Source: an uncultured Agathobacter sp.
Lineage (GTDB): Bacteria; Bacillota; Clostridia; Lachnospirales; Lachnospiraceae
Direction of reading: 5' to 3'
Assembly: GCA_944381555.1 (NCBI GenBank)
Contig: CALWLL010000039.1
Coordinates: forward strand, 1,717-65,716
DNA: 64,000 nucleotides
This document shows, piece by piece, positions 1-64,000 of the stretch. Within the stretch, counting starts at the first letter, position 1. Each line of letters starts with the position of its first letter. Made by a program: the position numbers and the translations under genes. The notes beneath the pieces are model-generated. The model was not told the origin of the DNA. It was given only the letters and a program-made list of their open reading frames with translations, and ran no database searches.

Positions 1-24
1 AATTGATACTCAAAAAGTATTTAA

Positions 25-1212
25 TTACTCGATGATTGTAGCAACTCTACCAGAACCTACTGTTCTACCACCCTCACGGATAGCGAATGTAAGACCCTGT
101 TCCATAGCTACTGGATGGATAAGTTCGATAGTCATTTCTACGTTATCGCCAGGCATACACATTTCTGTACCTGCTGGTAACTGGCATACACCTGTTACGT
201 CTGTTGTTCTGAAGTAGAACTGTGGACGATAGTTGTTGAAGAACGGAGTATGACGGCCACCTTCGTCTTTTGTTAAAACGTAAACCTGAGCAGTAAATTT
301 CTTGTGGCATTTTACTGAGCCTGGTTTAACAAGACACTGTCCTCTCTGGATTTCGTCACGGTTTACACCACGAAGTAATGCACCAATGTTATCACCAGCC
401 ATAGCTTCGTCTAACATCTTACGGAACATTTCGATACCAGTTACAACAGTCTTCTTGCTATCTTCTTTGATACCGATGATTTCAAGTTCATCGTTAAGGT
501 GAAGTGTACCACGTTCTACTCTACCTGTAGCAACTGTACCACGACCTGTGATTGTGAATACGTCTTCTACTGGCATAAGGAATGGTTTGTCTGTATCACG
601 TTCTGGATCTGGAATGTATTCGTCAACTGTTGCCATAAGTTCCATGATCTTGTCGCCCCATTCTCCGTTTGGATCTTCAAGAGCTTTAAGAGCAGAACCT
701 TTAATGATTGGGCAATCATTGAATCCATATTCTTCTAACTGTTCTGTGATTTCCATTTCTACTAATTCAAGTAATTCCTCATCGTCTACCATGTCACATT
801 TGTTCATGAATACTACGATGTAAGGAACACCTACCTGACGAGAAAGAAGGATGTGTTCTTTTGTCTGAGCCATAACACCGTCAGTAGCAGCAACTACAAG
901 GATAGCGCCGTCCATCTGAGCCGCACCGGTAATCATGTTCTTAACGTAGTCAGCATGTCCCGGGCAGTCAACGTGTGCATAGTGTCTCTTTTCTGTCTGA
1001 TATTCTACGTGTGCTGTAGAAATTGTGATACCACGTTCTCTTTCTTCTGGAGCTTTATCGATATTTTCGAAATCTACTTTTTCGTTACCAGCAACTCTTT
1101 CTGCAAGAACTTTTGTGATAGCAGCTGTTAAAGTTGTTTTACCATGGTCAACGTGTCCGATGGTACCAATGTTACAATGAGCTTTGTTTCTTTCAAATTT
1201 AGCCTTTGCCAT
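25..1212 (-). CDS. tuf: translation elongation factor Tu
   Basis: 395-aa ORF with [14 protein letters not shown] and NKCD GTPase motifs. EF-Tu-like end to end. AGGAGG lies 8 nt upstream of the ATG. Confidence 0.98.
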
Positions 1213-1289
1213 TTTGAAAATCCTCCTTAAATTTATGCCTCATAGGGCCTTAATGTTATCTTGGTTCTTTTATAACCATGCTTAAATTG

Positions 1290-1318
1290 ATTATACGAAA
1301 TAATCCTGTCTTTTTCAA
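1290..1318 (-). promoter_or_regulatory. sigma-A-type promoter in front of tuf (internal to the str operon)
   Basis: Minus strand reads TTGAAA-17 nt-TATAAT, about 75 nt upstream of the tuf ATG. Confidence 0.6.
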
Positions 1319-1327
1319 GCATTTTTA

Positions 1328-1358
1328 ACGTAGAATCCCTAATTTTAAGGATTCTACG
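1328..1358 (-). terminator. stem-loop directly after the fusA stop (probably a leaky terminator or processing hairpin)
   Basis: 11-bp perfect stem ACGTAGAATCC/GGATTCTACGT with a 9-10 nt loop. There is no clean U-tract on the coding strand. Confidence 0.35.
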
Positions 1359-1369
1359 TATAATTTAAA

Positions 1370-3484
1370 TTATTTGCTCTGGTTAGCAAGTACTTTTTCC
1401 TGTACGTTCTTTGGAACCGGCTCATATTTCTCGAAGAACATGGAGTAGTTACCACGTCCCTGAGTTCTGGAGCGTAAGTCTGTAGAATAACCAAACATTT
1501 CTGAAAGCGGAACATAACCACGAACGATTTTTCCACCACCGAGGTCATCCATACCTTCGATACGTCCACGACGAGAGTTGATATCACCGATAACATCTCC
1601 CATGTATTCTTCCGGCATTGTTACTTCAACCTTCATGATTGGCTCAAGCAATACAGGAGCAGCCTTCTGCATAGCCTCTTTGAAACACATAGAACCAGCA
1701 ATGTGGAATGCCATTTCAGAAGAGTCAACTTCATGGTAAGATCCATCGTAAACTGTTGCATGAACACCTACAACCGGGAATCCACCTAAACTGCCGGCCT
1801 TAGTAGCTTCTTCGATACCTTCACCAACTGCCGGGATGTATTCCTTAGGAATAGCACCACCAACAACCTCTGAATCGAATTTGAATAATTCTTCTCCGTT
1901 GGCATCCATTGGCTCGAAGCGTACTTTACAGTGACCGTACTGACCACGACCACCGGACTGTTTTGCATATTTGTATTCCTGATCAACCGGTTTTGTGAAT
2001 GTTTCTTTGTAAGCAACCTGTGGAGCACCAACGTTAGCTTCTACTTTGAATTCACGAAGCAGACGGTCAACGATGATTTCAAGGTGTAATTCACCCATAC
2101 CGGCGATGATTGTCTGACCGGTTTCCTGATCGGTATGAGCACGGAATGTCGGGTCTTCTTCTGCAAGTTTTGCAAGAGCTTCACCCATTTTGCCCTGTCC
2201 GGCTTTTGTCTTAGGCTCGATAGCAAGCTCGATAACCGGTTCCGGGAATTCCATAGACTCTAAGATAACCGGATGCTGTTCATCACAGATGGTATCGCCA
2301 GTCGTTGTAAATTTGAAACCTACAGCAGCCGCGATATCTCCTGAGTAAACAATATCCAATTCTTCTCTCTTATTGGCATGCATCTGAAGAATACGACCTA
2401 CACGCTCTTTCTTGTTCTTTGTTGCGTTTAACACATAAGAACCAGACTTGCATGTACCGGAGTACACGCGGAAGTAAGCAAGCTTACCTACAAATGGGTC
2501 TGTCATAATCTTGAATGCTAATGCTGAGAATGGTTCTTCGTCTGAAGAATGTCTAACGATTTCATTGCCTTCCATATCTACACCTTTGATGGATTCGATA
2601 TCAGTTGGAGCAGGCATATATTCGATAACAGCATCAAGCAACTTCTGTACGCCTTTGTTTCTGTAAGCTGTACCGCAGCATACAGGAACAGCCTGACAGC
2701 TACATGTTCCTTTTCTTAAAGCAGCCTTTAATTCATCTACAGATGGTTCTTCACCCTCTAAATACATCATCATTAAATCGTCATCTAATTCACAGATTTT
2801 TTCCACTAATTCCTGACGGTAGATTTCTGCTTCGTCTGCCATATCGCCTAAATCGTCTGTAACTGTGATATCATCACCCTTATCGTCATTATAGATATAA
2901 GCTTTCATTTCAAATAAGTCAATGATACCCTTGAATTCGTCTTCTTTACCAATTGGTAACTGAAGACAGATTGCATTTTTTCCTAATCTGTTACGAATCT
3001 GGTCAACAGTTCCGTAGAAGTTTGCACCTAAAATGTCCATCTTATTGATGAAAGCAAGTCTCGGTACGTTATAAGTATCAGCCTGACGCCATACGTTTTC
3101 TGACTGTGGTTCTACACCACCCTTTGCACAGAAAACACCAACAGCACCATCTAATACACGAAGCGAACGCTCTACTTCAACTGTGAAGTCTACGTGTCCC
3201 GGAGTATCAATGATATTGATACGGTGTTCTAAAGCACCTGGTTTTGCTTTCGTTTGTTCCTGTAATGTCCAGTGACATGTAGTAGCGGCAGAAGTAATTG
3301 TGATACCTCTTTCCTGCTCCTGTTCCATCCAGTCCATGGTAGCAGTACCTTCGTGAGTATCACCAATTTTGTAGTTAACACCGGTATAGTAAAGAATACG
3401 CTCTGTGGTAGTAGTCTTACCAGCATCAATATGAGCCATAATACCGATATTTCTGGTTCTCTCTAATGGATATTCTCTTCCCAT
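1370..3484 (-). CDS. fusA: translation elongation factor G
   Basis: 704-aa ORF with [14 protein letters not shown] and NKMD motifs. EF-G domain order is intact. AGGAGG RBS. Confidence 0.98.
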
Positions 3485-3502
3485 CTTGTCCTCCTAATAA
3501 AA

Positions 3503-3973
3503 TTAGAAACGATAGTGAGCAAACGCCTTGTTTGCTTCTGCCATTCTGTGCATTTCTTCTTTTCTCTTAACTGCTGCACCTGTGTTATTTGCAGCATCCA
3601 TAATTTCATTAGCTAATCTTTCTTCCTGTGTCTTTTCTCCACGGTTACGTGAAAAAGTTGTCAACCAGCGAAGAGCTAATGCCTGACGACGTTCCGGACG
3701 AACTTCAATCGGTACCTGATATGTTGCACCACCGATACGTCTGGCCTTCACTTCAAGAGCAGGCATCATGTTATTCATAGCTTCTTCAAATACTTCAAGA
3801 GCAGGTTTTCCTGTCTTTTCTTCTACTTTAGCAAATGCGCCGTATACGATCTTCTGAGCGATACCCTTCTTACCATCTAACATAATGTTATTGATAAGTT
3901 TTGTAACCACTTTGCTGTTATACATTGGATCTGCTAATACGTCTCTTTTCTGAGTATGTCCTTTACGTGGCAC
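3503..3973 (-). CDS. rpsG: 30S ribosomal protein S7
   Basis: S7-like sequence ([12 protein letters not shown]...). I chose the GTG at 3973 because AAGGAGGG sits 7 nt upstream. The longer ORF-track start at 3994 lies inside that RBS. Confidence 0.95.
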
Positions 3974-4204
3974 GTTACTTCCCTCCTTAATCATGATATT
4001 ATGACTCGAAAAAACAAAGCTTATGCAAGCCGCCTTTCTTTGTCACGTTACTTAAAATAGTTTCGATTAATTCAACGGTACTCACATGTGTCTCTCTAAT
4101 GTGTTTCGTGCGGAATTTTATTCCAAATAGTGAATCTGATAATCCCAACACTAACCTATAGTTCTGTTTGTGATACTATTGTCTGCTAAAAAATTCCGTA
4201 CGAA

Positions 4205-4627
4205 TTATTTCTTAGCATCTTTTGGTCTCTTAGCGCCGTACTTAGAACGAGCCTGTTTTCTGTTAGCAACACCTGCGGTATCTAATGTACCACGGATGAT
4301 GTGATAACGTGTACCTGGCAAGTCTTTTACTCTGCCGCCACGAATCAGAACAACGCTATGCTCCTGTAAGTTGTGGCCTTCACCCGGAATATAAGATGTT
4401 ACTTCGATTCCGTTTGAAAGACGAACTCTGGCAATCTTTCTAAGAGCTGAGTTAGGTTTCTTAGGCGTTGCTGTTTTAACAGCCGTACATACACCACGCT
4501 TCTGCGGAGAAGATGTGTTAACTGGTTTCTTGTGAAGTGAGTTAAAACTTCTCTGAAGAGCAGGTGCTGTTGACTTCTTTACAGATGTCTGACGTCCTTT
4601 TCTTACTAACTGGTTGAATGTTGGCAT
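4205..4627 (-). CDS. rpsL: 30S ribosomal protein S12
   Basis: [12 protein letters not shown]... is the canonical S12 N-terminus. AGGAGG lies 8 nt upstream of the ATG at 4627, so the ORF-track start at 4636 is an over-extension. Confidence 0.96.
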
Positions 4628-4704
4628 TACTTTCACCTCCTGTATTATTCTTCATACCTGCAAAATATGCATCACAAAAATGCGCACTTTTGCACGCGTT
4701 AACT

Positions 4705-4733
4705 ATTATATAAGCATTACTTTTCCTTGTCAA
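4705..4733 (-). promoter_or_regulatory. sigma-A promoter of the rpsL-rpsG-fusA-tuf operon
   Basis: Minus strand reads TTGACA-17 nt-TATAAT, a perfect consensus. Confidence 0.75.
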
Positions 4734-4916
4734 GCAAAAAATCACTGGTATTTCAGGCTTTTACGAAGACTTTTTTACTACCTCTTCGGACAGGAGAAAT
4801 GCAAAAACAAAAATCAACAATATCTATTAATCAATGAAAAGAAAGGGCACAATATGTGCCATCCATTTGACAAAGCAAACTGTTTGCACAATCATGCCCT
4901 TTCGTAATTTTAATTA

Positions 4917-7900
4917 TTACATGATTTCAATCGTAGGAATCAGTTCATTCGGATCATACATTTCTGTAGCATCCGCATCTATGATTTCCATATCTGATAA
5001 CTCACTGTCAAGTTTAATGTTGCGGTATCTCTTCATACCCGTACCTGCCGGAATAAGTTTACCGATGATTACGTTTTCTTTCATACCAATCAATGGATCA
5101 ATCTTACCTTTGATTGCAGCTTCGGTAAGAACCTTCGTTGTTTCCTGGAAGGAAGCGGCTGAAAGGAATGAGTTTGTTGCAAGTGAGGCCTTGGTAATAC
5201 CAAGTAAAACCTGCGAGCCTGTAGCCAGTGTCTTGCCTTCTTCTTCTAACTGTTCGTTTAATTCTAAGAAGTCAAGTGCATCCACCATGCTGCCCGGTAA
5301 TAAATCAGAGTCACCATTTTCTTCTACACGAATCTTCTGGAGCATCTGACGGACAATCAGCTCAATATGTTTGTCATTGATATCTACACCTTGCAGACGG
5401 TATACTCTCTGTACTTCGCGGAGCATGTAATCCTGAACCGCACGAACACCCTTAATCTTTAAGATGTCATGTGGGTTTACAGAACCTTCGGTAAGTTCAT
5501 CACCGGCTTCAAGAACTGCACCGTCTGTAATCTTGATACGTGAGCCGTATGGGATAAGGTATGTCTTCGTTTCACCTGTTTCATTGTTTGTTACAACAAC
5601 TTCACGTTTCTTCTTCGTATCTTTAATTGTAGCCACGCCGCCAAACTCTGTGATGATTGCAAGACCTTTTGGCTTACGGGCCTCAAAGATTTCCTCGACA
5701 CGAGGAAGACCCTGTGTAATATCGTTTCCGGCTACACCACCTGTATGGAAGGTTCTCATTGTAAGCTGAGTACCCGGTTCACCGATGGACTGAGCTGCGA
5801 TAATACCGATTGCTTCACCAACCTGAACAGCCTGACCGGTTGCCATGTTAGCACCGTAACACTTCGCACATACACCCATATGTGAGCGGCAGCTTAAGAT
5901 GGTACGAATCTTAACTTCGCCAAGCGGCTTTCCTGTATCATCTGTTCTGTTGATCGGTCTGCCCTGACTGTCTACACCCTTCTTCCAGATTGCCTCTGCG
6001 CGTCTAGGTGTAATCATATGATTTGCTTTTACTAAGAGGTTTCCTTCTGCATCATAAATATCTTCGCATGAGAAACGTCCTGTAATACGCTCTTTTAAGC
6101 TTTCAATTTCTTCCTTACCTTCCATGAATGCTTTTACAACCATTCCCGGAATTTCACGTCCTGTTCCTTCTACACAGTCCTTCTCACGAACGATCATGTG
6201 CTGAGAAACGTCTACAAGACGTCTTGTAAGGTAACCGGAGTCGGCAGTACGAAGTGCTGTATCGGATAGACCTTTACGGGCACCGTGTGCAGACATGAAA
6301 TACTCCAATACGTCAAGACCTTCACGGAAGTTTGACTTAATTGGCAGCTCGATGGTCTTACCTGTTGTATCCGCCATCAAACCACGCATACCTGCTAACT
6401 GCTTAATCTGCTTATCAGAACCACGTGCGCCGGAGTCAGCCATCATAAAGATGTTGTTGTACTTGTCAAGACCTGTAAGAAGCGCTTTGGTAAGCTCATC
6501 ATCCGTTTCCTTCCATGTTTCTACTACTTCTTTATAACGCTCTTCTTCTGTAATAAGACCACGTTTGTACTGCTTTGTAATTCTGTCTACTGTATTCTGT
6601 GCCTCTTCGATCATCTGCGGTTTCTGAGGCGGTACTGTCATGTCAGAAATGGATACTGTCATAGCAGCTCTTGTAGAATACTTGTAACCCATAGCCTTAA
6701 CGTCGTCTAATACTTCTGCTGTCTTTGTTGCGCCATGAATATTGATAACCTTTTCAAGAATCTGTTTAATCTGTTTCTTTCCTACATGGAAATCGATTTC
6801 GAGTTTTAAAGCATTTTCCGGGTTTGTTCTGTCAACAAATCCTAAGTCCTGAGGAATAATTTCATTGAAGATCAAAAGCCCAAGTGTGGTTGATACAAAA
6901 CCGGAAGCCTTGTTGCCGTTTGCATCTATCGCTGTACGGTATACATAAATTGTCTGGTGAAGTGTAATCTCTCCGTTTTCGTATGCAAGTAACGCCTGAT
7001 TCATGCTTCCGAAATGATATCCGAAAAGATCCATTGGTGTACAAAGCACACGACGATTGTTATCGGTTACATCTTCAAACCAGATTAAGTCATAAAGACC
7101 AATCTCTGCTTTACCAGTCTTAGGATCCGGAGTTGTTACTGCCTTTAATTCCTCTAAATTATTGAACACTTTATCGGAAACTGCTGCTGCGCCTTTTTCA
7201 TTTACCCTGTCAGCAAGTTTTCTCATAGTCAGGTAGTAAACACCAAGAACCATATCCTGTGAAGGAACCGCTACCGGGCCACCGTCTGAAGGTTTCAGTA
7301 AATTATTCGGTGAAAGGAGCATAAATCTGCATTCCGCCTGTGCCTCTACAGAAAGCGGAAGGTGAACTGCCATCTGGTCACCGTCGAAGTCAGCGTTAAA
7401 CGCGGTACATACCAGCGGATGCAGCTTAATAGCCTTACCTTCAACCAATACCGGTTCAAACGCCTGAATACCAAGTCTGTGCAGTGTAGGAGCGCGGTTT
7501 AACATTACCGGATGCTCTTTAATCACTTCTTCCAGAACATCCCATACTTCCGGCTGAAGTCTTTCTACCATTTTCTTGGCACTCTTAATATTATGTGCGG
7601 TTCCATTTGCGGCTAACTCCTTCATTACAAAAGGCTTGAACAATTCGATAGCCATTTCTTTTGGAAGACCACACTGATAAATCTTTAGCTTTGGTTCTAC
7701 ACAGATAACGGAACGGCCTGAGTAGTCAACACGTTTACCAAGCAGGTTCTGACGGAAACGTCCGCCCTTACCTTTTAACATATCAGACAGAGACTTCAGT
7801 GCTCTGTTACCAGGTCCTGTTACCGGACGACCGCGACGGCCATTGTCAATCAGCGCATCAACCGCTTCCTGAAGCATACGCTTTTCGTTGCGGACAATGA

Positions 7901-8759
7901 TATCCGGTGCGCCTAAATCTAATAATCTGCGCAGACGATTGTTACGGTTAATGATTCTTCTATATAAATCGTTTAAGTCGGATGTCGCAAAACGTCCGCC
8001 ATCCAACTGCACCATTGGACGTAAATCTGGCGGAATAACCGGAATAACCGTCATTATCATCCATTCCGGTTTGTTGCCGGATTCGCGGAAAGCTTCCACT
8101 ACTTCGAGACGTTTGATAATACGCGCTCTCTTCTGTCCTGTTGCATTTTCAAGCTCTGCCTTTAAATCTTCGGAATCCTTATCCAAATCAATTGCAGCTA
8201 AAAGTTCATGAATTGCTTCTGCACCCATACCTACACGGAACGCATTGCCATACTGTTCCCTTGCTTCCTGATACTCTGCTTCTGAGAGAACCTGTTTGTA
8301 AGCAAGAGAAGTATCGCCTGCATCTAATACGATGTATGATGCAAAATACAGAACTCTTTCGAGTACACGCGGCGATAAGTCAAGGATGAGTCCCATGCGT
8401 GATGGGATGCCCTTGAAGTACCAGATATGAGACACAGGAGCTGCAAGCTCAATGTGTCCCATACGCTCTCTACGAACGCTTGCTTTTGTTATTTCAACGC
8501 CGCAACGGTCGCAGACAACGCCTTTGTAACGGATTTTCTTATATTTACCACAATGACATTCCCAGTCTTTTTGAGGTCCGAAAATCTTTTCACAGAACAA
8601 ACCGTCCTTTTCCGGTTTTAAGGTTCTATAGTTAATTGTCTCAGGTTTTTTTACTTCGCCATGAGACCATTCTCTGATTTTTTCTGGGGATGCAAGTCCG
8701 ATTTGAATAGCGTCGAACAGCATTGCCTGATTTGTCTCATTATTCATTGTTTCTGGCAT
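4917..8759 (-). CDS. rpoC: DNA-directed RNA polymerase subunit beta'
   Basis: 1280-aa ORF with the NADFDGDQM catalytic motif and an N-terminal Zn-finger cysteine cluster. It follows rpoB by 20 nt. Confidence 0.98.
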
Positions 8760-8779
8760 TTATGGCACTCCCTTCTTAT

Positions 8780-11700
8780 TTATTCTTCATCAAACAAGTC
8801 ATCATCATCATAGAAGTCGGAATCAGAATCATCCATATCCTCATCTTCCACATTTATCAGTTCTTCTGCTTCCGCATCAAATTCCTGTTTAGTAAATCCG
8901 TGCTGCGCAAATGATTCGCTATCTTCAAATGCATAGTCTTTGTCATTTCCGATAATAGAATTGATATCTGTGTTGCCGTACTCACTTGTTTCCATAAGTT
9001 CAACTTCATTTCTGTCTTCGTCAAGAACTTTTACATCCAGACCAAGTGACTGAAGTTCTTTTAAGAGTACTTTAAAGGATTCCGGAATTCCCGGTTCTGG
9101 AATATTGTCACCCTTGATAATTGCTTCGTAAGTCTTAACACGTCCGATAACGTCATCGGATTTTACGGTTAAGATTTCCTGCAATGTGTATGCTGCACCA
9201 TAAGCCTCCAATGCCCATACTTCCATTTCACCGAAACGCTGTCCGCCGAACTGGGCTTTACCACCCAGAGGCTGCTGTGTAACGAGTGAATAAGGACCTG
9301 TTGAACGGGCATGAATCTTATCGTCTACTAAGTGATGAAGTTTCAGATAATGCATGTGACCAATTGTTACGCGGCCATCAAAGCACTCACCTGTTCTGCC
9401 GTCTCTAAGCTGTACTTTACCGTCTCTGGAAATCGGAACACCCTTCCAAAGAGATCTGTGTTCTCTGTTTTCTGATAAATAGTTTATTACATCTTCGCGT
9501 AATACGTCTGCATATTTATCATAGAAGGTTTCTTCACCATTTTCAGCTTCTTCCTTGTCAAACGGCATATTTACATAGTCGTTTGCAAGCTCTAATGTAT
9601 CCTGAATGTCAATTTCGCGCGCGCCATCGAATACCGGAGTTTCAACATTGATACCGAGTGCTTTTGCAGCAAGGCTTAAATGAATTTCCAGTACCTGACC
9701 GATGTTCATACGCGAAGGTACACCCAATGGGTTTAATACAATATCAAGCGGACGTCCGTTTGGAAGGAATGGCATGTCTTCTACAGGCAGCACACGGGAA
9801 ACAACACCCTTGTTACCGTGACGGCCAGCCATCTTGTCACCTACTGAAATCTTTCTCTTCTGCGCGATATAAATACGAACAGATTCGTTTACTCCCGGAG
9901 ATAATTCATCACCGTTTTCTCTAGTAAATACTTTCGCATCCACAACGATACCGTATGCGCCATGCGGTACTTTTAATGAAGTATCACGTACTTCACGGGC
10001 TTTTTCACCGAAGATTGCACGAAGCAATCTTTCTTCTGCGGTAAGCTCTGTTTCACCCTTAGGCGTTACTTTACCTACAAGGATATCCCCTGCCCGGACT
10101 TCTGCGCCAACGCGGATAATACCTCTTTCATCAAGGTCTTTTAAGGCATCGTCGCCAACGCCAGGTACGTCACGGGTGATTTCTTCCGGTCCGAGCTTGG
10201 TGTCACGGGCTTCTACTTCGTATTCTTCAATATGGATAGATGTATAAACATCATATTCCACTAATCTTTCACTAAGGAGAACCGCATCTTCGTAGTTGTA
10301 ACCTTCCCATGTCATGAAACCAATGAGCGGGTTCTTTCCAAGTGCTAATTCACCGTTTGAGGTTGACGGACCATCCGCAATAACCTCTCCTGCTTCTACC
10401 TTCTGGCCTTTAAATACGATAGGTCTCTGGTTGTAGCAGTTTGACTGGTTAGAACGGGAGAACTTTGTAAGGTTATACGTTCTCTTGCTTCCATCTTCTT
10501 CTCTGACAACGATACGGTTTGATTCAGCGCTTTCTACTGTACCGGCAGCTTTTGCAACCACACACACGCCTGAGTCAACTGCCGCTTTTGTTTCCATACC
10601 TGTACCTACTACAGGCGCTTCTGTTGTAAGAAGCGGAACTGCCTGACGCTGCATGTTAGAGCCCATGAGGGCACGGTTCGCATCATCATTCTGCAAGAAC
10701 GGAATTAAAGCTGTAGCTACAGAGAATACCATCTTAGGAGATACGTCCATAAAGTCGAACGCAGTCTTATCGTATTCCTGTGTTTCGTCAAGATAACGGC
10801 CGGATACAGAGTTACGGACAAAATGTCCTTCTGCATCTAATTTTTCGTTAGCCTGCGCTACATGATAATTATCTTCTTCGTCTGCTGTCATATAAACAAC
10901 TTCATCCGTAACGCGTGGATTTAATGGGTCAGTTTTATCAATCTTACGATATGGAGCTTCTACGAAACCATATTCATTGATTCTTGCATAACATGCAAGC
11001 GAGTTGATAAGACCGATGTTCGGACCTTCAGGTGTTTCGATAGGACACATACGTCCATAATGGCTGTAGTGTACGTCTCGAACCTCGAAACCTGCACGAT
11101 CTCTGGAAAGACCACCAGGTCCTAACGCTGACAGACGTCTCTTATGTGTCAGCTCGCCAAGCGGGTTATTCTGGTCCATAAACTGTGATAACTGTGAAGA
11201 ACCGAAAAATTCTTTTACAGCCGCAGTTACCGGTTTGATATTTATTAAGCTCTGAGGTGAAATTCCTTCCAAATCCTGAGTAGTCATTCTTTCACGGACA
11301 ACTCTTTCCAATCTGGAAAGACCAATACGGTACTGGTTCTGTAACAATTCACCAACCGCACGGATACGTCTGTTTCCTAAGTGGTCAATGTCGTCGCTGC
11401 TTCCCAATCCCCACTCTAAATGCATATTATAATTGATAGACGCGAAGATATCTTCTTTTGTAATATGCTTTGGAATCAAGTCGCTAATCTCACGCTTGAT
11501 TGCTTCCATACGATCTTCTAATGTGTCATATTCTTCCATAATCTGGGCAAGTACCGGATAGAATACTAATTCATTAACACCAAGCTCCTTTGGGTTTTCA
11601 ATTTCCGGAATCCATGTCTTGATGTCAACCATCATATTAGAAAGAACTTTTACATTTCTTGTTTCTGTCTGAATCCAAACAAAAGGAGCGGCAGCGTTCT

Positions 11701-12688
11701 GAATCTGGTCTGCCAGTTCTCTTGTAGCAGTTGTTCCGGCAGCGGCAATAACTTCTCCTGTGGATGGGTCGATAACGTCTTCTGCGATAACCTGTCCGTT
11801 AATACGGTTTTTTAATGCTAACTTCTTGTTAAATTTATAACGTCCAACTTTAGCAAGATCATATCTTCTTGCGTCAAAGAACATAGCTGTAATTAAGCTC
11901 TCTGCGCTTTCTACGGAAAGCGGTTCGCCCGGACGAATCTTTTTGTATAACTCTAATAAACCAGCCTCAAAACTACCCTGCGGCTCTTTTTCCGTGATAG
12001 AAGGGTCTTTTGCAAAGGATGCTAAAATCTTTGGCTCTTCACCGAACATATCAAGAATCTGCTGGTTGGTTCCTACTCCAAGCGCACGAATTAATACTGT
12101 GATAGGAACCTTACGTGTTCTATCTACTCTTACACTGAAAACGTCATTGGAATCTGTTTCATACTCTAACCATGCTCCACGATTTGGAATAACTGTACAT
12201 GAGTACAGGGTCTTGCCAACCTTATCGTGTGCAATATCATAATAGATGCCCGGTGAACGAACTAACTGGCTAACGATTACCCGCTCTGCACCGTTAATTA
12301 CGAATGTACCGGTTTCTGTCATAAGTGGCAGATCTCCCATGAAAATTTCATGTTCATTAATTTCGTCTGTCTCTTTGTTATGAAGTCTTACCTTTACTTT
12401 TAAAGGAGCCGCATAAGTCGCATCTCTTTCCTTGCATTCCGGAATCGTATATTTTACATCGTCTTCGCACAGTGTAAAATCCACAAACTCCAGGCTCAGA
12501 TGACCGCTGTAATCAGCGATTGGAGAGATATCCGCAAATGCCTCTTTCAAACCCTCGTCTAAAAACCACTGATAGGAATCCTTCTGGACTTCAATCAGGT
12601 TTGGCATCTGAAGTACCTCTTTTTGTCTTGAGTAACTCATACGCATGCCTTTTCCAGCTTTCACTGGACGTATTCTGTTTTTCTCCAT
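8780..12688 (-). CDS. rpoB: DNA-directed RNA polymerase subunit beta
   Basis: 1302-aa ORF that is RpoB-like throughout. It ends in a very acidic tail ([21 protein letters not shown]). GAGAGGTG RBS. Confidence 0.98.
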
Positions 12689-12994
12689 TGACGTTTCACC
12701 TCTCGTTTTGTTCTATTTTTAATAACAGTTCCAAACTTTTCCCAAATCCGCAGAATGAGCAGCACAGCAACCGGATACTGGCGACAGTACGCTTTTGCAG
12801 ATATATAAGAGCAGTCTGAGACCATCATCGAGTCAATATCATGTTGAAAATTTTTCCGTATACGCAATATCTTGTAGAAAAATTTCAAATTGCATTCACA
12901 ATTCAAAAAACTCGTCAAAAACCTGATGTTTTTAGGGCTCTCAGACGCTGATTTTCCAATTTAAAGTCTATTAAACCATGATAATGCACCGTAT

Positions 12995-13023
12995 AGCATA
13001 GCACAAGTTCTAAAGGAATGCAA
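12995..13023 (-). promoter_or_regulatory. candidate sigma-A promoter for rpoBC
   Basis: Minus strand reads TTGCAT-17 nt-TATGCT with TG at the extended -10 position. It would give a leader of about 300 nt. Confidence 0.4.
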
Positions 13024-13114
13024 GTAAAACTTTGTCTTTTTTCAAGATATTTCCCGCCGCCCATAAAACCGCAAGATGCTTACATACCATTGGAAACAAT
13101 ATTCACTATAATGC

Positions 13115-13150
13115 AAAAAGCCGTCGGATAAACAAATTTATCCAACGACT
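13115..13150 (-). terminator. rho-independent terminator after rplL
   Basis: 14-bp stem (2 G.U pairs) AGTCGTTGGATAAA/TTTATCCGACGGCT, followed by TTTTT on the minus strand. Confidence 0.7.
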
Positions 13151-13178
13151 TCTTATTCTTTCATAGTTTACACTTGAA

Positions 13179-13553
13179 TTATTTGAGAGTAACTTTAGCT
13201 CCAACTTCTTCAAGTCTCTTCTTGATGTCTTCAGCTGTAGCTTTGTCAGCCTGTTCTTTAACGATCTTTGGAGCTCCGTCTACAACATCTTTAGCTTCTT
13301 TAAGACCAAGACCTGTTACTTCACGTACAACTTTGATAACTTTAACCTTTTCTGAACCAGCTTCTGTTAATTCTACGTCGAATTCTGTCTTTTCTTCTTC
13401 AGCCGCTGCTGCCGGTCCTGCTGCTGCAACTACTACACCTGCTGCTGCAGACACGCCAAATTCTTCTTCACAAGCTTTTACTAATTCGTTTAATTCTAAT
13501 ACGCTTAATTCTTTGATAGCTTCAATAAATTCTGCTGTTGTTAATTTTGCCAT
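13179..13553 (-). CDS. rplL: 50S ribosomal protein L7/L12
   Basis: [27 protein letters not shown]... with an Ala-rich hinge. GGAGG lies 8 nt upstream of the ATG at 13553. Confidence 0.96.
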
Positions 13554-13586
13554 TTTATTTTCCTCCATTAAATAATTTTAAAATGA

Positions 13587-14105
13587 TTATTCTGCTGTTG
13601 TTTCAGCTGTTTCTGCTGGTGCGCCACCCTTCTCTGCGATCTGATTAAGAACACGAGCAAAGTTTGTAATAGGTGACTGCATGCTGCCAAGTAATCTTCC
13701 AAGTAATACTTCTCTGCTTGGGATAGAAGAGATAGCTTCCATTCCTTTTGCATCATAGTATGTTCCTTCAACTACGCCGGCTTTGATTTCTAACTTAGGT
13801 GCTTTCTTAGCAAACTCAGCAAGTACTCTTGCAGGTGCAGTAGCATCATCTGTAGAAATAGCGAAAGCGCTTGGACCTTCCAGAACTTCTCTTAAGCTTT
13901 CGAATTCAGTTCCTTCAACCGCACGGCTTACTAAAGTGTTTTTGTATACTTTGTAAGAAATGCCGGCTTCTCTTAACTTCTTACGTAACTCGGTATCTTC
14001 AGCAACTGTAAGGCCACGGTAGTCAACAACTACTACGGACTGTGCGCCATTGATTGCTTCAGAGATTTCCTGTACGATAGGCTGTTTTAATTCTACTTTT
14101 GCCAT
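13587..14105 (-). CDS. rplJ: 50S ribosomal protein L10
   Basis: 172-aa L10-like ORF immediately upstream of rplL. AAGGAGG RBS. Confidence 0.95.
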   Translation of the reverse strand: MAKVELKQPIVQEISEAINGAQSVVVVDYRGLTVAEDTELRKKLREAGISYKVYKNTLVSRAVEGTEFESLREVLEGPSAFAISTDDATAPARVLAEFAKKAPKLEIKAGVVEGTYYDAKGMEAISSIPSREVLLGRLLGSMQSPITNFARVLNQIAEKGGAPAETAETTAE

Positions 14106-14285
14106 TTTGTTTTCCTCCTTATTTTATTTCGCATAAAGACGTGAGGATTTCTTATACAAAGAAACCTCTCTGCCCTAAGACAGAGAGGTACAAGTCATTT
14201 TAAAGATGTAATCATCTGTAAAATTCCCTCGGTAGGTCGAATCGTTACGCCTTGCGGCACCTACTGTCTTCGGCAATATGCTTTG
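14106..14285 (-). promoter_or_regulatory. rplJ (L10) leader with attenuator hairpin
   Basis: A leader of about 175 nt lies between the consensus promoter and rplJ. It contains a GC-rich structured segment (GCCGAAGACAGUAGGUGCCGCAAGGCG...ACCUACCGAGGG). It also contains an 11-bp hairpin ACCUCUCUGUC/GGCAGAGAGGU followed by a U-rich tract (14150-14190). This arrangement matches the Firmicute L10-leader attenuator. Confidence 0.6.
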
Positions 14286-14287
14286 TA

Positions 14288-14316
14288 ATTATATCAATAT
14301 CTATCACGGATGTCAA
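14288..14316 (-). promoter_or_regulatory. sigma-A promoter of rplJL
   Basis: Minus strand reads TTGACA-17 nt-TATAAT, a perfect consensus. Confidence 0.75.
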
Positions 14317-14375
14317 TTACTTTTCCGCAAAAACTTTGCTTATTTATATAGGTCTGTAAATATTGTTACTGTCAA

Positions 14376-15071
14376 TTACTGTGTAATTTTAACAACGTTT
14401 AACTTAACGCCAGGTCCCATTGTTGATGTAAGAGTTGCACTCTTAATGTACTGGCCTTTTAAGCTAGCAGGTTTTGCTTTGTTAATTGCACCCATAAGAG
14501 ACTGGAAGTTGTCGTTTAACTGTTCATCTGTGAAAGATGCTTTTCCAACTGGCACATGGATAATGTTTGTTTTGTCCAATCTGTACTCAATCTTACCAGC
14601 TTTGATGTCGTTAACAGCTTTTGTAACATCCATAGTAACTGTTCCGGCTTTTGGATTTGGCATTAAGCCCTTTGGTCCAAGAACACGTCCCAAACGACCA
14701 ACAACACCCATCATGTCCGGTGTTGCAACAACAACATCGAAGTCTAACCATCCGTCATTCTGGATCTTTGGAATTAATTCCTCACCACCTGCGTAGTCAG
14801 CTCCTGCTGCTAATGCTTCATCTAATTTAGTACCCTTAGCGAATACTAATACTCTGACAGTTTTACCTGTTCCGTGTGGTAATACTACCGCACCACGGAT
14901 CTGCTGTTCTGCATGACGTCCATCACAACCTGTTCTGATATGAAGTTCGATTGTTTCGTCAAATTTAGCTGTAGCATTTTTCTTAACGAGTGCGATTGCT
15001 TCTGCAACATCGTACTGCTGTGTCTTATCAAATGCTTTTACAGCGTCCTGATATTTCTTTCCTCTTTTCAT
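14376..15071 (-). CDS. rplA: 50S ribosomal protein L1
   Basis: [16 protein letters not shown]... is L1-like. AGGAGG lies 8 nt upstream of the ATG at 15071, so the ORF-track start at 15116 is an over-extension. Confidence 0.95.
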
Positions 15072-15147
15072 GAAAAATAACCTCCTGGTGGTATTATCGG
15101 GAGAGGACCCTCCCACTAATTTGCACTGTTTCTAAATATGTTGTTAA

Positions 15148-15573
15148 TTAGTCAACAACTTCTACGCCCATTGATCTGGCTGTTCCGGCGATCATGCTCA
15201 TAGCAGCCTCTAAAGAAGCAGCATTTAAGTCAGGCATTTTCTGCTCCGCAATCTGCTGAACCTGTGCTTTTGTAATCTTAGCAACTTTTGTCTTGTTCGG
15301 AACTCCTGAGCCAGACTTGATTCCGGCTGCTTTCTTAATTAATACTGGAGCTGGTGGTGTTTTTGTGATGAAGCTGAAGCTTCTGTCAGCATAAACAGTG
15401 ATAACTACAGGGATGATTGTATCGCCCATATCAGCCGTTTTTGCATTAAACTGTTTTGTAAATTCAACAATGTTAACACCATGCTGTCCAAGTGCAGGAC
15501 CAACTGGTGGAGCCGGTGTAGCCTTTCCAGCAGGAATCTGCAATTTGATGTATCCTGTAACTTTCTTTGCCAT
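15148..15573 (-). CDS. rplK: 50S ribosomal protein L11
   Basis: 141-aa ORF with the L11-type stretch [25 protein letters not shown]. Confidence 0.96.
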
Positions 15574-15588
15574 TTGGAATTGCCTCCT

Positions 15589-16107
15589 TTAATTCATTCT
15601 CTTTACGTCTGCGAAACTTACTTCTACCGGTGTTTCGCGACCGAACAGTTCTACATTGATTGTAACTGTCTGCTTGTGGTGATTCATAGCTGTAATCACG
15701 CCGCTGGTATCTTTCCAAACACCGCCGATAACCACGATTAAATCGCCTTCTTCGAAGTCAACCACTACATTTTCAGACTTAATGCCCAAGTTTCTCATTT
15801 CGGCATCTGTAAGCGGTACAGGCTTGCTGCCCGGACCAACAAATCCGGTAACACCTCTGGTATTTCTTACAACGTACCATGTATCATCATTCATAATCAT
15901 ATGAAGAAGAACATAGCCCGGGAACATCTTCTTGGAAACCACTTTTTTAACGCCGTTCTTAACTTCCGTAACTTCTTCCATCGGAACACGCACTTCTAAA
16001 ATCTGGTCTTCAAGATGTCTGTTTTCGATTGTTTTGTCAATATTTGCTTTGACCTTGTTCTCATAACCCGAATAGGTATGAACTACATACCAGTTTGCTT
16101 CTGCCAT
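15589..16107 (-). CDS. nusG: transcription termination/antitermination factor NusG
   Basis: 172-aa ORF with an NGN domain (WYVVHTYSGYENKV) plus a C-terminal KOW region. It sits in the canonical secE-nusG-rplK position. Confidence 0.93.
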   Translation of the reverse strand: MAEANWYVVHTYSGYENKVKANIDKTIENRHLEDQILEVRVPMEEVTEVKNGVKKVVSKKMFPGYVLLHMIMNDDTWYVVRNTRGVTGFVGPGSKPVPLTDAEMRNLGIKSENVVVDFEEGDLIVVIGGVWKDTSGVITAMNHHKQTVTINVELFGRETPVEVSFADVKRMN

Positions 16108-16125
16108 AAAAAACTTTTGCCTCCG

Positions 16126-16341
16126 TTAAAATGATAAACCAATAAGGAAATCCACACCATACTGGATAACCCAGTCCATAAGTGCAATGATAAGTCCTAC
16201 TACGACTGAAACAGCCACTACCGCAATAGTCTGTCTCACAAGCGATTTGCCATCCGGCCAGAATATTTTGGAAAATTCTGTCTTAAGGCCGTTAAACCAG
16301 CTTGTCTTTGGAGTTTTTTCAACGTTTTCGTTCTGTCCCAT
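16126..16341 (-). CDS. secE: preprotein translocase subunit SecE
   Basis: 71-aa ORF with a single C-terminal TM helix, located between rpmG and nusG. Confidence 0.85.
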   Translation of the reverse strand: MGQNENVEKTPKTSWFNGLKTEFSKIFWPDGKSLVRQTIAVVAVSVVVGLIIALMDWVIQYGVDFLIGLSF

Positions 16342-16368
16342 GATTTTACTCCTTTACTCTAACCTAGA

Positions 16369-16518
16369 CTATTTTGTTTCCTTGTGCATTGTATGACTCT
16401 TGCAGAATCTACAATACTTTTTGGTTTCCATTCTGTCCGGATGAGTTTTTTTGTCTTTTGTCGTATTGTAATTACGACGCTTGCATTCTGTGCATGCTAA
16501 TGTAATTCTTGTACGCAC
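16369..16518 (-). CDS. rpmG: 50S ribosomal protein L33 (below the ORF-track length cut-off)
   Basis: My hand translation of the minus strand gives [49 protein letters not shown]. The start is GTG, 6 nt after GGAGGTGG. It has the CxxC...CxxC Zn-ribbon of L33. Confidence 0.9.
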
Positions 16519-16601
16519 AACTTCCACCTCCGTTTAAATTCATTGTTTTGCTGCCGCCCTAAAAAAGGGCATAAAAAAAAGACCTACTTCTAAGCCTGTC
16601 T

Positions 16602-16630
16602 AATATAGCACAATTCCCTTTATGCGTCAA
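16602..16630 (-). promoter_or_regulatory. sigma-A promoter of rpmG-secE-nusG
   Basis: Minus strand reads TTGACG-17 nt-TATATT with an extended -10 TG. Confidence 0.6.
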
Positions 16631-16713
16631 CACCTTTTTTAAAACTAGTTTTGCCTTATTACTGTACCACTAAATATTGTGGGGCGCAAGCGTTTTTTCT
16701 TATTAAATAATAG

Positions 16714-16742
16714 TTGTCAACAAAAAAATCCAGCGTTATAAT
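16714..16742 (+). promoter_or_regulatory. sigma-A promoter of the orphan fliD-like gene
   Basis: TTGTCA-17 nt-TATAAT on the plus strand, about 75 nt upstream of the GTG at 16817. Confidence 0.6.
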
Positions 16743-16816
16743 ATATATGTATAAATGGATTTATTATGCCCCGTTGCACATCTGGCAAAATTTCAAGGAA
16801 GAAAGGAGGGGTTTCT

Positions 16817-18133
16817 GTGGCAAGGATTGCAAGCGCTTATGCTTATTATCTGTCAACATATGGCAATCATCGGCCATCGCGCTATGACTCTCACAAGAAG
16901 AGCGACCTGCGCAAGATTTACAACCAAATGGTAAAAACAAATAAAGAATCTCCTCTGTATAAACTGACGAATGAGGATGAAGCTGCGCGCTATGCCATTG
17001 ACATTAAAGAAAATGCAAAGGCAATTCAGAATGTAGTTGCATCATTGTCGGACAGCTATGGGGACTTTGCCGACTCCTTCCGCAAAAGAGTTGCTGTATC
17101 GAGCGATGACAATACCGTTGGAGTAAGATATGTCGGCGACGGACATGAGGAAAATATAGTTGATACATTAAATATAGAAGTAGCACGCTTATCCTCTCCT
17201 CAGGTTAATGTCGGAAATTACTTAAAAAATGACTCCTTATCCTTCATACCGGGGACGTATTCTTTTGATTTAAGCACGAACAGTTCTTCCTACGAATTTC
17301 AGTTTAATGTAAATCCTGGCGAAAATAACTTAGATGTGATGAAAAAGCTGGCCAATCTGATAAACCACTCCACTCTGAGCATCAATGCCGCAATTCGCAG
17401 CGGCAGCACAGACACAGGAGACAGCGGAACAAGCGCCCTGACATTAACTTCTACCCAGACCGGACTTAATGAAAATGAAACCTATCTTTTTGATATTTCC
17501 CCAGCAGTAAACTCCAACTCCATCAAAGCTATGGATTTGCTGGGAATCCACAAGGTGACACATGCTCCGGAAAACTCTCTTTTCTATTTAAATGGAGAGG
17601 AATTTTCTTCGCGTTCGAATACGTTTACTATTAACAACACTTTAGAATTAACTCTGAAAAATCCGACTACAGCAGGAAAAACAACAGAAATTCGTTTTAA
17701 AACAGATTCTGATGCTGTAGCAGACAATATTATGTTGCTTGTAGATGCCTTCAACGGGATTTTAAAAACCGCAGAGACTTCTTCCGAAGAGGCGGCCGGC
17801 AGCACCAATAAGCTGCGAAGCGAAATTAGCGGTCTGTCTCTCGCCAGAAAGGAATCCCTTGGCAAAATCGGGCTCAAGGTTGCAGACAACGGCTCTATCA
17901 CTATGGACAAAGATGTTTTGACCGGGGCTATAAGCCCGGAACATTCCGAAGAAACCTTTGCAACACTATCCCGTTTCAAAAACGCCATTGGTGCCAAGGC
18001 AGATCATGTCGCCATTAATCCTATGCAATATGTAAACAAAAAGGTGGTTGCGTATAAGAATCCGTCTAAGAGCTGGGCGGCACCATATTTTAGTTCCGTA
18101 TATTCCGGGATGATGCTGGATAGATATGTATAA
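16817..18133 (+). CDS. FliD-family (flagellar filament cap / HAP2-like) paralogue
   Basis: I chose the GTG start 6 nt after GGAGGGG. The central segment VAVSSDDNTVGVRY...IEVARLSSPQ resembles the FliD N-domain. The segment FYLNGEEFSSRSNTFTINNTLELTL...AVADNIMLLVDAFNGIL...LGKIGLKVADNGSITMDKDVL resembles the FliD C-domain. Confidence 0.6.
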   Translation: MARIASAYAYYLSTYGNHRPSRYDSHKKSDLRKIYNQMVKTNKESPLYKLTNEDEAARYAIDIKENAKAIQNVVASLSDSYGDFADSFRKRVAVSSDDNTVGVRYVGDGHEENIVDTLNIEVARLSSPQVNVGNYLKNDSLSFIPGTYSFDLSTNSSSYEFQFNVNPGENNLDVMKKLANLINHSTLSINAAIRSGSTDTGDSGTSALTLTSTQTGLNENETYLFDISPAVNSNSIKAMDLLGIHKVTHAPENSLFYLNGEEFSSRSNTFTINNTLELTLKNPTTAGKTTEIRFKTDSDAVADNIMLLVDAFNGILKTAETSSEEAAGSTNKLRSEISGLSLARKESLGKIGLKVADNGSITMDKDVLTGAISPEHSEETFATLSRFKNAIGAKADHVAINPMQYVNKKVVAYKNPSKSWAAPYFSSVYSGMMLDRYV

Positions 18134-18153
18134 ATGAAAAAAGTGCTTATAAA

Positions 18154-18198
18154 TAAGACAGCATGTAGATTTCCCTACCATGCTGTCTTACTTTTTCT
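18154..18198. terminator. bidirectional terminator between convergent genes
   Basis: 12-bp stem TAAGACAGCATG/CATGCTGTCTTA, followed by CTTTTTCT on the plus strand and preceded by an A-rich tract. Confidence 0.7.
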
Positions 18199-18201
18199 GT
18201 A

Positions 18202-18648
18202 TTATAAAAACACCTGTAGCTCTCCTGCCATCTTAGTTTCCAAATCACATAGTTTTTCACACATTGCTACGCTTTTTTCATCTGCCGCTTTATAAGCGTT
18301 CTTGTATTCGCAAAGAGATTTGATTCCCATATTACAACCATCTGTAAGAATGCTTGCAGCCTGCTTCGAATCTCCCTTCATCATCATTTTTACCTGTGCC
18401 TGCACCCAGGACGATGCTTTCGCCATTACATTTGGCTCTTGCCCCTCCGCGCCAATGTTGTTCAGCATTCTGTGAATATCTTCCTCCATTTTAATATGTG
18501 CCCCATTATATTTTGTTATAATTGTTTTTAACTGATCGTTCGTCACAAACTTATTAATCTGCTCCATGCTGTCTATTGCCATCTTGCATCCGGCATCACA
18601 TTCTTTAAGTAATTCTACTGTATCCTGACTAACATCTTTTTTTACCAT
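18202..18648 (-). CDS. hypothetical all-helical protein with three Cys pairs
   Basis: 148 aa from the ATG at 18648 (AAGGAG 8 nt upstream). I recognise no family. Cys pairs are CDAGC, C-x8-C and C-x4-C. Confidence 0.5.
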   Translation of the reverse strand: MVKKDVSQDTVELLKECDAGCKMAIDSMEQINKFVTNDQLKTIITKYNGAHIKMEEDIHRMLNNIGAEGQEPNVMAKASSWVQAQVKMMMKGDSKQAASILTDGCNMGIKSLCEYKNAYKAADEKSVAMCEKLCDLETKMAGELQVFL

Positions 18649-18831
18649 ACTGCGCACTCCTTGTTTTTAATTTTATTTATGTCACAAGTATGTGTAAAAA
18701 AGCAAAAATTATGCGGAATTTTATATTTCAGAATTTTCTGACTAAAATTTTCATTCAGGGGTAATATTTTGTACTGAAATAAACGATATATAGTATGTCA
18801 GGGATGAAAAAACACAAAGGAATGTAGAGAT

Positions 18832-19254
18832 ATGAGATTCGAATTTGCCAACGTAAATACACAATATAATAATACCAACGCAGACACAATTGCTGCAATC
18901 ACTAAGGAAAATGCAAATGCCGCAGGTTCTAACATAGCATCTGTATACGAAGCCAGCGACATAAATATAGATGCCGTAGTGCTTTCTATTTCAGATAAGG
19001 GCATTTCAAAAATCAATGCAATGCTGAGTAAGAGCATTCTATTAAGCTCACATGCTGCCAGTACAACGCTAAGCCCTAAAGACCGTCAGAACGTGATTAA
19101 TCAAATTAACTCTATCCGGATTGAGATTGATGACATCCGGGAAGAAAATGCAGAAAAAGCAATTGCAGACAAAACCCAAAATATTATAAATCATGCTAGT
19201 GAAAGCATTAAGACACAGAACTCGAACAGAGAGAGCGTGTTACAATTGCTGTAA
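18832..19254 (+). CDS. small flagellin-derived protein (ND1 helix fragment fused to the flagellin C-terminal helix)
   Basis: 140-aa ORF. LSPKDRQNVINQINSIRIEIDDI aligns with flagellin SESDREAIQNEIDQLTTEIDRV. IREENAEKAIADKTQNIINHASESIKTQNSNRESVLQLL aligns with the flagellin C-terminus [29 protein letters not shown]. Confidence 0.55.
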   Translation: MRFEFANVNTQYNNTNADTIAAITKENANAAGSNIASVYEASDINIDAVVLSISDKGISKINAMLSKSILLSSHAASTTLSPKDRQNVINQINSIRIEIDDIREENAEKAIADKTQNIINHASESIKTQNSNRESVLQLL

Positions 19255-19265
19255 ACCATAAAAAA

Positions 19266-19305
19266 TCAGGAGCAGGAAAGGATTCCCGCTCCTGGTTTTA
19301 TTTTC
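19266..19305. terminator. bidirectional terminator
   Basis: Stem CAGGAGCAGG/CCCGCTCCTG (1 mismatch) flanked by an A-tract and GTTTTATTTT. Confidence 0.65.
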
Positions 19306-19328
19306 CTGCCAACACCTTTCATACACTA

Positions 19329-20168
19329 TTATACAATCAATTGGCAGCCCTTGTATTTCCCGTCACTCCAGCTCATTCCCAATTCCACATCCGGCTTTAC
19401 CTGCTCTCCATGAAAATCGGATCCACAACCCGTTTTTAACTGGTACTTTTCTGCAAGCGCAAGAAACTTTTCCGTCTGCGAAGGCGTGTGCTTGCTGTAA
19501 ATGCACTCGATTCCATCCAGCCCCGCCTGCTTTAATCCGGCAACAAACACATCCACTTCCGCAAAACTTCTCTTTAGTAATCCCGGATGTGCCAGAACCG
19601 CCTTTCCTCCGGCGCTGTGAATCAACGCAACTGCTTCTTTTGGCGTTGGCTTTTTCCGTTCGACCTCTTGATGGAATGCATGGGTGTCTAAATATCTGGA
19701 GAACGCCTCTTTTATGCTGGTCACATATCCATGTGTTTTCAGATATGCCGCAAAGTGCGGCCGTCCAATAATCTCGCCTCCGGCGATTCTTTGTATCTCA
19801 TCCAGCGGAATATCCATTCCTCTTCGTGCAAAAAATTCACAAATCAACTCTGCCCTCTTCGCTCTGTTTTCTGCAAATTCCTGACAGCAGCGACGCAAAG
19901 TTGTATTCGTTTCATCAATTTCATAACCTAAGATATGAACCTCTTCCTGCTCCTGCGTACTTATCTCTATTCCGGATACAAATTTTATGCCAAATTCTTC
20001 AGCGGCTTTTCTCCCCTCGGCAATCCCTGCTACTGTATCATGATCCGTAATCGCAATCAGGTTACAGCCAATAGATTTTGCTTTTTCCATCAGTCTAAAA
20101 GGTGTATATTGTCCATCCGAATAAACCGTGTGGGTATGAAGATCTATCATCCTGTCATTCGTCTGCAT
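19329..20168 (-). CDS. PHP-domain phosphoesterase (TrpH/YciV-like)
   Basis: 279-aa ORF with the IDLHTHTVYSDG N-terminal PHP motif and later AITDHD and HP motifs. It starts 18 nt downstream of the preceding glycosyltransferase gene. Confidence 0.8.
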   Translation of the reverse strand: MQTNDRMIDLHTHTVYSDGQYTPFRLMEKAKSIGCNLIAITDHDTVAGIAEGRKAAEEFGIKFVSGIEISTQEQEEVHILGYEIDETNTTLRRCCQEFAENRAKRAELICEFFARRGMDIPLDEIQRIAGGEIIGRPHFAAYLKTHGYVTSIKEAFSRYLDTHAFHQEVERKKPTPKEAVALIHSAGGKAVLAHPGLLKRSFAEVDVFVAGLKQAGLDGIECIYSKHTPSQTEKFLALAEKYQLKTGCGSDFHGEQVKPDVELGMSWSDGKYKGCQLIV

Positions 20169-20186
20169 ATTTTCGCATAAACCCTT

Positions 20187-22106
20187 TCATTCACTTTCTA
20201 TTTCTTCCGTTAATACTCCTCTTACAGCGTCTTCCATCTCTGCAAGTTCTGTATCCTCCGGTGCCAGAGCCCGTACCTGTTCTAATACGGCCAGCGCCTC
20301 CCGATGCATTCCCTGCCCTGCCATAAGACGAATCTTATCCTTCATAATCTCAACCATCCGCAAAAGTTCTTCTCTTGCCTCGCGCGCCTTCTCTTTTTGC
20401 AGATTATTTTTGTCATTCTCCTGATTTGGTGCAGCCTTCTCTTTCATAAAAGCCGCCAGACGTTTGATGTTATTTCCAAGAGGCGGATAACATTTCGCAG
20501 CTTCCCTCAAATCCGCAATTTTGCCTTCCCAGTCATCCTCTCCACAAGAAAACATCCGGTTTAACCACACAGCGGCTCTTGCATCCCCGGAAAGCATCTC
20601 CATCTTACCCAAAAAGGCTTCTTCACGGAATATCCATGCATAATATTCGAGCGTACCTTCCGTAAACTGCGCGAATCGTCCCACCAGTGTCTCATAATCC
20701 TCTGTGGCAGATTCTAATGCCATAAATACTGCTGCATACTCCTTACGGAAAAAGCTGTATCGAATGTCTTCCTTTGTGCGATATGCTGCTATCAGATTTT
20801 TTGCCTGCTCAAATGCCATAATACCGCGCTGCTTCAACACCTGAACGGCTGCTGCCCATTGGGATAATTCCAGTGACAGCCACGCCGCTTCCATATCCAT
20901 CAGCTTCGCGTCTAACATTGTCTGAATGTCTTTCGGAAGATTAAAAAAATCTGCATTGTTATCTAATATTCTCTCTAAAAGCTGTTGCAGTTGGTTCCTG
21001 TGTTGCGCCAGTATTTTATCCATCCGGTTACTTTGTATGCAGAGTGTAACATATTGACGCAGCATATCCAGATGGTTTTCCTCTTTTGTCACATCCTTTA
21101 CGAAAAGCAGACTTTGCTCAATAATCATTTCCTGTCTGCCCAATTCCTCCTGCTGCCAGGCATCATATGCCGCCAATCCTCTTTCTCCAAAGGCAATGGC
21201 TTCCTCAACAAAGCCGCCTTTCTGTGCAGCTTTTAATCCATAAAAGCAAATCGCAGCATTTCCCTGATTGGTATTTCGTACGTCTTCCAAATAGCCCTTT
21301 GCCAATGTCATAACCTCTGCATCATCGCCCTTGCTGTGCAGTGCGCGAAGGATTGCTGTTTCAAATACATGGCGGCATTGATTGACAAAACGTTTATCTA
21401 TTTTTGCAATATAGCCGATTGCCTCTTGTGCTGCACAAATTGCCTCATCATAAGATTGAATACTCAGATATTCCTGAACGATCTGTATTCTCCATCTCAA
21501 ATTGTTCGGTTCATCTTCAACCATTGCAAGAAGCAGCGGAACATTCCGCAGAACCTTCCCCCGCAGCACTTCACTATCCACATTTACATATCCGTAGTGA
21601 TGCGCATATGCCTCCAGCATAGCGCATTCGCCCCTTGCAGGCCCTAGTATTTCATGTACTTTTCCACTAAAGCAGGTATCCTCCTCTACCCGTATCAACC
21701 GCGATACCCACTCATCCGTATAAGATGTTCCTTCGTAATCATTGTAGTTTCTGACCTTATATACCGCCTGATCATATTCATCGCATCTGCCGCTTTGGAA
21801 AAAACGGATGATTGGCGTCACATCCTCAAACCATTCATCATCATCCATATACATAAACCATTCTCCTACAGCAAGTTCAAGTCCTGCGTTTCTGGCTTTT
21901 GCAAAATCGTCACACCATGCAAAAGGCACAATCCGGTCTGTATATTTTGTCAATGACTGCTTGAGCTTTTCATCACAGCCGGTATCTACCAGAATCAGTT
22001 CTGAATCCACCTGCTCCATCAGCGGTTTTAAAGAATCCAGACACTTTTCCGTTGTATCTTCTCTCCCCGATACAAGAAGAGATATGGTTAATTTTTTCTT
22101 TGCCAT
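20187..22106 (-). CDS. family-2 glycosyltransferase with a C-terminal TPR/helical-repeat region (putative flagellin glycosyltransferase)
   Basis: 639-aa ORF. The N-terminal ~210 aa form a GT-A fold (ISLLVSGRED...ELILVDTGCD...MDDDEWF). The remainder is helical-repeat. It is paralogous to the upstream gene and close to the flagellin genes. Confidence 0.7.
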   Translation of the reverse strand: MAKKKLTISLLVSGREDTTEKCLDSLKPLMEQVDSELILVDTGCDEKLKQSLTKYTDRIVPFAWCDDFAKARNAGLELAVGEWFMYMDDDEWFEDVTPIIRFFQSGRCDEYDQAVYKVRNYNDYEGTSYTDEWVSRLIRVEEDTCFSGKVHEILGPARGECAMLEAYAHHYGYVNVDSEVLRGKVLRNVPLLLAMVEDEPNNLRWRIQIVQEYLSIQSYDEAICAAQEAIGYIAKIDKRFVNQCRHVFETAILRALHSKGDDAEVMTLAKGYLEDVRNTNQGNAAICFYGLKAAQKGGFVEEAIAFGERGLAAYDAWQQEELGRQEMIIEQSLLFVKDVTKEENHLDMLRQYVTLCIQSNRMDKILAQHRNQLQQLLERILDNNADFFNLPKDIQTMLDAKLMDMEAAWLSLELSQWAAAVQVLKQRGIMAFEQAKNLIAAYRTKEDIRYSFFRKEYAAVFMALESATEDYETLVGRFAQFTEGTLEYYAWIFREEAFLGKMEMLSGDARAAVWLNRMFSCGEDDWEGKIADLREAAKCYPPLGNNIKRLAAFMKEKAAPNQENDKNNLQKEKAREAREELLRMVEIMKDKIRLMAGQGMHREALAVLEQVRALAPEDTELAEMEDAVRGVLTEEIESE

Positions 22107-22110
22107 CTGT

Positions 22111-24279
22111 CTATTCCTCTAATGATTCTACTTTTGCCCGAAGCGCCAACTCCAACACCTCTAAATCATCCGGCAGCATCTGCTTTAATTGTGCAATGAC
22201 AGCAAGTGCCTGATTTGCCTGTCCTTTTGCAAGCATCTCTTCTACCTGCGCAACAATCTGATTACGCAGATTATAAAGTTCTTCCTTTCTCTTATGGGCT
22301 CTCTGGCTTTCCAACTCCGGATATTGTTCAAGAAATGCCCGGATGCCACTTGCCCATTCCGGACACCGCAAAATACTTTCTTTTAAACATTCAAGCGCTT
22401 TCTTTCTATCCTGCGTTTCCAAATCAAGAAATTTCTTAATCCAAAGAACTGCCTGAAGTGTATCCGGCAGAACCTCCGGATACTGCACGAAAGCCTCTTG
22501 GCGATAATACTTTTCATAAAACTGCAAAGATGTGTTTACCAATTGCGCCAGAATTTCATGATAGCCCATAAGCTTCCCTGGTCCGTTTGGTCCCTTTGCC
22601 GCTTTTTTTTCCAGCAATACCAATTGGAAAAACTGATATTTCCAATCCTCCGGTACGAAAACTTCTTCTATTTTTTTCCTTGTGTTCGAAACGTGTTCGT
22701 TTTCAACATCTTTAATATACTGCCGGACATTCTTTTTCCACTTATCCGCCGGAACTGCTTTCCATTCCCGATAAATGTCTACAGAAAACTCCTCCGCCAG
22801 CGAAGATACCGCCGGAGGAATTGCCAGCACATTAAAAAATGTTCTATAAAACCCCTTAACTGCGCTCTCAAATGATTCTTTATTATTTTCAAAGCCTGCT
22901 GACCGAATCCTTGCATACCAGATATACCAGTCATCCGATTCTGCATTTGCATAGGCATACATGATTTTGCGGCAAGCCTGCTGGCTTTTCTTTTCCCATT
23001 CCTCAGCAGCCGCCACCATCAGCTCGCGTAATTCCCTGTTTGAAAAACCATCTGTTACGATACGGGCAAATATCGGGTCATAGTCCATTGTTGCCATCGC
23101 CTCTGCCAGATATTTTTCTGTTCCATCAAAAACATAGATTACCGGTTGATTTAACTCCAGCTTCTCATAATAAGTATGCAGTTCTTCCCTGCTTCCTTCC
23201 TTAATTCCACAGGAGATTAAAATACTATAGGCTTTTTTCATGTTGGTGTCATCAAAAGCCTCATTCACATATGCCGCCATTGTCTGTACCAGCATGGCAT
23301 CTTCGTTCTTAGGAAGTTCCTTTGCTTTCCTGAAATACTCTAGCACGCACCTCTTCGCATTTTCATAATTTCCCAAATTCAAATATGCAACTGCTGACCC
23401 AAGATAAATATACGCATTACATAACTCCGTATTTCTTGTATCTTTTAACGCTCTTTGACACATCTCTAATGCAGGCTCATATTCTTTTAAGAACAATGCC
23501 CCTTCCACATATCCTGCGTAAAATGTACCAATCTGAACATTATTATAGTCATCATTGATATTTTTTGTATTCTCAATACATTCTTTACAAAAATCACATA
23601 AATCTTTCCACGCCTTTACCGTACGGTATTCCTGTGCTAACTGTGCCTTCCACCTTAGGTTCTTTGGCTCCTCTTGAATCATGTTTCTTAACAGTAAAGA
23701 ATTTCTTTCAAAGTGTGCCTGTTTCTGTTCATCCGTTTCAAAAATGTATCCCGAATGATATGCTAGTGCATAAATACTCTTACACTTTCCTCGAACCGGA
23801 TACATATATTCATGAACTCTGCCTCGAAATTCTGTATCTGCATCAATCCGCATCATCCGGGATACCCATGAATCACTATAGTAAGTATAGCTTGGCTCAT
23901 AGAAATTGCGAACCAGATAATTGGCATATCCGTACTTTTTATATTCTCCAGAACGAAAGAATTGTACTAATTCATCGATTTCAACGAACCATTCGTCATC
24001 ATCTAAGAATAAAAACCATTCGCCCCTGGCTTTACTTAAGCCCACATTCCGCGCTTTGGCAAAATCCTGACACCACTCAAATTCATAAACCTGATCGGTA
24101 TATTCTGTAAGAATCTTGTGAATTCCGGGATTCTTGCTGGTATCTACCAGTATCAGTTCACTTGGAATCTGCTCTAAAACCGGACGCAGAGAATCCAGAC
24201 ATTTCCGAATGGAGTCCGGTCGGTTGGATGCTAATAATGAGATTGTAAGCTGTGGTTTTGTGAATGTCTTTTCCAACAT
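22111..24279 (-). CDS. family-2 glycosyltransferase with a C-terminal TPR/helical-repeat region (paralogue)
   Basis: 722-aa ORF. Its N-terminus is collinear with the 639-aa paralogue (ISLLASNRPD...ELILVDTSKN...LDDDEWF). AAGGAG RBS. Confidence 0.7.
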   Translation of the reverse strand: MLEKTFTKPQLTISLLASNRPDSIRKCLDSLRPVLEQIPSELILVDTSKNPGIHKILTEYTDQVYEFEWCQDFAKARNVGLSKARGEWFLFLDDDEWFVEIDELVQFFRSGEYKKYGYANYLVRNFYEPSYTYYSDSWVSRMMRIDADTEFRGRVHEYMYPVRGKCKSIYALAYHSGYIFETDEQKQAHFERNSLLLRNMIQEEPKNLRWKAQLAQEYRTVKAWKDLCDFCKECIENTKNINDDYNNVQIGTFYAGYVEGALFLKEYEPALEMCQRALKDTRNTELCNAYIYLGSAVAYLNLGNYENAKRCVLEYFRKAKELPKNEDAMLVQTMAAYVNEAFDDTNMKKAYSILISCGIKEGSREELHTYYEKLELNQPVIYVFDGTEKYLAEAMATMDYDPIFARIVTDGFSNRELRELMVAAAEEWEKKSQQACRKIMYAYANAESDDWYIWYARIRSAGFENNKESFESAVKGFYRTFFNVLAIPPAVSSLAEEFSVDIYREWKAVPADKWKKNVRQYIKDVENEHVSNTRKKIEEVFVPEDWKYQFFQLVLLEKKAAKGPNGPGKLMGYHEILAQLVNTSLQFYEKYYRQEAFVQYPEVLPDTLQAVLWIKKFLDLETQDRKKALECLKESILRCPEWASGIRAFLEQYPELESQRAHKRKEELYNLRNQIVAQVEEMLAKGQANQALAVIAQLKQMLPDDLEVLELALRAKVESLEE

Positions 24280-24319
24280 TTTTCTCCTTCATCTATCATA
24301 CAGATATTATGTAATGTAT

Positions 24320-24348
24320 ATTATACCATAGATTACTTTTTCCGACAA
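24320..24348 (-). promoter_or_regulatory. sigma-A promoter of the GT-GT-PHP operon
   Basis: Minus strand reads TTGTCG-17 nt-TATAAT with an extended -10 TG. Confidence 0.6.
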
Positions 24349-24380
24349 AAAATCTTGCGCTATTTGTTGATTATTGCACG

Positions 24381-24410
24381 AAAAAAGGAGTGAATTTCTC
24401 CACTCCTTTA
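24381..24410 (-). terminator. terminator after flagellin gene 1
   Basis: Stem AAAGGAGTG/CACTCCTTT followed by TTTTT on the minus strand. Confidence 0.75.
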
Positions 24411-24434
24411 AAATGCTTAATTAGTTTTATCTGA

Positions 24435-25823
24435 TTACTGAAGTAATGAGAGAACACCCTGTGTAGCCTGATTAGCCTGAGCAAGCATTGACTGTCCAGC
24501 CTGCTGGAGAATGTTATTCTTGCTGTACTCAACCATAGCTTCAGCCATATCTGTATCTCTGATTTCAGATTCAGCAGATGTTGTATTTTCTACTACGTTG
24601 TCTAAGTTAGCGATTGTATGCTCTAATCTGTTCTGGATAGCACCAAGTTCAGATCTTGTAGCAGATACTTTATCAATCGCTTCTGCGATAACATCGATTG
24701 CATAAGTAGCTTTCGCACCTGTATTATCTAATAAGTTAAGTCCTTTTACACCAAGACCTGCTGCGTCCATTGTGTCGATGGTTACAGCTATTTTGTTGTT
24801 TTCATCAGCATCAGCGCCTACATGTAAGCTGAACTGCAATCCCTGTGTACCTGCAACCTCACCTTCTGTGATTTCAAATTCAACCATATTCTGATTATCT
24901 ACTGTAACTTCTGCATGGTCTGCAACTTTTGCTTCATATCCCGGATCTGTACCTACCGAACTTGCTTTGCGAAGCTCTTCCTGAATAAGGTCATATGCCT
25001 GCGCTTTTGTGATAACAGATGCATCATTATCACCGATATCATTTCCATCTGTATCTTTCATGGTTACATAGGTTGTTGTTCCGATGATTACGGTATCGCC
25101 ATCTTTAATCATCTTCTGGAGATTTGCCTGTGTATATTTGCAATCTGCTTCGTCTTCGTCATCTGCTGTAGCAACTACTTCATATTCAATACCATTAATG
25201 GTAATAGTAGAACCTACTGCAGCCGGAACTTTTGCTTCTACTTCAGATATTTCTGTACCAATTGTATAACCTTTTGAACCAATTGTAATGGTTTCGCCTT
25301 CTTCTAAAGCATTCATTCTGAATGTAGCCGTTCCTGTTCCTGCACCCATCATCCGGCCTGCAATACCAGCATCTTTTGCTGATACAGTTAATGTTGTAGC
25401 TTTTCCGTTACCTTTTAGCAAATATGTTTCATTGAATTTTGTTGTTTCAGCGACACGATCGATTTCTGTTGTCAACTGGTCGATTTCGTTTTGGATTGCT
25501 TCACGATCGGATTCTGAGTTTGTTCCGTTCGCTGCCTGAACTGCTAATTCGTTCATACGCTGTAACATGGAATGAACTTCTGTTAATGCACCTTCAGCCG
25601 TTTGTACTGCGGAGATACCATCCTGTGCGTTTGTAGAAGCCTGATCAAGACCACGAATCTGTTTACGCATTTTTTCAGAGATAGATAATCCTGCTGCGTC
25701 ATCTGCTGCACGGTTAATCTTATAACCGGAAGATAATTTTTCTGTTGCTTTCGCCTGATTCTTTGTTGTTACTCCTAACATTCTGTTAGCGTTCATTGCC
25801 TGCATGTTGTGCTGTACTACCAT
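24435..25823 (-). CDS. fliC: flagellin
   Basis: 462-aa ORF. It has a canonical flagellin N-terminus (MVVQHNMQAMNANRMLG...INRAADDAAGLSISEKMR) and C-terminus (...LAQANQATQGVLSLLQ). Confidence 0.95.
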   Translation of the reverse strand: MVVQHNMQAMNANRMLGVTTKNQAKATEKLSSGYKINRAADDAAGLSISEKMRKQIRGLDQASTNAQDGISAVQTAEGALTEVHSMLQRMNELAVQAANGTNSESDREAIQNEIDQLTTEIDRVAETTKFNETYLLKGNGKATTLTVSAKDAGIAGRMMGAGTGTATFRMNALEEGETITIGSKGYTIGTEISEVEAKVPAAVGSTITINGIEYEVVATADDEDEADCKYTQANLQKMIKDGDTVIIGTTTYVTMKDTDGNDIGDNDASVITKAQAYDLIQEELRKASSVGTDPGYEAKVADHAEVTVDNQNMVEFEITEGEVAGTQGLQFSLHVGADADENNKIAVTIDTMDAAGLGVKGLNLLDNTGAKATYAIDVIAEAIDKVSATRSELGAIQNRLEHTIANLDNVVENTTSAESEIRDTDMAEAMVEYSKNNILQQAGQSMLAQANQATQGVLSLLQ

Positions 25824-25918
25824 AATTTTTTCTCCTTTTGTCTGTTATTCCTTTAACATCCTTCGTCCGTGAAGATAAATTAAATACCGCCTCCATGCAG
25901 TACCTTTAGTTACTATAT

Positions 25919-25945
25919 ATATCGGAAACAGTCCAAAAAACTTAA
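25919..25945 (-). promoter_or_regulatory. sigma-28 (SigD/FliA) promoter P1 of flagellin gene 1
   Basis: Minus strand reads TTAA-15 nt-TCCGATAT. The consensus is TAAA-N15-GCCGATAA. Confidence 0.65.
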
Positions 25946-26021
25946 CCCCTTCCTGCAATTTTTTCGAGAATGCTTGATTTTATGGGATTTGGAAGCATTT
26001 TCCTGTTCCGTTACAACTATA

Positions 26022-26048
26022 TTATCGGAATTTCTAAATGAAACTTTA
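26022..26048 (-). promoter_or_regulatory. second, upstream sigma-28-type promoter P2
   Basis: Minus strand reads TAAA-15 nt-TCCGATAA, about 200 nt upstream of the flagellin gene 1 ATG. Confidence 0.55.
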
Positions 26049-26203
26049 TATCTATTTTCAAAATTTTGCAAAATTTTTTTACAAACTCTTTTCTTTGATT
26101 CTTTCTTTTCCAGAAGATGCGCATCCGCAGCGGAGCGTTTTTCATATCATAGGAAAGTAAATTTCTTTCACACGTTAATGTATCACGGTCTTTCCTATGA
26201 TAA

Positions 26204-26234
26204 GAAAAAAGAAGCAGGACTTACGTCCCGCTTC
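26204..26234 (-). terminator. terminator after flagellin gene 2
   Basis: 10-bp stem GAAGCGGGAC/GTCCTGCTTC with a GTAA loop, followed by TTTTTT on the minus strand. Confidence 0.8.
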
Positions 26235-26262
26235 TTTCCTGATAGCCTTAACCTTGCTATGA

Positions 26263-27657
26263 TTAGCCAAGTAATGAAAGAACACCCTGAGTAGATGTGT
26301 TAGCCTGTGCAAGCATAGCCTGTCCAGCCTGAGCAAGAATGTTATTCTTGCTGTATTCAACCATCTCTTCAGCCATATCTGTATCACGAATCTGTGATTC
26401 AGCAGATGTTGTATTTTCTACTACGTTGTCTAAGTTAGCGATTGTATGCTCTAATCTGTTCTGAACAGCACCAAGAGCAGATCTTGTTTCAGAAACCTTA
26501 GCAACAGCATCAGCAATTGCATCGATTGCATAAGTAGCCTTAGCACCTGTGTTATCAACTACGTTAAGTCCCTTAACACCAAGTCCTGCAGCATCCATTG
26601 TATCGATTGTAACTGCAATCTTGTTGTTTTCATCAGCATCAGCACCTACATGTAAGGATAACTGTAATCCCTGTTTAGTTTCAGCTTTGCCTTCGGTAAT
26701 TTCGTAATATACTTTACCATCGCCATAGTCAGCATCCGTACCCTCAGCGTGCTCTGCAACTTTAGCTTCCTCACCTGCGTCTGTACCTACAGAACTTGCT
26801 TTACGAAGTTCTTCGCGAATAAGTTTGTAAGCCTTATCAGCAGTAATAATGGAAGCATCGTTATTGCTAACACCCTCTGTATCCATTGTAGCTGCAACGT
26901 ATGTTGTAGTTCCAAGAATAACCTTAGCACCTTCGTTGACGAATTTCTGTAAGCTGTCTGCAGTATACTTGTTCTCTGTTTCATCCTCATCTGCTGCATT
27001 AGCAACAACTGTATACTCTGTACCGTTAATAGTTACAGTAGTACCTGTAACTAAACCATCAACAGCTGTCTTAACATCATTAATATCTGTACCAATTGTA
27101 TAGCCTTTAGAGCCGATGGTAATCTGTTCGCCTTCTTTTAATTCATCCATTACAAAAACAGCTGAGCCTGTACCAACGCCTCTTAATGAACCTTCGATAC
27201 CAGCATCTTTAGCATTAATTGTAAGAGTAGAAACTTTGCCGTTGCCTTTCAGTAAGTAAGTTTCGTTGAACTTTGTTGTTTCAGCAACACGGTCGATTTC
27301 TGTTGTTAACTGATCAATTTCGTCCTGAATAGACTGACGGTCAGATTCAGAGTTTGTTCCGTTAGCTGCCTGAACTGCAAGTTCGTTCATACGCTGTAAC
27401 ATAGAATGTACTTCTGTTAAAGCACCTTCAGCGGTCTGAACTGCTGAGATACCATCCTGAGCGTTTGTAGAAGCCTGGTCAAGACCACGAATCTGCTTAC
27501 GCATTTTTTCAGAGATAGATAATCCTGCTGCATCATCTGCTGCACGGTTAATCTTGTAACCAGAAGATAATTTCTCTGTTGACTTAGCCTGTAAGTTAGT
27601 TGTGATTCCTAACATTCTGTTGGCATTCATAGCCTGCATATTGTGTTGTACTACCAT
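26263..27657 (-). CDS. fliC: flagellin (tandem paralogue)
   Basis: 464 aa from the ATG at 27657 (AGGAGG 8 nt upstream). The ORF-track start at 27687 over-extends. Its N- and C-termini are nearly identical to gene 1, and the centre is divergent. Confidence 0.95.
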   Translation of the reverse strand: MVVQHNMQAMNANRMLGITTNLQAKSTEKLSSGYKINRAADDAAGLSISEKMRKQIRGLDQASTNAQDGISAVQTAEGALTEVHSMLQRMNELAVQAANGTNSESDRQSIQDEIDQLTTEIDRVAETTKFNETYLLKGNGKVSTLTINAKDAGIEGSLRGVGTGSAVFVMDELKEGEQITIGSKGYTIGTDINDVKTAVDGLVTGTTVTINGTEYTVVANAADEDETENKYTADSLQKFVNEGAKVILGTTTYVAATMDTEGVSNNDASIITADKAYKLIREELRKASSVGTDAGEEAKVAEHAEGTDADYGDGKVYYEITEGKAETKQGLQLSLHVGADADENNKIAVTIDTMDAAGLGVKGLNVVDNTGAKATYAIDAIADAVAKVSETRSALGAVQNRLEHTIANLDNVVENTTSAESQIRDTDMAEEMVEYSKNNILAQAGQAMLAQANTSTQGVLSLLG

Positions 27658-27686
27658 ATAATTTTCCTCCTTGAAAATGAAATCCA

Positions 27687-27700
27687 CTGCATCCTTGCAG
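27687..27700 (-). promoter_or_regulatory. CsrA-type GGA hairpin in the flagellin gene 2 leader
   Basis: Minus strand reads CUGC-AAGGAU-GCAG, with GGA in the loop. A second GGA lies in the SD AAGGAGG (27665-27671). An analogous hairpin UACUGC-AUGGAG-GCGGUA sits at 25885-25902 in the gene 1 leader. Confidence 0.55.
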
Positions 27701-27788
27701 TTTTTGTTGTGTGACTTCCATCGTCCCGGCCGTACGCTCCGCTAGATTTTCATCACAAATAAACAATTATATTGTTTACCTATCTGCT

Positions 27789-27815
27789 ATATCGGACATT
27801 TTTCCCGATACTTTA
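27789..27815 (-). promoter_or_regulatory. sigma-28 promoter of flagellin gene 2
   Basis: Minus strand reads TAAA-15 nt-TCCGATAT. Confidence 0.7.
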
Positions 27816-27923
27816 TAGTTAAAAGAGAAAAATTTTAAAAATTTTTCCCTCTGAACTATCTTGTGGCTTCTTGCTTATCAAATGTTTTTTCTCTCAAAAA
27901 TTCCTTTTAGCAAGTCCCAAAAC

Positions 27924-28400
27924 TTATTTTTTATTATCCATAAACTGTGGGTCAACATAATTAAGCTGCATCATATTCTTGTAATATTGGCTTGCCGCTT
28001 TGGTGTTTGTGCGGACAATCTTAGCTTTCTGCTTGACAGATACAAATTTTCTTGTCATAAGGTCCTTATTCCTTGCTTCCTGCGATTGAAGCTCCATACT
28101 AAGATCTGTAATCCTTCGAATGCAATCCTGCATGGATTTGATTTTATCCCTGTAAGCATCTTTATGCTCATACAGTTCTTCTCTCACTCTTTCAAAAAGC
28201 TTATCAAATCCGCTGTCAAGCTGCTCCAATTGTTCAATGAGCTTTGCCTTGTCTTCTACCGTTTTATCAAAATCATCGGCATCCGCTTTCTCATCCTCCA
28301 ATAAGTTGCATTGAAGCACATTCAGTCTTTTTATTTCATTCAGAACCTGAATTTTTTTATTCAGGCTCTGAATCATAATGTCTACATAGGTCTTCTGCAT
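27924..28400 (-). CDS. helical protein in the fliT position (putative flagellar chaperone)
   Basis: 158-aa coiled-coil-like ORF immediately after fliS, in the fliD-fliS-fliT order known from Bacillus. AGGAGAG RBS. I recognise no sequence motif. Confidence 0.45.
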   Translation of the reverse strand: MQKTYVDIMIQSLNKKIQVLNEIKRLNVLQCNLLEDEKADADDFDKTVEDKAKLIEQLEQLDSGFDKLFERVREELYEHKDAYRDKIKSMQDCIRRITDLSMELQSQEARNKDLMTRKFVSVKQKAKIVRTNTKAASQYYKNMMQLNYVDPQFMDNKK

Positions 28401-28408
28401 TGTCTCTC

Positions 28409-28801
28409 CTATGACACCTGTACCTTCTTGCCTTGGTTAATCGCCATAACTTCTTTCCAGGTATCTCTCATGGTTCTTAAGTGTTTTAAGATTTCTTCCA
28501 TAATTTCCGCATCTTTCTTCATGTTCGCTTCGTGAAGCCTTCTGATAAGATAATTATAAACCTGTTCGAAGTCCTTTGCAACCGGATACTTGTGTTCCAG
28601 ACTTGACTTAAATTCTAATATGATACGCTCCACTTTAATGATATTATTATGTGCTTTTTCAATATCATTTTTTTCAATAGCTGCGATTGCAATATTTGCA
28701 AATTTAATTGCGCCATCATAAAGCATTAAGGTTAATTCTGCCGGTGAAGCGGTCATAATCTTACTGTTTGCATATGCTGCATATCCATTTGTTGGAGTCA
28801 T
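28409..28801 (-). CDS. fliS: flagellar export chaperone FliS
   Basis: YANSKIMTASPAELTLMLYDGAIKF is FliS-like. I chose the ATG at 28801, 7 nt after AAAGGTGGG. The ORF track starts at 28813. Confidence 0.85.
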   Translation of the reverse strand: MTPTNGYAAYANSKIMTASPAELTLMLYDGAIKFANIAIAAIEKNDIEKAHNNIIKVERIILEFKSSLEHKYPVAKDFEQVYNYLIRRLHEANMKKDAEIMEEILKHLRTMRDTWKEVMAINQGKKVQVS

Positions 28802-28839
28802 GTCTTTTCCCACCTTTTCCCTAAAAAACTGTTTAAAAC

Positions 28840-31104
28840 TTATTGTCCTAACAAGCTGCTGATAGAACTTGTCTGGCTGTTCAAATTAGAAAGCGCCTTC
28901 TCCATCTGCGTAAACTTGTTGTAGTAGTAGTCTTCTTTCTCAGATACCTTTTCCTCCCACTTTGCAATCATTTCTGCGTAATTGGCAAGCTGCTTGTCCA
29001 TCTCTTTATCGTTGTAGACCTTATAAGCTGAGCTTAAATCAGTCGACTTCATCTTCTTGTCAATTTCCGTGTACAGATTGCTTGTGAGCTTCTGCATAAA
29101 TTCCACTACCTGATCAGGATTTTCTTCAATGGCTGCCATTAACTTATCCTTCTTGCCTGAGGTATTTTCGTCATCCTCATCTCCGTCAATATGATAAGCA
29201 TAATGCTCATTCTCTGCCGCATTCAAATATCCCATTGTTGAAATACCGAATGTTGATAAGCTTAACTTCTCGCCATTTACCTCATAGACCTGCGCCATAG
29301 AGTTCACCATTACGGACATTACGCTGTTTAGCGTTGTATCACGGCGGAGAAGGGAATCCTTAATCTTGTTCTCCCACTTTTCAATCTGTTCTTCTGACAT
29401 AGCCTCTTTTTCTTCATCCGTCAGGGGCTCATAGTCGCTGGCAGACTCTGCGTTGTAAAGCTTTGTCATCTCATTGATTACATTATTGTATTCGGTTAAG
29501 AAGTCCTTAATCTTATCGTAAATGCCCTGCGTATCAACGCTTGTTGTAATCTGGATTGCATTGGCATCACCCGCACCTGTTACTGCGGTTGCGTTAATCG
29601 TAAGTCCATTTACCGTGAAGCTGTTTGTTGAACTTGTAAACTGTACGCCGTTTAACTCAATGACCGCATCCGAAGCATCAATCTTAACTGCCCCGCCCGC
29701 TGTATAAGCTCCGGTATCATCAGATAAAATCTCATTTGCCCGGACAGCCTTCTCTGCCATCTCATATACGGCGCGCTCTAATCTTGTAAGATTTTCTTCT
29801 TCTGTACCTTCGTTATCATTCTGGATTGCTATGAACTCATCAATATCCAGCGCTTCCTGTGCAGCTTTCGCATCTGCCATAGCACTTTCGGCATCTTTAA
29901 TGATGGTTTCATTTGCGGAGATAAGTCCCGGAAGTTCTGCCAGACGGTCAATCTCTTTGATTTCCGTCTGTGCTGCTGTCTGCGCCTCCGTTGCTGCCGT
30001 CAATTCTTCGTTGGCTGTGGCTAACTGTTCCTCCAATGCTGCCTTATCCGCTTCATAAGTAGGGGAAGTGGTATCTAATGCTGCAATCTGATTTTCCAAA
30101 TCCCTTACTTTCGCTTCCGCATTTGCCGCATTTTCATTCAGAACTGACATATTTGCTTCTAACTCTGCTTTTCTTGCAGCCGTATCAACACCGTCATATT
30201 TCTTCTGAAGTTCTTCCAGTTCTTCCTGCAACTCCCGGTTTTCGGCTTCGGTTTTTAAAGCCTTGCCGTTTTGCGTATTCCATTCTTTCTGAAGCTCATC
30301 ATATTTCTGGATCTGTTCATTGATATATGCTTTTACTTCCTCTACATCAACCGTACCATTTCCATCTGTATCTGTGGCATTCACATAAAATCTCTCATAT
30401 GCCTCCTGATATGCCGCTGCGGATGCAGTAAAACTTTTTTCGCCTGTTGTACTGTCCACCGATACAAGGGCCACATCCAATCCAAGTACTTTCAGTGCCT
30501 CTTCACCATTTTCGTCAATACCGGTTAAGGTAAAATCTCCTGCGATGCCGGAATCCTTTGCGCTTACGAAAATACGGCGGTTATTTGTATCGAACCCCGC
30601 ATTAAGACCTGCGCCTTTTAGAGAACTGATAAAATCATTTACCGTTGTATCTGCGGTAATCTTAATCTGCTCGGTCGTTCCATCATTTTTCTTTACTTCA
30701 ATGGTAGAATCTCCTCCGGTATAACCGAGTTCAGATAATTTGGTTTCTGCTGTTACCCCTTTATCCAGTTGCCCGCCCGTTATATATCCACTCTGGGCAG
30801 TCTGTAAAATGTTTAGCTTCTGTGTACCGGTAACTGCTTCTGCGGAAGCTGTTACTGTTGCTTTTGTATTGTCTGAAACAGATACTTTTCTTAGGTTGTA
30901 TGCAGATGATAAACGTAAGTTGGACAGATTGGTGTAAAGCCCGTAAATCTTGGTATTTAAGCTCTTCCACACATCCTGCTTCCAGGTAAGTTTGGTCTGT
31001 GCTTTTTCGTATTTTTCCGTTTTTAGACTGTATGCAGATACAAGTTCCTGAACGATAGCATCTGTGTCCAGTCCGGAATTGATTCCGGATAAACGAATTG
31101 CCAT
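28840..31104 (-). CDS. fliD: flagellar filament capping protein FliD
   Basis: 754-aa ORF. The N-terminus is MAIRLSGINSGLDTDAIVQELV. The middle has a long Ala/Glu coiled-coil insert. The C-terminal region is FliD-like. Confidence 0.9.
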   Translation of the reverse strand: MAIRLSGINSGLDTDAIVQELVSAYSLKTEKYEKAQTKLTWKQDVWKSLNTKIYGLYTNLSNLRLSSAYNLRKVSVSDNTKATVTASAEAVTGTQKLNILQTAQSGYITGGQLDKGVTAETKLSELGYTGGDSTIEVKKNDGTTEQIKITADTTVNDFISSLKGAGLNAGFDTNNRRIFVSAKDSGIAGDFTLTGIDENGEEALKVLGLDVALVSVDSTTGEKSFTASAAAYQEAYERFYVNATDTDGNGTVDVEEVKAYINEQIQKYDELQKEWNTQNGKALKTEAENRELQEELEELQKKYDGVDTAARKAELEANMSVLNENAANAEAKVRDLENQIAALDTTSPTYEADKAALEEQLATANEELTAATEAQTAAQTEIKEIDRLAELPGLISANETIIKDAESAMADAKAAQEALDIDEFIAIQNDNEGTEEENLTRLERAVYEMAEKAVRANEILSDDTGAYTAGGAVKIDASDAVIELNGVQFTSSTNSFTVNGLTINATAVTGAGDANAIQITTSVDTQGIYDKIKDFLTEYNNVINEMTKLYNAESASDYEPLTDEEKEAMSEEQIEKWENKIKDSLLRRDTTLNSVMSVMVNSMAQVYEVNGEKLSLSTFGISTMGYLNAAENEHYAYHIDGDEDDENTSGKKDKLMAAIEENPDQVVEFMQKLTSNLYTEIDKKMKSTDLSSAYKVYNDKEMDKQLANYAEMIAKWEEKVSEKEDYYYNKFTQMEKALSNLNSQTSSISSLLGQ

Positions 31105-31122
31105 AATACTCTCCTTTCCTGA

Positions 31123-31575
31123 TTAACGCTTCTCGTCAACCATAAGCCCTGCCATTTCCCAGACCTTGGCGATCATATCCAATGTCTTTTCCGGCGGAAA
31201 TTCCTTAATTACTTCTTTGGTCTGCTTGTCCACAATTTTAATGGTTACACGATTGGTATCTTCATGCACACCGAAAATTGCTTCCGAATTCTTCGCGCGT
31301 TTGTTGATGTCTTCTACCGCTTTTTTAATCTGTGCCTGTTTTGCCTGATGCGCTTCAATTAATTCGCTCATGCTAGCGCCTGCGCTGCTGGTATCCCCTG
31401 CACTTTCGCCGCTTGCCTGCTTTGTATTTATCGCAGACGTTTCTTTTGCGATGTTTTCTGATGTTACTGCAATTTCTGTTTTTTCAACTTTGACCGCTGC
31501 CTCTGCGCGAACCTCCGCAGACGAGCTACTTCCCTGATACGTCATGCCTGCGCCTTTGATTGCCTCAATTGCCAT
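31123..31575 (-). CDS. flaG: FlaG family flagellar protein
   Basis: 150-aa ORF. The C-terminal FGVHEDTNRVTIKIVDKQTKEVIKEFPPEKTLDM is FlaG-like. It sits in the position before fliD. Confidence 0.8.
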   Translation of the reverse strand: MAIEAIKGAGMTYQGSSSSAEVRAEAAVKVEKTEIAVTSENIAKETSAINTKQASGESAGDTSSAGASMSELIEAHQAKQAQIKKAVEDINKRAKNSEAIFGVHEDTNRVTIKIVDKQTKEVIKEFPPEKTLDMIAKVWEMAGLMVDEKR

Positions 31576-31594
31576 TTTTTACACCTCCATGTGT

Positions 31595-31810
31595 TTACAT
31601 AAATTCTTTTAATGCATCCAATCCTTCCGGACTGAAACTTGCTTTGTTCTCCTCTTGAATCTGTAAATATACTTCTTTACGGTATATCGGCACATCCTTT
31701 GGTGCTGAAATACCGATTTTTACCTGATCTCCACGCACCTCTAAGATTGTAATCTCAACATTATTGTTTACCATTAAGGCTTCGCCTTTTTTTCTTGTCA
31801 ATGCTAACAT
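31595..31810 (-). CDS. csrA: carbon storage regulator CsrA
   Basis: 71-aa ORF with MLALTRKKGEALMV...VKIGISAPKDVPIYRKEVY. Confidence 0.93.
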   Translation of the reverse strand: MLALTRKKGEALMVNNNVEITILEVRGDQVKIGISAPKDVPIYRKEVYLQIQEENKASFSPEGLDALKEFM

Positions 31811-31812
31811 CT

Positions 31813-32277
31813 CTATTCACCTGCTTTCTCTTTGCTTGCTTTAAGCAGGTCGTAGATTTTGTATTTTACAGGATAGTCGTCTTCTGTAATAATCTGCGCC
31901 CCTTTATTGGTATCTAAGTTAATAACAATCGGCGCCTTTAAGTTTACAGAAAAATCTTCCACCTTCTTTGGAACAGTTACTGTTACCAGAAGATATGTAT
32001 TCTCTTCATGAAATTCTCCTAATGGAGCGATAATTTCTTCATTAACGGATGGTCTGTAGTCTCCTATGAAATGACTTGGATCAATAACCGGAAAGGCCAC
32101 ATTTCCGTCGTCCATAGACTGAAGCCACATAATCTTAAATGCTTTGTCCTTTTTCTCTTCATCAAAGATCAATGCAAAATGTGTAAGTTCCGGGAATCCA
32201 ATCATTCCCTTTTCCATTGTGATGATTTTATCATCAGCAATGTCAATAGTGCCAAATACTCTTGTTACTGCCTTCAT
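31813..32277 (-). CDS. fliW: flagellar assembly factor FliW
   Basis: 154-aa ORF with FGTIDIADDKIITMEKGMIGFPE and WLQS motifs. Directly upstream of csrA. Confidence 0.9.
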   Translation of the reverse strand: MKAVTRVFGTIDIADDKIITMEKGMIGFPELTHFALIFDEEKKDKAFKIMWLQSMDDGNVAFPVIDPSHFIGDYRPSVNEEIIAPLGEFHEENTYLLVTVTVPKKVEDFSVNLKAPIVINLDTNKGAQIITEDDYPVKYKIYDLLKASKEKAGE

Positions 32278-32325
32278 GGTTTTACTTCCTCCTTCGTCTC
32301 CGACGATTTTTTATTGCTGTTTATT

Positions 32326-33867
32326 CTAAATGTAATCAAGAAGTGTTCTCTCGCCCAGCTTACCCGCTGCGGTTAGCGATGACTGATAAGCATTGTATGA
32401 AGCATAATAATCTATGATAATGTCTGAAATATCTCTGTCTTCATTCTGCGACTTCAGTTCTTCGATGGTTGTCTGTTGGTTTTCCACACGGGTCTGCGTC
32501 ATGGTCAGACGGTTCTTCATACTGCCGACATTGGTATTTGCGATATTTACGGATTCCAGATATCCGTCAAATCTCGTGATATACTGCTCATAGGTCTTCT
32601 GGAGATTATCATCTGCAAAATCTGCTTCTTTCTTTGCCGCATCCAGATAGGTCTGCAGCATTGCCTGAGAATCCTCATCCTGATACTGCGCCTCTTTCAT
32701 CATGCTCTCAAGCTTTGTAACCTTGTCATTCGTATCAATTGCCTTCTGCACTACATTAATCAGTTCATCTACATCGCGTTTAATATCGGAATCAAACACA
32801 TCACTCGCCTGTGTGTTGATGGTAATGCTGGTGTTATTGGCGATGGTGTAGTTAATATCCTGATTTTCTTTGGTGTACTCTACATGTTTGGTCGGATCGT
32901 CGTCTGTAATATCCACACAATCATAATAGTATTCCGGCTTTAATTCACCCTCATCAAAACCTTTCTTGGTGTACTCTGCGCTGATAGAAGCTCTTCCGTC
33001 CGAAATGGTATTTGCAATCTCTTTTCCAAAAATAAGTTCACCCGTTTCTTTGATGTAAACAACCTCATCATCACCTACAACCTTACCCTCTAAACCGGCC
33101 GCCTGCTTTTGTGCTTCCCATTCGGCCTCTGTCTCGTAAAAACTGACATTCGCAGCCGTCGTTACATTTCCGGCGTCATCTGTTGTTACCAAATCTGTAG
33201 TAACACCGCCAATTGTATACGACAGATTATTAAGCTCCGTATCACCGTTATATGCAAAGCGGATTCTTTCGTAAGAATTTTCCGAAATCGTTGTCGTACA
33301 TTCTGTTACCGTATTCGTCAGCGCTTCAGGAACAATTACATCTCCTGTATAGTAACGCTTTTCCTCTAAATCATCAAAGTTAAATTCCTGCTTAATACGA
33401 TAAGTGGTGTCAACCTCATCTTCTTCAAATGTTAATGTAGAAGATGTCCGGTAACCCGTAAATACGCTCTTTCCGGCATAATCTGCATTGCCCTCTGTAT
33501 ATACCTGCTCCGCCAGCGATTTTAAGTTATCTAAGATAATCTTGCGGTCATCTGCATTCTTCGCATCCGTAGAGCCGTTTACGCACTGGGTACGAATGTC
33601 ACGCAAAAGGCTAATCATATTCGTAAGCGCGGTCTCTGTCACGTCCATCCATGCGCTTGCATCCGGAATGTTATTGTCAACATATTGGTTGATATGACTC
33701 ATTGTCGTCGACAAACGAAGAGAGCGGATTGCAATTACCGGATTCTCGGAAGCCTTAGAAATCTTCTTCTGGGTTGTCATCTGAGTATTGTATTTGTCTA
33801 CAAGAAGTTTGTTCGAATTGATATTCGACTTTGTATTTCTTGTAATCATACTATTCGTAATACGCAT
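32326..33867 (-). CDS. flgL: flagellar hook-associated protein 3 FlgL
   Basis: 513-aa ORF with a flagellin-like N-terminus (MRITNSMITRN...KISKASENPVIAIRSLRL) and C-terminal helices. It follows flgK. Confidence 0.85.
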   Translation of the reverse strand: MRITNSMITRNTKSNINSNKLLVDKYNTQMTTQKKISKASENPVIAIRSLRLSTTMSHINQYVDNNIPDASAWMDVTETALTNMISLLRDIRTQCVNGSTDAKNADDRKIILDNLKSLAEQVYTEGNADYAGKSVFTGYRTSSTLTFEEDEVDTTYRIKQEFNFDDLEEKRYYTGDVIVPEALTNTVTECTTTISENSYERIRFAYNGDTELNNLSYTIGGVTTDLVTTDDAGNVTTAANVSFYETEAEWEAQKQAAGLEGKVVGDDEVVYIKETGELIFGKEIANTISDGRASISAEYTKKGFDEGELKPEYYYDCVDITDDDPTKHVEYTKENQDINYTIANNTSITINTQASDVFDSDIKRDVDELINVVQKAIDTNDKVTKLESMMKEAQYQDEDSQAMLQTYLDAAKKEADFADDNLQKTYEQYITRFDGYLESVNIANTNVGSMKNRLTMTQTRVENQQTTIEELKSQNEDRDISDIIIDYYASYNAYQSSLTAAGKLGERTLLDYI

Positions 33868-33978
33868 GTAATCCTCCTAACGACTTCCCTGTCTGTATTT
33901 TTACTAATTATACCATACTCTCCGATTATTTTGTATGTATATTCCGTTTCTTTTATGGAGATTGTCCATAAAAGAATT

Positions 33979-34010
33979 ATGTCAGAGGGCAATCCTAGTC
34001 CCTCTGACAT
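33979..34010 (-). terminator. hairpin plus U-rich tract between flgK and flgL (attenuator or partial terminator)
   Basis: Stem ATGTCAGAGGG/CCCTCTGACAT followed by AATTCTTTTAT. A second 10-bp hairpin lies at 33950-33974. Confidence 0.5.
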
Positions 34011-34032
34011 AGTTATCGGCTAAAACTTTGAT

Positions 34033-35856
34033 TTACGTAACCCCTGTTTCATTAATTAATTTATCATAAATTTCTGACATGACAGAGATTACCTTGGAAT
34101 TAAGATTGTATGCATTCTGGTATTTCACAAGATTTAGTGCTTCTTCATCTTCGTCCACGCCAGATATTGACATTCTTTGGTTTGTAATAACCGTTTCCAT
34201 ATTGTAATAATTATTATAAAAAACTTCTGTTTTTTCTGTATCAACTGCGATATCCGACAATAAAGTCTCCAAAAACGCGCTTGCATTGTCGCCCCGGAAC
34301 ATGGTTACATCCTCCTGAAGCTTCATCATCTCCTCAATAAGGTCATATGCATCCGCACCATTTGTAATATCTACAGTAGTAGCAAAATAACCCGGATCTT
34401 TGATTGATTTATCATTTACTTTTATGTTAGAGGATGTGAGCTGGTGATACCCGTCTGATGAAGATGATATTACATTTTCATCAAAATCATATATCTCTCC
34501 GGTCTTAGATTCTCCCACAAAGAAAGCACCCATTTGCTCTCCGTCTAAGGTTTCGCCCTTTTTTTGAATATCATTAAACATTTGGACAAAGTTACGAAGA
34601 AATTCGTTAATCTGCTGCTGATAGTATGGAATCCCCATAGAATCAACACTATCGCCGACAACGATCTTTTTATTATCAACAGACACTGCTATCATCGGGT
34701 CAATTTCTTCTTCTAAAGTAAAAGTGATTTCGGAAATTTCACCCTCACCATCTAACACAGCTTCCCAGGAACTGTAAGCAAACGTACGATTGCCGATTTC
34801 TACTGTTCCCTCTGCCGGAATATTAAGCGCATTTACCGTAGCGTTAGAAGGCGTGGAAAGCGTAACCGTTGTATATTTTCCGTCTGCATCCTGCATCAGA
34901 GCCGCAGTACCGGACATTGCCTCGTTATTATTGCCGTCACGAAGATCAAACAGTGCCTTTAATGTACCGCTTGCAGTTTCTGTTGTTGCCGCAAACGCCC
35001 CCTTGGTATCCGCCCAAACGATGTCGTACATACCGACCGCATCTGTCTGGTTATTCTTATATTCTGCCGAAACACACTCCAACTGACGATAGTCATTGCC
35101 GTCTACCAGAAGCTGTCCGTTAATAAATACACTGAAGTTTGTTCCGCCGAGATTTTCGCCATATGTATTTTTTACTTCGTATTCATCTGTATTTACACTA
35201 ACAATCGAAGATAACTCGTCTAAGAGAAGGGCTCTCTTATCTCTTAACTCATTGGCATATCCGCCGTTTAATTCCAGTTTGTTGATTTCTTTATTGATAA
35301 GCGCAATCTTTTCACCAATGGAATTGATATTCTGTACGGTACTTGCAATTTCTTCATTTGTATCTTTCTGTAGTTCTGTTAACGAATCTGATACAGAATT
35401 GAAATAGGTACATAAACTCTGCGCCTGATGAATAAACTGGTTACGCACGCTGGCGTCGCTGGCATTTCCGCCATTTAAAGTATCTAATGCATTAAACATC
35501 TTCGAAAAGATGGTGGAAAATCCTTCCTGTATGCCATCATCTGCAAATATATTTTCTACCTGCGCCAGATAATATAATTTCTGATCAAAATATCCCAGAC
35601 TGGAGTTATTTTCCCAATACTTTGTATCATAATAGATATCTCTCTGCTGCAAAATAGACGTAACTGCAACTCCCGTACCTGCACTTCCGTACTTTGCATA
35701 TATACGAAGCGGATTCGTTGCCTCTAATGTTGTAACCTGACGGGAATAACCTTCGGTCTTTACATTCGATATGTTATTTGCCGTTGTATTTATGGCTGCC
35801 TGAAATGCAGCAATTCCACTGGCGCCTATATTTAGTCCGAAAAATTGTGAAGGCAT
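34033..35856 (-). CDS. flgK: flagellar hook-associated protein 1 FlgK
   Basis: 607-aa ORF. The N-terminus has FGLNIGASGIAAFQAAINTTANNISNVKTEGYSRQ (rod/hook N-domain). The C-terminus has LVKYQNAYNLNSKVISVMSEIYDKLIN. Confidence 0.85.
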   Translation of the reverse strand: MPSQFFGLNIGASGIAAFQAAINTTANNISNVKTEGYSRQVTTLEATNPLRIYAKYGSAGTGVAVTSILQQRDIYYDTKYWENNSSLGYFDQKLYYLAQVENIFADDGIQEGFSTIFSKMFNALDTLNGGNASDASVRNQFIHQAQSLCTYFNSVSDSLTELQKDTNEEIASTVQNINSIGEKIALINKEINKLELNGGYANELRDKRALLLDELSSIVSVNTDEYEVKNTYGENLGGTNFSVFINGQLLVDGNDYRQLECVSAEYKNNQTDAVGMYDIVWADTKGAFAATTETASGTLKALFDLRDGNNNEAMSGTAALMQDADGKYTTVTLSTPSNATVNALNIPAEGTVEIGNRTFAYSSWEAVLDGEGEISEITFTLEEEIDPMIAVSVDNKKIVVGDSVDSMGIPYYQQQINEFLRNFVQMFNDIQKKGETLDGEQMGAFFVGESKTGEIYDFDENVISSSSDGYHQLTSSNIKVNDKSIKDPGYFATTVDITNGADAYDLIEEMMKLQEDVTMFRGDNASAFLETLLSDIAVDTEKTEVFYNNYYNMETVITNQRMSISGVDEDEEALNLVKYQNAYNLNSKVISVMSEIYDKLINETGVT

Positions 35857-35872
35857 TTTGTCACTCCCCTTC

Positions 35873-37597
35873 CTAGATTAGTCCTGTTACAATCAGTTCT
35901 GTCATCTGGCTGATTACATTCATGTACCGGCTGGATGCGTTATATGCAGACTGGTATTTAATTAGTTTTGTTAATTCTTCGTCACTGGAAACACCCATAA
36001 TCTGGTCACGTTTGTTATCAACCGACATAACTGTATTCGTTAAGGTATCCCTCGAAGATTTGTATATACTGCCCGTTGTACCAAGATTCCCAATCATCTT
36101 GTCATAGAATCCCTGAAACGTGCATGGGTACTGGTCTCCCGGGTTAATATGCATTCCCGTTACATCCCATGCAGCGGCAAGTTCTTCACCCAATGCGTAA
36201 TTGACTGCGCCATCCTGTGTAAATGCAGGAAGCAGCGTTACCTGCTTGGTTAAATCTTCATTTACCTGTATATTGCCAATGCGGTAGAGTGTGTTTGAAT
36301 CACTTGGGTCTTCTTCATTATACACATATACTTCATTGCCCTCAGCGTCATATGCCACAGTATAACGTTCCACGCCGATGCGCTCAAAGAGTTCTCTTGG
36401 AGGCAATTGCTCATCTGCGCCAACAGAGGCTTTCTCTTCATCCAGAATCTTAATGTTAGAGCCTGCTGCATAAATAACATTTCCATCTGCATCATACAGT
36501 TCATTTCCCGCCGTAACTTCATAGTCCATAGTCGGGGAGAAAATGTCATTCATCGTTGTAATAATACTGTGGAACAACAAATCTACCTGTGCCTCACATT
36601 CCACCATAAGCCTGTCTTCAATTTTACTATAGGCTTCTGCATCCAGCAAATCTGCATAAGTTCCAAACGTATCACCCCTCATAAGAAGCTTTGCTTTAAT
36701 GGAACCTACGTCTGTATTCATTTCCGAAGATATCTCTCCCTCCGTCCGGAAAGCAGCTACATACTGGCCCGTTTCTAAATCAGACAAATGCGGCCAGTAT
36801 GGCGTAGAAAACGCAGTCCCTTTTTCCTTAAAGGTACTCAGATGAAAACAGCCCATTTCATTGATGAATTCTACCCCCTCCATTGAAACATGGACGAACC
36901 CGTAGCTGTCCTCTCTGACATCAATATTGGCATAGGCAGATAATTCATCTAAGAGCAGGTCTCTCTCGTCCCTTAGCGTCATAGCTGTCTCTACGCCGTT
37001 TGATTCTACCTTCTGAATCTCCAGATTCAGTTCGTAGATACGGTCTCCTATCTCATTAACCGCCTTAATATCATCCACAATCTGAGCATCAATATTGGCC
37101 TGATAATTCTGAAATTCCGTATAAAGCGACTGGCTGCGGCTTACAAGAAGTTCCGCTTTCTGAATAACCAGATTCTGTGTTACGGAATCCGCCGGTGTTT
37201 TTGCCAATTCCTGAAAAGCGGTCCACAGATTTTCCACGCTCTGTTTGAACTCTTCACCATCTAATTCCTGAAATAAGTCTTCTACATATGATGTTGTTTC
37301 GTAACACACGCCATAAAAAGCCTCACGTCCGCTCTCGAGACGATAAGACTTGTCTAAAAAAATATCTCTTGCATGAACTACGTCTCCAATAGACACACCC
37401 AGACCTGACTGATGCATATTGGTTCTAATCGTCGGCTGCTGCAAGAGATCATATCTTTTATCAGAAAAACGAACCTGCTGACGGACATACCCATCGGTAT
37501 TTACGTTAGCAAGGTTGTTAGCTGTCGTATTTAGTGCGTTCTGGGCGCTCTGCAAACCGGAGGCGCCGATGTACATACTACCAAATCCGTTTGCCAT
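35873..37597 (-). CDS. second FlgK-family hook-associated protein (tandem paralogue)
   Basis: 574-aa ORF. The N-terminus has MYIGASGLQSAQNALNTTANNLANVNTDGYVRQ. The C-terminus has LIKYQSAYNASSRYMNVISQMTELI. AGGAGG RBS. Confidence 0.75.
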   Translation of the reverse strand: MANGFGSMYIGASGLQSAQNALNTTANNLANVNTDGYVRQQVRFSDKRYDLLQQPTIRTNMHQSGLGVSIGDVVHARDIFLDKSYRLESGREAFYGVCYETTSYVEDLFQELDGEEFKQSVENLWTAFQELAKTPADSVTQNLVIQKAELLVSRSQSLYTEFQNYQANIDAQIVDDIKAVNEIGDRIYELNLEIQKVESNGVETAMTLRDERDLLLDELSAYANIDVREDSYGFVHVSMEGVEFINEMGCFHLSTFKEKGTAFSTPYWPHLSDLETGQYVAAFRTEGEISSEMNTDVGSIKAKLLMRGDTFGTYADLLDAEAYSKIEDRLMVECEAQVDLLFHSIITTMNDIFSPTMDYEVTAGNELYDADGNVIYAAGSNIKILDEEKASVGADEQLPPRELFERIGVERYTVAYDAEGNEVYVYNEEDPSDSNTLYRIGNIQVNEDLTKQVTLLPAFTQDGAVNYALGEELAAAWDVTGMHINPGDQYPCTFQGFYDKMIGNLGTTGSIYKSSRDTLTNTVMSVDNKRDQIMGVSSDEELTKLIKYQSAYNASSRYMNVISQMTELIVTGLI

Positions 37598-37614
37598 TAG
37601 TGTTCCTCCTAATA

Positions 37615-38127
37615 CTACTGTTTTGCATCAAAACCACTGCCGCCTAAAAGCGTCCCTGTATTATAGGCGTTCTTATCATAATTCGCAGTTTCAGGAGCCT
37701 GCCTCATACTTTTAAATAAAGTAAGGTCAAACTCCGTCATTTCAATCGCATGATGCAGCAGAATAATATTCTGCTGATTTTTGTTCTGAACCCGTTTTGC
37801 TGCCTGAATGAGATTATCTCTTGCGGTGGTTAGTCGCTCCTGCACCTGTGGTTGTGAAGCAAGATACCCAATCAGGGAGGTCACCGTAAGTTTCTCCTCT
37901 GACCTGCCAAGTACATTCTTAATGTCATTTAATATTTGAATCTGCTTGTTGCTAAGAGCCAGCAGTTCATCACTTCTGGTCTGTTCTATAACTGTAAGCC
38001 TCTCAAGAGCCGGCACGTCTGCCCGCACCAGAATCTGCGTCTTCTCATCTGCACATTCTTCCAATGCGAGATATAACTTTTCTTCTTCTCTTAATACACT
38101 TACAAGTTCATCAACTAAACTAGCCAC
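37615..38127 (-). CDS. flgN: FlgN-family flagellar chaperone
   Basis: 170-aa helical ORF between flgM and flgK. GTG start after GAGGA. Confidence 0.6.
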   Translation of the reverse strand: MASLVDELVSVLREEEKLYLALEECADEKTQILVRADVPALERLTVIEQTRSDELLALSNKQIQILNDIKNVLGRSEEKLTVTSLIGYLASQPQVQERLTTARDNLIQAAKRVQNKNQQNIILLHHAIEMTEFDLTLFKSMRQAPETANYDKNAYNTGTLLGGSGFDAKQ

Positions 38128-38142
38128 CGTTATTCCTCATTT

Positions 38143-38430
38143 CTATGCCAAAAAATTGTTATACTTATTTAACAGTTTGTTCGCAAAGTCTTCAGGGGTT
38201 ACGGAGTATGTTCCTGCGTCAACCATCGCTTTAATTTTAGCAATTTTGTCTTCCCTGACATCAGACGCTTCTGATACCGCACTCTTAGCCACCTGATGAA
38301 CATATCCAACCTGTGAAATAGACAACTGATCGCTGCCCATAGAAGAGCCTTTATCCTTAGCAGGCGCACCGTAAGATTTCTGCTGCACTCCGTAAAGCTG
38401 TGCAACCTGATTATATGCATCTATACGCAT
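38143..38430 (-). CDS. flgM: anti-sigma-28 factor FlgM
   Basis: 95-aa ORF. The C-terminal VREDKIAKIKAMVDAGTYSVTPEDFANKLL is FlgM-like. Confidence 0.85.
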   Translation of the reverse strand: MRIDAYNQVAQLYGVQQKSYGAPAKDKGSSMGSDQLSISQVGYVHQVAKSAVSEASDVREDKIAKIKAMVDAGTYSVTPEDFANKLLNKYNNFLA

Positions 38431-38474
38431 AACAGCATCTCCTTTCTACCTTTAAATATAGCTTTCTACATTAT

Positions 38475-38501
38475 CTATCGGACGTTTTCTTTTTTTCTTT
38501 A
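38475..38501 (-). promoter_or_regulatory. sigma-28 promoter of the flgM...fliT late operon
   Basis: Minus strand reads TAAA-15 nt-TCCGATAG. Confidence 0.7.
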
Positions 38502-38544
38502 GCAAAAATAAGAAAAATTTCAAGAAATTATTTTAAACGGTATT

Positions 38545-39384
38545 TTATCCTGCTGTGATAACGCACTTGCCCGGTGTTACAATTTCTTCTTCCAGAATAA
38601 TCTCTCCGATGGAATCTGCTGTAATGCTTCCTGCAATTGGATTCTTTACACTGTCGATATGTCCGTTTACGGTTGCGGTTACTTCACTTCGTTCAAAGGA
38701 TAAATCGCAAGCCTCCATCGTGCAGTCCTCCAATACCAGACCTTTGCAGTAGCAAAGCGGCTGGGTTCCTATAATTTTGCAGCGGACAAACCGGATATTC
38801 TCCGCATACCACGCCAGATACTCTCCTTTTACCACAGAATCCTCTATGATTACGTTCTTCGCATGCCAAAAGGCGTCCTTTGTATCCAGTACGCAGTTGC
38901 GGAAATTTACATTCTCTATGTACTGAAAAGAGTATTTTCCTTTCATCTTTAAGTTCCAAATATCCATATTGGTACATTCAAAAAACGGATACTCCCCCTC
39001 AAGCGTTACATTATCTACCGTAATATGATGACTTCTCCATGCAAACTCCGGTGAAATAACATCCGTGTTTTTCAATACAATGTCGCGGCATTCGCGAAGC
39101 GCTTTGATTCCATGCATTTTGCAGTTGTCGATTTCAACACCGTTATCGTACCACAACGCCGCGCGGCATAACTGTGTCATCTCACAATTTGTGATTTTGG
39201 CATTGTCCACATGCCAAAGCGGATAGCGCAGATTAAAATAGGTATCCTCTACCTGAATATCCTTACATTCCTTAAAAGCAGATTCTCCATCTGCCGGTCC
39301 GTCAATCTTACAATTTTTTACAACAGCGCCCTTTAGTCCGTAAAAGGCACGTTCCTCATCATGAATTTCATTGAAATATAACAT
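38545..39384 (-). CDS. DUF3737-like beta-helix repeat protein
   Basis: 279-aa ORF with repeated short beta-helix-like units (N/D-C-x-I/M patterns). The family assignment is from memory only. Confidence 0.45.
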   Translation of the reverse strand: MLYFNEIHDEERAFYGLKGAVVKNCKIDGPADGESAFKECKDIQVEDTYFNLRYPLWHVDNAKITNCEMTQLCRAALWYDNGVEIDNCKMHGIKALRECRDIVLKNTDVISPEFAWRSHHITVDNVTLEGEYPFFECTNMDIWNLKMKGKYSFQYIENVNFRNCVLDTKDAFWHAKNVIIEDSVVKGEYLAWYAENIRFVRCKIIGTQPLCYCKGLVLEDCTMEACDLSFERSEVTATVNGHIDSVKNPIAGSITADSIGEIILEEEIVTPGKCVITAG

Positions 39385-39481
39385 AATTTTTCCTTTTTCT
39401 TTCTATACAAAACTTCCCCTTTGGCTTTGTATCGTAACTAATGTCATTATACCACACAAACCCAAAGGGGAACAATATTTA

Positions 39482-41953
39482 TTATGGCATATAAGCCACT
39501 GTGTATAGAAAACCGCATAAATTGGCGGATTCTGCGCCGTTTACCCCTTCAATGGTAAAAGTCATCACATCCCGTACAACTCCCATTACTTCCCTTTGGA
39601 TACTCTGTGATAAGAGGATTTCCCTGCTGATTGGAATGATTACATCATAGTATTCCGGCTCTCCCATATTATTAAGAACCGCATCATAGATAACCTCTTT
39701 ACCTGCAAAAATACGAATGGATTTGCCATTGTCCTTCTTTGTAAAGGTCGCCAAAAGAGAAGTTCTGTTGATATCGACCAGCATAGTATAGCAAAAGCCG
39801 CCGCCTGCATTTGCATGACGCTTTGTTCCCTGCTCGGTCGAGCCCGCAGAGCCGGCGCCAAATACCGTCATATTGTGAAGGCTGTCGTTTTCGTACTGTC
39901 CATAACCCGGCTGAACCGTATCCAGACAATAACGTTCCAGCAGGATTGCTTTCTGATTTTTTGTATCCCCTTCTTTGTTCTCAGAAGTTTTGTCTGCATA
40001 TCGGAAATACAGCCCATAGCGCTGTGTATGCTGTTTATAGTGGGTTACAAAATACAGGTCTGCATCTGTTCCTGTTAAATGAAAACAAACATCACCCGGC
40101 TTTACGTCTGCGCCGTCCGGATTTTTCTCCTGCCGCTGCATATACTTGTCAATATTTTCCATAAAGACGTCTGCCGTACCCTCTTTGACCATCACAACTT
40201 CGCTTTCGGACGGAAGAATCCCTTTTTCAAAAATACGGTTCTTAGGAATGATAACATCTACGCCCGTAACCGTTTGTACCATATCTTTTGTTCCAAGCAG
40301 GGCACTTAAAACCACCGGTCCATACTTAAATGCATAGGTACTTTTTCCATCTAAAAGCGCGTATGCACGAACCTTCATCGGAAACGTAATTGCAATTTCA
40401 TCCCCTGCATGAAAAACCCCTTGTAATACAGCATATCCGCCGCGTATGCCATCTGCGTTTACACTCTCACCAATGATAGTATAGGCAGCCGGCCGGCCGT
40501 TAAGTACAATCGTTTCTTTTGCCGCAAGCCATTCCGGCAGTCTTAGACAAATAGTTCCTTCAAAATCAGTTTCTATTTGGATTGTGCTTGTATTAGTTCT
40601 AGGAATATCGGTTACCTGCCTGATACTTATATTCTGCTCCTTCCATTCCAGCCGGGAAGAACTATACTGATTCACCACCAGCAGATTGTCCTTTGCAAAA
40701 TAAAAACTCTCCCCCAGTTTCGTAAAATTCTCCATACCCGTACCCGTACAGCACCAGAAGCGGTTAAATGGTTCACCATATACCTTAAAATACCCGCTTG
40801 CCATTGGCTGAAAATAGGTTGTCATTCCACTTTTGGGATTCTGGGAGGACATAATGGAGTTTAAAAACGTATTTTCGTACCAGTCTGCGTAACGCACCTC
40901 ACCCGTAATCTCGTAAAGGAGTTTCGTCAGCTTGAGCATATTATACGCATTGCAGGTCTCGCAGTTGCAGTTTGTTCTTTCCGCGTCCAGTATCCCGTCT
41001 TCTCCAAAATGCTCCCATTCACTGTTGCCTCCCGTGATGTAGCTGTGGTCCTCTGCGACCATATTCCAGAAGGCTTTGGCATATTCAAAATACTGCTTCT
41101 CTCCCGTTACCGTATAACGTTTTAATGCACCCATGAACCTTGGGATGGTTGTGTTGGCATGCCGGTTATTCAGTACATTATCGCCTTTTTGGGCGTGATA
41201 CACTTCTTCGAACAATTCCGTCTGTTCAAAGGCTTCTGCCGCTAGCATATGGTTTCGTTCTCCTGTCTGAAGATACAGGTCGTACATCACATCATTCATC
41301 CCTCCGTACTCTATTTTGAGTACGGTTTGCCGGGTTTCCTTAGACCATCTGCTTGTTCTCTCAAACACCCAGTCTCCTAAACGCGAGCCTGCCGCATAAG
41401 CCTTTTTTCGAAGCTTTGCTCTGCGCGCGTCTTCCTGTAAGCTTTCCGGCATCTGCATTACAGCAACAAGCCCCTCTAAAATCTTGTGCATGGTGTACCA
41501 AGGCACCCATGCCTCCGTAACAATATTCGCCTTCCCTTCTTCTACGTTGTCAAACTGTTTCTCTACGTTATTTTTATCCACAATAACGGCGCCAAAGAGA
41601 AAGCCATTTCCACAAGCCTTCTGGCATTCCTCCATGCCGTCTAACAACACCTTTAAAATATCATATAACTTATCTTTATTTTCCGAAGATACATTTGCTG
41701 ATTCATAGGCGTGCACACAGGCTGTCATATAATGTCCCAGTGTGTGTCCGCCAATCAGCATATTTTCCCAGCCGTCATACCGTACTGCGTTGCGCATATC
41801 TACGCCTGCTGTTTCGCGAAATCCCGCCAGTAATCTGTCCACATCAAAGGAAGTTAAATATTCTACTTCTTTTTCGAGAGCATTCACGAAGTATGCATTT
41901 TCTAAATACACCTCATCCAGCGAAAAACACTTTAATCCCTTCAGCTCCATCAT
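39482..41953 (-). CDS. glycoside hydrolase family 127 (beta-L-arabinofuranosidase-like, DUF1680)
   Basis: HTLGHYMTA, YITGGNSEWEHF and RFWCCTGTGMENF motifs are typical of GH127. The start is taken at the ATGATG next to AGGAGGG; the ORF track extends to 42028. Confidence 0.7.
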   Translation of the reverse strand: MMELKGLKCFSLDEVYLENAYFVNALEKEVEYLTSFDVDRLLAGFRETAGVDMRNAVRYDGWENMLIGGHTLGHYMTACVHAYESANVSSENKDKLYDILKVLLDGMEECQKACGNGFLFGAVIVDKNNVEKQFDNVEEGKANIVTEAWVPWYTMHKILEGLVAVMQMPESLQEDARRAKLRKKAYAAGSRLGDWVFERTSRWSKETRQTVLKIEYGGMNDVMYDLYLQTGERNHMLAAEAFEQTELFEEVYHAQKGDNVLNNRHANTTIPRFMGALKRYTVTGEKQYFEYAKAFWNMVAEDHSYITGGNSEWEHFGEDGILDAERTNCNCETCNAYNMLKLTKLLYEITGEVRYADWYENTFLNSIMSSQNPKSGMTTYFQPMASGYFKVYGEPFNRFWCCTGTGMENFTKLGESFYFAKDNLLVVNQYSSSRLEWKEQNISIRQVTDIPRTNTSTIQIETDFEGTICLRLPEWLAAKETIVLNGRPAAYTIIGESVNADGIRGGYAVLQGVFHAGDEIAITFPMKVRAYALLDGKSTYAFKYGPVVLSALLGTKDMVQTVTGVDVIIPKNRIFEKGILPSESEVVMVKEGTADVFMENIDKYMQRQEKNPDGADVKPGDVCFHLTGTDADLYFVTHYKQHTQRYGLYFRYADKTSENKEGDTKNQKAILLERYCLDTVQPGYGQYENDSLHNMTVFGAGSAGSTEQGTKRHANAGGGFCYTMLVDINRTSLLATFTKKDNGKSIRIFAGKEVIYDAVLNNMGEPEYYDVIIPISREILLSQSIQREVMGVVRDVMTFTIEGVNGAESANLCGFLYTVAYMP

Positions 41954-42084
41954 TTCCCTCCTGTCTGCGCATATTTGCCTTTTCGCAGATACTCTGAAAG
42001 TATAACATTCCTGCCTTTTTTGTGACATAGCAAAATCGTCTTAATCGGTGTAAAAAAGTTATTTCATATGAAAATAAAAAATGC

Positions 42085-42090
42085 TATAAT
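42085..42090 (+). promoter_or_regulatory. extended -10 element (TGcTATAAT) upstream of pfk
   Basis: TGCTATAAT lies 50 nt upstream of the ATG. The -35 is weak. Confidence 0.4.
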
Positions 42091-42141
42091 AATGTCAGAC
42101 ATTTAATTTGTAATATGGGATTTATTTTTAAGGAGGTAACT

Positions 42142-43377
42142 ATGGTAGGTAACGTTGTTGTTGGACAGTCTGGCGGTCCTACATCTGTAATCAATTCCAG
42201 TCTTGCCGGTGTATACAAGACTGCAAAAGACCTTGGCGCGCCAAAAGTATATGGTATGCGTCATGGTATTCAGGGATTTTTAGAAAGAAATCTTGTGGAT
42301 TTAGATGATAAGCTGCGTTCTGAGATGGATATTGAGCTGTTAAAACGAACTCCATCCGCATATCTTGGTTCCTGTAGGTTTAAGCTGCCGGAATATGAGA
42401 TAAATCCGGAAATGTACGATAAGATTTTTGCACTATTAGAAGAATTAGAAATTGTTGCATTCTTCTATATCGGCGGCAACGACTCTATGGATACCATCAA
42501 TAAACTTTCCAAACATGCGGCAAAAATCAATAGTCCAATCCGTTTTATCGGTGTTCCAAAAACGATTGATAACGACTTGGACGTAACTGACCATACGCCC
42601 GGCTTTGGCAGCGCCGCAAAATACATTGCATCTGTTTCAAAAGAATTAATCCGCGATGGTCTTGTCTATGACCAGAAACAGATTACCATCATCGAAATCA
42701 TGGGACGTAATGCCGGCTGGCTTACCGCAGCCGCAGCGCTCGCAAAATCTGAAGACTGCGAGGGCGTAGATTTATTGTATCTGCCGGAGCTTCCATTTGA
42801 CATTGAAAAATTCCTTGATAAAGTTGAACGGCTGTTCTTAACCAAGAAAGCTCTCGTTGTAGCCGTTTCTGAAGGTATTAAAACGGCCGATGGAAAATAT
42901 GTATTCGAACAGGGAGTACACACCGAATACGTTGACGCCTTCGGTCACAAACAGTTAAGCGGTACTGCTACATATCTGGCAAATCTCTGCGGACAGAAAT
43001 TTGGCTGTAAGGCTCGCGCCGTAGAACTTGCTACGCTTCAAAGATGTGCAGGACACCTTACCTCCCGTGTCGATATCACAGAGGCTTATCAGGTAGGCGG
43101 TACAGCCGTATCTGCTGCCTTTTCCGGCGAAACAGGCAAGATGGTTATTTTAAAACGCGTTTCTTCTGACCCGTATATCTGCACGACAGATCTCTATGAT
43201 GTGGATAAAATTGCCAACGTAGAAAAGAAAGTTCCATTAGAATGGATCACAGAAGACGGCACCAATGTCAGCTCTGAGTTAATTAACTACATTCGTCCAC
43301 TCATTCAGGCTGAACTATCTCCTATTATGATTACAGGCCAGCCAAGACATATAGTAGTGGATATTGACAGGATTTAA
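42142..43377 (+). CDS. 6-phosphofructokinase family, probably PPi-dependent
   Basis: The ATG at 42142 lies after AAGGAGG. Motifs are GQSGGPTSVIN and PKTIDND. GGNDS replaces the ATP-type GGDGS, and an Asp at that position is typical of PPi-PFK. Confidence 0.75.
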   Translation: MVGNVVVGQSGGPTSVINSSLAGVYKTAKDLGAPKVYGMRHGIQGFLERNLVDLDDKLRSEMDIELLKRTPSAYLGSCRFKLPEYEINPEMYDKIFALLEELEIVAFFYIGGNDSMDTINKLSKHAAKINSPIRFIGVPKTIDNDLDVTDHTPGFGSAAKYIASVSKELIRDGLVYDQKQITIIEIMGRNAGWLTAAAALAKSEDCEGVDLLYLPELPFDIEKFLDKVERLFLTKKALVVAVSEGIKTADGKYVFEQGVHTEYVDAFGHKQLSGTATYLANLCGQKFGCKARAVELATLQRCAGHLTSRVDITEAYQVGGTAVSAAFSGETGKMVILKRVSSDPYICTTDLYDVDKIANVEKKVPLEWITEDGTNVSSELINYIRPLIQAELSPIMITGQPRHIVVDIDRI

Positions 43378-43427
43378 AAGCCTCGGTATCCTTTTAGGCA
43401 GTTAAAAAGGGCTTCTATGGTCTCTTT

Positions 43428-44339
43428 TTAGCTGCCGCTGTTTTTGCCCTCTGCTTCTGTCTCTATTTTAAAATCCTTCGGATCCATACCGTATATCTGA
43501 ACAATCTCGACTTTATCCGAATGAAGCAAATCATACGGCGTTACAAGTCTTCCTCCGTCAAAATCCAAATCATACCCAAAATGATTCCATGCATACCATG
43601 CAAGATAAGCACATTGAAGTCCAAATTGCCATTCATCCGGATACGGGGCTTTGTCTCCGATAAACCCCGCCGTCAATTTATACGGAACTCCCACTAATGT
43701 TGATTTCGCATATTTTACAACCTCTTTCTGTTCTTCTGGTGTTATATCCTTTACACGAAGGACTGCATAATTAGAATAGCTGCACCAGTTGTCTGTACTC
43801 CCATACGCAGAGTCTGTTCCAAGCACAACACATTCCAAAGTCGTATTCTCATCTATAACAAGAGCTGCATGACCGTGATTCCAGCCAAGAGAATGTGTAG
43901 ACAACGTGACGATAATATCGCCGGGCTGCAAATCTACCAGCGGTGTTCCCTCACCATACTCTATATCGCTTTCCTTCACTTCTTCCTCCGGTGTTTGAAC
44001 CAGACGGTCTTCTCTTGTAAACCAGCCAAGCAATGCCACGCATTCCACCTCCGGCGTCTGGAAGAATGCATCCTGTGCATCCAGAATGGTTTGAAAATCA
44101 TCTTCTTCTAACAACTTATCCACCGCAGATTTTCCCAGTCCCGTCTGCATAAAAATTGTCTCATAATCCGACTCCTCTGTCAGGGTAACCCTTTCATAAT
44201 CCGGGACAAAATATCCTTCCCTGTGTGCCCAGTAGCGCTGAAGAATATAAAAAAGAAACAGCAGGCTGACGATAAGGATAAATATTGCAATTAAGATTCT
44301 GCGAAATGTAATTTTCTTTTTTCTCAATGCTGCTTTCAT
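43428..44339 (-). CDS. membrane-anchored protein, possible permuted papain-like (YiiX/C92-type) hydrolase
   Basis: It has an N-terminal TM helix. A His (GWNHGHAALV) precedes a Cys (LQCAYLAWYAW), as in permuted NlpC/P60-like folds. Weak call. Confidence 0.35.
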   Translation of the reverse strand: MKAALRKKKITFRRILIAIFILIVSLLFLFYILQRYWAHREGYFVPDYERVTLTEESDYETIFMQTGLGKSAVDKLLEEDDFQTILDAQDAFFQTPEVECVALLGWFTREDRLVQTPEEEVKESDIEYGEGTPLVDLQPGDIIVTLSTHSLGWNHGHAALVIDENTTLECVVLGTDSAYGSTDNWCSYSNYAVLRVKDITPEEQKEVVKYAKSTLVGVPYKLTAGFIGDKAPYPDEWQFGLQCAYLAWYAWNHFGYDLDFDGGRLVTPYDLLHSDKVEIVQIYGMDPKDFKIETEAEGKNSGS

Positions 44340-44422
44340 AATAAGAACTCCGTTTCGGTAAAATGATTTCACTTATTAGTATAACTCAACCACAGACATT
44401 TTAAAATCAAAAGATATTTTCT

Positions 44423-44451
44423 TTGAACAAATACCTCATCTGTAGTATAAT
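44423..44451 (+). promoter_or_regulatory. sigma-A promoter of the HD-NrnA-NrnA-SurE operon
   Basis: TTGAAC-17 nt-TATAAT. Confidence 0.65.
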
Positions 44452-44521
44452 GTAATGTAATACTCTGCTTTCGGCAATGCGTATTAACCATTCGCCTGAG
44501 GCGAAAACAGGAGGTGTAACT

Positions 44522-45745
44522 ATGGAATTAAAATACGAAACCCTTTCCGATTCACTTTGCAGACAGTTGGAACAGGATTTTGCATCCCGCACCTTAACTG
44601 ATGGGGCAGTTAAGGATAGTGATATTATTCGTCGAAATACCTATGCCAGAGATAATGCATCTCTATGGCGTCCGCCGTTCGTGCATGACATTGATAAAAT
44701 CATGCATTGTCCATACTACAATCGCTACGCCGATAAGACACAGGTATTTTCCCTGATTAAAAACGATGACGTAACCCGCAGAAGTCTTCATGTGCAGTTA
44801 GTTTCGCGTATCGCACGAAATATCGGCCGCGCACTGAGCTTAAATCTGGACTTGATTGAAGCAATTTCTCTGGGACATGATATGGGACATGCGCCATTTG
44901 GACATACCGGAGAGAAATATTTAGATGAGCTGTATTCCAAATATGCCGGCCGCCATTTTTATCATAATATCCAATCTGTCCGTGTGCTGGATAATATATT
45001 TCCATACAATGTCAGTCTTCAGACCTTAGACGGCATTGCCTGCCACAACGGCGAAATAGAACTGGAGGAATACCACCCGGTGCCGCTTACCAGCTTTAAG
45101 GAATTTGACGCAATGATGGAACGCTGCTATACGGATGTACCTTTTGCGAAAAAGCTTCTTCCTTCTACTCTGGAGGGCTGCGTGGTCCGCATTTCAGATA
45201 TTATCGCTTATCTTGGAAAAGACCGTCAGGACGCCGCCCGTATGAACCTCATTGATGAGGAAGCATTTGTTAATGAAGGAATTGGTTCTATCAATGCCGA
45301 AATCATCAATAATCTGGTGGTAAATATTATCGAAAACAGTTATGGAAAGCCCTATATCAAAATGGATTCCGAACATTTTGAGGCGCTTCGCTCTACCAAA
45401 CGCGACAATTACCAGATGATTTACGGAAGGGACACTTCCCGCGTGCAGCTTGCACATAGCGTGAAACCTATGATGGAAGAAATTTACGGTCAGCTTTTAG
45501 ACGACTTAAGGGCAGGCAACAAAAACTCTCCTGTTTTTACGCATCATATTGCATATCTTAATCAGGTACATTATACGCGTACAACTCCGTATGAAAATAC
45601 AGAGCCTAACCAGATTGTCGTAGACTATATTGCCAGCATGACGGATGACTATTTCATTGATCTGCATCACTATATGTATCCTGACAGCACCCTTAAGGTG
45701 GAATATGTAGGATATTTTGAACCAATGCATTTACTTTCAGAATAA
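44522..45745 (+). CDS. HD-domain dNTP triphosphohydrolase-like protein (dGTPase family)
   Basis: The ATG lies after AGGAGGTG. Motifs include PFVHDIDKIMHCPYYNRYADKTQVF, RRSLHVQLVSRIARNIG and GHDMGHAPFGHTGE. Confidence 0.8.
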   Translation: MELKYETLSDSLCRQLEQDFASRTLTDGAVKDSDIIRRNTYARDNASLWRPPFVHDIDKIMHCPYYNRYADKTQVFSLIKNDDVTRRSLHVQLVSRIARNIGRALSLNLDLIEAISLGHDMGHAPFGHTGEKYLDELYSKYAGRHFYHNIQSVRVLDNIFPYNVSLQTLDGIACHNGEIELEEYHPVPLTSFKEFDAMMERCYTDVPFAKKLLPSTLEGCVVRISDIIAYLGKDRQDAARMNLIDEEAFVNEGIGSINAEIINNLVVNIIENSYGKPYIKMDSEHFEALRSTKRDNYQMIYGRDTSRVQLAHSVKPMMEEIYGQLLDDLRAGNKNSPVFTHHIAYLNQVHYTRTTPYENTEPNQIVVDYIASMTDDYFIDLHHYMYPDSTLKVEYVGYFEPMHLLSE

Positions 45746-45756
45746 GGGAGATTCTT

Positions 45757-46704
45757 ATGTATAACAGAATTTTAGAAGAAATAACAAAATACAACCGAAT
45801 CATTCTTCACCGCCATAACAAGCCGGATGGAGATGCTCTCGGAAGCCAGATAGGCCTTAAACATATTTTAAAAGAAAATTTTCCAAAAAAAGAAGTTTAC
45901 GTTGTAGGCGATTCGGCAGGGCGTTATGATTTTATGGAGGACTCTGTAATGGATGAGATCACAGATGATTTATATGAAGACGCACTTGCAGTTGTCTTAG
46001 ACTGCGGCTCCTCACATTTAATCAGTGATGAACGCTATAAACTTGCGGCAAGCACCGTCCGTTTTGACCATCACATCTTCTGTGAAGAAATCTGTGGTCT
46101 TGAAATCGTAGACACTTCTTTTGAAAGCTGCTGCGGATTGATTACAGACTTTGCCAGAGAATGTGGACTTAAAGTCCCTTCTCTTGCCGCAAAATCTCTA
46201 TATACCGGAATGGTAACCGATTCCGGCCGCTTCCGTTATGATGCAACCAGCTCCCGCACTTTTGCATTAGCTTCTTTCTTAATGGAGCAGGATTTTGATA
46301 TTGAAGAAATCTACCGAAACCTCTATGCAGAAGATTTTGAGGGCAAAAAGCTCCGCGCGCAATTCCTGTTAAAAGTACAGTTTACCAAGCATAATGTTGC
46401 GTATATCTATACCACGCTTGAGGAATTGAAAACCTTAAACAAAGACACCTTCTCTATCTCAAGAGGCATGGTCGGTACTATGGCAGATACCAAAGGCGTT
46501 GATATATGGGTAAACTTCACAGAAACGGAAGATGGCGTTCTCTGCGAGCTTCGTTCCGGCTGCTATAACATTAACCCAATCGCCGTAAAATACGGGGGCG
46601 GCGGTCACCAGAAAGCCAGCGGCGCAACGGTAGCAGACAAAGAAGAGGCTATGGCTATGCTTGCAGATTTAGATGCCATGATAGAAAACGGCATTGCATT
46701 ATAA
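45757..46704 (+). CDS. DHH/DHHA1 phosphoesterase (NrnA-like nanoRNase/pAp phosphatase)
   Basis: 315-aa ORF with HRHNKPDGDALGS, DHH (RFDHHIF) and GGGH motifs. Confidence 0.8.
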   Translation: MYNRILEEITKYNRIILHRHNKPDGDALGSQIGLKHILKENFPKKEVYVVGDSAGRYDFMEDSVMDEITDDLYEDALAVVLDCGSSHLISDERYKLAASTVRFDHHIFCEEICGLEIVDTSFESCCGLITDFARECGLKVPSLAAKSLYTGMVTDSGRFRYDATSSRTFALASFLMEQDFDIEEIYRNLYAEDFEGKKLRAQFLLKVQFTKHNVAYIYTTLEELKTLNKDTFSISRGMVGTMADTKGVDIWVNFTETEDGVLCELRSGCYNINPIAVKYGGGGHQKASGATVADKEEAMAMLADLDAMIENGIAL

Positions 46705-46735
46705 AAAATGAAAACAATTTAGAAAAGAGGAACAC

Positions 46736-47734
46736 ATGAGTACAACTACTAATTTAGAAATCATGGAGAAAATTCTCCAAAAAATAAAAGAATATAACAG
46801 AATCCTGATTTTCCGTCACTTTAGACCGGACGGAGACTGCGTAGGCGCAACAAAAGGATTACAGGAGATTTTACGAATCTCATATCCCGAAAAAGAAATT
46901 CTCCTTGTAAACGAGGACTATGCAAAATACTTAGAATTTCTCGGACCGGAAGACGGCGAAATTCCAGAAGAGAAATTTGCCGATGCACTTGGTATCGCCG
47001 TTGATACCGGAAGCCTGGACCGTCTTTCCAGCAAAAAATTCCCTCTTTGTAAGGAAACCATAAAAATTGACCACCATATTGATAATACGCCATACGGAGA
47101 TTACTCCTGGGTAGAAGATTTTCGTTCTTCTGCCTGTGAAATGATTGTAAAATTCTATGATACTTTCCGTGATGAACTAAAAATCAACGAAAAAGCGGCC
47201 TTTTATCTCTATACCGGCATGGTAACCGATTCCGGCCGTTTCAAATATGAAGATGTATCCGGTGATACACTCCGCCTTGCAGGAATTCTCTTAGATCAGG
47301 GCATCAATACCGAATGGCTTTTTGCAAACCTCTACTTAGACGAATTCAGCCAGTTGAAATTCAAATCTCATGTATATGACAAGATGCAGATTACAGAGCA
47401 CGGGGTTGCTTACATCTACATCGATAAAGCAATGCAGGAGGAATTTCATCTCTCACTAGAGTATGCCAGCACCGCCATTTCCTATATGGATTCCATCAAG
47501 GGCTGCCTTTCCTGGCTGGCATTTATCGAAACCGGAGATGAAGACGGAACCATCCGCGTACGTCTTCGTTCCCGCTTCGCCGCAATCAATACCATTGCAG
47601 AAAAATACCGGGGCGGCGGTCACGCCTTTGCCTGCGGTGCAACCGTTTATAATATGGATGAAATAAACGCTCTTATTGCGGATACAGATGCACTTATCAA
47701 AGACTACAAAGAAACACATGAGGGCTGGCTATAA
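46736..47734 (+). CDS. DHH/DHHA1 phosphoesterase (second NrnA-like paralogue)
   Basis: 332-aa ORF with FRHFRPDGDCVGA, IDHHI and GGGH motifs. Confidence 0.8.
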   Translation: MSTTTNLEIMEKILQKIKEYNRILIFRHFRPDGDCVGATKGLQEILRISYPEKEILLVNEDYAKYLEFLGPEDGEIPEEKFADALGIAVDTGSLDRLSSKKFPLCKETIKIDHHIDNTPYGDYSWVEDFRSSACEMIVKFYDTFRDELKINEKAAFYLYTGMVTDSGRFKYEDVSGDTLRLAGILLDQGINTEWLFANLYLDEFSQLKFKSHVYDKMQITEHGVAYIYIDKAMQEEFHLSLEYASTAISYMDSIKGCLSWLAFIETGDEDGTIRVRLRSRFAAINTIAEKYRGGGHAFACGATVYNMDEINALIADTDALIKDYKETHEGWL

Positions 47735-48462
47735 TGAGAATCTTAATTACAAATGATGACAGCATCTCTTCGCCGGTACTTCTTTCCCTGATTCAATGGG
47801 CGCAAAAGTTTGGCGAGGTAACAACTGTCGTTCCGAAATACGAGCAGAGTGGCAAGAGTCACAGTATTGAACTTCGACATCCTTTTGAAGTAGAAAGAGT
47901 AGAACTCTCGCCCGGAGTTTATGTTTACACTGTCGATTCTGCTCCGGCAGACTGTGTACGGTACGCAGTTCTTGGCTTAGGCATGGAATTCGATTTGATT
48001 ATCTCCGGTATTAATAAAGGGTTAAACATCGGGATTGACACCCTATATTCCGGTACTGCTGCTGCTCTTTTTGAAGCCGGATGCTGTAAAATTCCTGCCA
48101 TTGCTCTCTCTACAAATCCGGAAAGTTTTGAGGATGCGCTTGCACATCTTGATCAGGTATATGATTTCTTTTTGGAACATAAACTTATGGAAAAACACTC
48201 CTTGTATAATGTCAACATTCCGGTTGGAACCAATGGAACGATTCGCATTACAAGACAGGGTGGCAGATATTATTCTGATGACTTCGCCCATGAAGAAGAC
48301 AATATGGTAAGACCGATTGGTAAGTCTGTATTTGAGCCATGTGGCTTGGAAGACGTTGACACAGATGCAGTTTTGCATTACAAATACATCTCTATCTCAC
48401 CAATGACAATCATTCGTACGGATATGAAGGTATTTGAAGCGTTAAAAGAATTGAATAAATAA
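47734..48462 (+). CDS. surE: 5'/3'-nucleotidase SurE
   Basis: MRILITNDDSISSP, INKGLNIG and SGTAAA motifs. Its start overlaps the previous stop (TAATG). Confidence 0.88.
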   Translation: MRILITNDDSISSPVLLSLIQWAQKFGEVTTVVPKYEQSGKSHSIELRHPFEVERVELSPGVYVYTVDSAPADCVRYAVLGLGMEFDLIISGINKGLNIGIDTLYSGTAAALFEAGCCKIPAIALSTNPESFEDALAHLDQVYDFFLEHKLMEKHSLYNVNIPVGTNGTIRITRQGGRYYSDDFAHEEDNMVRPIGKSVFEPCGLEDVDTDAVLHYKYISISPMTIIRTDMKVFEALKELNK

Positions 48463-48485
48463 ATATTCACACATATATTTATACC

Positions 48486-48517
48486 GAAAAAGAGAGAACG
48501 CTCGTTCTCTCTTTTTC
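48486..48517. terminator. bidirectional terminator
   Basis: AAAAA-GAGAGAACG-CT-CGTTCTCTC-TTTTT between convergent genes. Confidence 0.8.
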
Positions 48518-48542
48518 ATGTAAATTCTATTAAACTAGCATA

Positions 48543-50288
48543 TTAAGCCATTCTTTTCTTGCTTACAACAGCTACTGCTACTAAAGCACATCCTGCGAAA
48601 AGGATTACTGCAACTGGCATTGTCATATCGCCTTTCGCTTCGATTTCTCCGCCTGCTGATGTGTAAGATACAAGGGTAGAACCCTGATTGTACTGTACTT
48701 TTCCATTATAGTTTCCAAATGTACCATTTACTGTAATGGTGTCACCAACTTTCAGTTTATCTACACCTGTTCCGGCTAATCTAAAGCACTGGATTGGTTT
48801 ATCTGTCATACCATCTACAACCATAGTTACGGTGATGTTCTCATACTCTTCACTGTATTCCGTATCGATAGATGTAATAACACCTGTTAATTTATATTCA
48901 CCAATCATTGGCGTGTTATTGTTCATTGCATCATAAGCTGCATTTACAATCTGTTCCGGTGTTGCATCTTCTGGTAATGTATTTTCAAGTTCACCTTTTT
49001 CTACAGCTATAAGTTCAGCGCCTTGATTGTACTGTACTTTTCCATTATAGCTTCCGAATGTACCATTTACTGTAATCGTATCACCGACCTCAAGACCATC
49101 TGCACCTGTTCCAGCTAATCTGTAACACTGGATTGGCTTATCATTCATATTACCAACAACCATTGTTACCGTAATGTTTTCAAACTGTTCGCTATATGGT
49201 GTATCAATCGATGTAATAACACCTGTTAATTTATATTCGCCAATTATCGGAGTTCCATTGTTCATTGCATCATAAGCTGCATTTACAATCTGCTCCGGCG
49301 TTGCATCATCTGGTAATGTGTTTTCAATTTCACCAGCTTTAACTTCTTCAAGTGTTGAACCTTCAACAAACCGTGGCTTACCATCTTTGCTTCCGATTTC
49401 GCCTTTAACTGTAATAATATCACCCACAGAAAGTGCTTCCAGTTTTGCTAATTCAGCCGTATCCTCTTGATTTGCAACTGTCAATCTGTAACATTTTAAT
49501 AACTTATCAGACATATCACCAACCTGAATCGTTACTGTAATATTCTTATAATTAGATGAATATGTTGTATCGATTGACGTAATAACACCCTCTAATGTCC
49601 ATGTACCCTTAAGACTAACACCTTTATCAACTGCTTCATAAGCTGCATTTACAATCTGTTCCGGTGTTGCATTTGCCGGCAGTTCAATATCTTGCGGAAC
49701 TTCTACCGTACCACTGTATTCAAATACCATGAAGTCAAACGTATATTCTTCGTTTGCATTCACAAGATTATATGTAGAATATGGAGCCCATTTATTTGTA
49801 GTACCGCTACGATAGGTAATTGCTCTCTTAGCACCTTCTTCCTCGTCTTTTGTTTTGCCGCTAAAGAATCTGAATAAATCTGTTCCTGCTTCTTCTACAA
49901 TCCACTGGTTTCCATCATCTGTATTATTCGCACCTGTCGCGAAATTAGTAGAGCTTGAATATCCTAAATAGTATGTCCCAACTGCAAGGGAAACGCCTAG
50001 CGTTGTAGATGCAACTGTCCATACCGGGATATTGCTTCCAGATAATGTGTTACCTGTGACAGTAACTTCAACCGGAGAAATTTTGCCACTGGTAACAGTA
50101 TTCATTGCATAATACGTACCGCTATTTTCTACAACGATAACAAAATTTCCTCCCTCTTTAATTGTACTTACCTCAGTGACTCTTGTGTAGGTACCTTCGG
50201 CTTTTGCATCAACTGGTGCAATAACCAAACCACCGACTACCATCAATACTGCAAGAGCAAGTGATAATGCTTTTTTGAAATGTTTCAT
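48543..50288 (-). CDS. secreted, C-terminally membrane-anchored protein with three tandem OB-like modules
   Basis: Signal peptide (..APVDAKA/EG). An N-domain of about 170 aa that I do not recognise. Three repeats of 113-122 aa (PEQIVNAAY...L[TE]GVITSIDT.YS..[YF].NITVT...C[YF]RL...VGD.ITV.G). A C-terminal TM helix plus a KKR tail, with no LPXTG. Confidence 0.7.
   Translation of the reverse strand: MKHFKKALSLALAVLMVVGGLVIAPVDAKAEGTYTRVTEVSTIKEGGNFVIVVENSGTYYAMNTVTSGKISPVEVTVTGNTLSGSNIPVWTVASTTLGVSLAVGTYYLGYSSSTNFATGANNTDDGNQWIVEEAGTDLFRFFSGKTKDEEEGAKRAITYRSGTTNKWAPYSTYNLVNANEEYTFDFMVFEYSGTVEVPQDIELPANATPEQIVNAAYEAVDKGVSLKGTWTLEGVITSIDTTYSSNYKNITVTIQVGDMSDKLLKCYRLTVANQEDTAELAKLEALSVGDIITVKGEIGSKDGKPRFVEGSTLEEVKAGEIENTLPDDATPEQIVNAAYDAMNNGTPIIGEYKLTGVITSIDTPYSEQFENITVTMVVGNMNDKPIQCYRLAGTGADGLEVGDTITVNGTFGSYNGKVQYNQGAELIAVEKGELENTLPEDATPEQIVNAAYDAMNNNTPMIGEYKLTGVITSIDTEYSEEYENITVTMVVDGMTDKPIQCFRLAGTGVDKLKVGDTITVNGTFGNYNGKVQYNQGSTLVSYTSAGGEIEAKGDMTMPVAVILFAGCALVAVAVVSKKRMA
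48632..49676. repeat. intragenic tandem DNA repeat (339- and 366-bp periods)
   Basis: The string TCATAAGCTGCATTTACAATCTG recurs at 48931, 49270 and 49636. Long near-identical stretches join repeats 2 and 3. Confidence 0.85.
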
Positions 50289-50444
50289 TTCATATTCCTC
50301 CTTTTATTATATGCTAGTTTATCTAGTCACTATATTTGTATCATAGCAAAATATTTCCATATTTGCAATGTGAATCAATTGATTTTACAAGGAATTTACA
50401 GACTATTATCTTTAAACTTTACGGATTGCATTCTTATGATTAAG

Positions 50445-50475
50445 GGTTTTATCCGCTCTCTTTCTATGCTATAAT
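50445..50475 (+). promoter_or_regulatory. extended -10 promoter of the small ORF-nuclease pair
   Basis: TGcTATAAT at 50467-50475. The -35 is weak. Confidence 0.4.
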
Positions 50476-50512
50476 TATATTGCGCAAAAGTCTGAAGATA
50501 TAGGGGAGAAAA

Positions 50513-50941
50513 ATGATTGTATTTATCGCATTAGATGACAACAATGGCATGATGTTTAATAACCGCAGACAAAGCCAGGACCGCATTATTCGTCAGCATA
50601 TGCTGGATGATTGCCGTAATTCCACACTTTGGATAGCCGAATACAGTAAAAAGCTGTTTCTATCCGAAGATGATACATCTTTGCCTGACAATCTGATAGT
50701 GGATGACGACTTTTTAAACAAAGCCGGAATTGACGACTATTGTTTTGTTGAAAATCGTCCTTTAAAAGCATACATAGATAAAATTCATACACTCGTTATT
50801 TTTAAATGGAATCGTATCTATCCTGCTGATTTACACTTTGACTCCTCAATATTAAATAATGGCTGGAATAAAATTTTTACTACAGAATTTGTAGGTTCCT
50901 CACACGATTTAATTACTAAGGAGGTATGGAAACGTGCATAA
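50513..50941 (+). CDS. small cytoplasmic protein, translationally coupled to the nuclease gene (candidate nuclease inhibitor; faint DHFR-like N-terminus)
   Basis: 142-aa ORF with a GGGGAG RBS and no signal peptide. Its stop overlaps the nuclease GTG (GTGCATAA). The N-terminus MIVFIALDDNNGMMFNNRR is reminiscent of a DHFR-fold beta1-loop. Confidence 0.6.
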   Translation: MIVFIALDDNNGMMFNNRRQSQDRIIRQHMLDDCRNSTLWIAEYSKKLFLSEDDTSLPDNLIVDDDFLNKAGIDDYCFVENRPLKAYIDKIHTLVIFKWNRIYPADLHFDSSILNNGWNKIFTTEFVGSSHDLITKEVWKRA

Positions 50942-52274
50942 AATGCAGAAAAAACGGAATATTCTTTTGTCTGCCGGAAAAAAACTTAAGTTGTCTACAC
51001 TTCGTATACTTCTGACAATTATTCTTCTGCTTGTTCCTTTAGCCGCTTGTGGCAACACTAATGATTCGGAAGATACATCATCCGTTTCATCTGAGTCTGA
51101 AACCGAAAGTAAATCACTTTCGGATTCCGAAATCGAACACGAGTCCGAAAGCGATACAAGTTCCAAGACAGAGTCAGAGAGTGATACAACGCCGGAAACG
51201 GAGCCGGAATCTGAGAAAGAACCGGAATCAGAATCCCAAAAGCCGGACGCCGGAAACAAAACGGACAATAGTGACAACAACGATAATACCGGTAATAACG
51301 ATAATACGGATATTAACGACAATACTGGTAATAAGGATAATACTGATAATAACGATAATGCCGGCAATAATGATAATAATGGCAACACCGGTAATAACGA
51401 TAACACCAGTAATAACGATAATAATGGTGATACAGGCAGTCAGAATGGCGGAAGCAATACCAGCAAAGATTTAAATACTCCGGGGATTTCCCTTTCCGAT
51501 ATTCCGGCATATTCTAAGGATTATTATATTGTATTAAACAATAATACTCCTCACTTTGCCACAGATAATCTGGCTGCGGATTGCTATGAATTTTATAGCC
51601 CTCTCGATTCTCTTGGCAGATGCGGCGTAGCATATGCCTGCCTCGGTACAGACCTTTTACCTACCGAAGATCGCGGAAGCATTAGCAGCGTAAAGCCAAG
51701 CGGATGGCATTCGACCTCATATTCCTGCGTACCGGGTGGCTCGCTCTACAACCGCAGTCACCTGATTGCATTTTCTCTGGCTGGAGAAAATGCAAATGAG
51801 AGCAATCTTATTTCAGGTACACAGCACTTGAATCAGATTGAAATGCAGAAATTTGAAAACTTAGTTCTGGATTATATCAAAGAAACCGGAAACCATGTTC
51901 TTTACAGAGTTACTCCTTTCTTTGAAGGAAATAACTTAATTGCAACCGGCGTACAGATGGAAGGCTGGTCTATTGAGGATAATGGTGAAGACATCTGCTT
52001 TAACGTGTTCATCTATAATGTGCAGGATGGCATCTCCATTGACTATGCTACCGGTGCAAGCTACGAAACAAATCCGGGCGACGATACTACGAGTGATGTT
52101 CCGGAAGATGCCTTGTATGTAGTAAATGGTAACAATGGAAAAATCCACAAGATTACTTGTGGTAATGCAAAGGGATTATCAAAACCTATTTATTGCAGAA
52201 CATTAGAAGAAGCCGAGGCAGAATCTGCCAAATTAGAAGGCTCTGCACAATATGCAGGCTGCTGTATGAAATAA
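50934..52274 (+). CDS. NucA/EndA-type non-specific DNA/RNA endonuclease lipoprotein (DNA-entry-nuclease family)
   Basis: GTG start 9 nt after AAGGAGG. Lipobox PLAAC. A low-complexity linker of about 120 aa. The C-terminal domain has LDSLGRCGVAYACLG, SSVKPSGWH, YNRSHLIAFSLAGENANESNLISGTQHLNQ and VLYRVTPFFEGNNLIATGVQMEGWSIED. Confidence 0.75.
   Translation: MHKMQKKRNILLSAGKKLKLSTLRILLTIILLLVPLAACGNTNDSEDTSSVSSESETESKSLSDSEIEHESESDTSSKTESESDTTPETEPESEKEPESESQKPDAGNKTDNSDNNDNTGNNDNTDINDNTGNKDNTDNNDNAGNNDNNGNTGNNDNTSNNDNNGDTGSQNGGSNTSKDLNTPGISLSDIPAYSKDYYIVLNNNTPHFATDNLAADCYEFYSPLDSLGRCGVAYACLGTDLLPTEDRGSISSVKPSGWHSTSYSCVPGGSLYNRSHLIAFSLAGENANESNLISGTQHLNQIEMQKFENLVLDYIKETGNHVLYRVTPFFEGNNLIATGVQMEGWSIEDNGEDICFNVFIYNVQDGISIDYATGASYETNPGDDTTSDVPEDALYVVNGNNGKIHKITCGNAKGLSKPIYCRTLEEAEAESAKLEGSAQYAGCCMK
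51060..51440 (+). repeat. low-complexity coding repeat (SE/TE-rich, then DN-rich)
   Basis: Encodes SESETESKSLSDSEIEHESESD...TEPESEKEPESES, then (N/D)NDNTGNNDNT-type iterations. The DNA is built from GATAAT/AACGAT units. Confidence 0.85.
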
Positions 52275-52285
52275 CTGTAATTTTA

Positions 52286-52340
52286 AAATCCCCCTTGAAA
52301 ATGTATATCCCTTGACGGGAACATTTTAAGGGGGATTATT
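52286..52340 (+). terminator. long hairpin terminator after the nuclease gene
   Basis: TCCCCCTTGAAAATGT/ACATTTTAAGGGGGA forms a stem of about 15 bp with one bulge, followed by TTATTTCATATTTTT. Confidence 0.7.
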
Positions 52341-52386
52341 TCATATTTTTATTCTTTTCTATCCATCTGATTAGTTATATGTCTTC

Positions 52387-52642
52387 ATGGTAAGAAAAAG
52401 CTTGTTTAATTCCATCTTATCTCTGCCCATAAGAGAAAAAATTGTAGTTAATGGTAAGAATTTCTTAGCAAATTAATGGTATTTTTCTACCCATAAATAG
52501 TACATTTTTATTCTATGGTTAGAAATTCTTTATGAAAATAATGAATTTTTCTAACCATATGTAGCTTTTCAATGCGCTATGGTTAGAAATCACACATTAT
52601 ATGCAGCCGTTATGAAATAAACCAGCCGCTTTTTGTTTATAC
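52387..52642. repeat. degenerate tandem repeat with exact 64-bp period (about 4 units), each unit carrying an inverted-repeat pair
   Basis: ATGGT(A/T)AGAA starts at 52387, 52451, 52515 and 52579. The partner (T)TTCT(A/-)(A/C)CCAT ends at 52430, 52494 and 52558. Unit 3 forms a hairpin with arms of about 16 nt, TATGGTTAGAAATTC...GAATTTTTCTAACCATA. Confidence 0.85.
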
Positions 52643-52674
52643 AAAAAGACTGCCAGCCACAACTATGGCTGGCA
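52642..52674 (-). terminator. terminator after the OB-repeat lipoprotein gene (end of the ABC-nuclease operon)
   Basis: Stem GCCAGCC/GGCTGGC with an 8-nt loop, followed by CTTTTT on the minus strand. Confidence 0.65.
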
Positions 52675-52743
52675 ATCTAATATTAAATCTGTCTTTACAA
52701 TCTTTCTTGTTTTACAGCAATCTCTATTACTATGTACTTTAAA

Positions 52744-54519
52744 TTATTCTGTTACCAACTGACATCCTGAATTAAATTCAATCGTTCCCTTATAGTTAAT
52801 GATTGTACCTGTAACCTTGATAGTATCACCAACTTTAATTGTATCAGCGCCATCGCCCTTCAAACGGTAACACATAATTGGTTTATCAGCCAAATCACCA
52901 ATCTGAATCGTAACAGTTACGTTCTTATACTGGTCGCTATATTCCGTATCTACGCTAGTGATAACACCTTCTAATGTTACATCTCCCTTAAGGGCTGCAC
53001 CTTCAGATAATGTATAAGCAAGATTTACAATATCTGCCTGAGAAGCGCCAGAAGGAACCTCAAGGTCTTTTGAAGCCTCACCATATTCTAAAATCTCATC
53101 TAAATTACATCCTGAATCAAATTCGATAGTTCCGTTATAGTTTTTAATAGCTCCTGTAACTTTAATTTTAGCACCTTCCGTAATTTCAGCCGCTTTACCT
53201 CCTGATAAACGATAGCACTCAATTAAATTGTCTTTCAAGTCACCAACCTGAATAACAACTGTTATGTTCTTATATTGTTCACTATAACGCTCTTTAACCT
53301 TTGTAACAACACCGGTTAATGTCCATGTCTTATCTTTGCTTCCGCCAAGATAAGCACCTGCTTTCAGCTCATAAGCCGCTTTAACAATTTCTTCCGGTGT
53401 GGAAGGCGTTGTGTCTACTGGTTCACTGCTTTGCGTCTCAGATGATGGTTCCTCAGATGATGGTTCTTCACCTGAACCGCCTGTTGTATAAGCATCCAGT
53501 GTACATCCTGCATCAAATTCGATTGTACCCTTATAGTTCTTAAGAATACCGGTTACTGTGATTGTGTCACCAACTTTAACGGTGTCTGCACCCTCACCTT
53601 TCATACAGTAGCACATAATCGGCTTATCCGCTTTATCACCAACCTGAATGGTTACGGTTACGTTCTGATACTCGTCACTGTATTCTGTGTCAACAGATGT
53701 GATAACACCTGTTAATGTCTGGTTGTCAGTAAGCTGTGTGCCGGATTCCAATGTATAAGCAATATCAACGATTTCTGCCATTGTTGCGCCCGCAGGAACT
53801 GTTGGAATTGTAACTTCCGGTGCATCTCCGACAACTACATTGTCAAGTGTACATCCTGCGTCAAATTCAATTGTACCGTTGTAATTCATTAATGTACCTG
53901 TAACGGTAATAGTATCACCAACTTTGATAGTGCTTGCAGCAGTAACGCCTTCGCCATCTTTCAAGCGGAAACACATAATTGGCTTATCTTTTAAATCACC
54001 TATCTGAATGGTTACGGTTACGTTCTTATACTCGTCACTATATGGAGTATCTACGCTTACAATAACACCTTCTAAGGTATATGTGCCCTCTAAGGAGGCA
54101 CCTGATTCTAATGCATAAGCATCATTTACGATTGATTCATAGCCTTCAAATTTTGGTACAGTGTACTTAAATTCTTTTTTCACACTGTTTCCGTCTGCAT
54201 CTTTAACAGTCGCTGTTAAAACATATGCAACTTCTTCTGCGCTCTTTTCATCTACATTAATAGTTGCAATTTTATCCTCAACAGTTACGGTAACTGCTTC
54301 GTTGTCAGTTGTCCATTCAACTGTATACGCAGTGTTATCAATCATAACCTGCGTTACACGCTCATAGTCTTTCGCTGTTACAACACCTGCGTCTTTATAC
54401 ATTGCGTATACATAATCCGCAGCGGCCTGAAGGTCTTCGCTTACCTTTTCTCCGCCACATCCCGCAAGAGTTGATACACACATTAAAGTAACAAGTAAAT
54501 ATGCAATAATTTTTTTCAT
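52744..54519 (-). CDS. lipoprotein with four tandem OB-like modules
   Basis: Lipobox TLAGC. An N-domain of about 100 aa. Four repeats of 110-125 aa (AY.L..G..L....TL.GVITSVDTEYS..Y.NVTVTIQ[IV]GD..DKPIMC[YF]R[LM]...VGDTI.VTG....Y.GTIEF..GC.L). Confidence 0.7.
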   Translation of the reverse strand: MKKIIAYLLVTLMCVSTLAGCGGEKVSEDLQAAADYVYAMYKDAGVVTAKDYERVTQVMIDNTAYTVEWTTDNEAVTVTVEDKIATINVDEKSAEEVAYVLTATVKDADGNSVKKEFKYTVPKFEGYESIVNDAYALESGASLEGTYTLEGVIVSVDTPYSDEYKNVTVTIQIGDLKDKPIMCFRLKDGEGVTAASTIKVGDTITVTGTLMNYNGTIEFDAGCTLDNVVVGDAPEVTIPTVPAGATMAEIVDIAYTLESGTQLTDNQTLTGVITSVDTEYSDEYQNVTVTIQVGDKADKPIMCYCMKGEGADTVKVGDTITVTGILKNYKGTIEFDAGCTLDAYTTGGSGEEPSSEEPSSETQSSEPVDTTPSTPEEIVKAAYELKAGAYLGGSKDKTWTLTGVVTKVKERYSEQYKNITVVIQVGDLKDNLIECYRLSGGKAAEITEGAKIKVTGAIKNYNGTIEFDSGCNLDEILEYGEASKDLEVPSGASQADIVNLAYTLSEGAALKGDVTLEGVITSVDTEYSDQYKNVTVTIQIGDLADKPIMCYRLKGDGADTIKVGDTIKVTGTIINYKGTIEFNSGCQLVTE

Positions 54520-54537
54520 AGTGAGTTCCCTCTTTAA

Positions 54538-55884
54538 TTATTTAACAATAATATTGTTCGCTGAAAATACTTTAATCTGGTAATCACCGCTAAAGTAATC
54601 TACGATTCCCTTCACGTCAATCGTTTTGCCCATGTAAGCATCCTCTGTGATTAAGCTGCCATTATCATCATAAAGTACACCGGTACGTACCGATACGGTT
54701 AATCCGTCAACTTCACAAGTCAATGTCATAGCACCTTTTGAAGAACTTTCTTCATTTGTTGTGGTATATACATCAACTACCTTAAGATTTTCCATGGAAA
54801 TCGTTGTACCAAGAGCAAGCTCTGCATACTCAAAGGTCTGCTTCTCTTCCCCAACCAATACATCAACAGTACCATTTAAGAATGTATCTGCATCCGTCAG
54901 GACATACGCAGCCTCATTTCCAGTACTTAATTCCTGAATATTGCCCGGATCATCCGGTTTCATGATACGATAGGATACATCTGCAATCTGCCATGTTCCG
55001 CCTGTTTCATAGTACTGTAAGGAACCAACAATGCGAACCTCATTACCAATACTTAAAATCTCAAGACCTTTTCCAGACAGGTTAAAGCCATAGTAAATTG
55101 CAAATCCGTAGTACATATCTGTTTCCGGATCGTATTCCTCTACATATACGCTATTATTTCCATTATTGGTTGTAACAATACCATTAAAAGCAACTTTCAT
55201 ACCATTATAGGCATCTGTATTTGTTCGTAACTCTTTTAATGTGAGTTCAACTGTATCTCCATAATAGAAATCCGGATCCTTTTCACCGGAATTGATATTG
55301 AGTTTCTGTTCTTTTGCCTGATTGATAGCATTAATGCATACGCTGCCATAGCTGTTATTGGCAGAATTGCTTGCAATTGCAAGTCCTTCCTGAAGAATCT
55401 CAATATTTAAGTTCCTGTATTCTTCTGAATCTGCTGTTTTGTACCACACCCATACAAGATATCTGTCACCTGTTGAATCCGCATTCCAATTTGCATCATC
55501 CGACTCAATAACGATTGATGTTGCGCTTTCTAACTTCTCTCTGGTAAATCTGGAAGCCTTCTTACCCCATTCTTCAATCTTTCCTGTAGATTCAGGCGTA
55601 TTGATTCCGAGGTATCTTGCTTTTAAAACACCAGTTGAGATTACGCTGGTAGGCACATTAAAATGTGTTGTGTCGCCATCTACGAAAGTTTTAACTGTTG
55701 CTTCTGTCTTTGCGGTTGAAGATGACATATCCAGTTTTACGGAAGCCGCATAATCTACAATTTCTTTATTTGACTCCGAACCGGTTTCAGATTCCGAACT
55801 ATCAGGGTTATTAGTGCCGCTACAACCACCCAGAAGGGTGATTGTCAGGCACAGCATTAAAATAATTGATAATTTTTTCAACAT
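54538..55884 (-). CDS. thermonuclease (SNase-fold) lipoprotein with two C-terminal OB-like domains
   Basis: ATG at 55884 (MLKKLSIIL...LLGGC lipobox), 1 nt after the SBP stop. SNase motifs are VDGDTTHF, ARYLGINTPES, GDRYLVWVW and NIEILQEGLA. The C-terminal half has two YhcR-type OB-like segments. Confidence 0.8.
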   Translation of the reverse strand: MLKKLSIILMLCLTITLLGGCSGTNNPDSSESETGSESNKEIVDYAASVKLDMSSSTAKTEATVKTFVDGDTTHFNVPTSVISTGVLKARYLGINTPESTGKIEEWGKKASRFTREKLESATSIVIESDDANWNADSTGDRYLVWVWYKTADSEEYRNLNIEILQEGLAIASNSANNSYGSVCINAINQAKEQKLNINSGEKDPDFYYGDTVELTLKELRTNTDAYNGMKVAFNGIVTTNNGNNSVYVEEYDPETDMYYGFAIYYGFNLSGKGLEILSIGNEVRIVGSLQYYETGGTWQIADVSYRIMKPDDPGNIQELSTGNEAAYVLTDADTFLNGTVDVLVGEEKQTFEYAELALGTTISMENLKVVDVYTTTNEESSSKGAMTLTCEVDGLTVSVRTGVLYDDNGSLITEDAYMGKTIDVKGIVDYFSGDYQIKVFSANNIIVK

Positions 55885-55885
55885 A

Positions 55886-57304
55886 TTATTCATTGTATTC
55901 ACATTCGTCAATTGCATCTGCAAACGCTTCCTTAATCAAAGCGTCTACGTCTGATGTTTCTGCTGATAAACATTTGGTTAATAAAGCTCCCACTTCATCA
56001 CGAGCGGTTGAAGAACCGTTAAATGCAGGGGATGTATAGTATGCTTCTTCCTGTTCCATACAGATTTTTGCAGAAAGCGCTGCGATATTATCTCCGCCGT
56101 CTGCGCTGTCTAAGAATGCTTTATAGCCTTCATGCTCTGCTACTGACTTCAGTACTGGAACATATCCGGATGCTGATGAAAATTCTGCCTGGAAGTCTAC
56201 ATTAGTTGTTAAGAATTTTACAAATAACCAGGAAGCAATTACCTCCTGTGGATTTTCCTTCTGGAAAATACACAAGCTTGGTCCCTGGGAAATTACTTTT
56301 GGATTTTCCGGATCCGCCTGTGGGATTGTAGCAATACCTACTTCAAATGGATAATTTCCATCTTCACCTTTGGCTGGACGCTGGTGTGTAGCACCTGCGG
56401 AGGAACCGATTGACATATAGCTTGTTGCGCTTGACGGATCAGAGTTTGTGAAAAGACCTGATGTATAAGCGCCGTAAAGTGTCTGTGTTGTTAAAAGACC
56501 AGACTGATACCATTCTCTGAATTCTTTTACGAATGCATGATTTTCTTCATTATCAAAGAGGTAGTGATCGCCTGTTGCGCTTGTATAATCTGTACCAAGC
56601 TGTTCGCACATTGTAATGAACCAGTTTGCCTCACTATCGTATCCAAGCGGAATAGATGTTGGATCGATTTCTTTGATTTTCTTACATAATGCTTCTAATT
56701 CATCCCAGGTTTTTGGAACTGATAAATTGTTTTCTTCAAAGAATGTCTTATTGTAGTAAAGAACCTCTGTTGATTTTGACAATGGCAATGTGTACATTAA
56801 GTCATCACCAAACTCTTTACCTTCGTTGTAATAACCTGCGATAAAGTCATCAATCTGCTCCTTGGTAAGACCAAGTGTTTCAGTTGTTCCGTCAGCTCTT
56901 GTTACAACCTCTTCACTTGCGATTAAGTTATCCAGTGTAACTACTGCTTTAGAGATGTTGTACATAGCAACGTGGTCCGGATAACAATAAGCAATATTCG
57001 GCTGAGCGCCGGTTGTAATCTGGGTTGCAATCTGTTCACGAACATCATCATAGCTGCCTACCTGTTCGTGTACGATATGAATATTTGGATAAAGCTTATT
57101 GAACTCTGCAATATAAAGGTCAAGTACGTCTCTTAAGTTCTGACCCATTGTATGATAGAAAGTAATCGTTACTTCACTTCCATCATAGCCGCCTTCCGGA
57201 ACATCGAAGTTCGCTGTTGCATTTCCTGATCCTGTGCCACAGCCTGCAAGCATGCTAACTGCCATTACAAGCACCAGGAGCATAGATAAAATACGTTTTT
57301 TCAT
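55886..57304 (-). CDS. ABC transporter solute-binding lipoprotein (family 1, sugar/CUT1 type)
   Basis: 472-aa ORF with lipobox MLAGC. Its overall character matches family-1 extracellular SBPs. Confidence 0.8.
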   Translation of the reverse strand: MKKRILSMLLVLVMAVSMLAGCGTGSGNATANFDVPEGGYDGSEVTITFYHTMGQNLRDVLDLYIAEFNKLYPNIHIVHEQVGSYDDVREQIATQITTGAQPNIAYCYPDHVAMYNISKAVVTLDNLIASEEVVTRADGTTETLGLTKEQIDDFIAGYYNEGKEFGDDLMYTLPLSKSTEVLYYNKTFFEENNLSVPKTWDELEALCKKIKEIDPTSIPLGYDSEANWFITMCEQLGTDYTSATGDHYLFDNEENHAFVKEFREWYQSGLLTTQTLYGAYTSGLFTNSDPSSATSYMSIGSSAGATHQRPAKGEDGNYPFEVGIATIPQADPENPKVISQGPSLCIFQKENPQEVIASWLFVKFLTTNVDFQAEFSSASGYVPVLKSVAEHEGYKAFLDSADGGDNIAALSAKICMEQEEAYYTSPAFNGSSTARDEVGALLTKCLSAETSDVDALIKEAFADAIDECEYNE

Positions 57305-57372
57305 CTCTTTTTTTCCTCCCTCATAAAATAAAGTAAGATGATATATGTTACAGGCATATAAAATTCTGCCTA

Positions 57373-58269
57373 TTAACCCTTAATACCGCTTCGGCTTACG
57401 CCTGCCATAATGTATTTTCTCAAGAAGATAAATACAAGGAATAATGGAGCGGATACGATAGCTACAGCCGCCATCTGTACAGGATAGTTTACGTCACCTG
57501 TGGTTTCCGTGAAGGCATTACGAAGACCGTTTGTTATCAGACGGTGTTCTGCATCATTTGCAACTAATCTTGGCCAGATGTAAGAGTTCCATGCACCCAT
57601 CATCTTTAAGATAGTGATAGAAATCAACGTCGGCAAGGCAAGCGGAATCATAACTTTACACAGATATTTAATATCACTTGTACCATCTACTTTAGCAGCA
57701 AGGTATAGTTCATTTGGAATCTGCATAAAATTCTGTTTCAGAAGATAAATGTAAAACACACTCACAAGGAACGGAACAATAAGTACCGTAAACGTATTCA
57801 GCCATCCGAGCTGCGTTACCGTCTGGTAATTTGTAATTGTGAAAAGTTCACCCGGAATCATCATTGTTGCAAGCATTAAGCCGAATAGAGTTTCTTTTCC
57901 TTTGAACTCAAGTCTTGCAAATGCAAAAGCACAAAGAATTGTGATAACCAATGATAACAGCGTTGATACGAGTCCAACATATAAGGTATTCAAAAATAAG
58001 CGGCCAAGATTGGCTGTGGTAAACGCTTCTACATAATTGCTGAGCATAATCTTCTGCGGCCAGAAGGTTGGAACGCTCATACGATATTCTTCCAATGTTT
58101 TTACAGAAGAGATGAGCATCCAGTAAAATGGAAAAAGCACGATAAGCGCCATAACAAGCAGGAATGCATATACGCCGACTTTAACCAGCGCTTGAACAAC
58201 CTTCTGCTGTGCAGACACCTTCTGCATGTCTTTTTCACGCATAACGATATTTTTTTTACTTGTTGTCAT
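57373..58269 (-). CDS. ABC transporter permease (MalG/UgpE-like)
   Basis: 298-aa polytopic ORF with an EAA-type loop (LYLAAKVDGTSDIKYLCKVMIPLALP). Confidence 0.85.
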   Translation of the reverse strand: MTTSKKNIVMREKDMQKVSAQQKVVQALVKVGVYAFLLVMALIVLFPFYWMLISSVKTLEEYRMSVPTFWPQKIMLSNYVEAFTTANLGRLFLNTLYVGLVSTLLSLVITILCAFAFARLEFKGKETLFGLMLATMMIPGELFTITNYQTVTQLGWLNTFTVLIVPFLVSVFYIYLLKQNFMQIPNELYLAAKVDGTSDIKYLCKVMIPLALPTLISITILKMMGAWNSYIWPRLVANDAEHRLITNGLRNAFTETTGDVNYPVQMAAVAIVSAPLFLVFIFLRKYIMAGVSRSGIKG

Positions 58270-58281
58270 ACTGCACCCCTC

Positions 58282-59226
58282 TTAATAATAAACACTCTTT
58301 TTACCAAATCTCATGTTCAGTCTTGTAACAATCAAAATAATTACGAATAGAATCAATGCCGCTGCACTGGCACGTCCCTGATGCTTATTTTCTAAGGCTT
58401 CATAAACGAAACCTACCATTGTGTTCAGGCGTCCCGGAGCATCCGGCGGTCCCATAGTTTCTCCGAAAATACCTACGATACTGGTATATTCTTTAAATCC
58501 GCCGATAAAGCCTGTGATAATTACATAAGCAAGCATTGGCGAAAGAAGCGGCACAGTGATGCGTGCAAATACACGGCTTCGTGAGGTGCCGTCTACTTTT
58601 GCCGCATCATAATACTGGGCGTTGATTGACTGCAAACCGCCAAGCAATACGAGAATCTTGAATGGTAATGCATTCCATACGATATACACAACCATTACCG
58701 TAATGTTTGCCCAATACTGCGAACCTGCGTTAATCCAGTTGACTCTTTCCCCGCCGAAAAATTCAATCACGTTATTGATAATACCGGCAGTCTGTATAAT
58801 CTCGTTCTCCGTGCCATGAAAACTACCTACAATGTTGAACATTGCCGCAAAAACCATACCGATTGCAATAGAGTTTGTTACATATGGCAGGAAGAAGATT
58901 GTCTGTAAAATTTTTTGCAGACCTTTGATAGAATTCAAAGCTACTGCAATGAGCAATGCTAAAAGTGTGGATATCGGCACAGTCAACACACAAAGCAGGA
59001 TGGTGTTCTGCATACACTGTAAGAATTTCTTGTATTCGATAACCTTAAGGAAATTACCGATACCAAATTCAAATGTCGCACCGCCAACTTCTGCCTGCGC
59101 ACTATAGCCTTCCAGAAAAGCCATACGCAGAGTGTTAATGATTGGCCATACAGTAAACACCAGCAACAGAATGATTGCAGGTGATAAGTAGAGCCACGCT
59201 TTCCACTGTTGTTTGTTATCTACCAT
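58282..59226 (-). CDS. ABC transporter permease (MalF/UgpA-like)
   Basis: 314-aa polytopic ORF with an EAA loop (YYDAAKVDGTSRSRVFARITVPLLSP). Confidence 0.85.
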   Translation of the reverse strand: MVDNKQQWKAWLYLSPAIILLLVFTVWPIINTLRMAFLEGYSAQAEVGGATFEFGIGNFLKVIEYKKFLQCMQNTILLCVLTVPISTLLALLIAVALNSIKGLQKILQTIFFLPYVTNSIAIGMVFAAMFNIVGSFHGTENEIIQTAGIINNVIEFFGGERVNWINAGSQYWANITVMVVYIVWNALPFKILVLLGGLQSINAQYYDAAKVDGTSRSRVFARITVPLLSPMLAYVIITGFIGGFKEYTSIVGIFGETMGPPDAPGRLNTMVGFVYEALENKHQGRASAAALILFVIILIVTRLNMRFGKKSVYY

Positions 59227-59227
59227 A

Positions 59228-60331
59228 TTACTTCACCTCGAAATAAATTCTCTCTTCTGTCTCTTTGTTGAAAACGAACATCTTGTGTGGTTTAATAGAG
59301 TATCTGACTGTTTCGCTTTCTGTGTTTACTTTGTTATCTGAGTTAATGATAGAACGGATTACAGGGTTAAGAGAAGCCGCATTCGTAGATACTACGCTTA
59401 CGTCACGCCCCATAACTTCTACGTTCTCTAATTTACAATGGAACGGTCCGTTCTCGTCAAGGTTAAATCCTTCCGGACGGATACCAATGATTACATCCTG
59501 ATCAGCAGCATCTTTTACCTCCATCACAGCATCTTCACCGATATAAACCTTTCCACCTTTAATCTTTCCATCGAAAACGTTAATCGGTGGTGTTCCGAGG
59601 AATTTTGCAACAAAAAGGTTTACCGGATTATCATATACCTCCTGTGGTTTTCCAATCTGCTGAACAACACCAAGCTTCATAACTACGATTAAGTCAGAAA
59701 TGGACATTGCTTCTTCCTGATCATGTGTTACAAATACGGTTGTGATACCTGTTTCTTTCTGGATTCTTCTGATTTCTTCACGGGTCTGCAAACGGAGTCT
59801 CGCATCAAGGTTAGAAAGAGGCTCGTCCAAAAGAAGGATACGCGGCATTTTAACGAGTGCTCTGGCAATCGCAACACGCTGCTGCTGTCCGCCGGAAAGC
59901 TCATTTGGTTTGCGGTCCATAAGTTCATCGATTTGAACTAATTTTGCCGCATAATACGCTCTTTCCAACATTTCCTCCTTGCTCATTTTCTCTTCGCCCT
60001 TTAAGTTCTGCAGTGGAAATAAAATGTTCTGCTTAACTGTCATGTGCGGATAAAGGGCATAGTTCTGGAACACAAGACCTATACCTCTCTTTTCGGTGGC
60101 AAGTTCTGTCACATCGTCATCTCCGAAATAAATTTTACCGCTAGTTGGCTTCTGCAAACCACTGAGCATATAAAGTGTGGTACTTTTTCCGCAGCCGGAT
60201 GGTCCAAGCAAACCAATTAATTTACCATCTGGAATCTCAAAGTTAAAGTTATTTACTGCAATAACTTCTTCGTTTGATTTTTTGTTACGGCTTGGGAAGA
60301 TTTTTGTTAAATTCTCTAATACAACTTTCAT
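59228..60331 (-). CDS. ABC transporter ATP-binding protein (MalK/UgpC/MsmX type)
   Basis: The ATG at 60331 gives MKVVLENLTKIF. Walker A is GPSGCGKST, the signature is LSGGQQQR and Walker B is LLLDEP. It has a C-terminal TOBE-like domain. The ORF-track start at 60376 over-extends. Confidence 0.9.
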   Translation of the reverse strand: MKVVLENLTKIFPSRNKKSNEEVIAVNNFNFEIPDGKLIGLLGPSGCGKSTTLYMLSGLQKPTSGKIYFGDDDVTELATEKRGIGLVFQNYALYPHMTVKQNILFPLQNLKGEEKMSKEEMLERAYYAAKLVQIDELMDRKPNELSGGQQQRVAIARALVKMPRILLLDEPLSNLDARLRLQTREEIRRIQKETGITTVFVTHDQEEAMSISDLIVVMKLGVVQQIGKPQEVYDNPVNLFVAKFLGTPPINVFDGKIKGGKVYIGEDAVMEVKDAADQDVIIGIRPEGFNLDENGPFHCKLENVEVMGRDVSVVSTNAASLNPVIRSIINSDNKVNTESETVRYSIKPHKMFVFNKETEERIYFEVK

Positions 60332-60375
60332 ACTTCTCCCTTTCGTATATATTATTTTTTGTACTAGTTGCTGCA

Positions 60376-61137
60376 CTAATATGCCTGATGTGCCGCCTGT
60401 TCTGCATGCATCTTCTCTTTGTATGCAATCAGGTCTGCTTCGCTGTCAAAAATCATCTGGCTTGCCAAATCAACGACAACCGTTTTCGCAAGAACATCAT
60501 GTATCATAGAGTTAGTATTTGTTGCTATCAATAAAATAACCTGCACCAGCAGAATCAAGCCAATAATTATAGGACCAGCAATTCCAATAGCATTAAAAAA
60601 TATCATCATAAGGATTATTACCGGAATCATGGTCTCAATAGTAAATTTTCCGAGAACAGTACGGATGAACATAAGCGGTCCTACTACTTTAATTCCATCC
60701 GTTCGCATTACTCCAAGTCCGAAAATCTTCTTTCCGAGAGTTTGTCCATTACCCAGAATGTTTGGAATCACGAACTCCAAAATGATAAATGCAAGCAATA
60801 TACTTAATGTTGCAATCAAAATCGACAAATTAAATACCATATTATATGCATAGACAGCTTCCTTGTCTGCGATAAGCGCATCATAGGCAGCATCCCAGTT
60901 GGCCCTATCCTCTTCTGACATGCTTTCATATTCCTCGTATGTGATTTCAAACGCAATGCCATACTGCTTCTCATATTTATCGTATGCAGCATTCATATCG
61001 TTGTTATATTTGTCATATCCTAGAACAGATGACAAAAACGTTGCCAGACCAACAACTACAATTCCTAAAATAATGAAGTCAAAAAGAAACGCAGACGCTC
61101 TTTTCCACATGCTTGCTTTCTGTAAATCGTATACCAT
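60376..61137 (-). CDS. RDD-family membrane protein
   Basis: 253-aa ORF. WKRASAFLFDFIILGIV is an RDD-type N-terminal segment. It has several TM helices. First gene of the operon. Confidence 0.65.
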   Translation of the reverse strand: MVYDLQKASMWKRASAFLFDFIILGIVVVGLATFLSSVLGYDKYNNDMNAAYDKYEKQYGIAFEITYEEYESMSEEDRANWDAAYDALIADKEAVYAYNMVFNLSILIATLSILLAFIILEFVIPNILGNGQTLGKKIFGLGVMRTDGIKVVGPLMFIRTVLGKFTIETMIPVIILMMIFFNAIGIAGPIIIGLILLVQVILLIATNTNSMIHDVLAKTVVVDLASQMIFDSEADLIAYKEKMHAEQAAHQAY

Positions 61138-61213
61138 TTATTCTTTCCTGTTTATGTTTCTATAAATCACTATTTTCTTACGCTCTTTAAAAAAGCGCAT
61201 TTTACCACAAGGT

Positions 61214-61242
61214 AGTATAACACATTTTTTTGCAAATTCCAA
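61214..61242 (-). promoter_or_regulatory. sigma-A promoter of the RDD-ABC-nuclease-OB operon
   Basis: Minus strand reads TTGGAA-17 nt-TATACT with an extended -10 TG. Confidence 0.55.
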
Positions 61243-61310
61243 CTAAACTAAATATAATATATGAAATGCATATAAAAAAGGACAACATTCCTGTTTTTAT
61301 AGTTATTTTT

Positions 61311-61350
61311 AATAAAAAGGCCACTATCTGTAAAAATAGTGACCTTTTCT
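61311..61350. terminator. terminator after pgi
   Basis: Stem GGCCACTAT/ATAGTGACC flanked by an A-tract and a T-tract. Confidence 0.7.
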
Positions 61351-61357
61351 TTATATA

Positions 61358-62938
61358 TTATATATTTAATAAATCGCTGTATGCCTGAAGCGCTCCATCG
61401 GTTTCATGAGCAAGCACGCGGGTTGCTAATACTTTACCAAGCTGTACGCCCTCCTGGTCAAAACTGTTGACATTCCATACAAATCCCTGGAACATAACCT
61501 TGTTTTCAAAGTGTGCAAGAAGTACGCCAAGCGTCTTTGGATTTAACTGCTCCCCAATGATGATGCTTGATGGCCGTCCGCCTTCAAAGTTCTTGTTGCG
61601 GTTTTCATCCGCTTTTCCACATGCAAATGCTACAATCTGTGCGACAACATTCGCACAAAGCTTTTGCTGGCTTGTGCTGCCTTTAATCACAACATCTTTC
61701 TCCATCTGGTTGCTCTTAAATCCAACAAACTGAAGCGGTATGATGTCTGTTCCCTGATGAAGCAACTGATAGAAGGAATGCTGTCCGTTTGTTCCCGGTT
61801 CTCCAAAGATTACAGGACCTGTCACATAGTTTACAGGTTCTCCGAAACGATTTACGGATTTTCCGTTTGATTCCATATCCAACTGCTGCAAGTGGGCCGG
61901 GAAACGGCTAAGCGCCTGTGAATACGGAAGAACTGCCGTATTCTGATATCCCAGTATGTTGCGTTCATAAACACCAATAAGTGCATCTAACATGGCAGGG
62001 TTCTTTTGAATATCAGCGTTTGTCGCTGTTTTGTCAGCTTCTGCCGCGCCATCCAAAAACTGTGCAAATACATCCGGTCCAAATGCAAGGGATAGTACTG
62101 CCCCTCCAACCGCTGATGTGGAGGAGTAACGTCCGCCGATATAATCATCCATAAAGAATGCTGCCAAATAATCCTTGCTCTTTGCAAGCGGAGATGTTTC
62201 GCTGGTAACAGCAATCATATGTTTTGCAGGATCTAATCCGGCATTTTTCAACGCATCTTTCACAAAGGATTCATTTGTTAATGTTTCAAGCGTTGTACCT
62301 GATTTTGATACAAGCACGAAAATGGAGTGCGCCGCATCAATTGTACTTAAAACGCCCGCTGCATCATCCGGGTCTACGTTACTGATGAATTTTGCTTCCA
62401 TTTTTAAGGTGTGATTCACTTTTGCCCAGTTTTCGAGTGCTAGATACATAGCTCTAGGTCCTAAATCACTGCCGCCGATACCAATCTGAACAACCGTAGT
62501 AAATTTCTCTCCTGCTGCGTTGGTGATTTCTCCGTTATGTACTTTGTTTGCAAATTCGGCTATTTTCTTCTGCTCACCTACATAGAAAGTACGTTTATCA
62601 ACACCATCTGCTGTAACCGCTTTCCCTAACTGTCCACGAGTCATATGGTGGAGTACCAGACGCTTTTCTCCAGTATTTATAACTTCCCCATTATAGAGAG
62701 ACGCAAACTTCTCTACAAGCTGCGTTTCTTCTGCCAATTTTGCAAGAACTTCCAGCATGGTATCATCTACCTGCTTTGCCGCATAATTATACGCAAGTCC
62801 TTCTGCCATCGGAACGCTGTATTTTCTGACACGGTCTGCGCCGTTTTCTCCAGCCAGCACCTCTGCAAGATTAACTTTCGCAGCTTTTTGGAGTTCCCCG
62901 TATGCCTTAACAGTATCTAAATTATTCCAGGTGATCAT
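61358..62938 (-). CDS. pgi: glucose-6-phosphate isomerase
   Basis: 526-aa ORF with IGIGGSDLGP, SKSGTTLET and PGI-type C-terminal motifs. AAGGAGG RBS. Confidence 0.93.
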   Translation of the reverse strand: MITWNNLDTVKAYGELQKAAKVNLAEVLAGENGADRVRKYSVPMAEGLAYNYAAKQVDDTMLEVLAKLAEETQLVEKFASLYNGEVINTGEKRLVLHHMTRGQLGKAVTADGVDKRTFYVGEQKKIAEFANKVHNGEITNAAGEKFTTVVQIGIGGSDLGPRAMYLALENWAKVNHTLKMEAKFISNVDPDDAAGVLSTIDAAHSIFVLVSKSGTTLETLTNESFVKDALKNAGLDPAKHMIAVTSETSPLAKSKDYLAAFFMDDYIGGRYSSTSAVGGAVLSLAFGPDVFAQFLDGAAEADKTATNADIQKNPAMLDALIGVYERNILGYQNTAVLPYSQALSRFPAHLQQLDMESNGKSVNRFGEPVNYVTGPVIFGEPGTNGQHSFYQLLHQGTDIIPLQFVGFKSNQMEKDVVIKGSTSQQKLCANVVAQIVAFACGKADENRNKNFEGGRPSSIIIGEQLNPKTLGVLLAHFENKVMFQGFVWNVNSFDQEGVQLGKVLATRVLAHETDGALQAYSDLLNI

Positions 62939-63092
62939 AATGATTCCTCCTTAAAAATGTATGTGTTTCTAAATAGCGTCTATTTTGAACATGGAATATT
63001 ATACTATTAAAATATTATGAATTCAAGCAAATCAGACTTGCAAAAATATTGTTATACAAAATAATGCAGCAAAACATCTTTCTCATAATGGC

Positions 63093-63958
63093 TTACTTCA
63101 TAATCACCATAGCAAGTGTTCCCGCAGTCATCATTATAAGTCCGAGCAGCGCTTTTTTGCTTAATTTTTCTTTAAAAACTATATATGCGAACAAAACGGA
63201 CACCAGAATGCTCATTTTGTCAATCGGCACCACTACACTTACATCACCTTTTTGAATCGCATAGTAGTAAAACAACCATGATGCTCCTGTTGCGATTCCG
63301 GAAAAGACTATAAAAATAAGTTCCCTTCTGTCTGTTTGAAGTATCTGATTTGCTTTTCCTTTTGCAAATACAATTCCAAAAGCTACTGCCAATACAACAA
63401 TTGTACGAATAGCCGTAGCAAGATTCGATTCTACATCACTTATGCCGATTTTCGCTAAAATTGACGTTGCTGCCGCAAATACCGCAGATAGAAGTGCATA
63501 AACAAGCCAGCTCTTTTTTCATCCGTTTTCTCCACAGCTTTCTTTTCAACCATAAGAAATGCTCCGATTCCTATCAAAACCGTAGAAATAAGCTTTATGA
63601 TCAAATGGTTCCTTTCTCCAAAGAGAACAATTGCCGCCAAAACCGTAAGTACTATGCTTGATTTATCAATCGGAACAACCTTATTAATGTCTCCAATAGA
63701 CAAGGCTTTAAAATAGCAAATCCACGAAAGTCCTGTTACCAGTCCTGAAAGCACCAAAAATACCAGCGACTTCATGCTGATATCTGCAATGCTTTCAAAG
63801 GAACCTGCGACAAAAACCATAATCCACGAGAATATGAGTATAACTCCCGTTCGAAGCGCCGTTGCTATATCCGAATCCGTTTTCTTTATACCACATTTTG
63901 CTAATATAGACGTAATAGCCGCAAAAACAGCAGATAAAATTGCGGCAGCTATCCACAT
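63093..63958 (-). pseudogene. EamA/DMT-family transporter interrupted by a frameshift in an A6 run
   Basis: The first EamA half is ORF 63455-63958. The second half reads in another frame, KKSWLVYALLSAVFAAATSILAKIGISDVESNLATAIRTIVVLAVAFG..., back to a TGA at 63519-63521. It has no ATG/GTG/TTG before 63392. The frames meet at the T6/A6 run at 63514-63519. Confidence 0.6.
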
Positions 63959-64000
63959 ATCCGTTCTCCTCCATAATAACAGCGAATCCCAAAAAGCAGC

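Follow-up and report, generated by a model that had tools for sequence, protein, structure and literature searches.

Seven adjoining minus-strand genes in a 64,000-nt stretch of DNA from an uncultured Agathobacter sp. (hereafter, the window) are likely to constitute a cell-surface nucleic-acid harvesting system, organised as one transcription unit, by which nucleic acid from outside the cell is most likely harvested as food. Quite probably, the ABC importer takes up the products of the nuclease to which its genes are linked; that this cargo is still phosphorylated we regard as an even chance. The preliminary description had read the operon as capture by an OB-fold protein, cleavage by an SNase and import by the ABC transporter. 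This reading is supported by conserved linkage, by fusions and by a dinucleotide-binding relative of the solute-binding protein (SBP), and each refuting condition that could be examined in silico turned out in its favour. The same layout is present in hundreds of gut Clostridia species, and the host itself is a Lachnospiraceae-like gut/rumen member of the Clostridia, not, as the initial phrase 'Clostridium-type genome' suggested, Clostridium proper.

By ORF calling, the seven open reading frames lie between a promoter-like site and a single strong terminator (Table 1). The intergenic gaps are, in operon order, 44, 1, 12, 68, 1 and 18 nt, and ORF coordinates, gaps and family matches together bear out the gene arrangement as originally described. 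Direct reading of the SBP/SNase junction gives TAAtATG, with the SNase ATG 1 nt past the SBP stop. A terminator scan of the region found no strong terminator inside the operon, in agreement with the preliminary description; the internal matches are short stems within coding sequence. Among minus-strand terminator-like sites of the region, the closing hairpin with its T-tract, likewise noted before, stands out by far as the strongest. The promoter-like site is also present as described; such matches are frequent, however (55 found in the region versus 42 expected from shuffles), and the site, weak evidence by itself, carries weight only because it is positioned after the pgi terminator, within a 220-nt gap. 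The lipoboxes noted on the SBP, nuclease and OB protein were found as MLAGC, LLGGC and LAGC, respectively. Among the transporter genes, the ATPase starts at an ATG (60331), the mechanical ORF reaching a GTG at 60376. It matches the UgpC subfamily of NCBIfam at E 5.5e-104, under the cut-off; in NCBIfam the first permease scores best against MalF and UgpA, and UgpE (E 2.9e-29) is matched by the second, again all under cut-offs.

Table 1. Features of the operon and of its surroundings, in window coordinates.
Feature	Position	Strand	Basis
Promoter-like site, sigma-70 type, TTGGAA-17-(TG)TATACT	61214..61242	-	9 of 12 matches, TG extension upstream
RDD-family membrane protein, 253 aa, first gene	60376..61137	-	PF06271, E 5.9e-13
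MalK/UgpC-type ABC ATPase with C-terminal regulatory OB_MalK domain	59228..60331	-	ABC_tran E 1.8e-37, OB_MalK E 3.9e-6
MalF/UgpA-type permease	58282..59226	-	BPD_transp_1 E 5e-17
MalG/UgpE-type permease	57373..58269	-	BPD_transp_1 E 5e-18
Family-1 (CUT1) SBP lipoprotein, UgpB/dinucleotide-binding branch	55886..57304	-	SBP_bac_8/1, E 1.3e-36
SNase-fold nuclease lipoprotein, SNase domain aa 89-197 plus ~250 C-terminal residues without assigned domain	54538..55884	-	PF00565 E 3e-11
OB lipoprotein, ~100-aa N-terminal domain plus four tandem helix-plus-OB modules of ~105 aa	52744..54519	-	PF01336 E 2.4e-12
Intrinsic terminator closing the operon	52647..52678	-	14-pair stem, 7 G-C pairs, then TTTTTGT
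Second surface nuclease, lipoprotein with long acidic Asn-rich linker and DNA/RNA non-specific endonuclease domain	50934..52274	+	Endonuclea_NS_2 E 1.7e-20
Second OB-repeat surface protein, accessory: signal peptide, ~170-aa domain, three OB modules, C-terminal hydrophobic anchor	48543..50288	-	module profile
Whole cytoplasmic cluster	44477..48462	+	
HD dGTPase-like phosphohydrolase, cytoplasmic cluster	44477-45745	+	dGTPase E 5e-57 (NCBIfam)
NrnA-like DHH nanoRNase, cytoplasmic cluster	45757-46704	+	NCBIfam NrnA; pair E 2e-73 and 2e-69
NrnA-like DHH nanoRNase, second copy	46736-47734	+	NCBIfam NrnA; pair E 2e-73 and 2e-69
SurE 5'/3'-nucleotidase, cytoplasmic cluster	47734-48462	+	SurE E 1e-43 (NCBIfam)

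Conservation in related genomes had been set as a test of the linkage between SNase, OB protein and transporter, and the linkage is conserved. The order RDD-ATPase-permease-permease-SBP-SNase-OB recurs, wherever the contig extends, in all 160 related loci, comprising 80 genome loci from different species and 80 metagenome loci. The former come from taxa including Lachnospiraceae, Oscillospiraceae and Christensenellaceae, plus Spirochaetales, whose SBP has a plain signal peptide without the lipobox Cys. The SNase gene lies immediately 3' of the SBP gene in 79/80 genome loci, and follows it in every metagenome locus with a contig reaching beyond the SBP; of the 80 genome loci, 67 have an RDD homologue directly ahead of the ATPase gene, and in the others either the contig ends earlier or the match lies under the hit threshold. 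In a collection with one genome per species, SBP relatives are encoded in at least 572 matching stretches. Moreover, two relatives combine the components in single chains, one the SBP and SNase (P0153), the other the SBP, the N-domain of the OB protein and three OB modules (P0143), and these fusions argue for direct functional coupling. With the order recurring in 160 loci, fusions in existence and NrnA, SurE and HD genes adjoining, the linkage goes beyond chance.

Sequence, fold and pocket make the SBP a candidate receptor for some nucleic-acid fragment that contains a phosphodiester. Among solved structures, both sequence and fold place the SBP nearest to the Thermus thermophilus dinucleotide-binding protein, of the same UgpB-related CUT1 branch, and not to an oligosaccharide binder: the best PDB sequence matches are the 7c0x/7c0f entries (E 1e-18 to 3e-20), and the top 25 Foldseek matches of the AF2 model (pLDDT 95.5) are all this protein (E 3e-25; target-normalised TM 0.81–0.83), with a cyclic-maltooligosaccharide binder (E 3e-22) and UgpBs (E 3e-20) a modest distance behind at similar TM. 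Both proteins carry SKS..LYYNK, SAG and GYVPV motifs, although their identity is only 21% and the window protein, at 472 aa, is ~60 residues longer. We know of no nuclease linked to the Thermus SBP gene. Eight pocket residues of this protein, which binds uridylyl-3'-5'-phosphoguanosine (UpG), were reportedly mutated by Chandravanshi, Samanta and Kanaujia (FEBS J, 2021). Three of them have an identical counterpart here (Y56 as Y85, S127 as S178 and Q274 as Q340) and three are conservatively replaced (F79 by Y108, N81 by D110 and T240 by S301), these six positions being kept in 55–63 of the 69 SBP family members, down to 32% identity. The other two differ, Y224 being L284 and Y246 being H307, the latter position being mostly Tyr across the wider family. 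Crystals of the Thermus protein contained UpG that was bound endogenously (PDB 7C0F series; PMC12718374); its physiological role is unsettled. A nucleic-acid ligand, taken at the outset to be non-standard for a CUT1 SBP, thus has a precedent. The Tyr/Ser phosphate binders common to the UgpB, glycerophosphocholine (GPC) and UpG binders (PMC12718374) are retained in the SBP pocket.

All 77 orthologues of the nuclease keep the catalytic residues D21, R35, T41, E43 and R87 (S. aureus numbering); the Ca2+ ligand D40 is Asn in 66 of them, which counts against the harvesting reading. Enzymes of the SNase family give 3'-phosphorylated mono-, di- and short oligonucleotides. The OB lipoprotein, in turn, is a candidate nucleic-acid capture array. 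Its OB assignment depends on a Pfam score summed over four repeats (tRNA_anti-codon OB PF01336, 47 bits, cut-off 27), one module alone reaching E 3.6e-4, under the cut-off. The protein matches the ExeM/NucH model weakly (E 1.9e-4), and a sequence search returned no solved structure resembling the protein. According to the module profile, relatives have 1–8 modules, most commonly three.

The harvesting case is strengthened by genes absent from the first reading, since a second surface nuclease, a second OB protein, two NrnA-like nanoRNases, SurE and an HD phosphohydrolase adjoin the operon. The second OB protein has modules that can be aligned with the four in the operon-encoded one. The second nuclease recurs in one related locus only (L077), for which reason we place it outside the core as an accessory. 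In the 56 loci with at least 4 kb downstream, the operon flank carries NrnA in 37, SurE in 31 and the HD phosphohydrolase in 19. The NrnA–SurE neighbourhood could nevertheless be inherited gene order, not functional coupling.

We propose that the three lipoproteins would be displayed on the external side of the membrane, where the OB array may hold extracellular DNA/RNA for the SNase lipoprotein, presumably active given its intact catalytic core, to cut. As pocket conservation suggests, the CUT1 SBP would catch a small product that retains a phosphate or a phosphodiester bond, in all likelihood a di-/short oligonucleotide or 3'-nucleotide, and pass it to the MalFGK-type importer. Inside the cell, NrnA, SurE and the HD phosphohydrolase, to go by their conserved adjacency, may reduce the fragments to nucleotides, nucleosides and phosphate. 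The conserved RDD protein is probably an accessory part.

In an alternative, albeit an unlikely one, nucleic acid is harvested but further dephosphorylated outside, and nucleosides, nucleobases or (deoxy)ribose enter through an SBP that is a nucleoside/sugar receptor. It accords with the sugar-type CUT1 family and with the accepted view that dephosphorylation of nucleotides precedes uptake, which counts against a phosphorylated cargo, membranes being stated not to pass nucleotides; the nuclease-linked ABC transporters of Izemoplasmatales were called 'probable nucleoside or nucleobase transporters' in the same report (PMC8289736). Yet an extracellular nucleotidase or phosphatase is absent from the operon and none is conserved beside it in related loci, the SBP keeps its phosphate-binding Tyr/Ser set, the adjoining nanoRNases and 5'/3'-nucleotidase of the cytoplasm would serve no purpose if nucleosides were imported, and known nucleoside ABC importers use another SBP family, the PnrA/Bmp type (PMC12892991).

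It is quite improbable that the transporter is instead a UgpB-like importer of a non-nucleic-acid phosphodiester (glycerophosphodiesters, teichoic-acid fragments), with the nuclease and OB protein merely co-regulated in general phosphate scavenging. UgpB is indeed the best-scoring named family, its model matched by 60 of the 69 SBP family members, but all NCBIfam scores are far under the cut-offs (63.6 versus 411 bits here); the M. tuberculosis and E. coli UgpBs are close structural neighbours in Foldseek, and the phosphate-binding residues are shared, yet the UgpB glycerol clamp is missing, W169 and E66 being replaced by A226 and P109. This last comparison is provisional, depending on the working E. 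coli UgpB sequence, which has Trp at both 169 and 172 (mature numbering) and a phmmer score agreeing with the earlier search. Mutation of the SNase lipoprotein MPN133 impairs growth of M. pneumoniae on glycerol (PMC4766277), which fits such an importer and leaves the ligand of the Mollicutes system itself unsettled; the fusions of the SBP with SNase and OB parts, and a linkage invariant over 160 loci, point the other way. Elsewhere in bacteria, surface nucleases have biofilm-eDNA, defence or competence roles, and the nuclease and OB protein might serve biofilm eDNA remodelling, defence against foreign DNA or competence, beside an ordinary sugar importer that adjoins incidentally. Despite promoter-like matches within the operon, this is very improbable in view of the adjacency, invariant across families and across transfer into Spirochaetes, the 1 nt between SBP stop and SNase start, the fusion proteins and the operon without a strong internal terminator.

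The harvesting system has counterparts. OB folds and a nuclease are fused in one wall-anchored/secreted chain in B. subtilis YhcR and the ExeM/NucH-type nucleases, YhcR adding a 5'-nucleotidase domain; to our knowledge, no dedicated ABC importer is linked to them. The likeness lies in PF01336-type OB folds and a nuclease at the cell surface, whereas here the OB array and nuclease are separate lipoproteins within a transporter operon. The UgpB-UgpAEC glycerophosphodiester importers of E. coli and M. tuberculosis share the transporter architecture, with UgpB, UgpA, UgpE and UgpC as the best named-family matches, but come without nuclease or OB partners. Similar in content are the DNA-degradation loci of Izemoplasmatales, where extracellular nucleases including thermonuclease, DNA-binding-domain proteins, 3'-5' nucleases, phosphohydrolases and ABC transporters occur together, the best matches of the transporter SBP in other genomes also adjoin nucleases, and a cultured member degrades DNA and uses it for growth (Wasmund 2021, PMC8289736; Zheng 2021, PMC8397711). 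Those loci are bigger and more varied: besides several nucleases they include a phosphate ABC transporter and a nuclease of 1,049 aa that carries a lamin-tail domain. Their authors read the transporter as a nucleoside/nucleobase importer.

A further counterpart is formed by the 'nucleotide transporter' operons of Mollicutes, where SNase lipoproteins do lie beside UgpC/A/E-like ABC genes, as the preliminary description stated (PMC3585158, PMC12115388). Shared are the SNase lipoprotein, a sugar-type (PBP-II) SBP-like lipoprotein, a UgpC/MalK-type ATPase and two permeases; members include M. agalactiae MAG_5030 (P80)-MAG_5040 (SNase)-MAG_5050..5070, M. bovis MBOVPG45_0307-0311, M. gallisepticum MslA with MGA_0676, M. 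genitalium MG_186, M. pneumoniae MPN133 and M. hyopneumoniae mhp379. There, the genes for the SBP-like lipoprotein P80, the SNase and the transporter are transcribed together (PMC3585158), MslA, a homologue of P80, binds DNA (PMC4045577), and an identical bind/cleave/import model, with the nuclease supplying the importer and the sugar-type lipoprotein as receptor, is already published (PMC3585158, PMC4045577). The system is therefore less novel than first thought. The Mollicutes order places SBP and nuclease first, whereas here both come after the transporter genes, and the SBP here has a canonical 472 aa versus ~700–730 aa for P80/P81/MslA. NCBIfam 'P68 family surface lipoprotein', which we take to be a Mollicutes family, gives sub-threshold matches in 30 of the 69 SBP family members (best E 1.2e-16). 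New relative to the published systems are the OB array and RDD gene, neither reported for Mollicutes, and the extension from nucleotide-auxotrophic parasites to free-living/commensal gut Clostridia.

The operon of seven minus-strand genes, in the order RDD membrane protein, ATPase, two permeases, SBP (the family-1 solute-binding lipoprotein), SNase and OB protein, was recovered as open reading frames at unchanged coordinates, and the other observations of the preliminary description stand as well. The intergenic gaps recompute to 44, 1, 12, 68, 1 and 18 nt, direct reading of the sequence gives TAAtATG at the SBP/SNase junction, Pfam backs each family assignment (that of the OB protein via a score summed over four repeats), and the signal peptides of all three secreted proteins end in L-A/G-G-C, the lipoprotein type. 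The promoter-like site is also present; with many comparable matches across the region, it carries weight only through its position. The closing hairpin is the sole strong terminator on the minus strand, with matches inside the operon being few and limited to short stems within coding sequence. From the 1–68 nt gaps and this single strong terminator, we infer that all operon genes are probably co-transcribed. No riboswitch or leader was found by Rfam between positions 40000 and 64000. The only sizeable internal gap, the 68 nt between permease 2 and the SBP gene, carries a short hairpin (GGCAGAATTTTATATGCC) that precedes a strong GGAGG ribosome-binding site, and may be an mRNA-stabilizing or processing element boosting SBP expression.

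Features of the operon and its surroundings in the window
Feature	Position	Strand	Evidence or remark
Glucose-6-phosphate isomerase (pgi)	61358-62938	-	upstream flank of operon; own terminator
Promoter-like site	61242-61214	-	in 220-nt gap past pgi terminator
RDD membrane protein	60376-61137	-	PF06271, 49.7 bits vs cut-off 24.1
ABC ATPase	59228-60331	-	ABC_tran + OB_MalK
Permease 1	58282-59226	-	BPD_transp_1
Permease 2	57373-58269	-	BPD_transp_1
Permease 2–SBP gap with hairpin	57305-57372	-	
SBP	55886-57304	-	SBP_bac_8/1
SNase protein	54538-55884	-	PF00565, aa 89-197, 44.1 bits vs Pfam gathering cut-off 21
OB-repeat protein	52744-54519	-	PF01336
Terminator hairpin	52678-52647	-	14-pair stem
Second lipoprotein nuclease, Endonuclea_NS_2	50934-52274	+	Pfam
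ORF of 142 aa	50513-50941	+	
Second OB-repeat surface protein	48543-50288	-	OB modules
FlgK-like hook-associated protein	35873-38127	-	

By the definition of CUT1-type ABC importers (TC 3.A.1.1), an extracellular SBP of family 1 works with a pair of MalF/MalG-type permeases and an ATPase of the MalK/UgpC type that ends in a regulatory domain. The transporter belongs to this class: all of these components were identified by Pfam, and the best NCBIfam matches of the transporter genes are UgpA/E/C and MalF/G/K. By sequence, the closest solved relatives of the SBP are the 7C0x/7C0F entries of a Thermus thermophilus SBP (phmmer E 1e-18, profile E 3e-20), with Escherichia coli UgpB behind. An AF2 model built from 69 diverse homologues (pLDDT 95.5, pTM 0.90) was used for structural comparison, a model from 15 close homologues having reached a pLDDT of only 53 and been set aside. 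In a Foldseek search of the PDB, ranks 1–25 were all occupied by the Thermus protein (E 3e-25; TM 0.81–0.83 normalized to the target; 21% identity), whose entry title reads 'dinucleotide-binding protein of ABC transporter endogenously bound to uridylyl-3'-5'-phospho-guanosine'. Behind these rank a cyclic maltosyl-maltose binder (E 3e-22) and, further down, the UgpB proteins of Mycobacterium tuberculosis and E. coli. For this predicted model, the lead of the Thermus protein is real but modest.

Eight pocket residues had been mutated in the Thermus study, according to the entry titles, and were mapped onto the SBP by sequence alignment rather than from superposed coordinates. On this mapping, Y56, S127 and Q274 are identical (Y85, S178 and Q340); F79, N81 and T240 are replaced conservatively (Y108, D110 and S301); and Y224 and Y246 are changed, the former to L284 with F285 next to it, the latter to H307 at a position that is mostly Tyr in the wider family. 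Apart from L284 (Leu in 40/69) and H307, that is at six of the eight positions, the residue is retained in 55–63 members of the 69-sequence family, whose identity reaches as low as 32%. The Tyr/Ser residues that coordinate phosphate are common to the binders of UgpB type, of glycerophosphocholine (GPC) and of UpG, and are absent from glucose binders (PMC12718374). The conserved pocket set of the SBP contains these residues and, as in the phosphate-binding branch (UgpB/GPC/UpG), Y85, S178, S301 and Y381 (in a GYVPV motif) are retained in 56–63 of the 69 members. An assignment as UgpB itself finds no backing, with 63.6 bits for NF008211 against a cut-off of 411, and the UgpB glycerol clamp is absent: W169 is replaced by A226 (a family position with A, S or D), E66 by P109 and W172 by F229. 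The query for the last comparison, with its Trp residues at mature positions 169 and 172, is what we take to be E. coli UgpB; it gave 45.6 bits in phmmer, the score of the PDB match. With the phosphate residues kept and the glycerol clamp lost, the receptor looks like a binder of phosphoesters or phosphodiesters, not of glycerol-3-phosphate. As aligned, its pocket is compatible with, though no proof of, a nucleotide or short oligonucleotide ligand.

In the nuclease, the residues that align with D21, R35, T41, E43 and R87 of Staphylococcus aureus nuclease are invariant among 77 orthologues. At the position of D40, a Ca2+ ligand, 66 of these have Asn, as does the window protein, and the other 11 have Asp. 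The alignment shows an intact catalytic core apart from this one unusual substitution; compared with classical SNase, the clade may have a different metal dependence or activity. No significant family match was obtained for the C-terminal 250 residues with Pfam or hhalign; an assignment as two further OB folds was considered and dropped, since Pfam offered no more than tRNA_anti_2 (E 0.22) and an hhalign comparison with the module profile reached a probability of 5%. The OB protein matches PF01336 with E 2.4e-12 and 47 bits (cut-off 27) as the sum of its four repeats; one module by itself scores 20.9 bits (E 3.6e-4), below the cut-off. By sequence it has no match in the PDB, where a seven-module profile gave only spurious matches to fatty-acid-binding proteins. 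The module profile from the window detects OB modules in 95 of 160 related loci, at one to eight per locus and mostly three.

These loci come from two sources. A one-genome-per-species scan, seeded with an alignment of SBP homologues, returned at least 572 stretches with an SBP relative; the best 80 of them, from Lachnospiraceae, Oscillospiraceae, Christensenellaceae, other Clostridia and some Spirochaetales bins, encode SBPs 67–82% identical to that of the window. The order RDD-ATPase-permease-permease-SBP-SNase-OB is intact in all 80 as far as the contig runs, and the SNase gene immediately follows the SBP gene in 79, the remaining contig stopping there. Eighty more loci from metagenomes, many of the human gut, show the identical layout. 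A metagenome scan meant to probe distant SBP subfamilies for nuclease linkage, with seeds at 32–39% identity to the window protein, landed in the main clade once more. SBP identity is 64–82% across bacterial families, and the exact window sequence is present on 15 metagenome contigs. The lipobox Cys is retained in Firmicutes SBPs; those of spirochaetes start with a plain signal peptide, which is what a periplasmic protein would be expected to have once its gene had passed into a diderm. Four loci from Spirochaetales bins (L068, L071, L075 and L080) hold the whole operon, with SBPs about 70% identical to the window's and devoid of the lipobox Cys; L080 has NrnA and SurE downstream too. The sequences suggest that the operon moved horizontally into diderms. 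A further locus labelled Sphaerochaetaceae (L014) is almost collinear with one of Eubacterium sp. CAG:841 (L003) and may be a mis-binned contig.

Among 1.84 billion cluster representatives searched, 481 SBP clusters matched at E < 1e-30. Two metagenome-predicted proteins join components of the operon on a single chain: P0153 (993 aa) is a lipoprotein with the SBP and an SNase domain, and P0143 (904 aa) runs from the SBP through the N-domain of the OB protein to three OB modules. If real, these fusions argue that the receptor is coupled, physically and functionally, to the nuclease and the capture array. Many SBP relatives (P0126, P0121, P0149 and P0193 among those looked at) carry N-terminal extensions of 100–900 aa, including a 660-aa region without Pfam match in P0126, BspA leucine-rich repeats on either side of the SBP domain in P0149 and Listeria-Bacteroides repeats in P0193; P0153 has Cys-rich CxxC-type repeats. 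Such extensions resemble additional modules for surface display or tethering.

The stretch from the operon to position 44477 holds, besides the second nuclease and second OB-repeat protein, genes for a SurE 5'/3'-nucleotidase, two NrnA-like DHH nanoRNases and an HD dGTPase-like phosphohydrolase. Among the 56 related loci with at least 4 kb downstream, NrnA was found in 37, SurE in 31 and HD in 19. The extra nuclease recurs just once and is thus accessory. SNase enzymes yield 3'-phosphorylated mono- and dinucleotides, NrnA degrades very short oligonucleotides and takes the 3'-phosphate off pAp, and SurE dephosphorylates 3'- and 5'-nucleotides. Given these chemistries, the neighbor set is of the kind that would be expected to act on phosphorylated SNase products once an importer had brought them in.

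Nuclease-fed ABC import is already published and is not surprising as a concept. In Mycoplasma agalactiae, the genes for lipoprotein P80 (MAG_5030), an active SNase (MAG_5040) and an ABC system (MAG_5050-5070) are co-transcribed; P80 is a sugar-type SBP by 3D modeling prediction, and the authors proposed that the transporter receives nucleotide precursors from the nuclease, P80 acting as binding protein (PMC3585158). The corresponding M. bovis operon was named a putative nucleotide transporter operon (PMC4045577). 'DNA-degradation loci' of Izemoplasmatales combine a thermonuclease, other nucleases, phosphohydrolases and ABC transporters, and a cultured member grows on DNA (PMC8289736, PMC8397711). 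A discordant datum is the poorer growth on glycerol of an M. pneumoniae MPN133 mutant (PMC4766277). The preliminary description had called a nucleic-acid-derived ligand non-standard for this SBP family, which needs softening given that a Thermus CUT1 SBP has a dinucleotide ligand (FEBS J 2021, as cited in PMC12718374). The present operon resembles those of Mollicutes in that an SNase lipoprotein gene adjoins an SBP-like lipoprotein gene and CUT1-type ABC genes, an arrangement kept in the 160 loci. The likeness to the Mollicutes lipoproteins P80, P81 and MslA was assessed through NF045826 ('P68 family surface lipoprotein'); its matches are sub-threshold, at E 2.6e-9 over aa 2–187 of the window SBP and in 30 of 69 family members (best E 1.2e-16). 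The wall-anchored nuclease YhcR has OB folds, SNase and 5'-nucleotidase on one chain with an LPXTG anchor, whereas here two lipoproteins carry OB array and SNase separately, with neither a 5'-nucleotidase domain nor LPXTG. Nucleoside receptors of the PnrA/P48 type belong to another SBP family. Competence or whole-DNA uptake was also rejected, as there are no ComEC/ComEA-type genes at the locus and a CUT1 importer cannot pass polymers. In the literature we found no description of the Clostridial operon, its OB-array lipoprotein, the RDD gene or the NrnA/SurE linkage.

Taken together, the capture-cleave-import interpretation of the preliminary description is supported as far as sequence analysis goes. 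The OB array would capture nucleic acid, the SNase would cleave it, the ABC system would import a small product, probably still phosphorylated, and NrnA, SurE and the HD phosphohydrolase would process it in the cytoplasm. We consider this whole mechanism the most likely reading and reasonably probable; the general coupling of an importer with a linked nuclease is more probable still, and the phosphorylated state of the cargo, taken by itself, is about evenly balanced. A nucleoside or sugar cargo is unlikely, the pocket keeping the phosphate-coordinating Tyr/Ser residues. Somewhat less probable again is a phosphodiester other than nucleic acid, a cargo that would suit residues shared with UgpB. 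That the nuclease and OB protein serve functions unrelated to the importer seems very improbable beside the unbroken gene order and the predicted fusions.

A more specific form of the capture-cleave-import mechanism, which we hold tentatively and at somewhat less than even chances, is a dedicated ABC importer for intact phosphorylated di- or oligonucleotides, with a tethered nuclease, an OB 'fishing line' and NrnA, SurE and HD finishing the degradation. It would be the free-living, possibly ancestral, counterpart of the Mollicutes operon, with RDD as a new accessory subunit. If so, many abundant gut Clostridia would import nucleic-acid fragments without prior extracellular dephosphorylation, and the usual assumption that nucleotides are dephosphorylated before import would be revised. 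From the description of the Mollicutes operons onward, the literature we found defines no ligand and demonstrates no transport for nuclease-linked ABC importers, whether of Mollicutes, Izemoplasmatales or Clostridia. The Clostridial operon offers a widespread, uncharacterized and experimentally tractable version, with many of its contigs from human-gut and ruminant metagenomes, and its SBP is of canonical size, well modeled and strongly conserved, so that the ligand question is directly testable. If the proposed mechanism holds, dominant gut Clostridia would routinely feed on extracellular DNA and RNA.

Several minor features of the surroundings were recorded. The 142-aa ORF stops 8 nt into the start of the Endonuclea_NS_2 gene; searches of Pfam, NCBIfam and PHROGs gave no match for it and the 160 related loci no homologue, and by position it is possibly a nuclease inhibitor or immunity protein. 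In the second nuclease, a linker of about 150 aa (~51050-51500), rich in Ser/Asp/Glu/Asn with NNDNTGN-like repeats, connects the lipobox to the catalytic domain, which is followed by a Cys-containing tail of about 60 aa; the repeats yield long spurious ORFs in other frames and strands. The second OB-repeat protein begins with an unassigned domain of about 170 aa, and its modules lack the second conserved Cys of those in the operon protein. It ends in a hydrophobic segment and basic tail without LPXTG, pointing to an anchoring different from that of the operon OB lipoprotein. Farther away lie flagellar genes, including that for the FlgK-like protein, which indicate that the host is a motile Lachnospiraceae-like organism.
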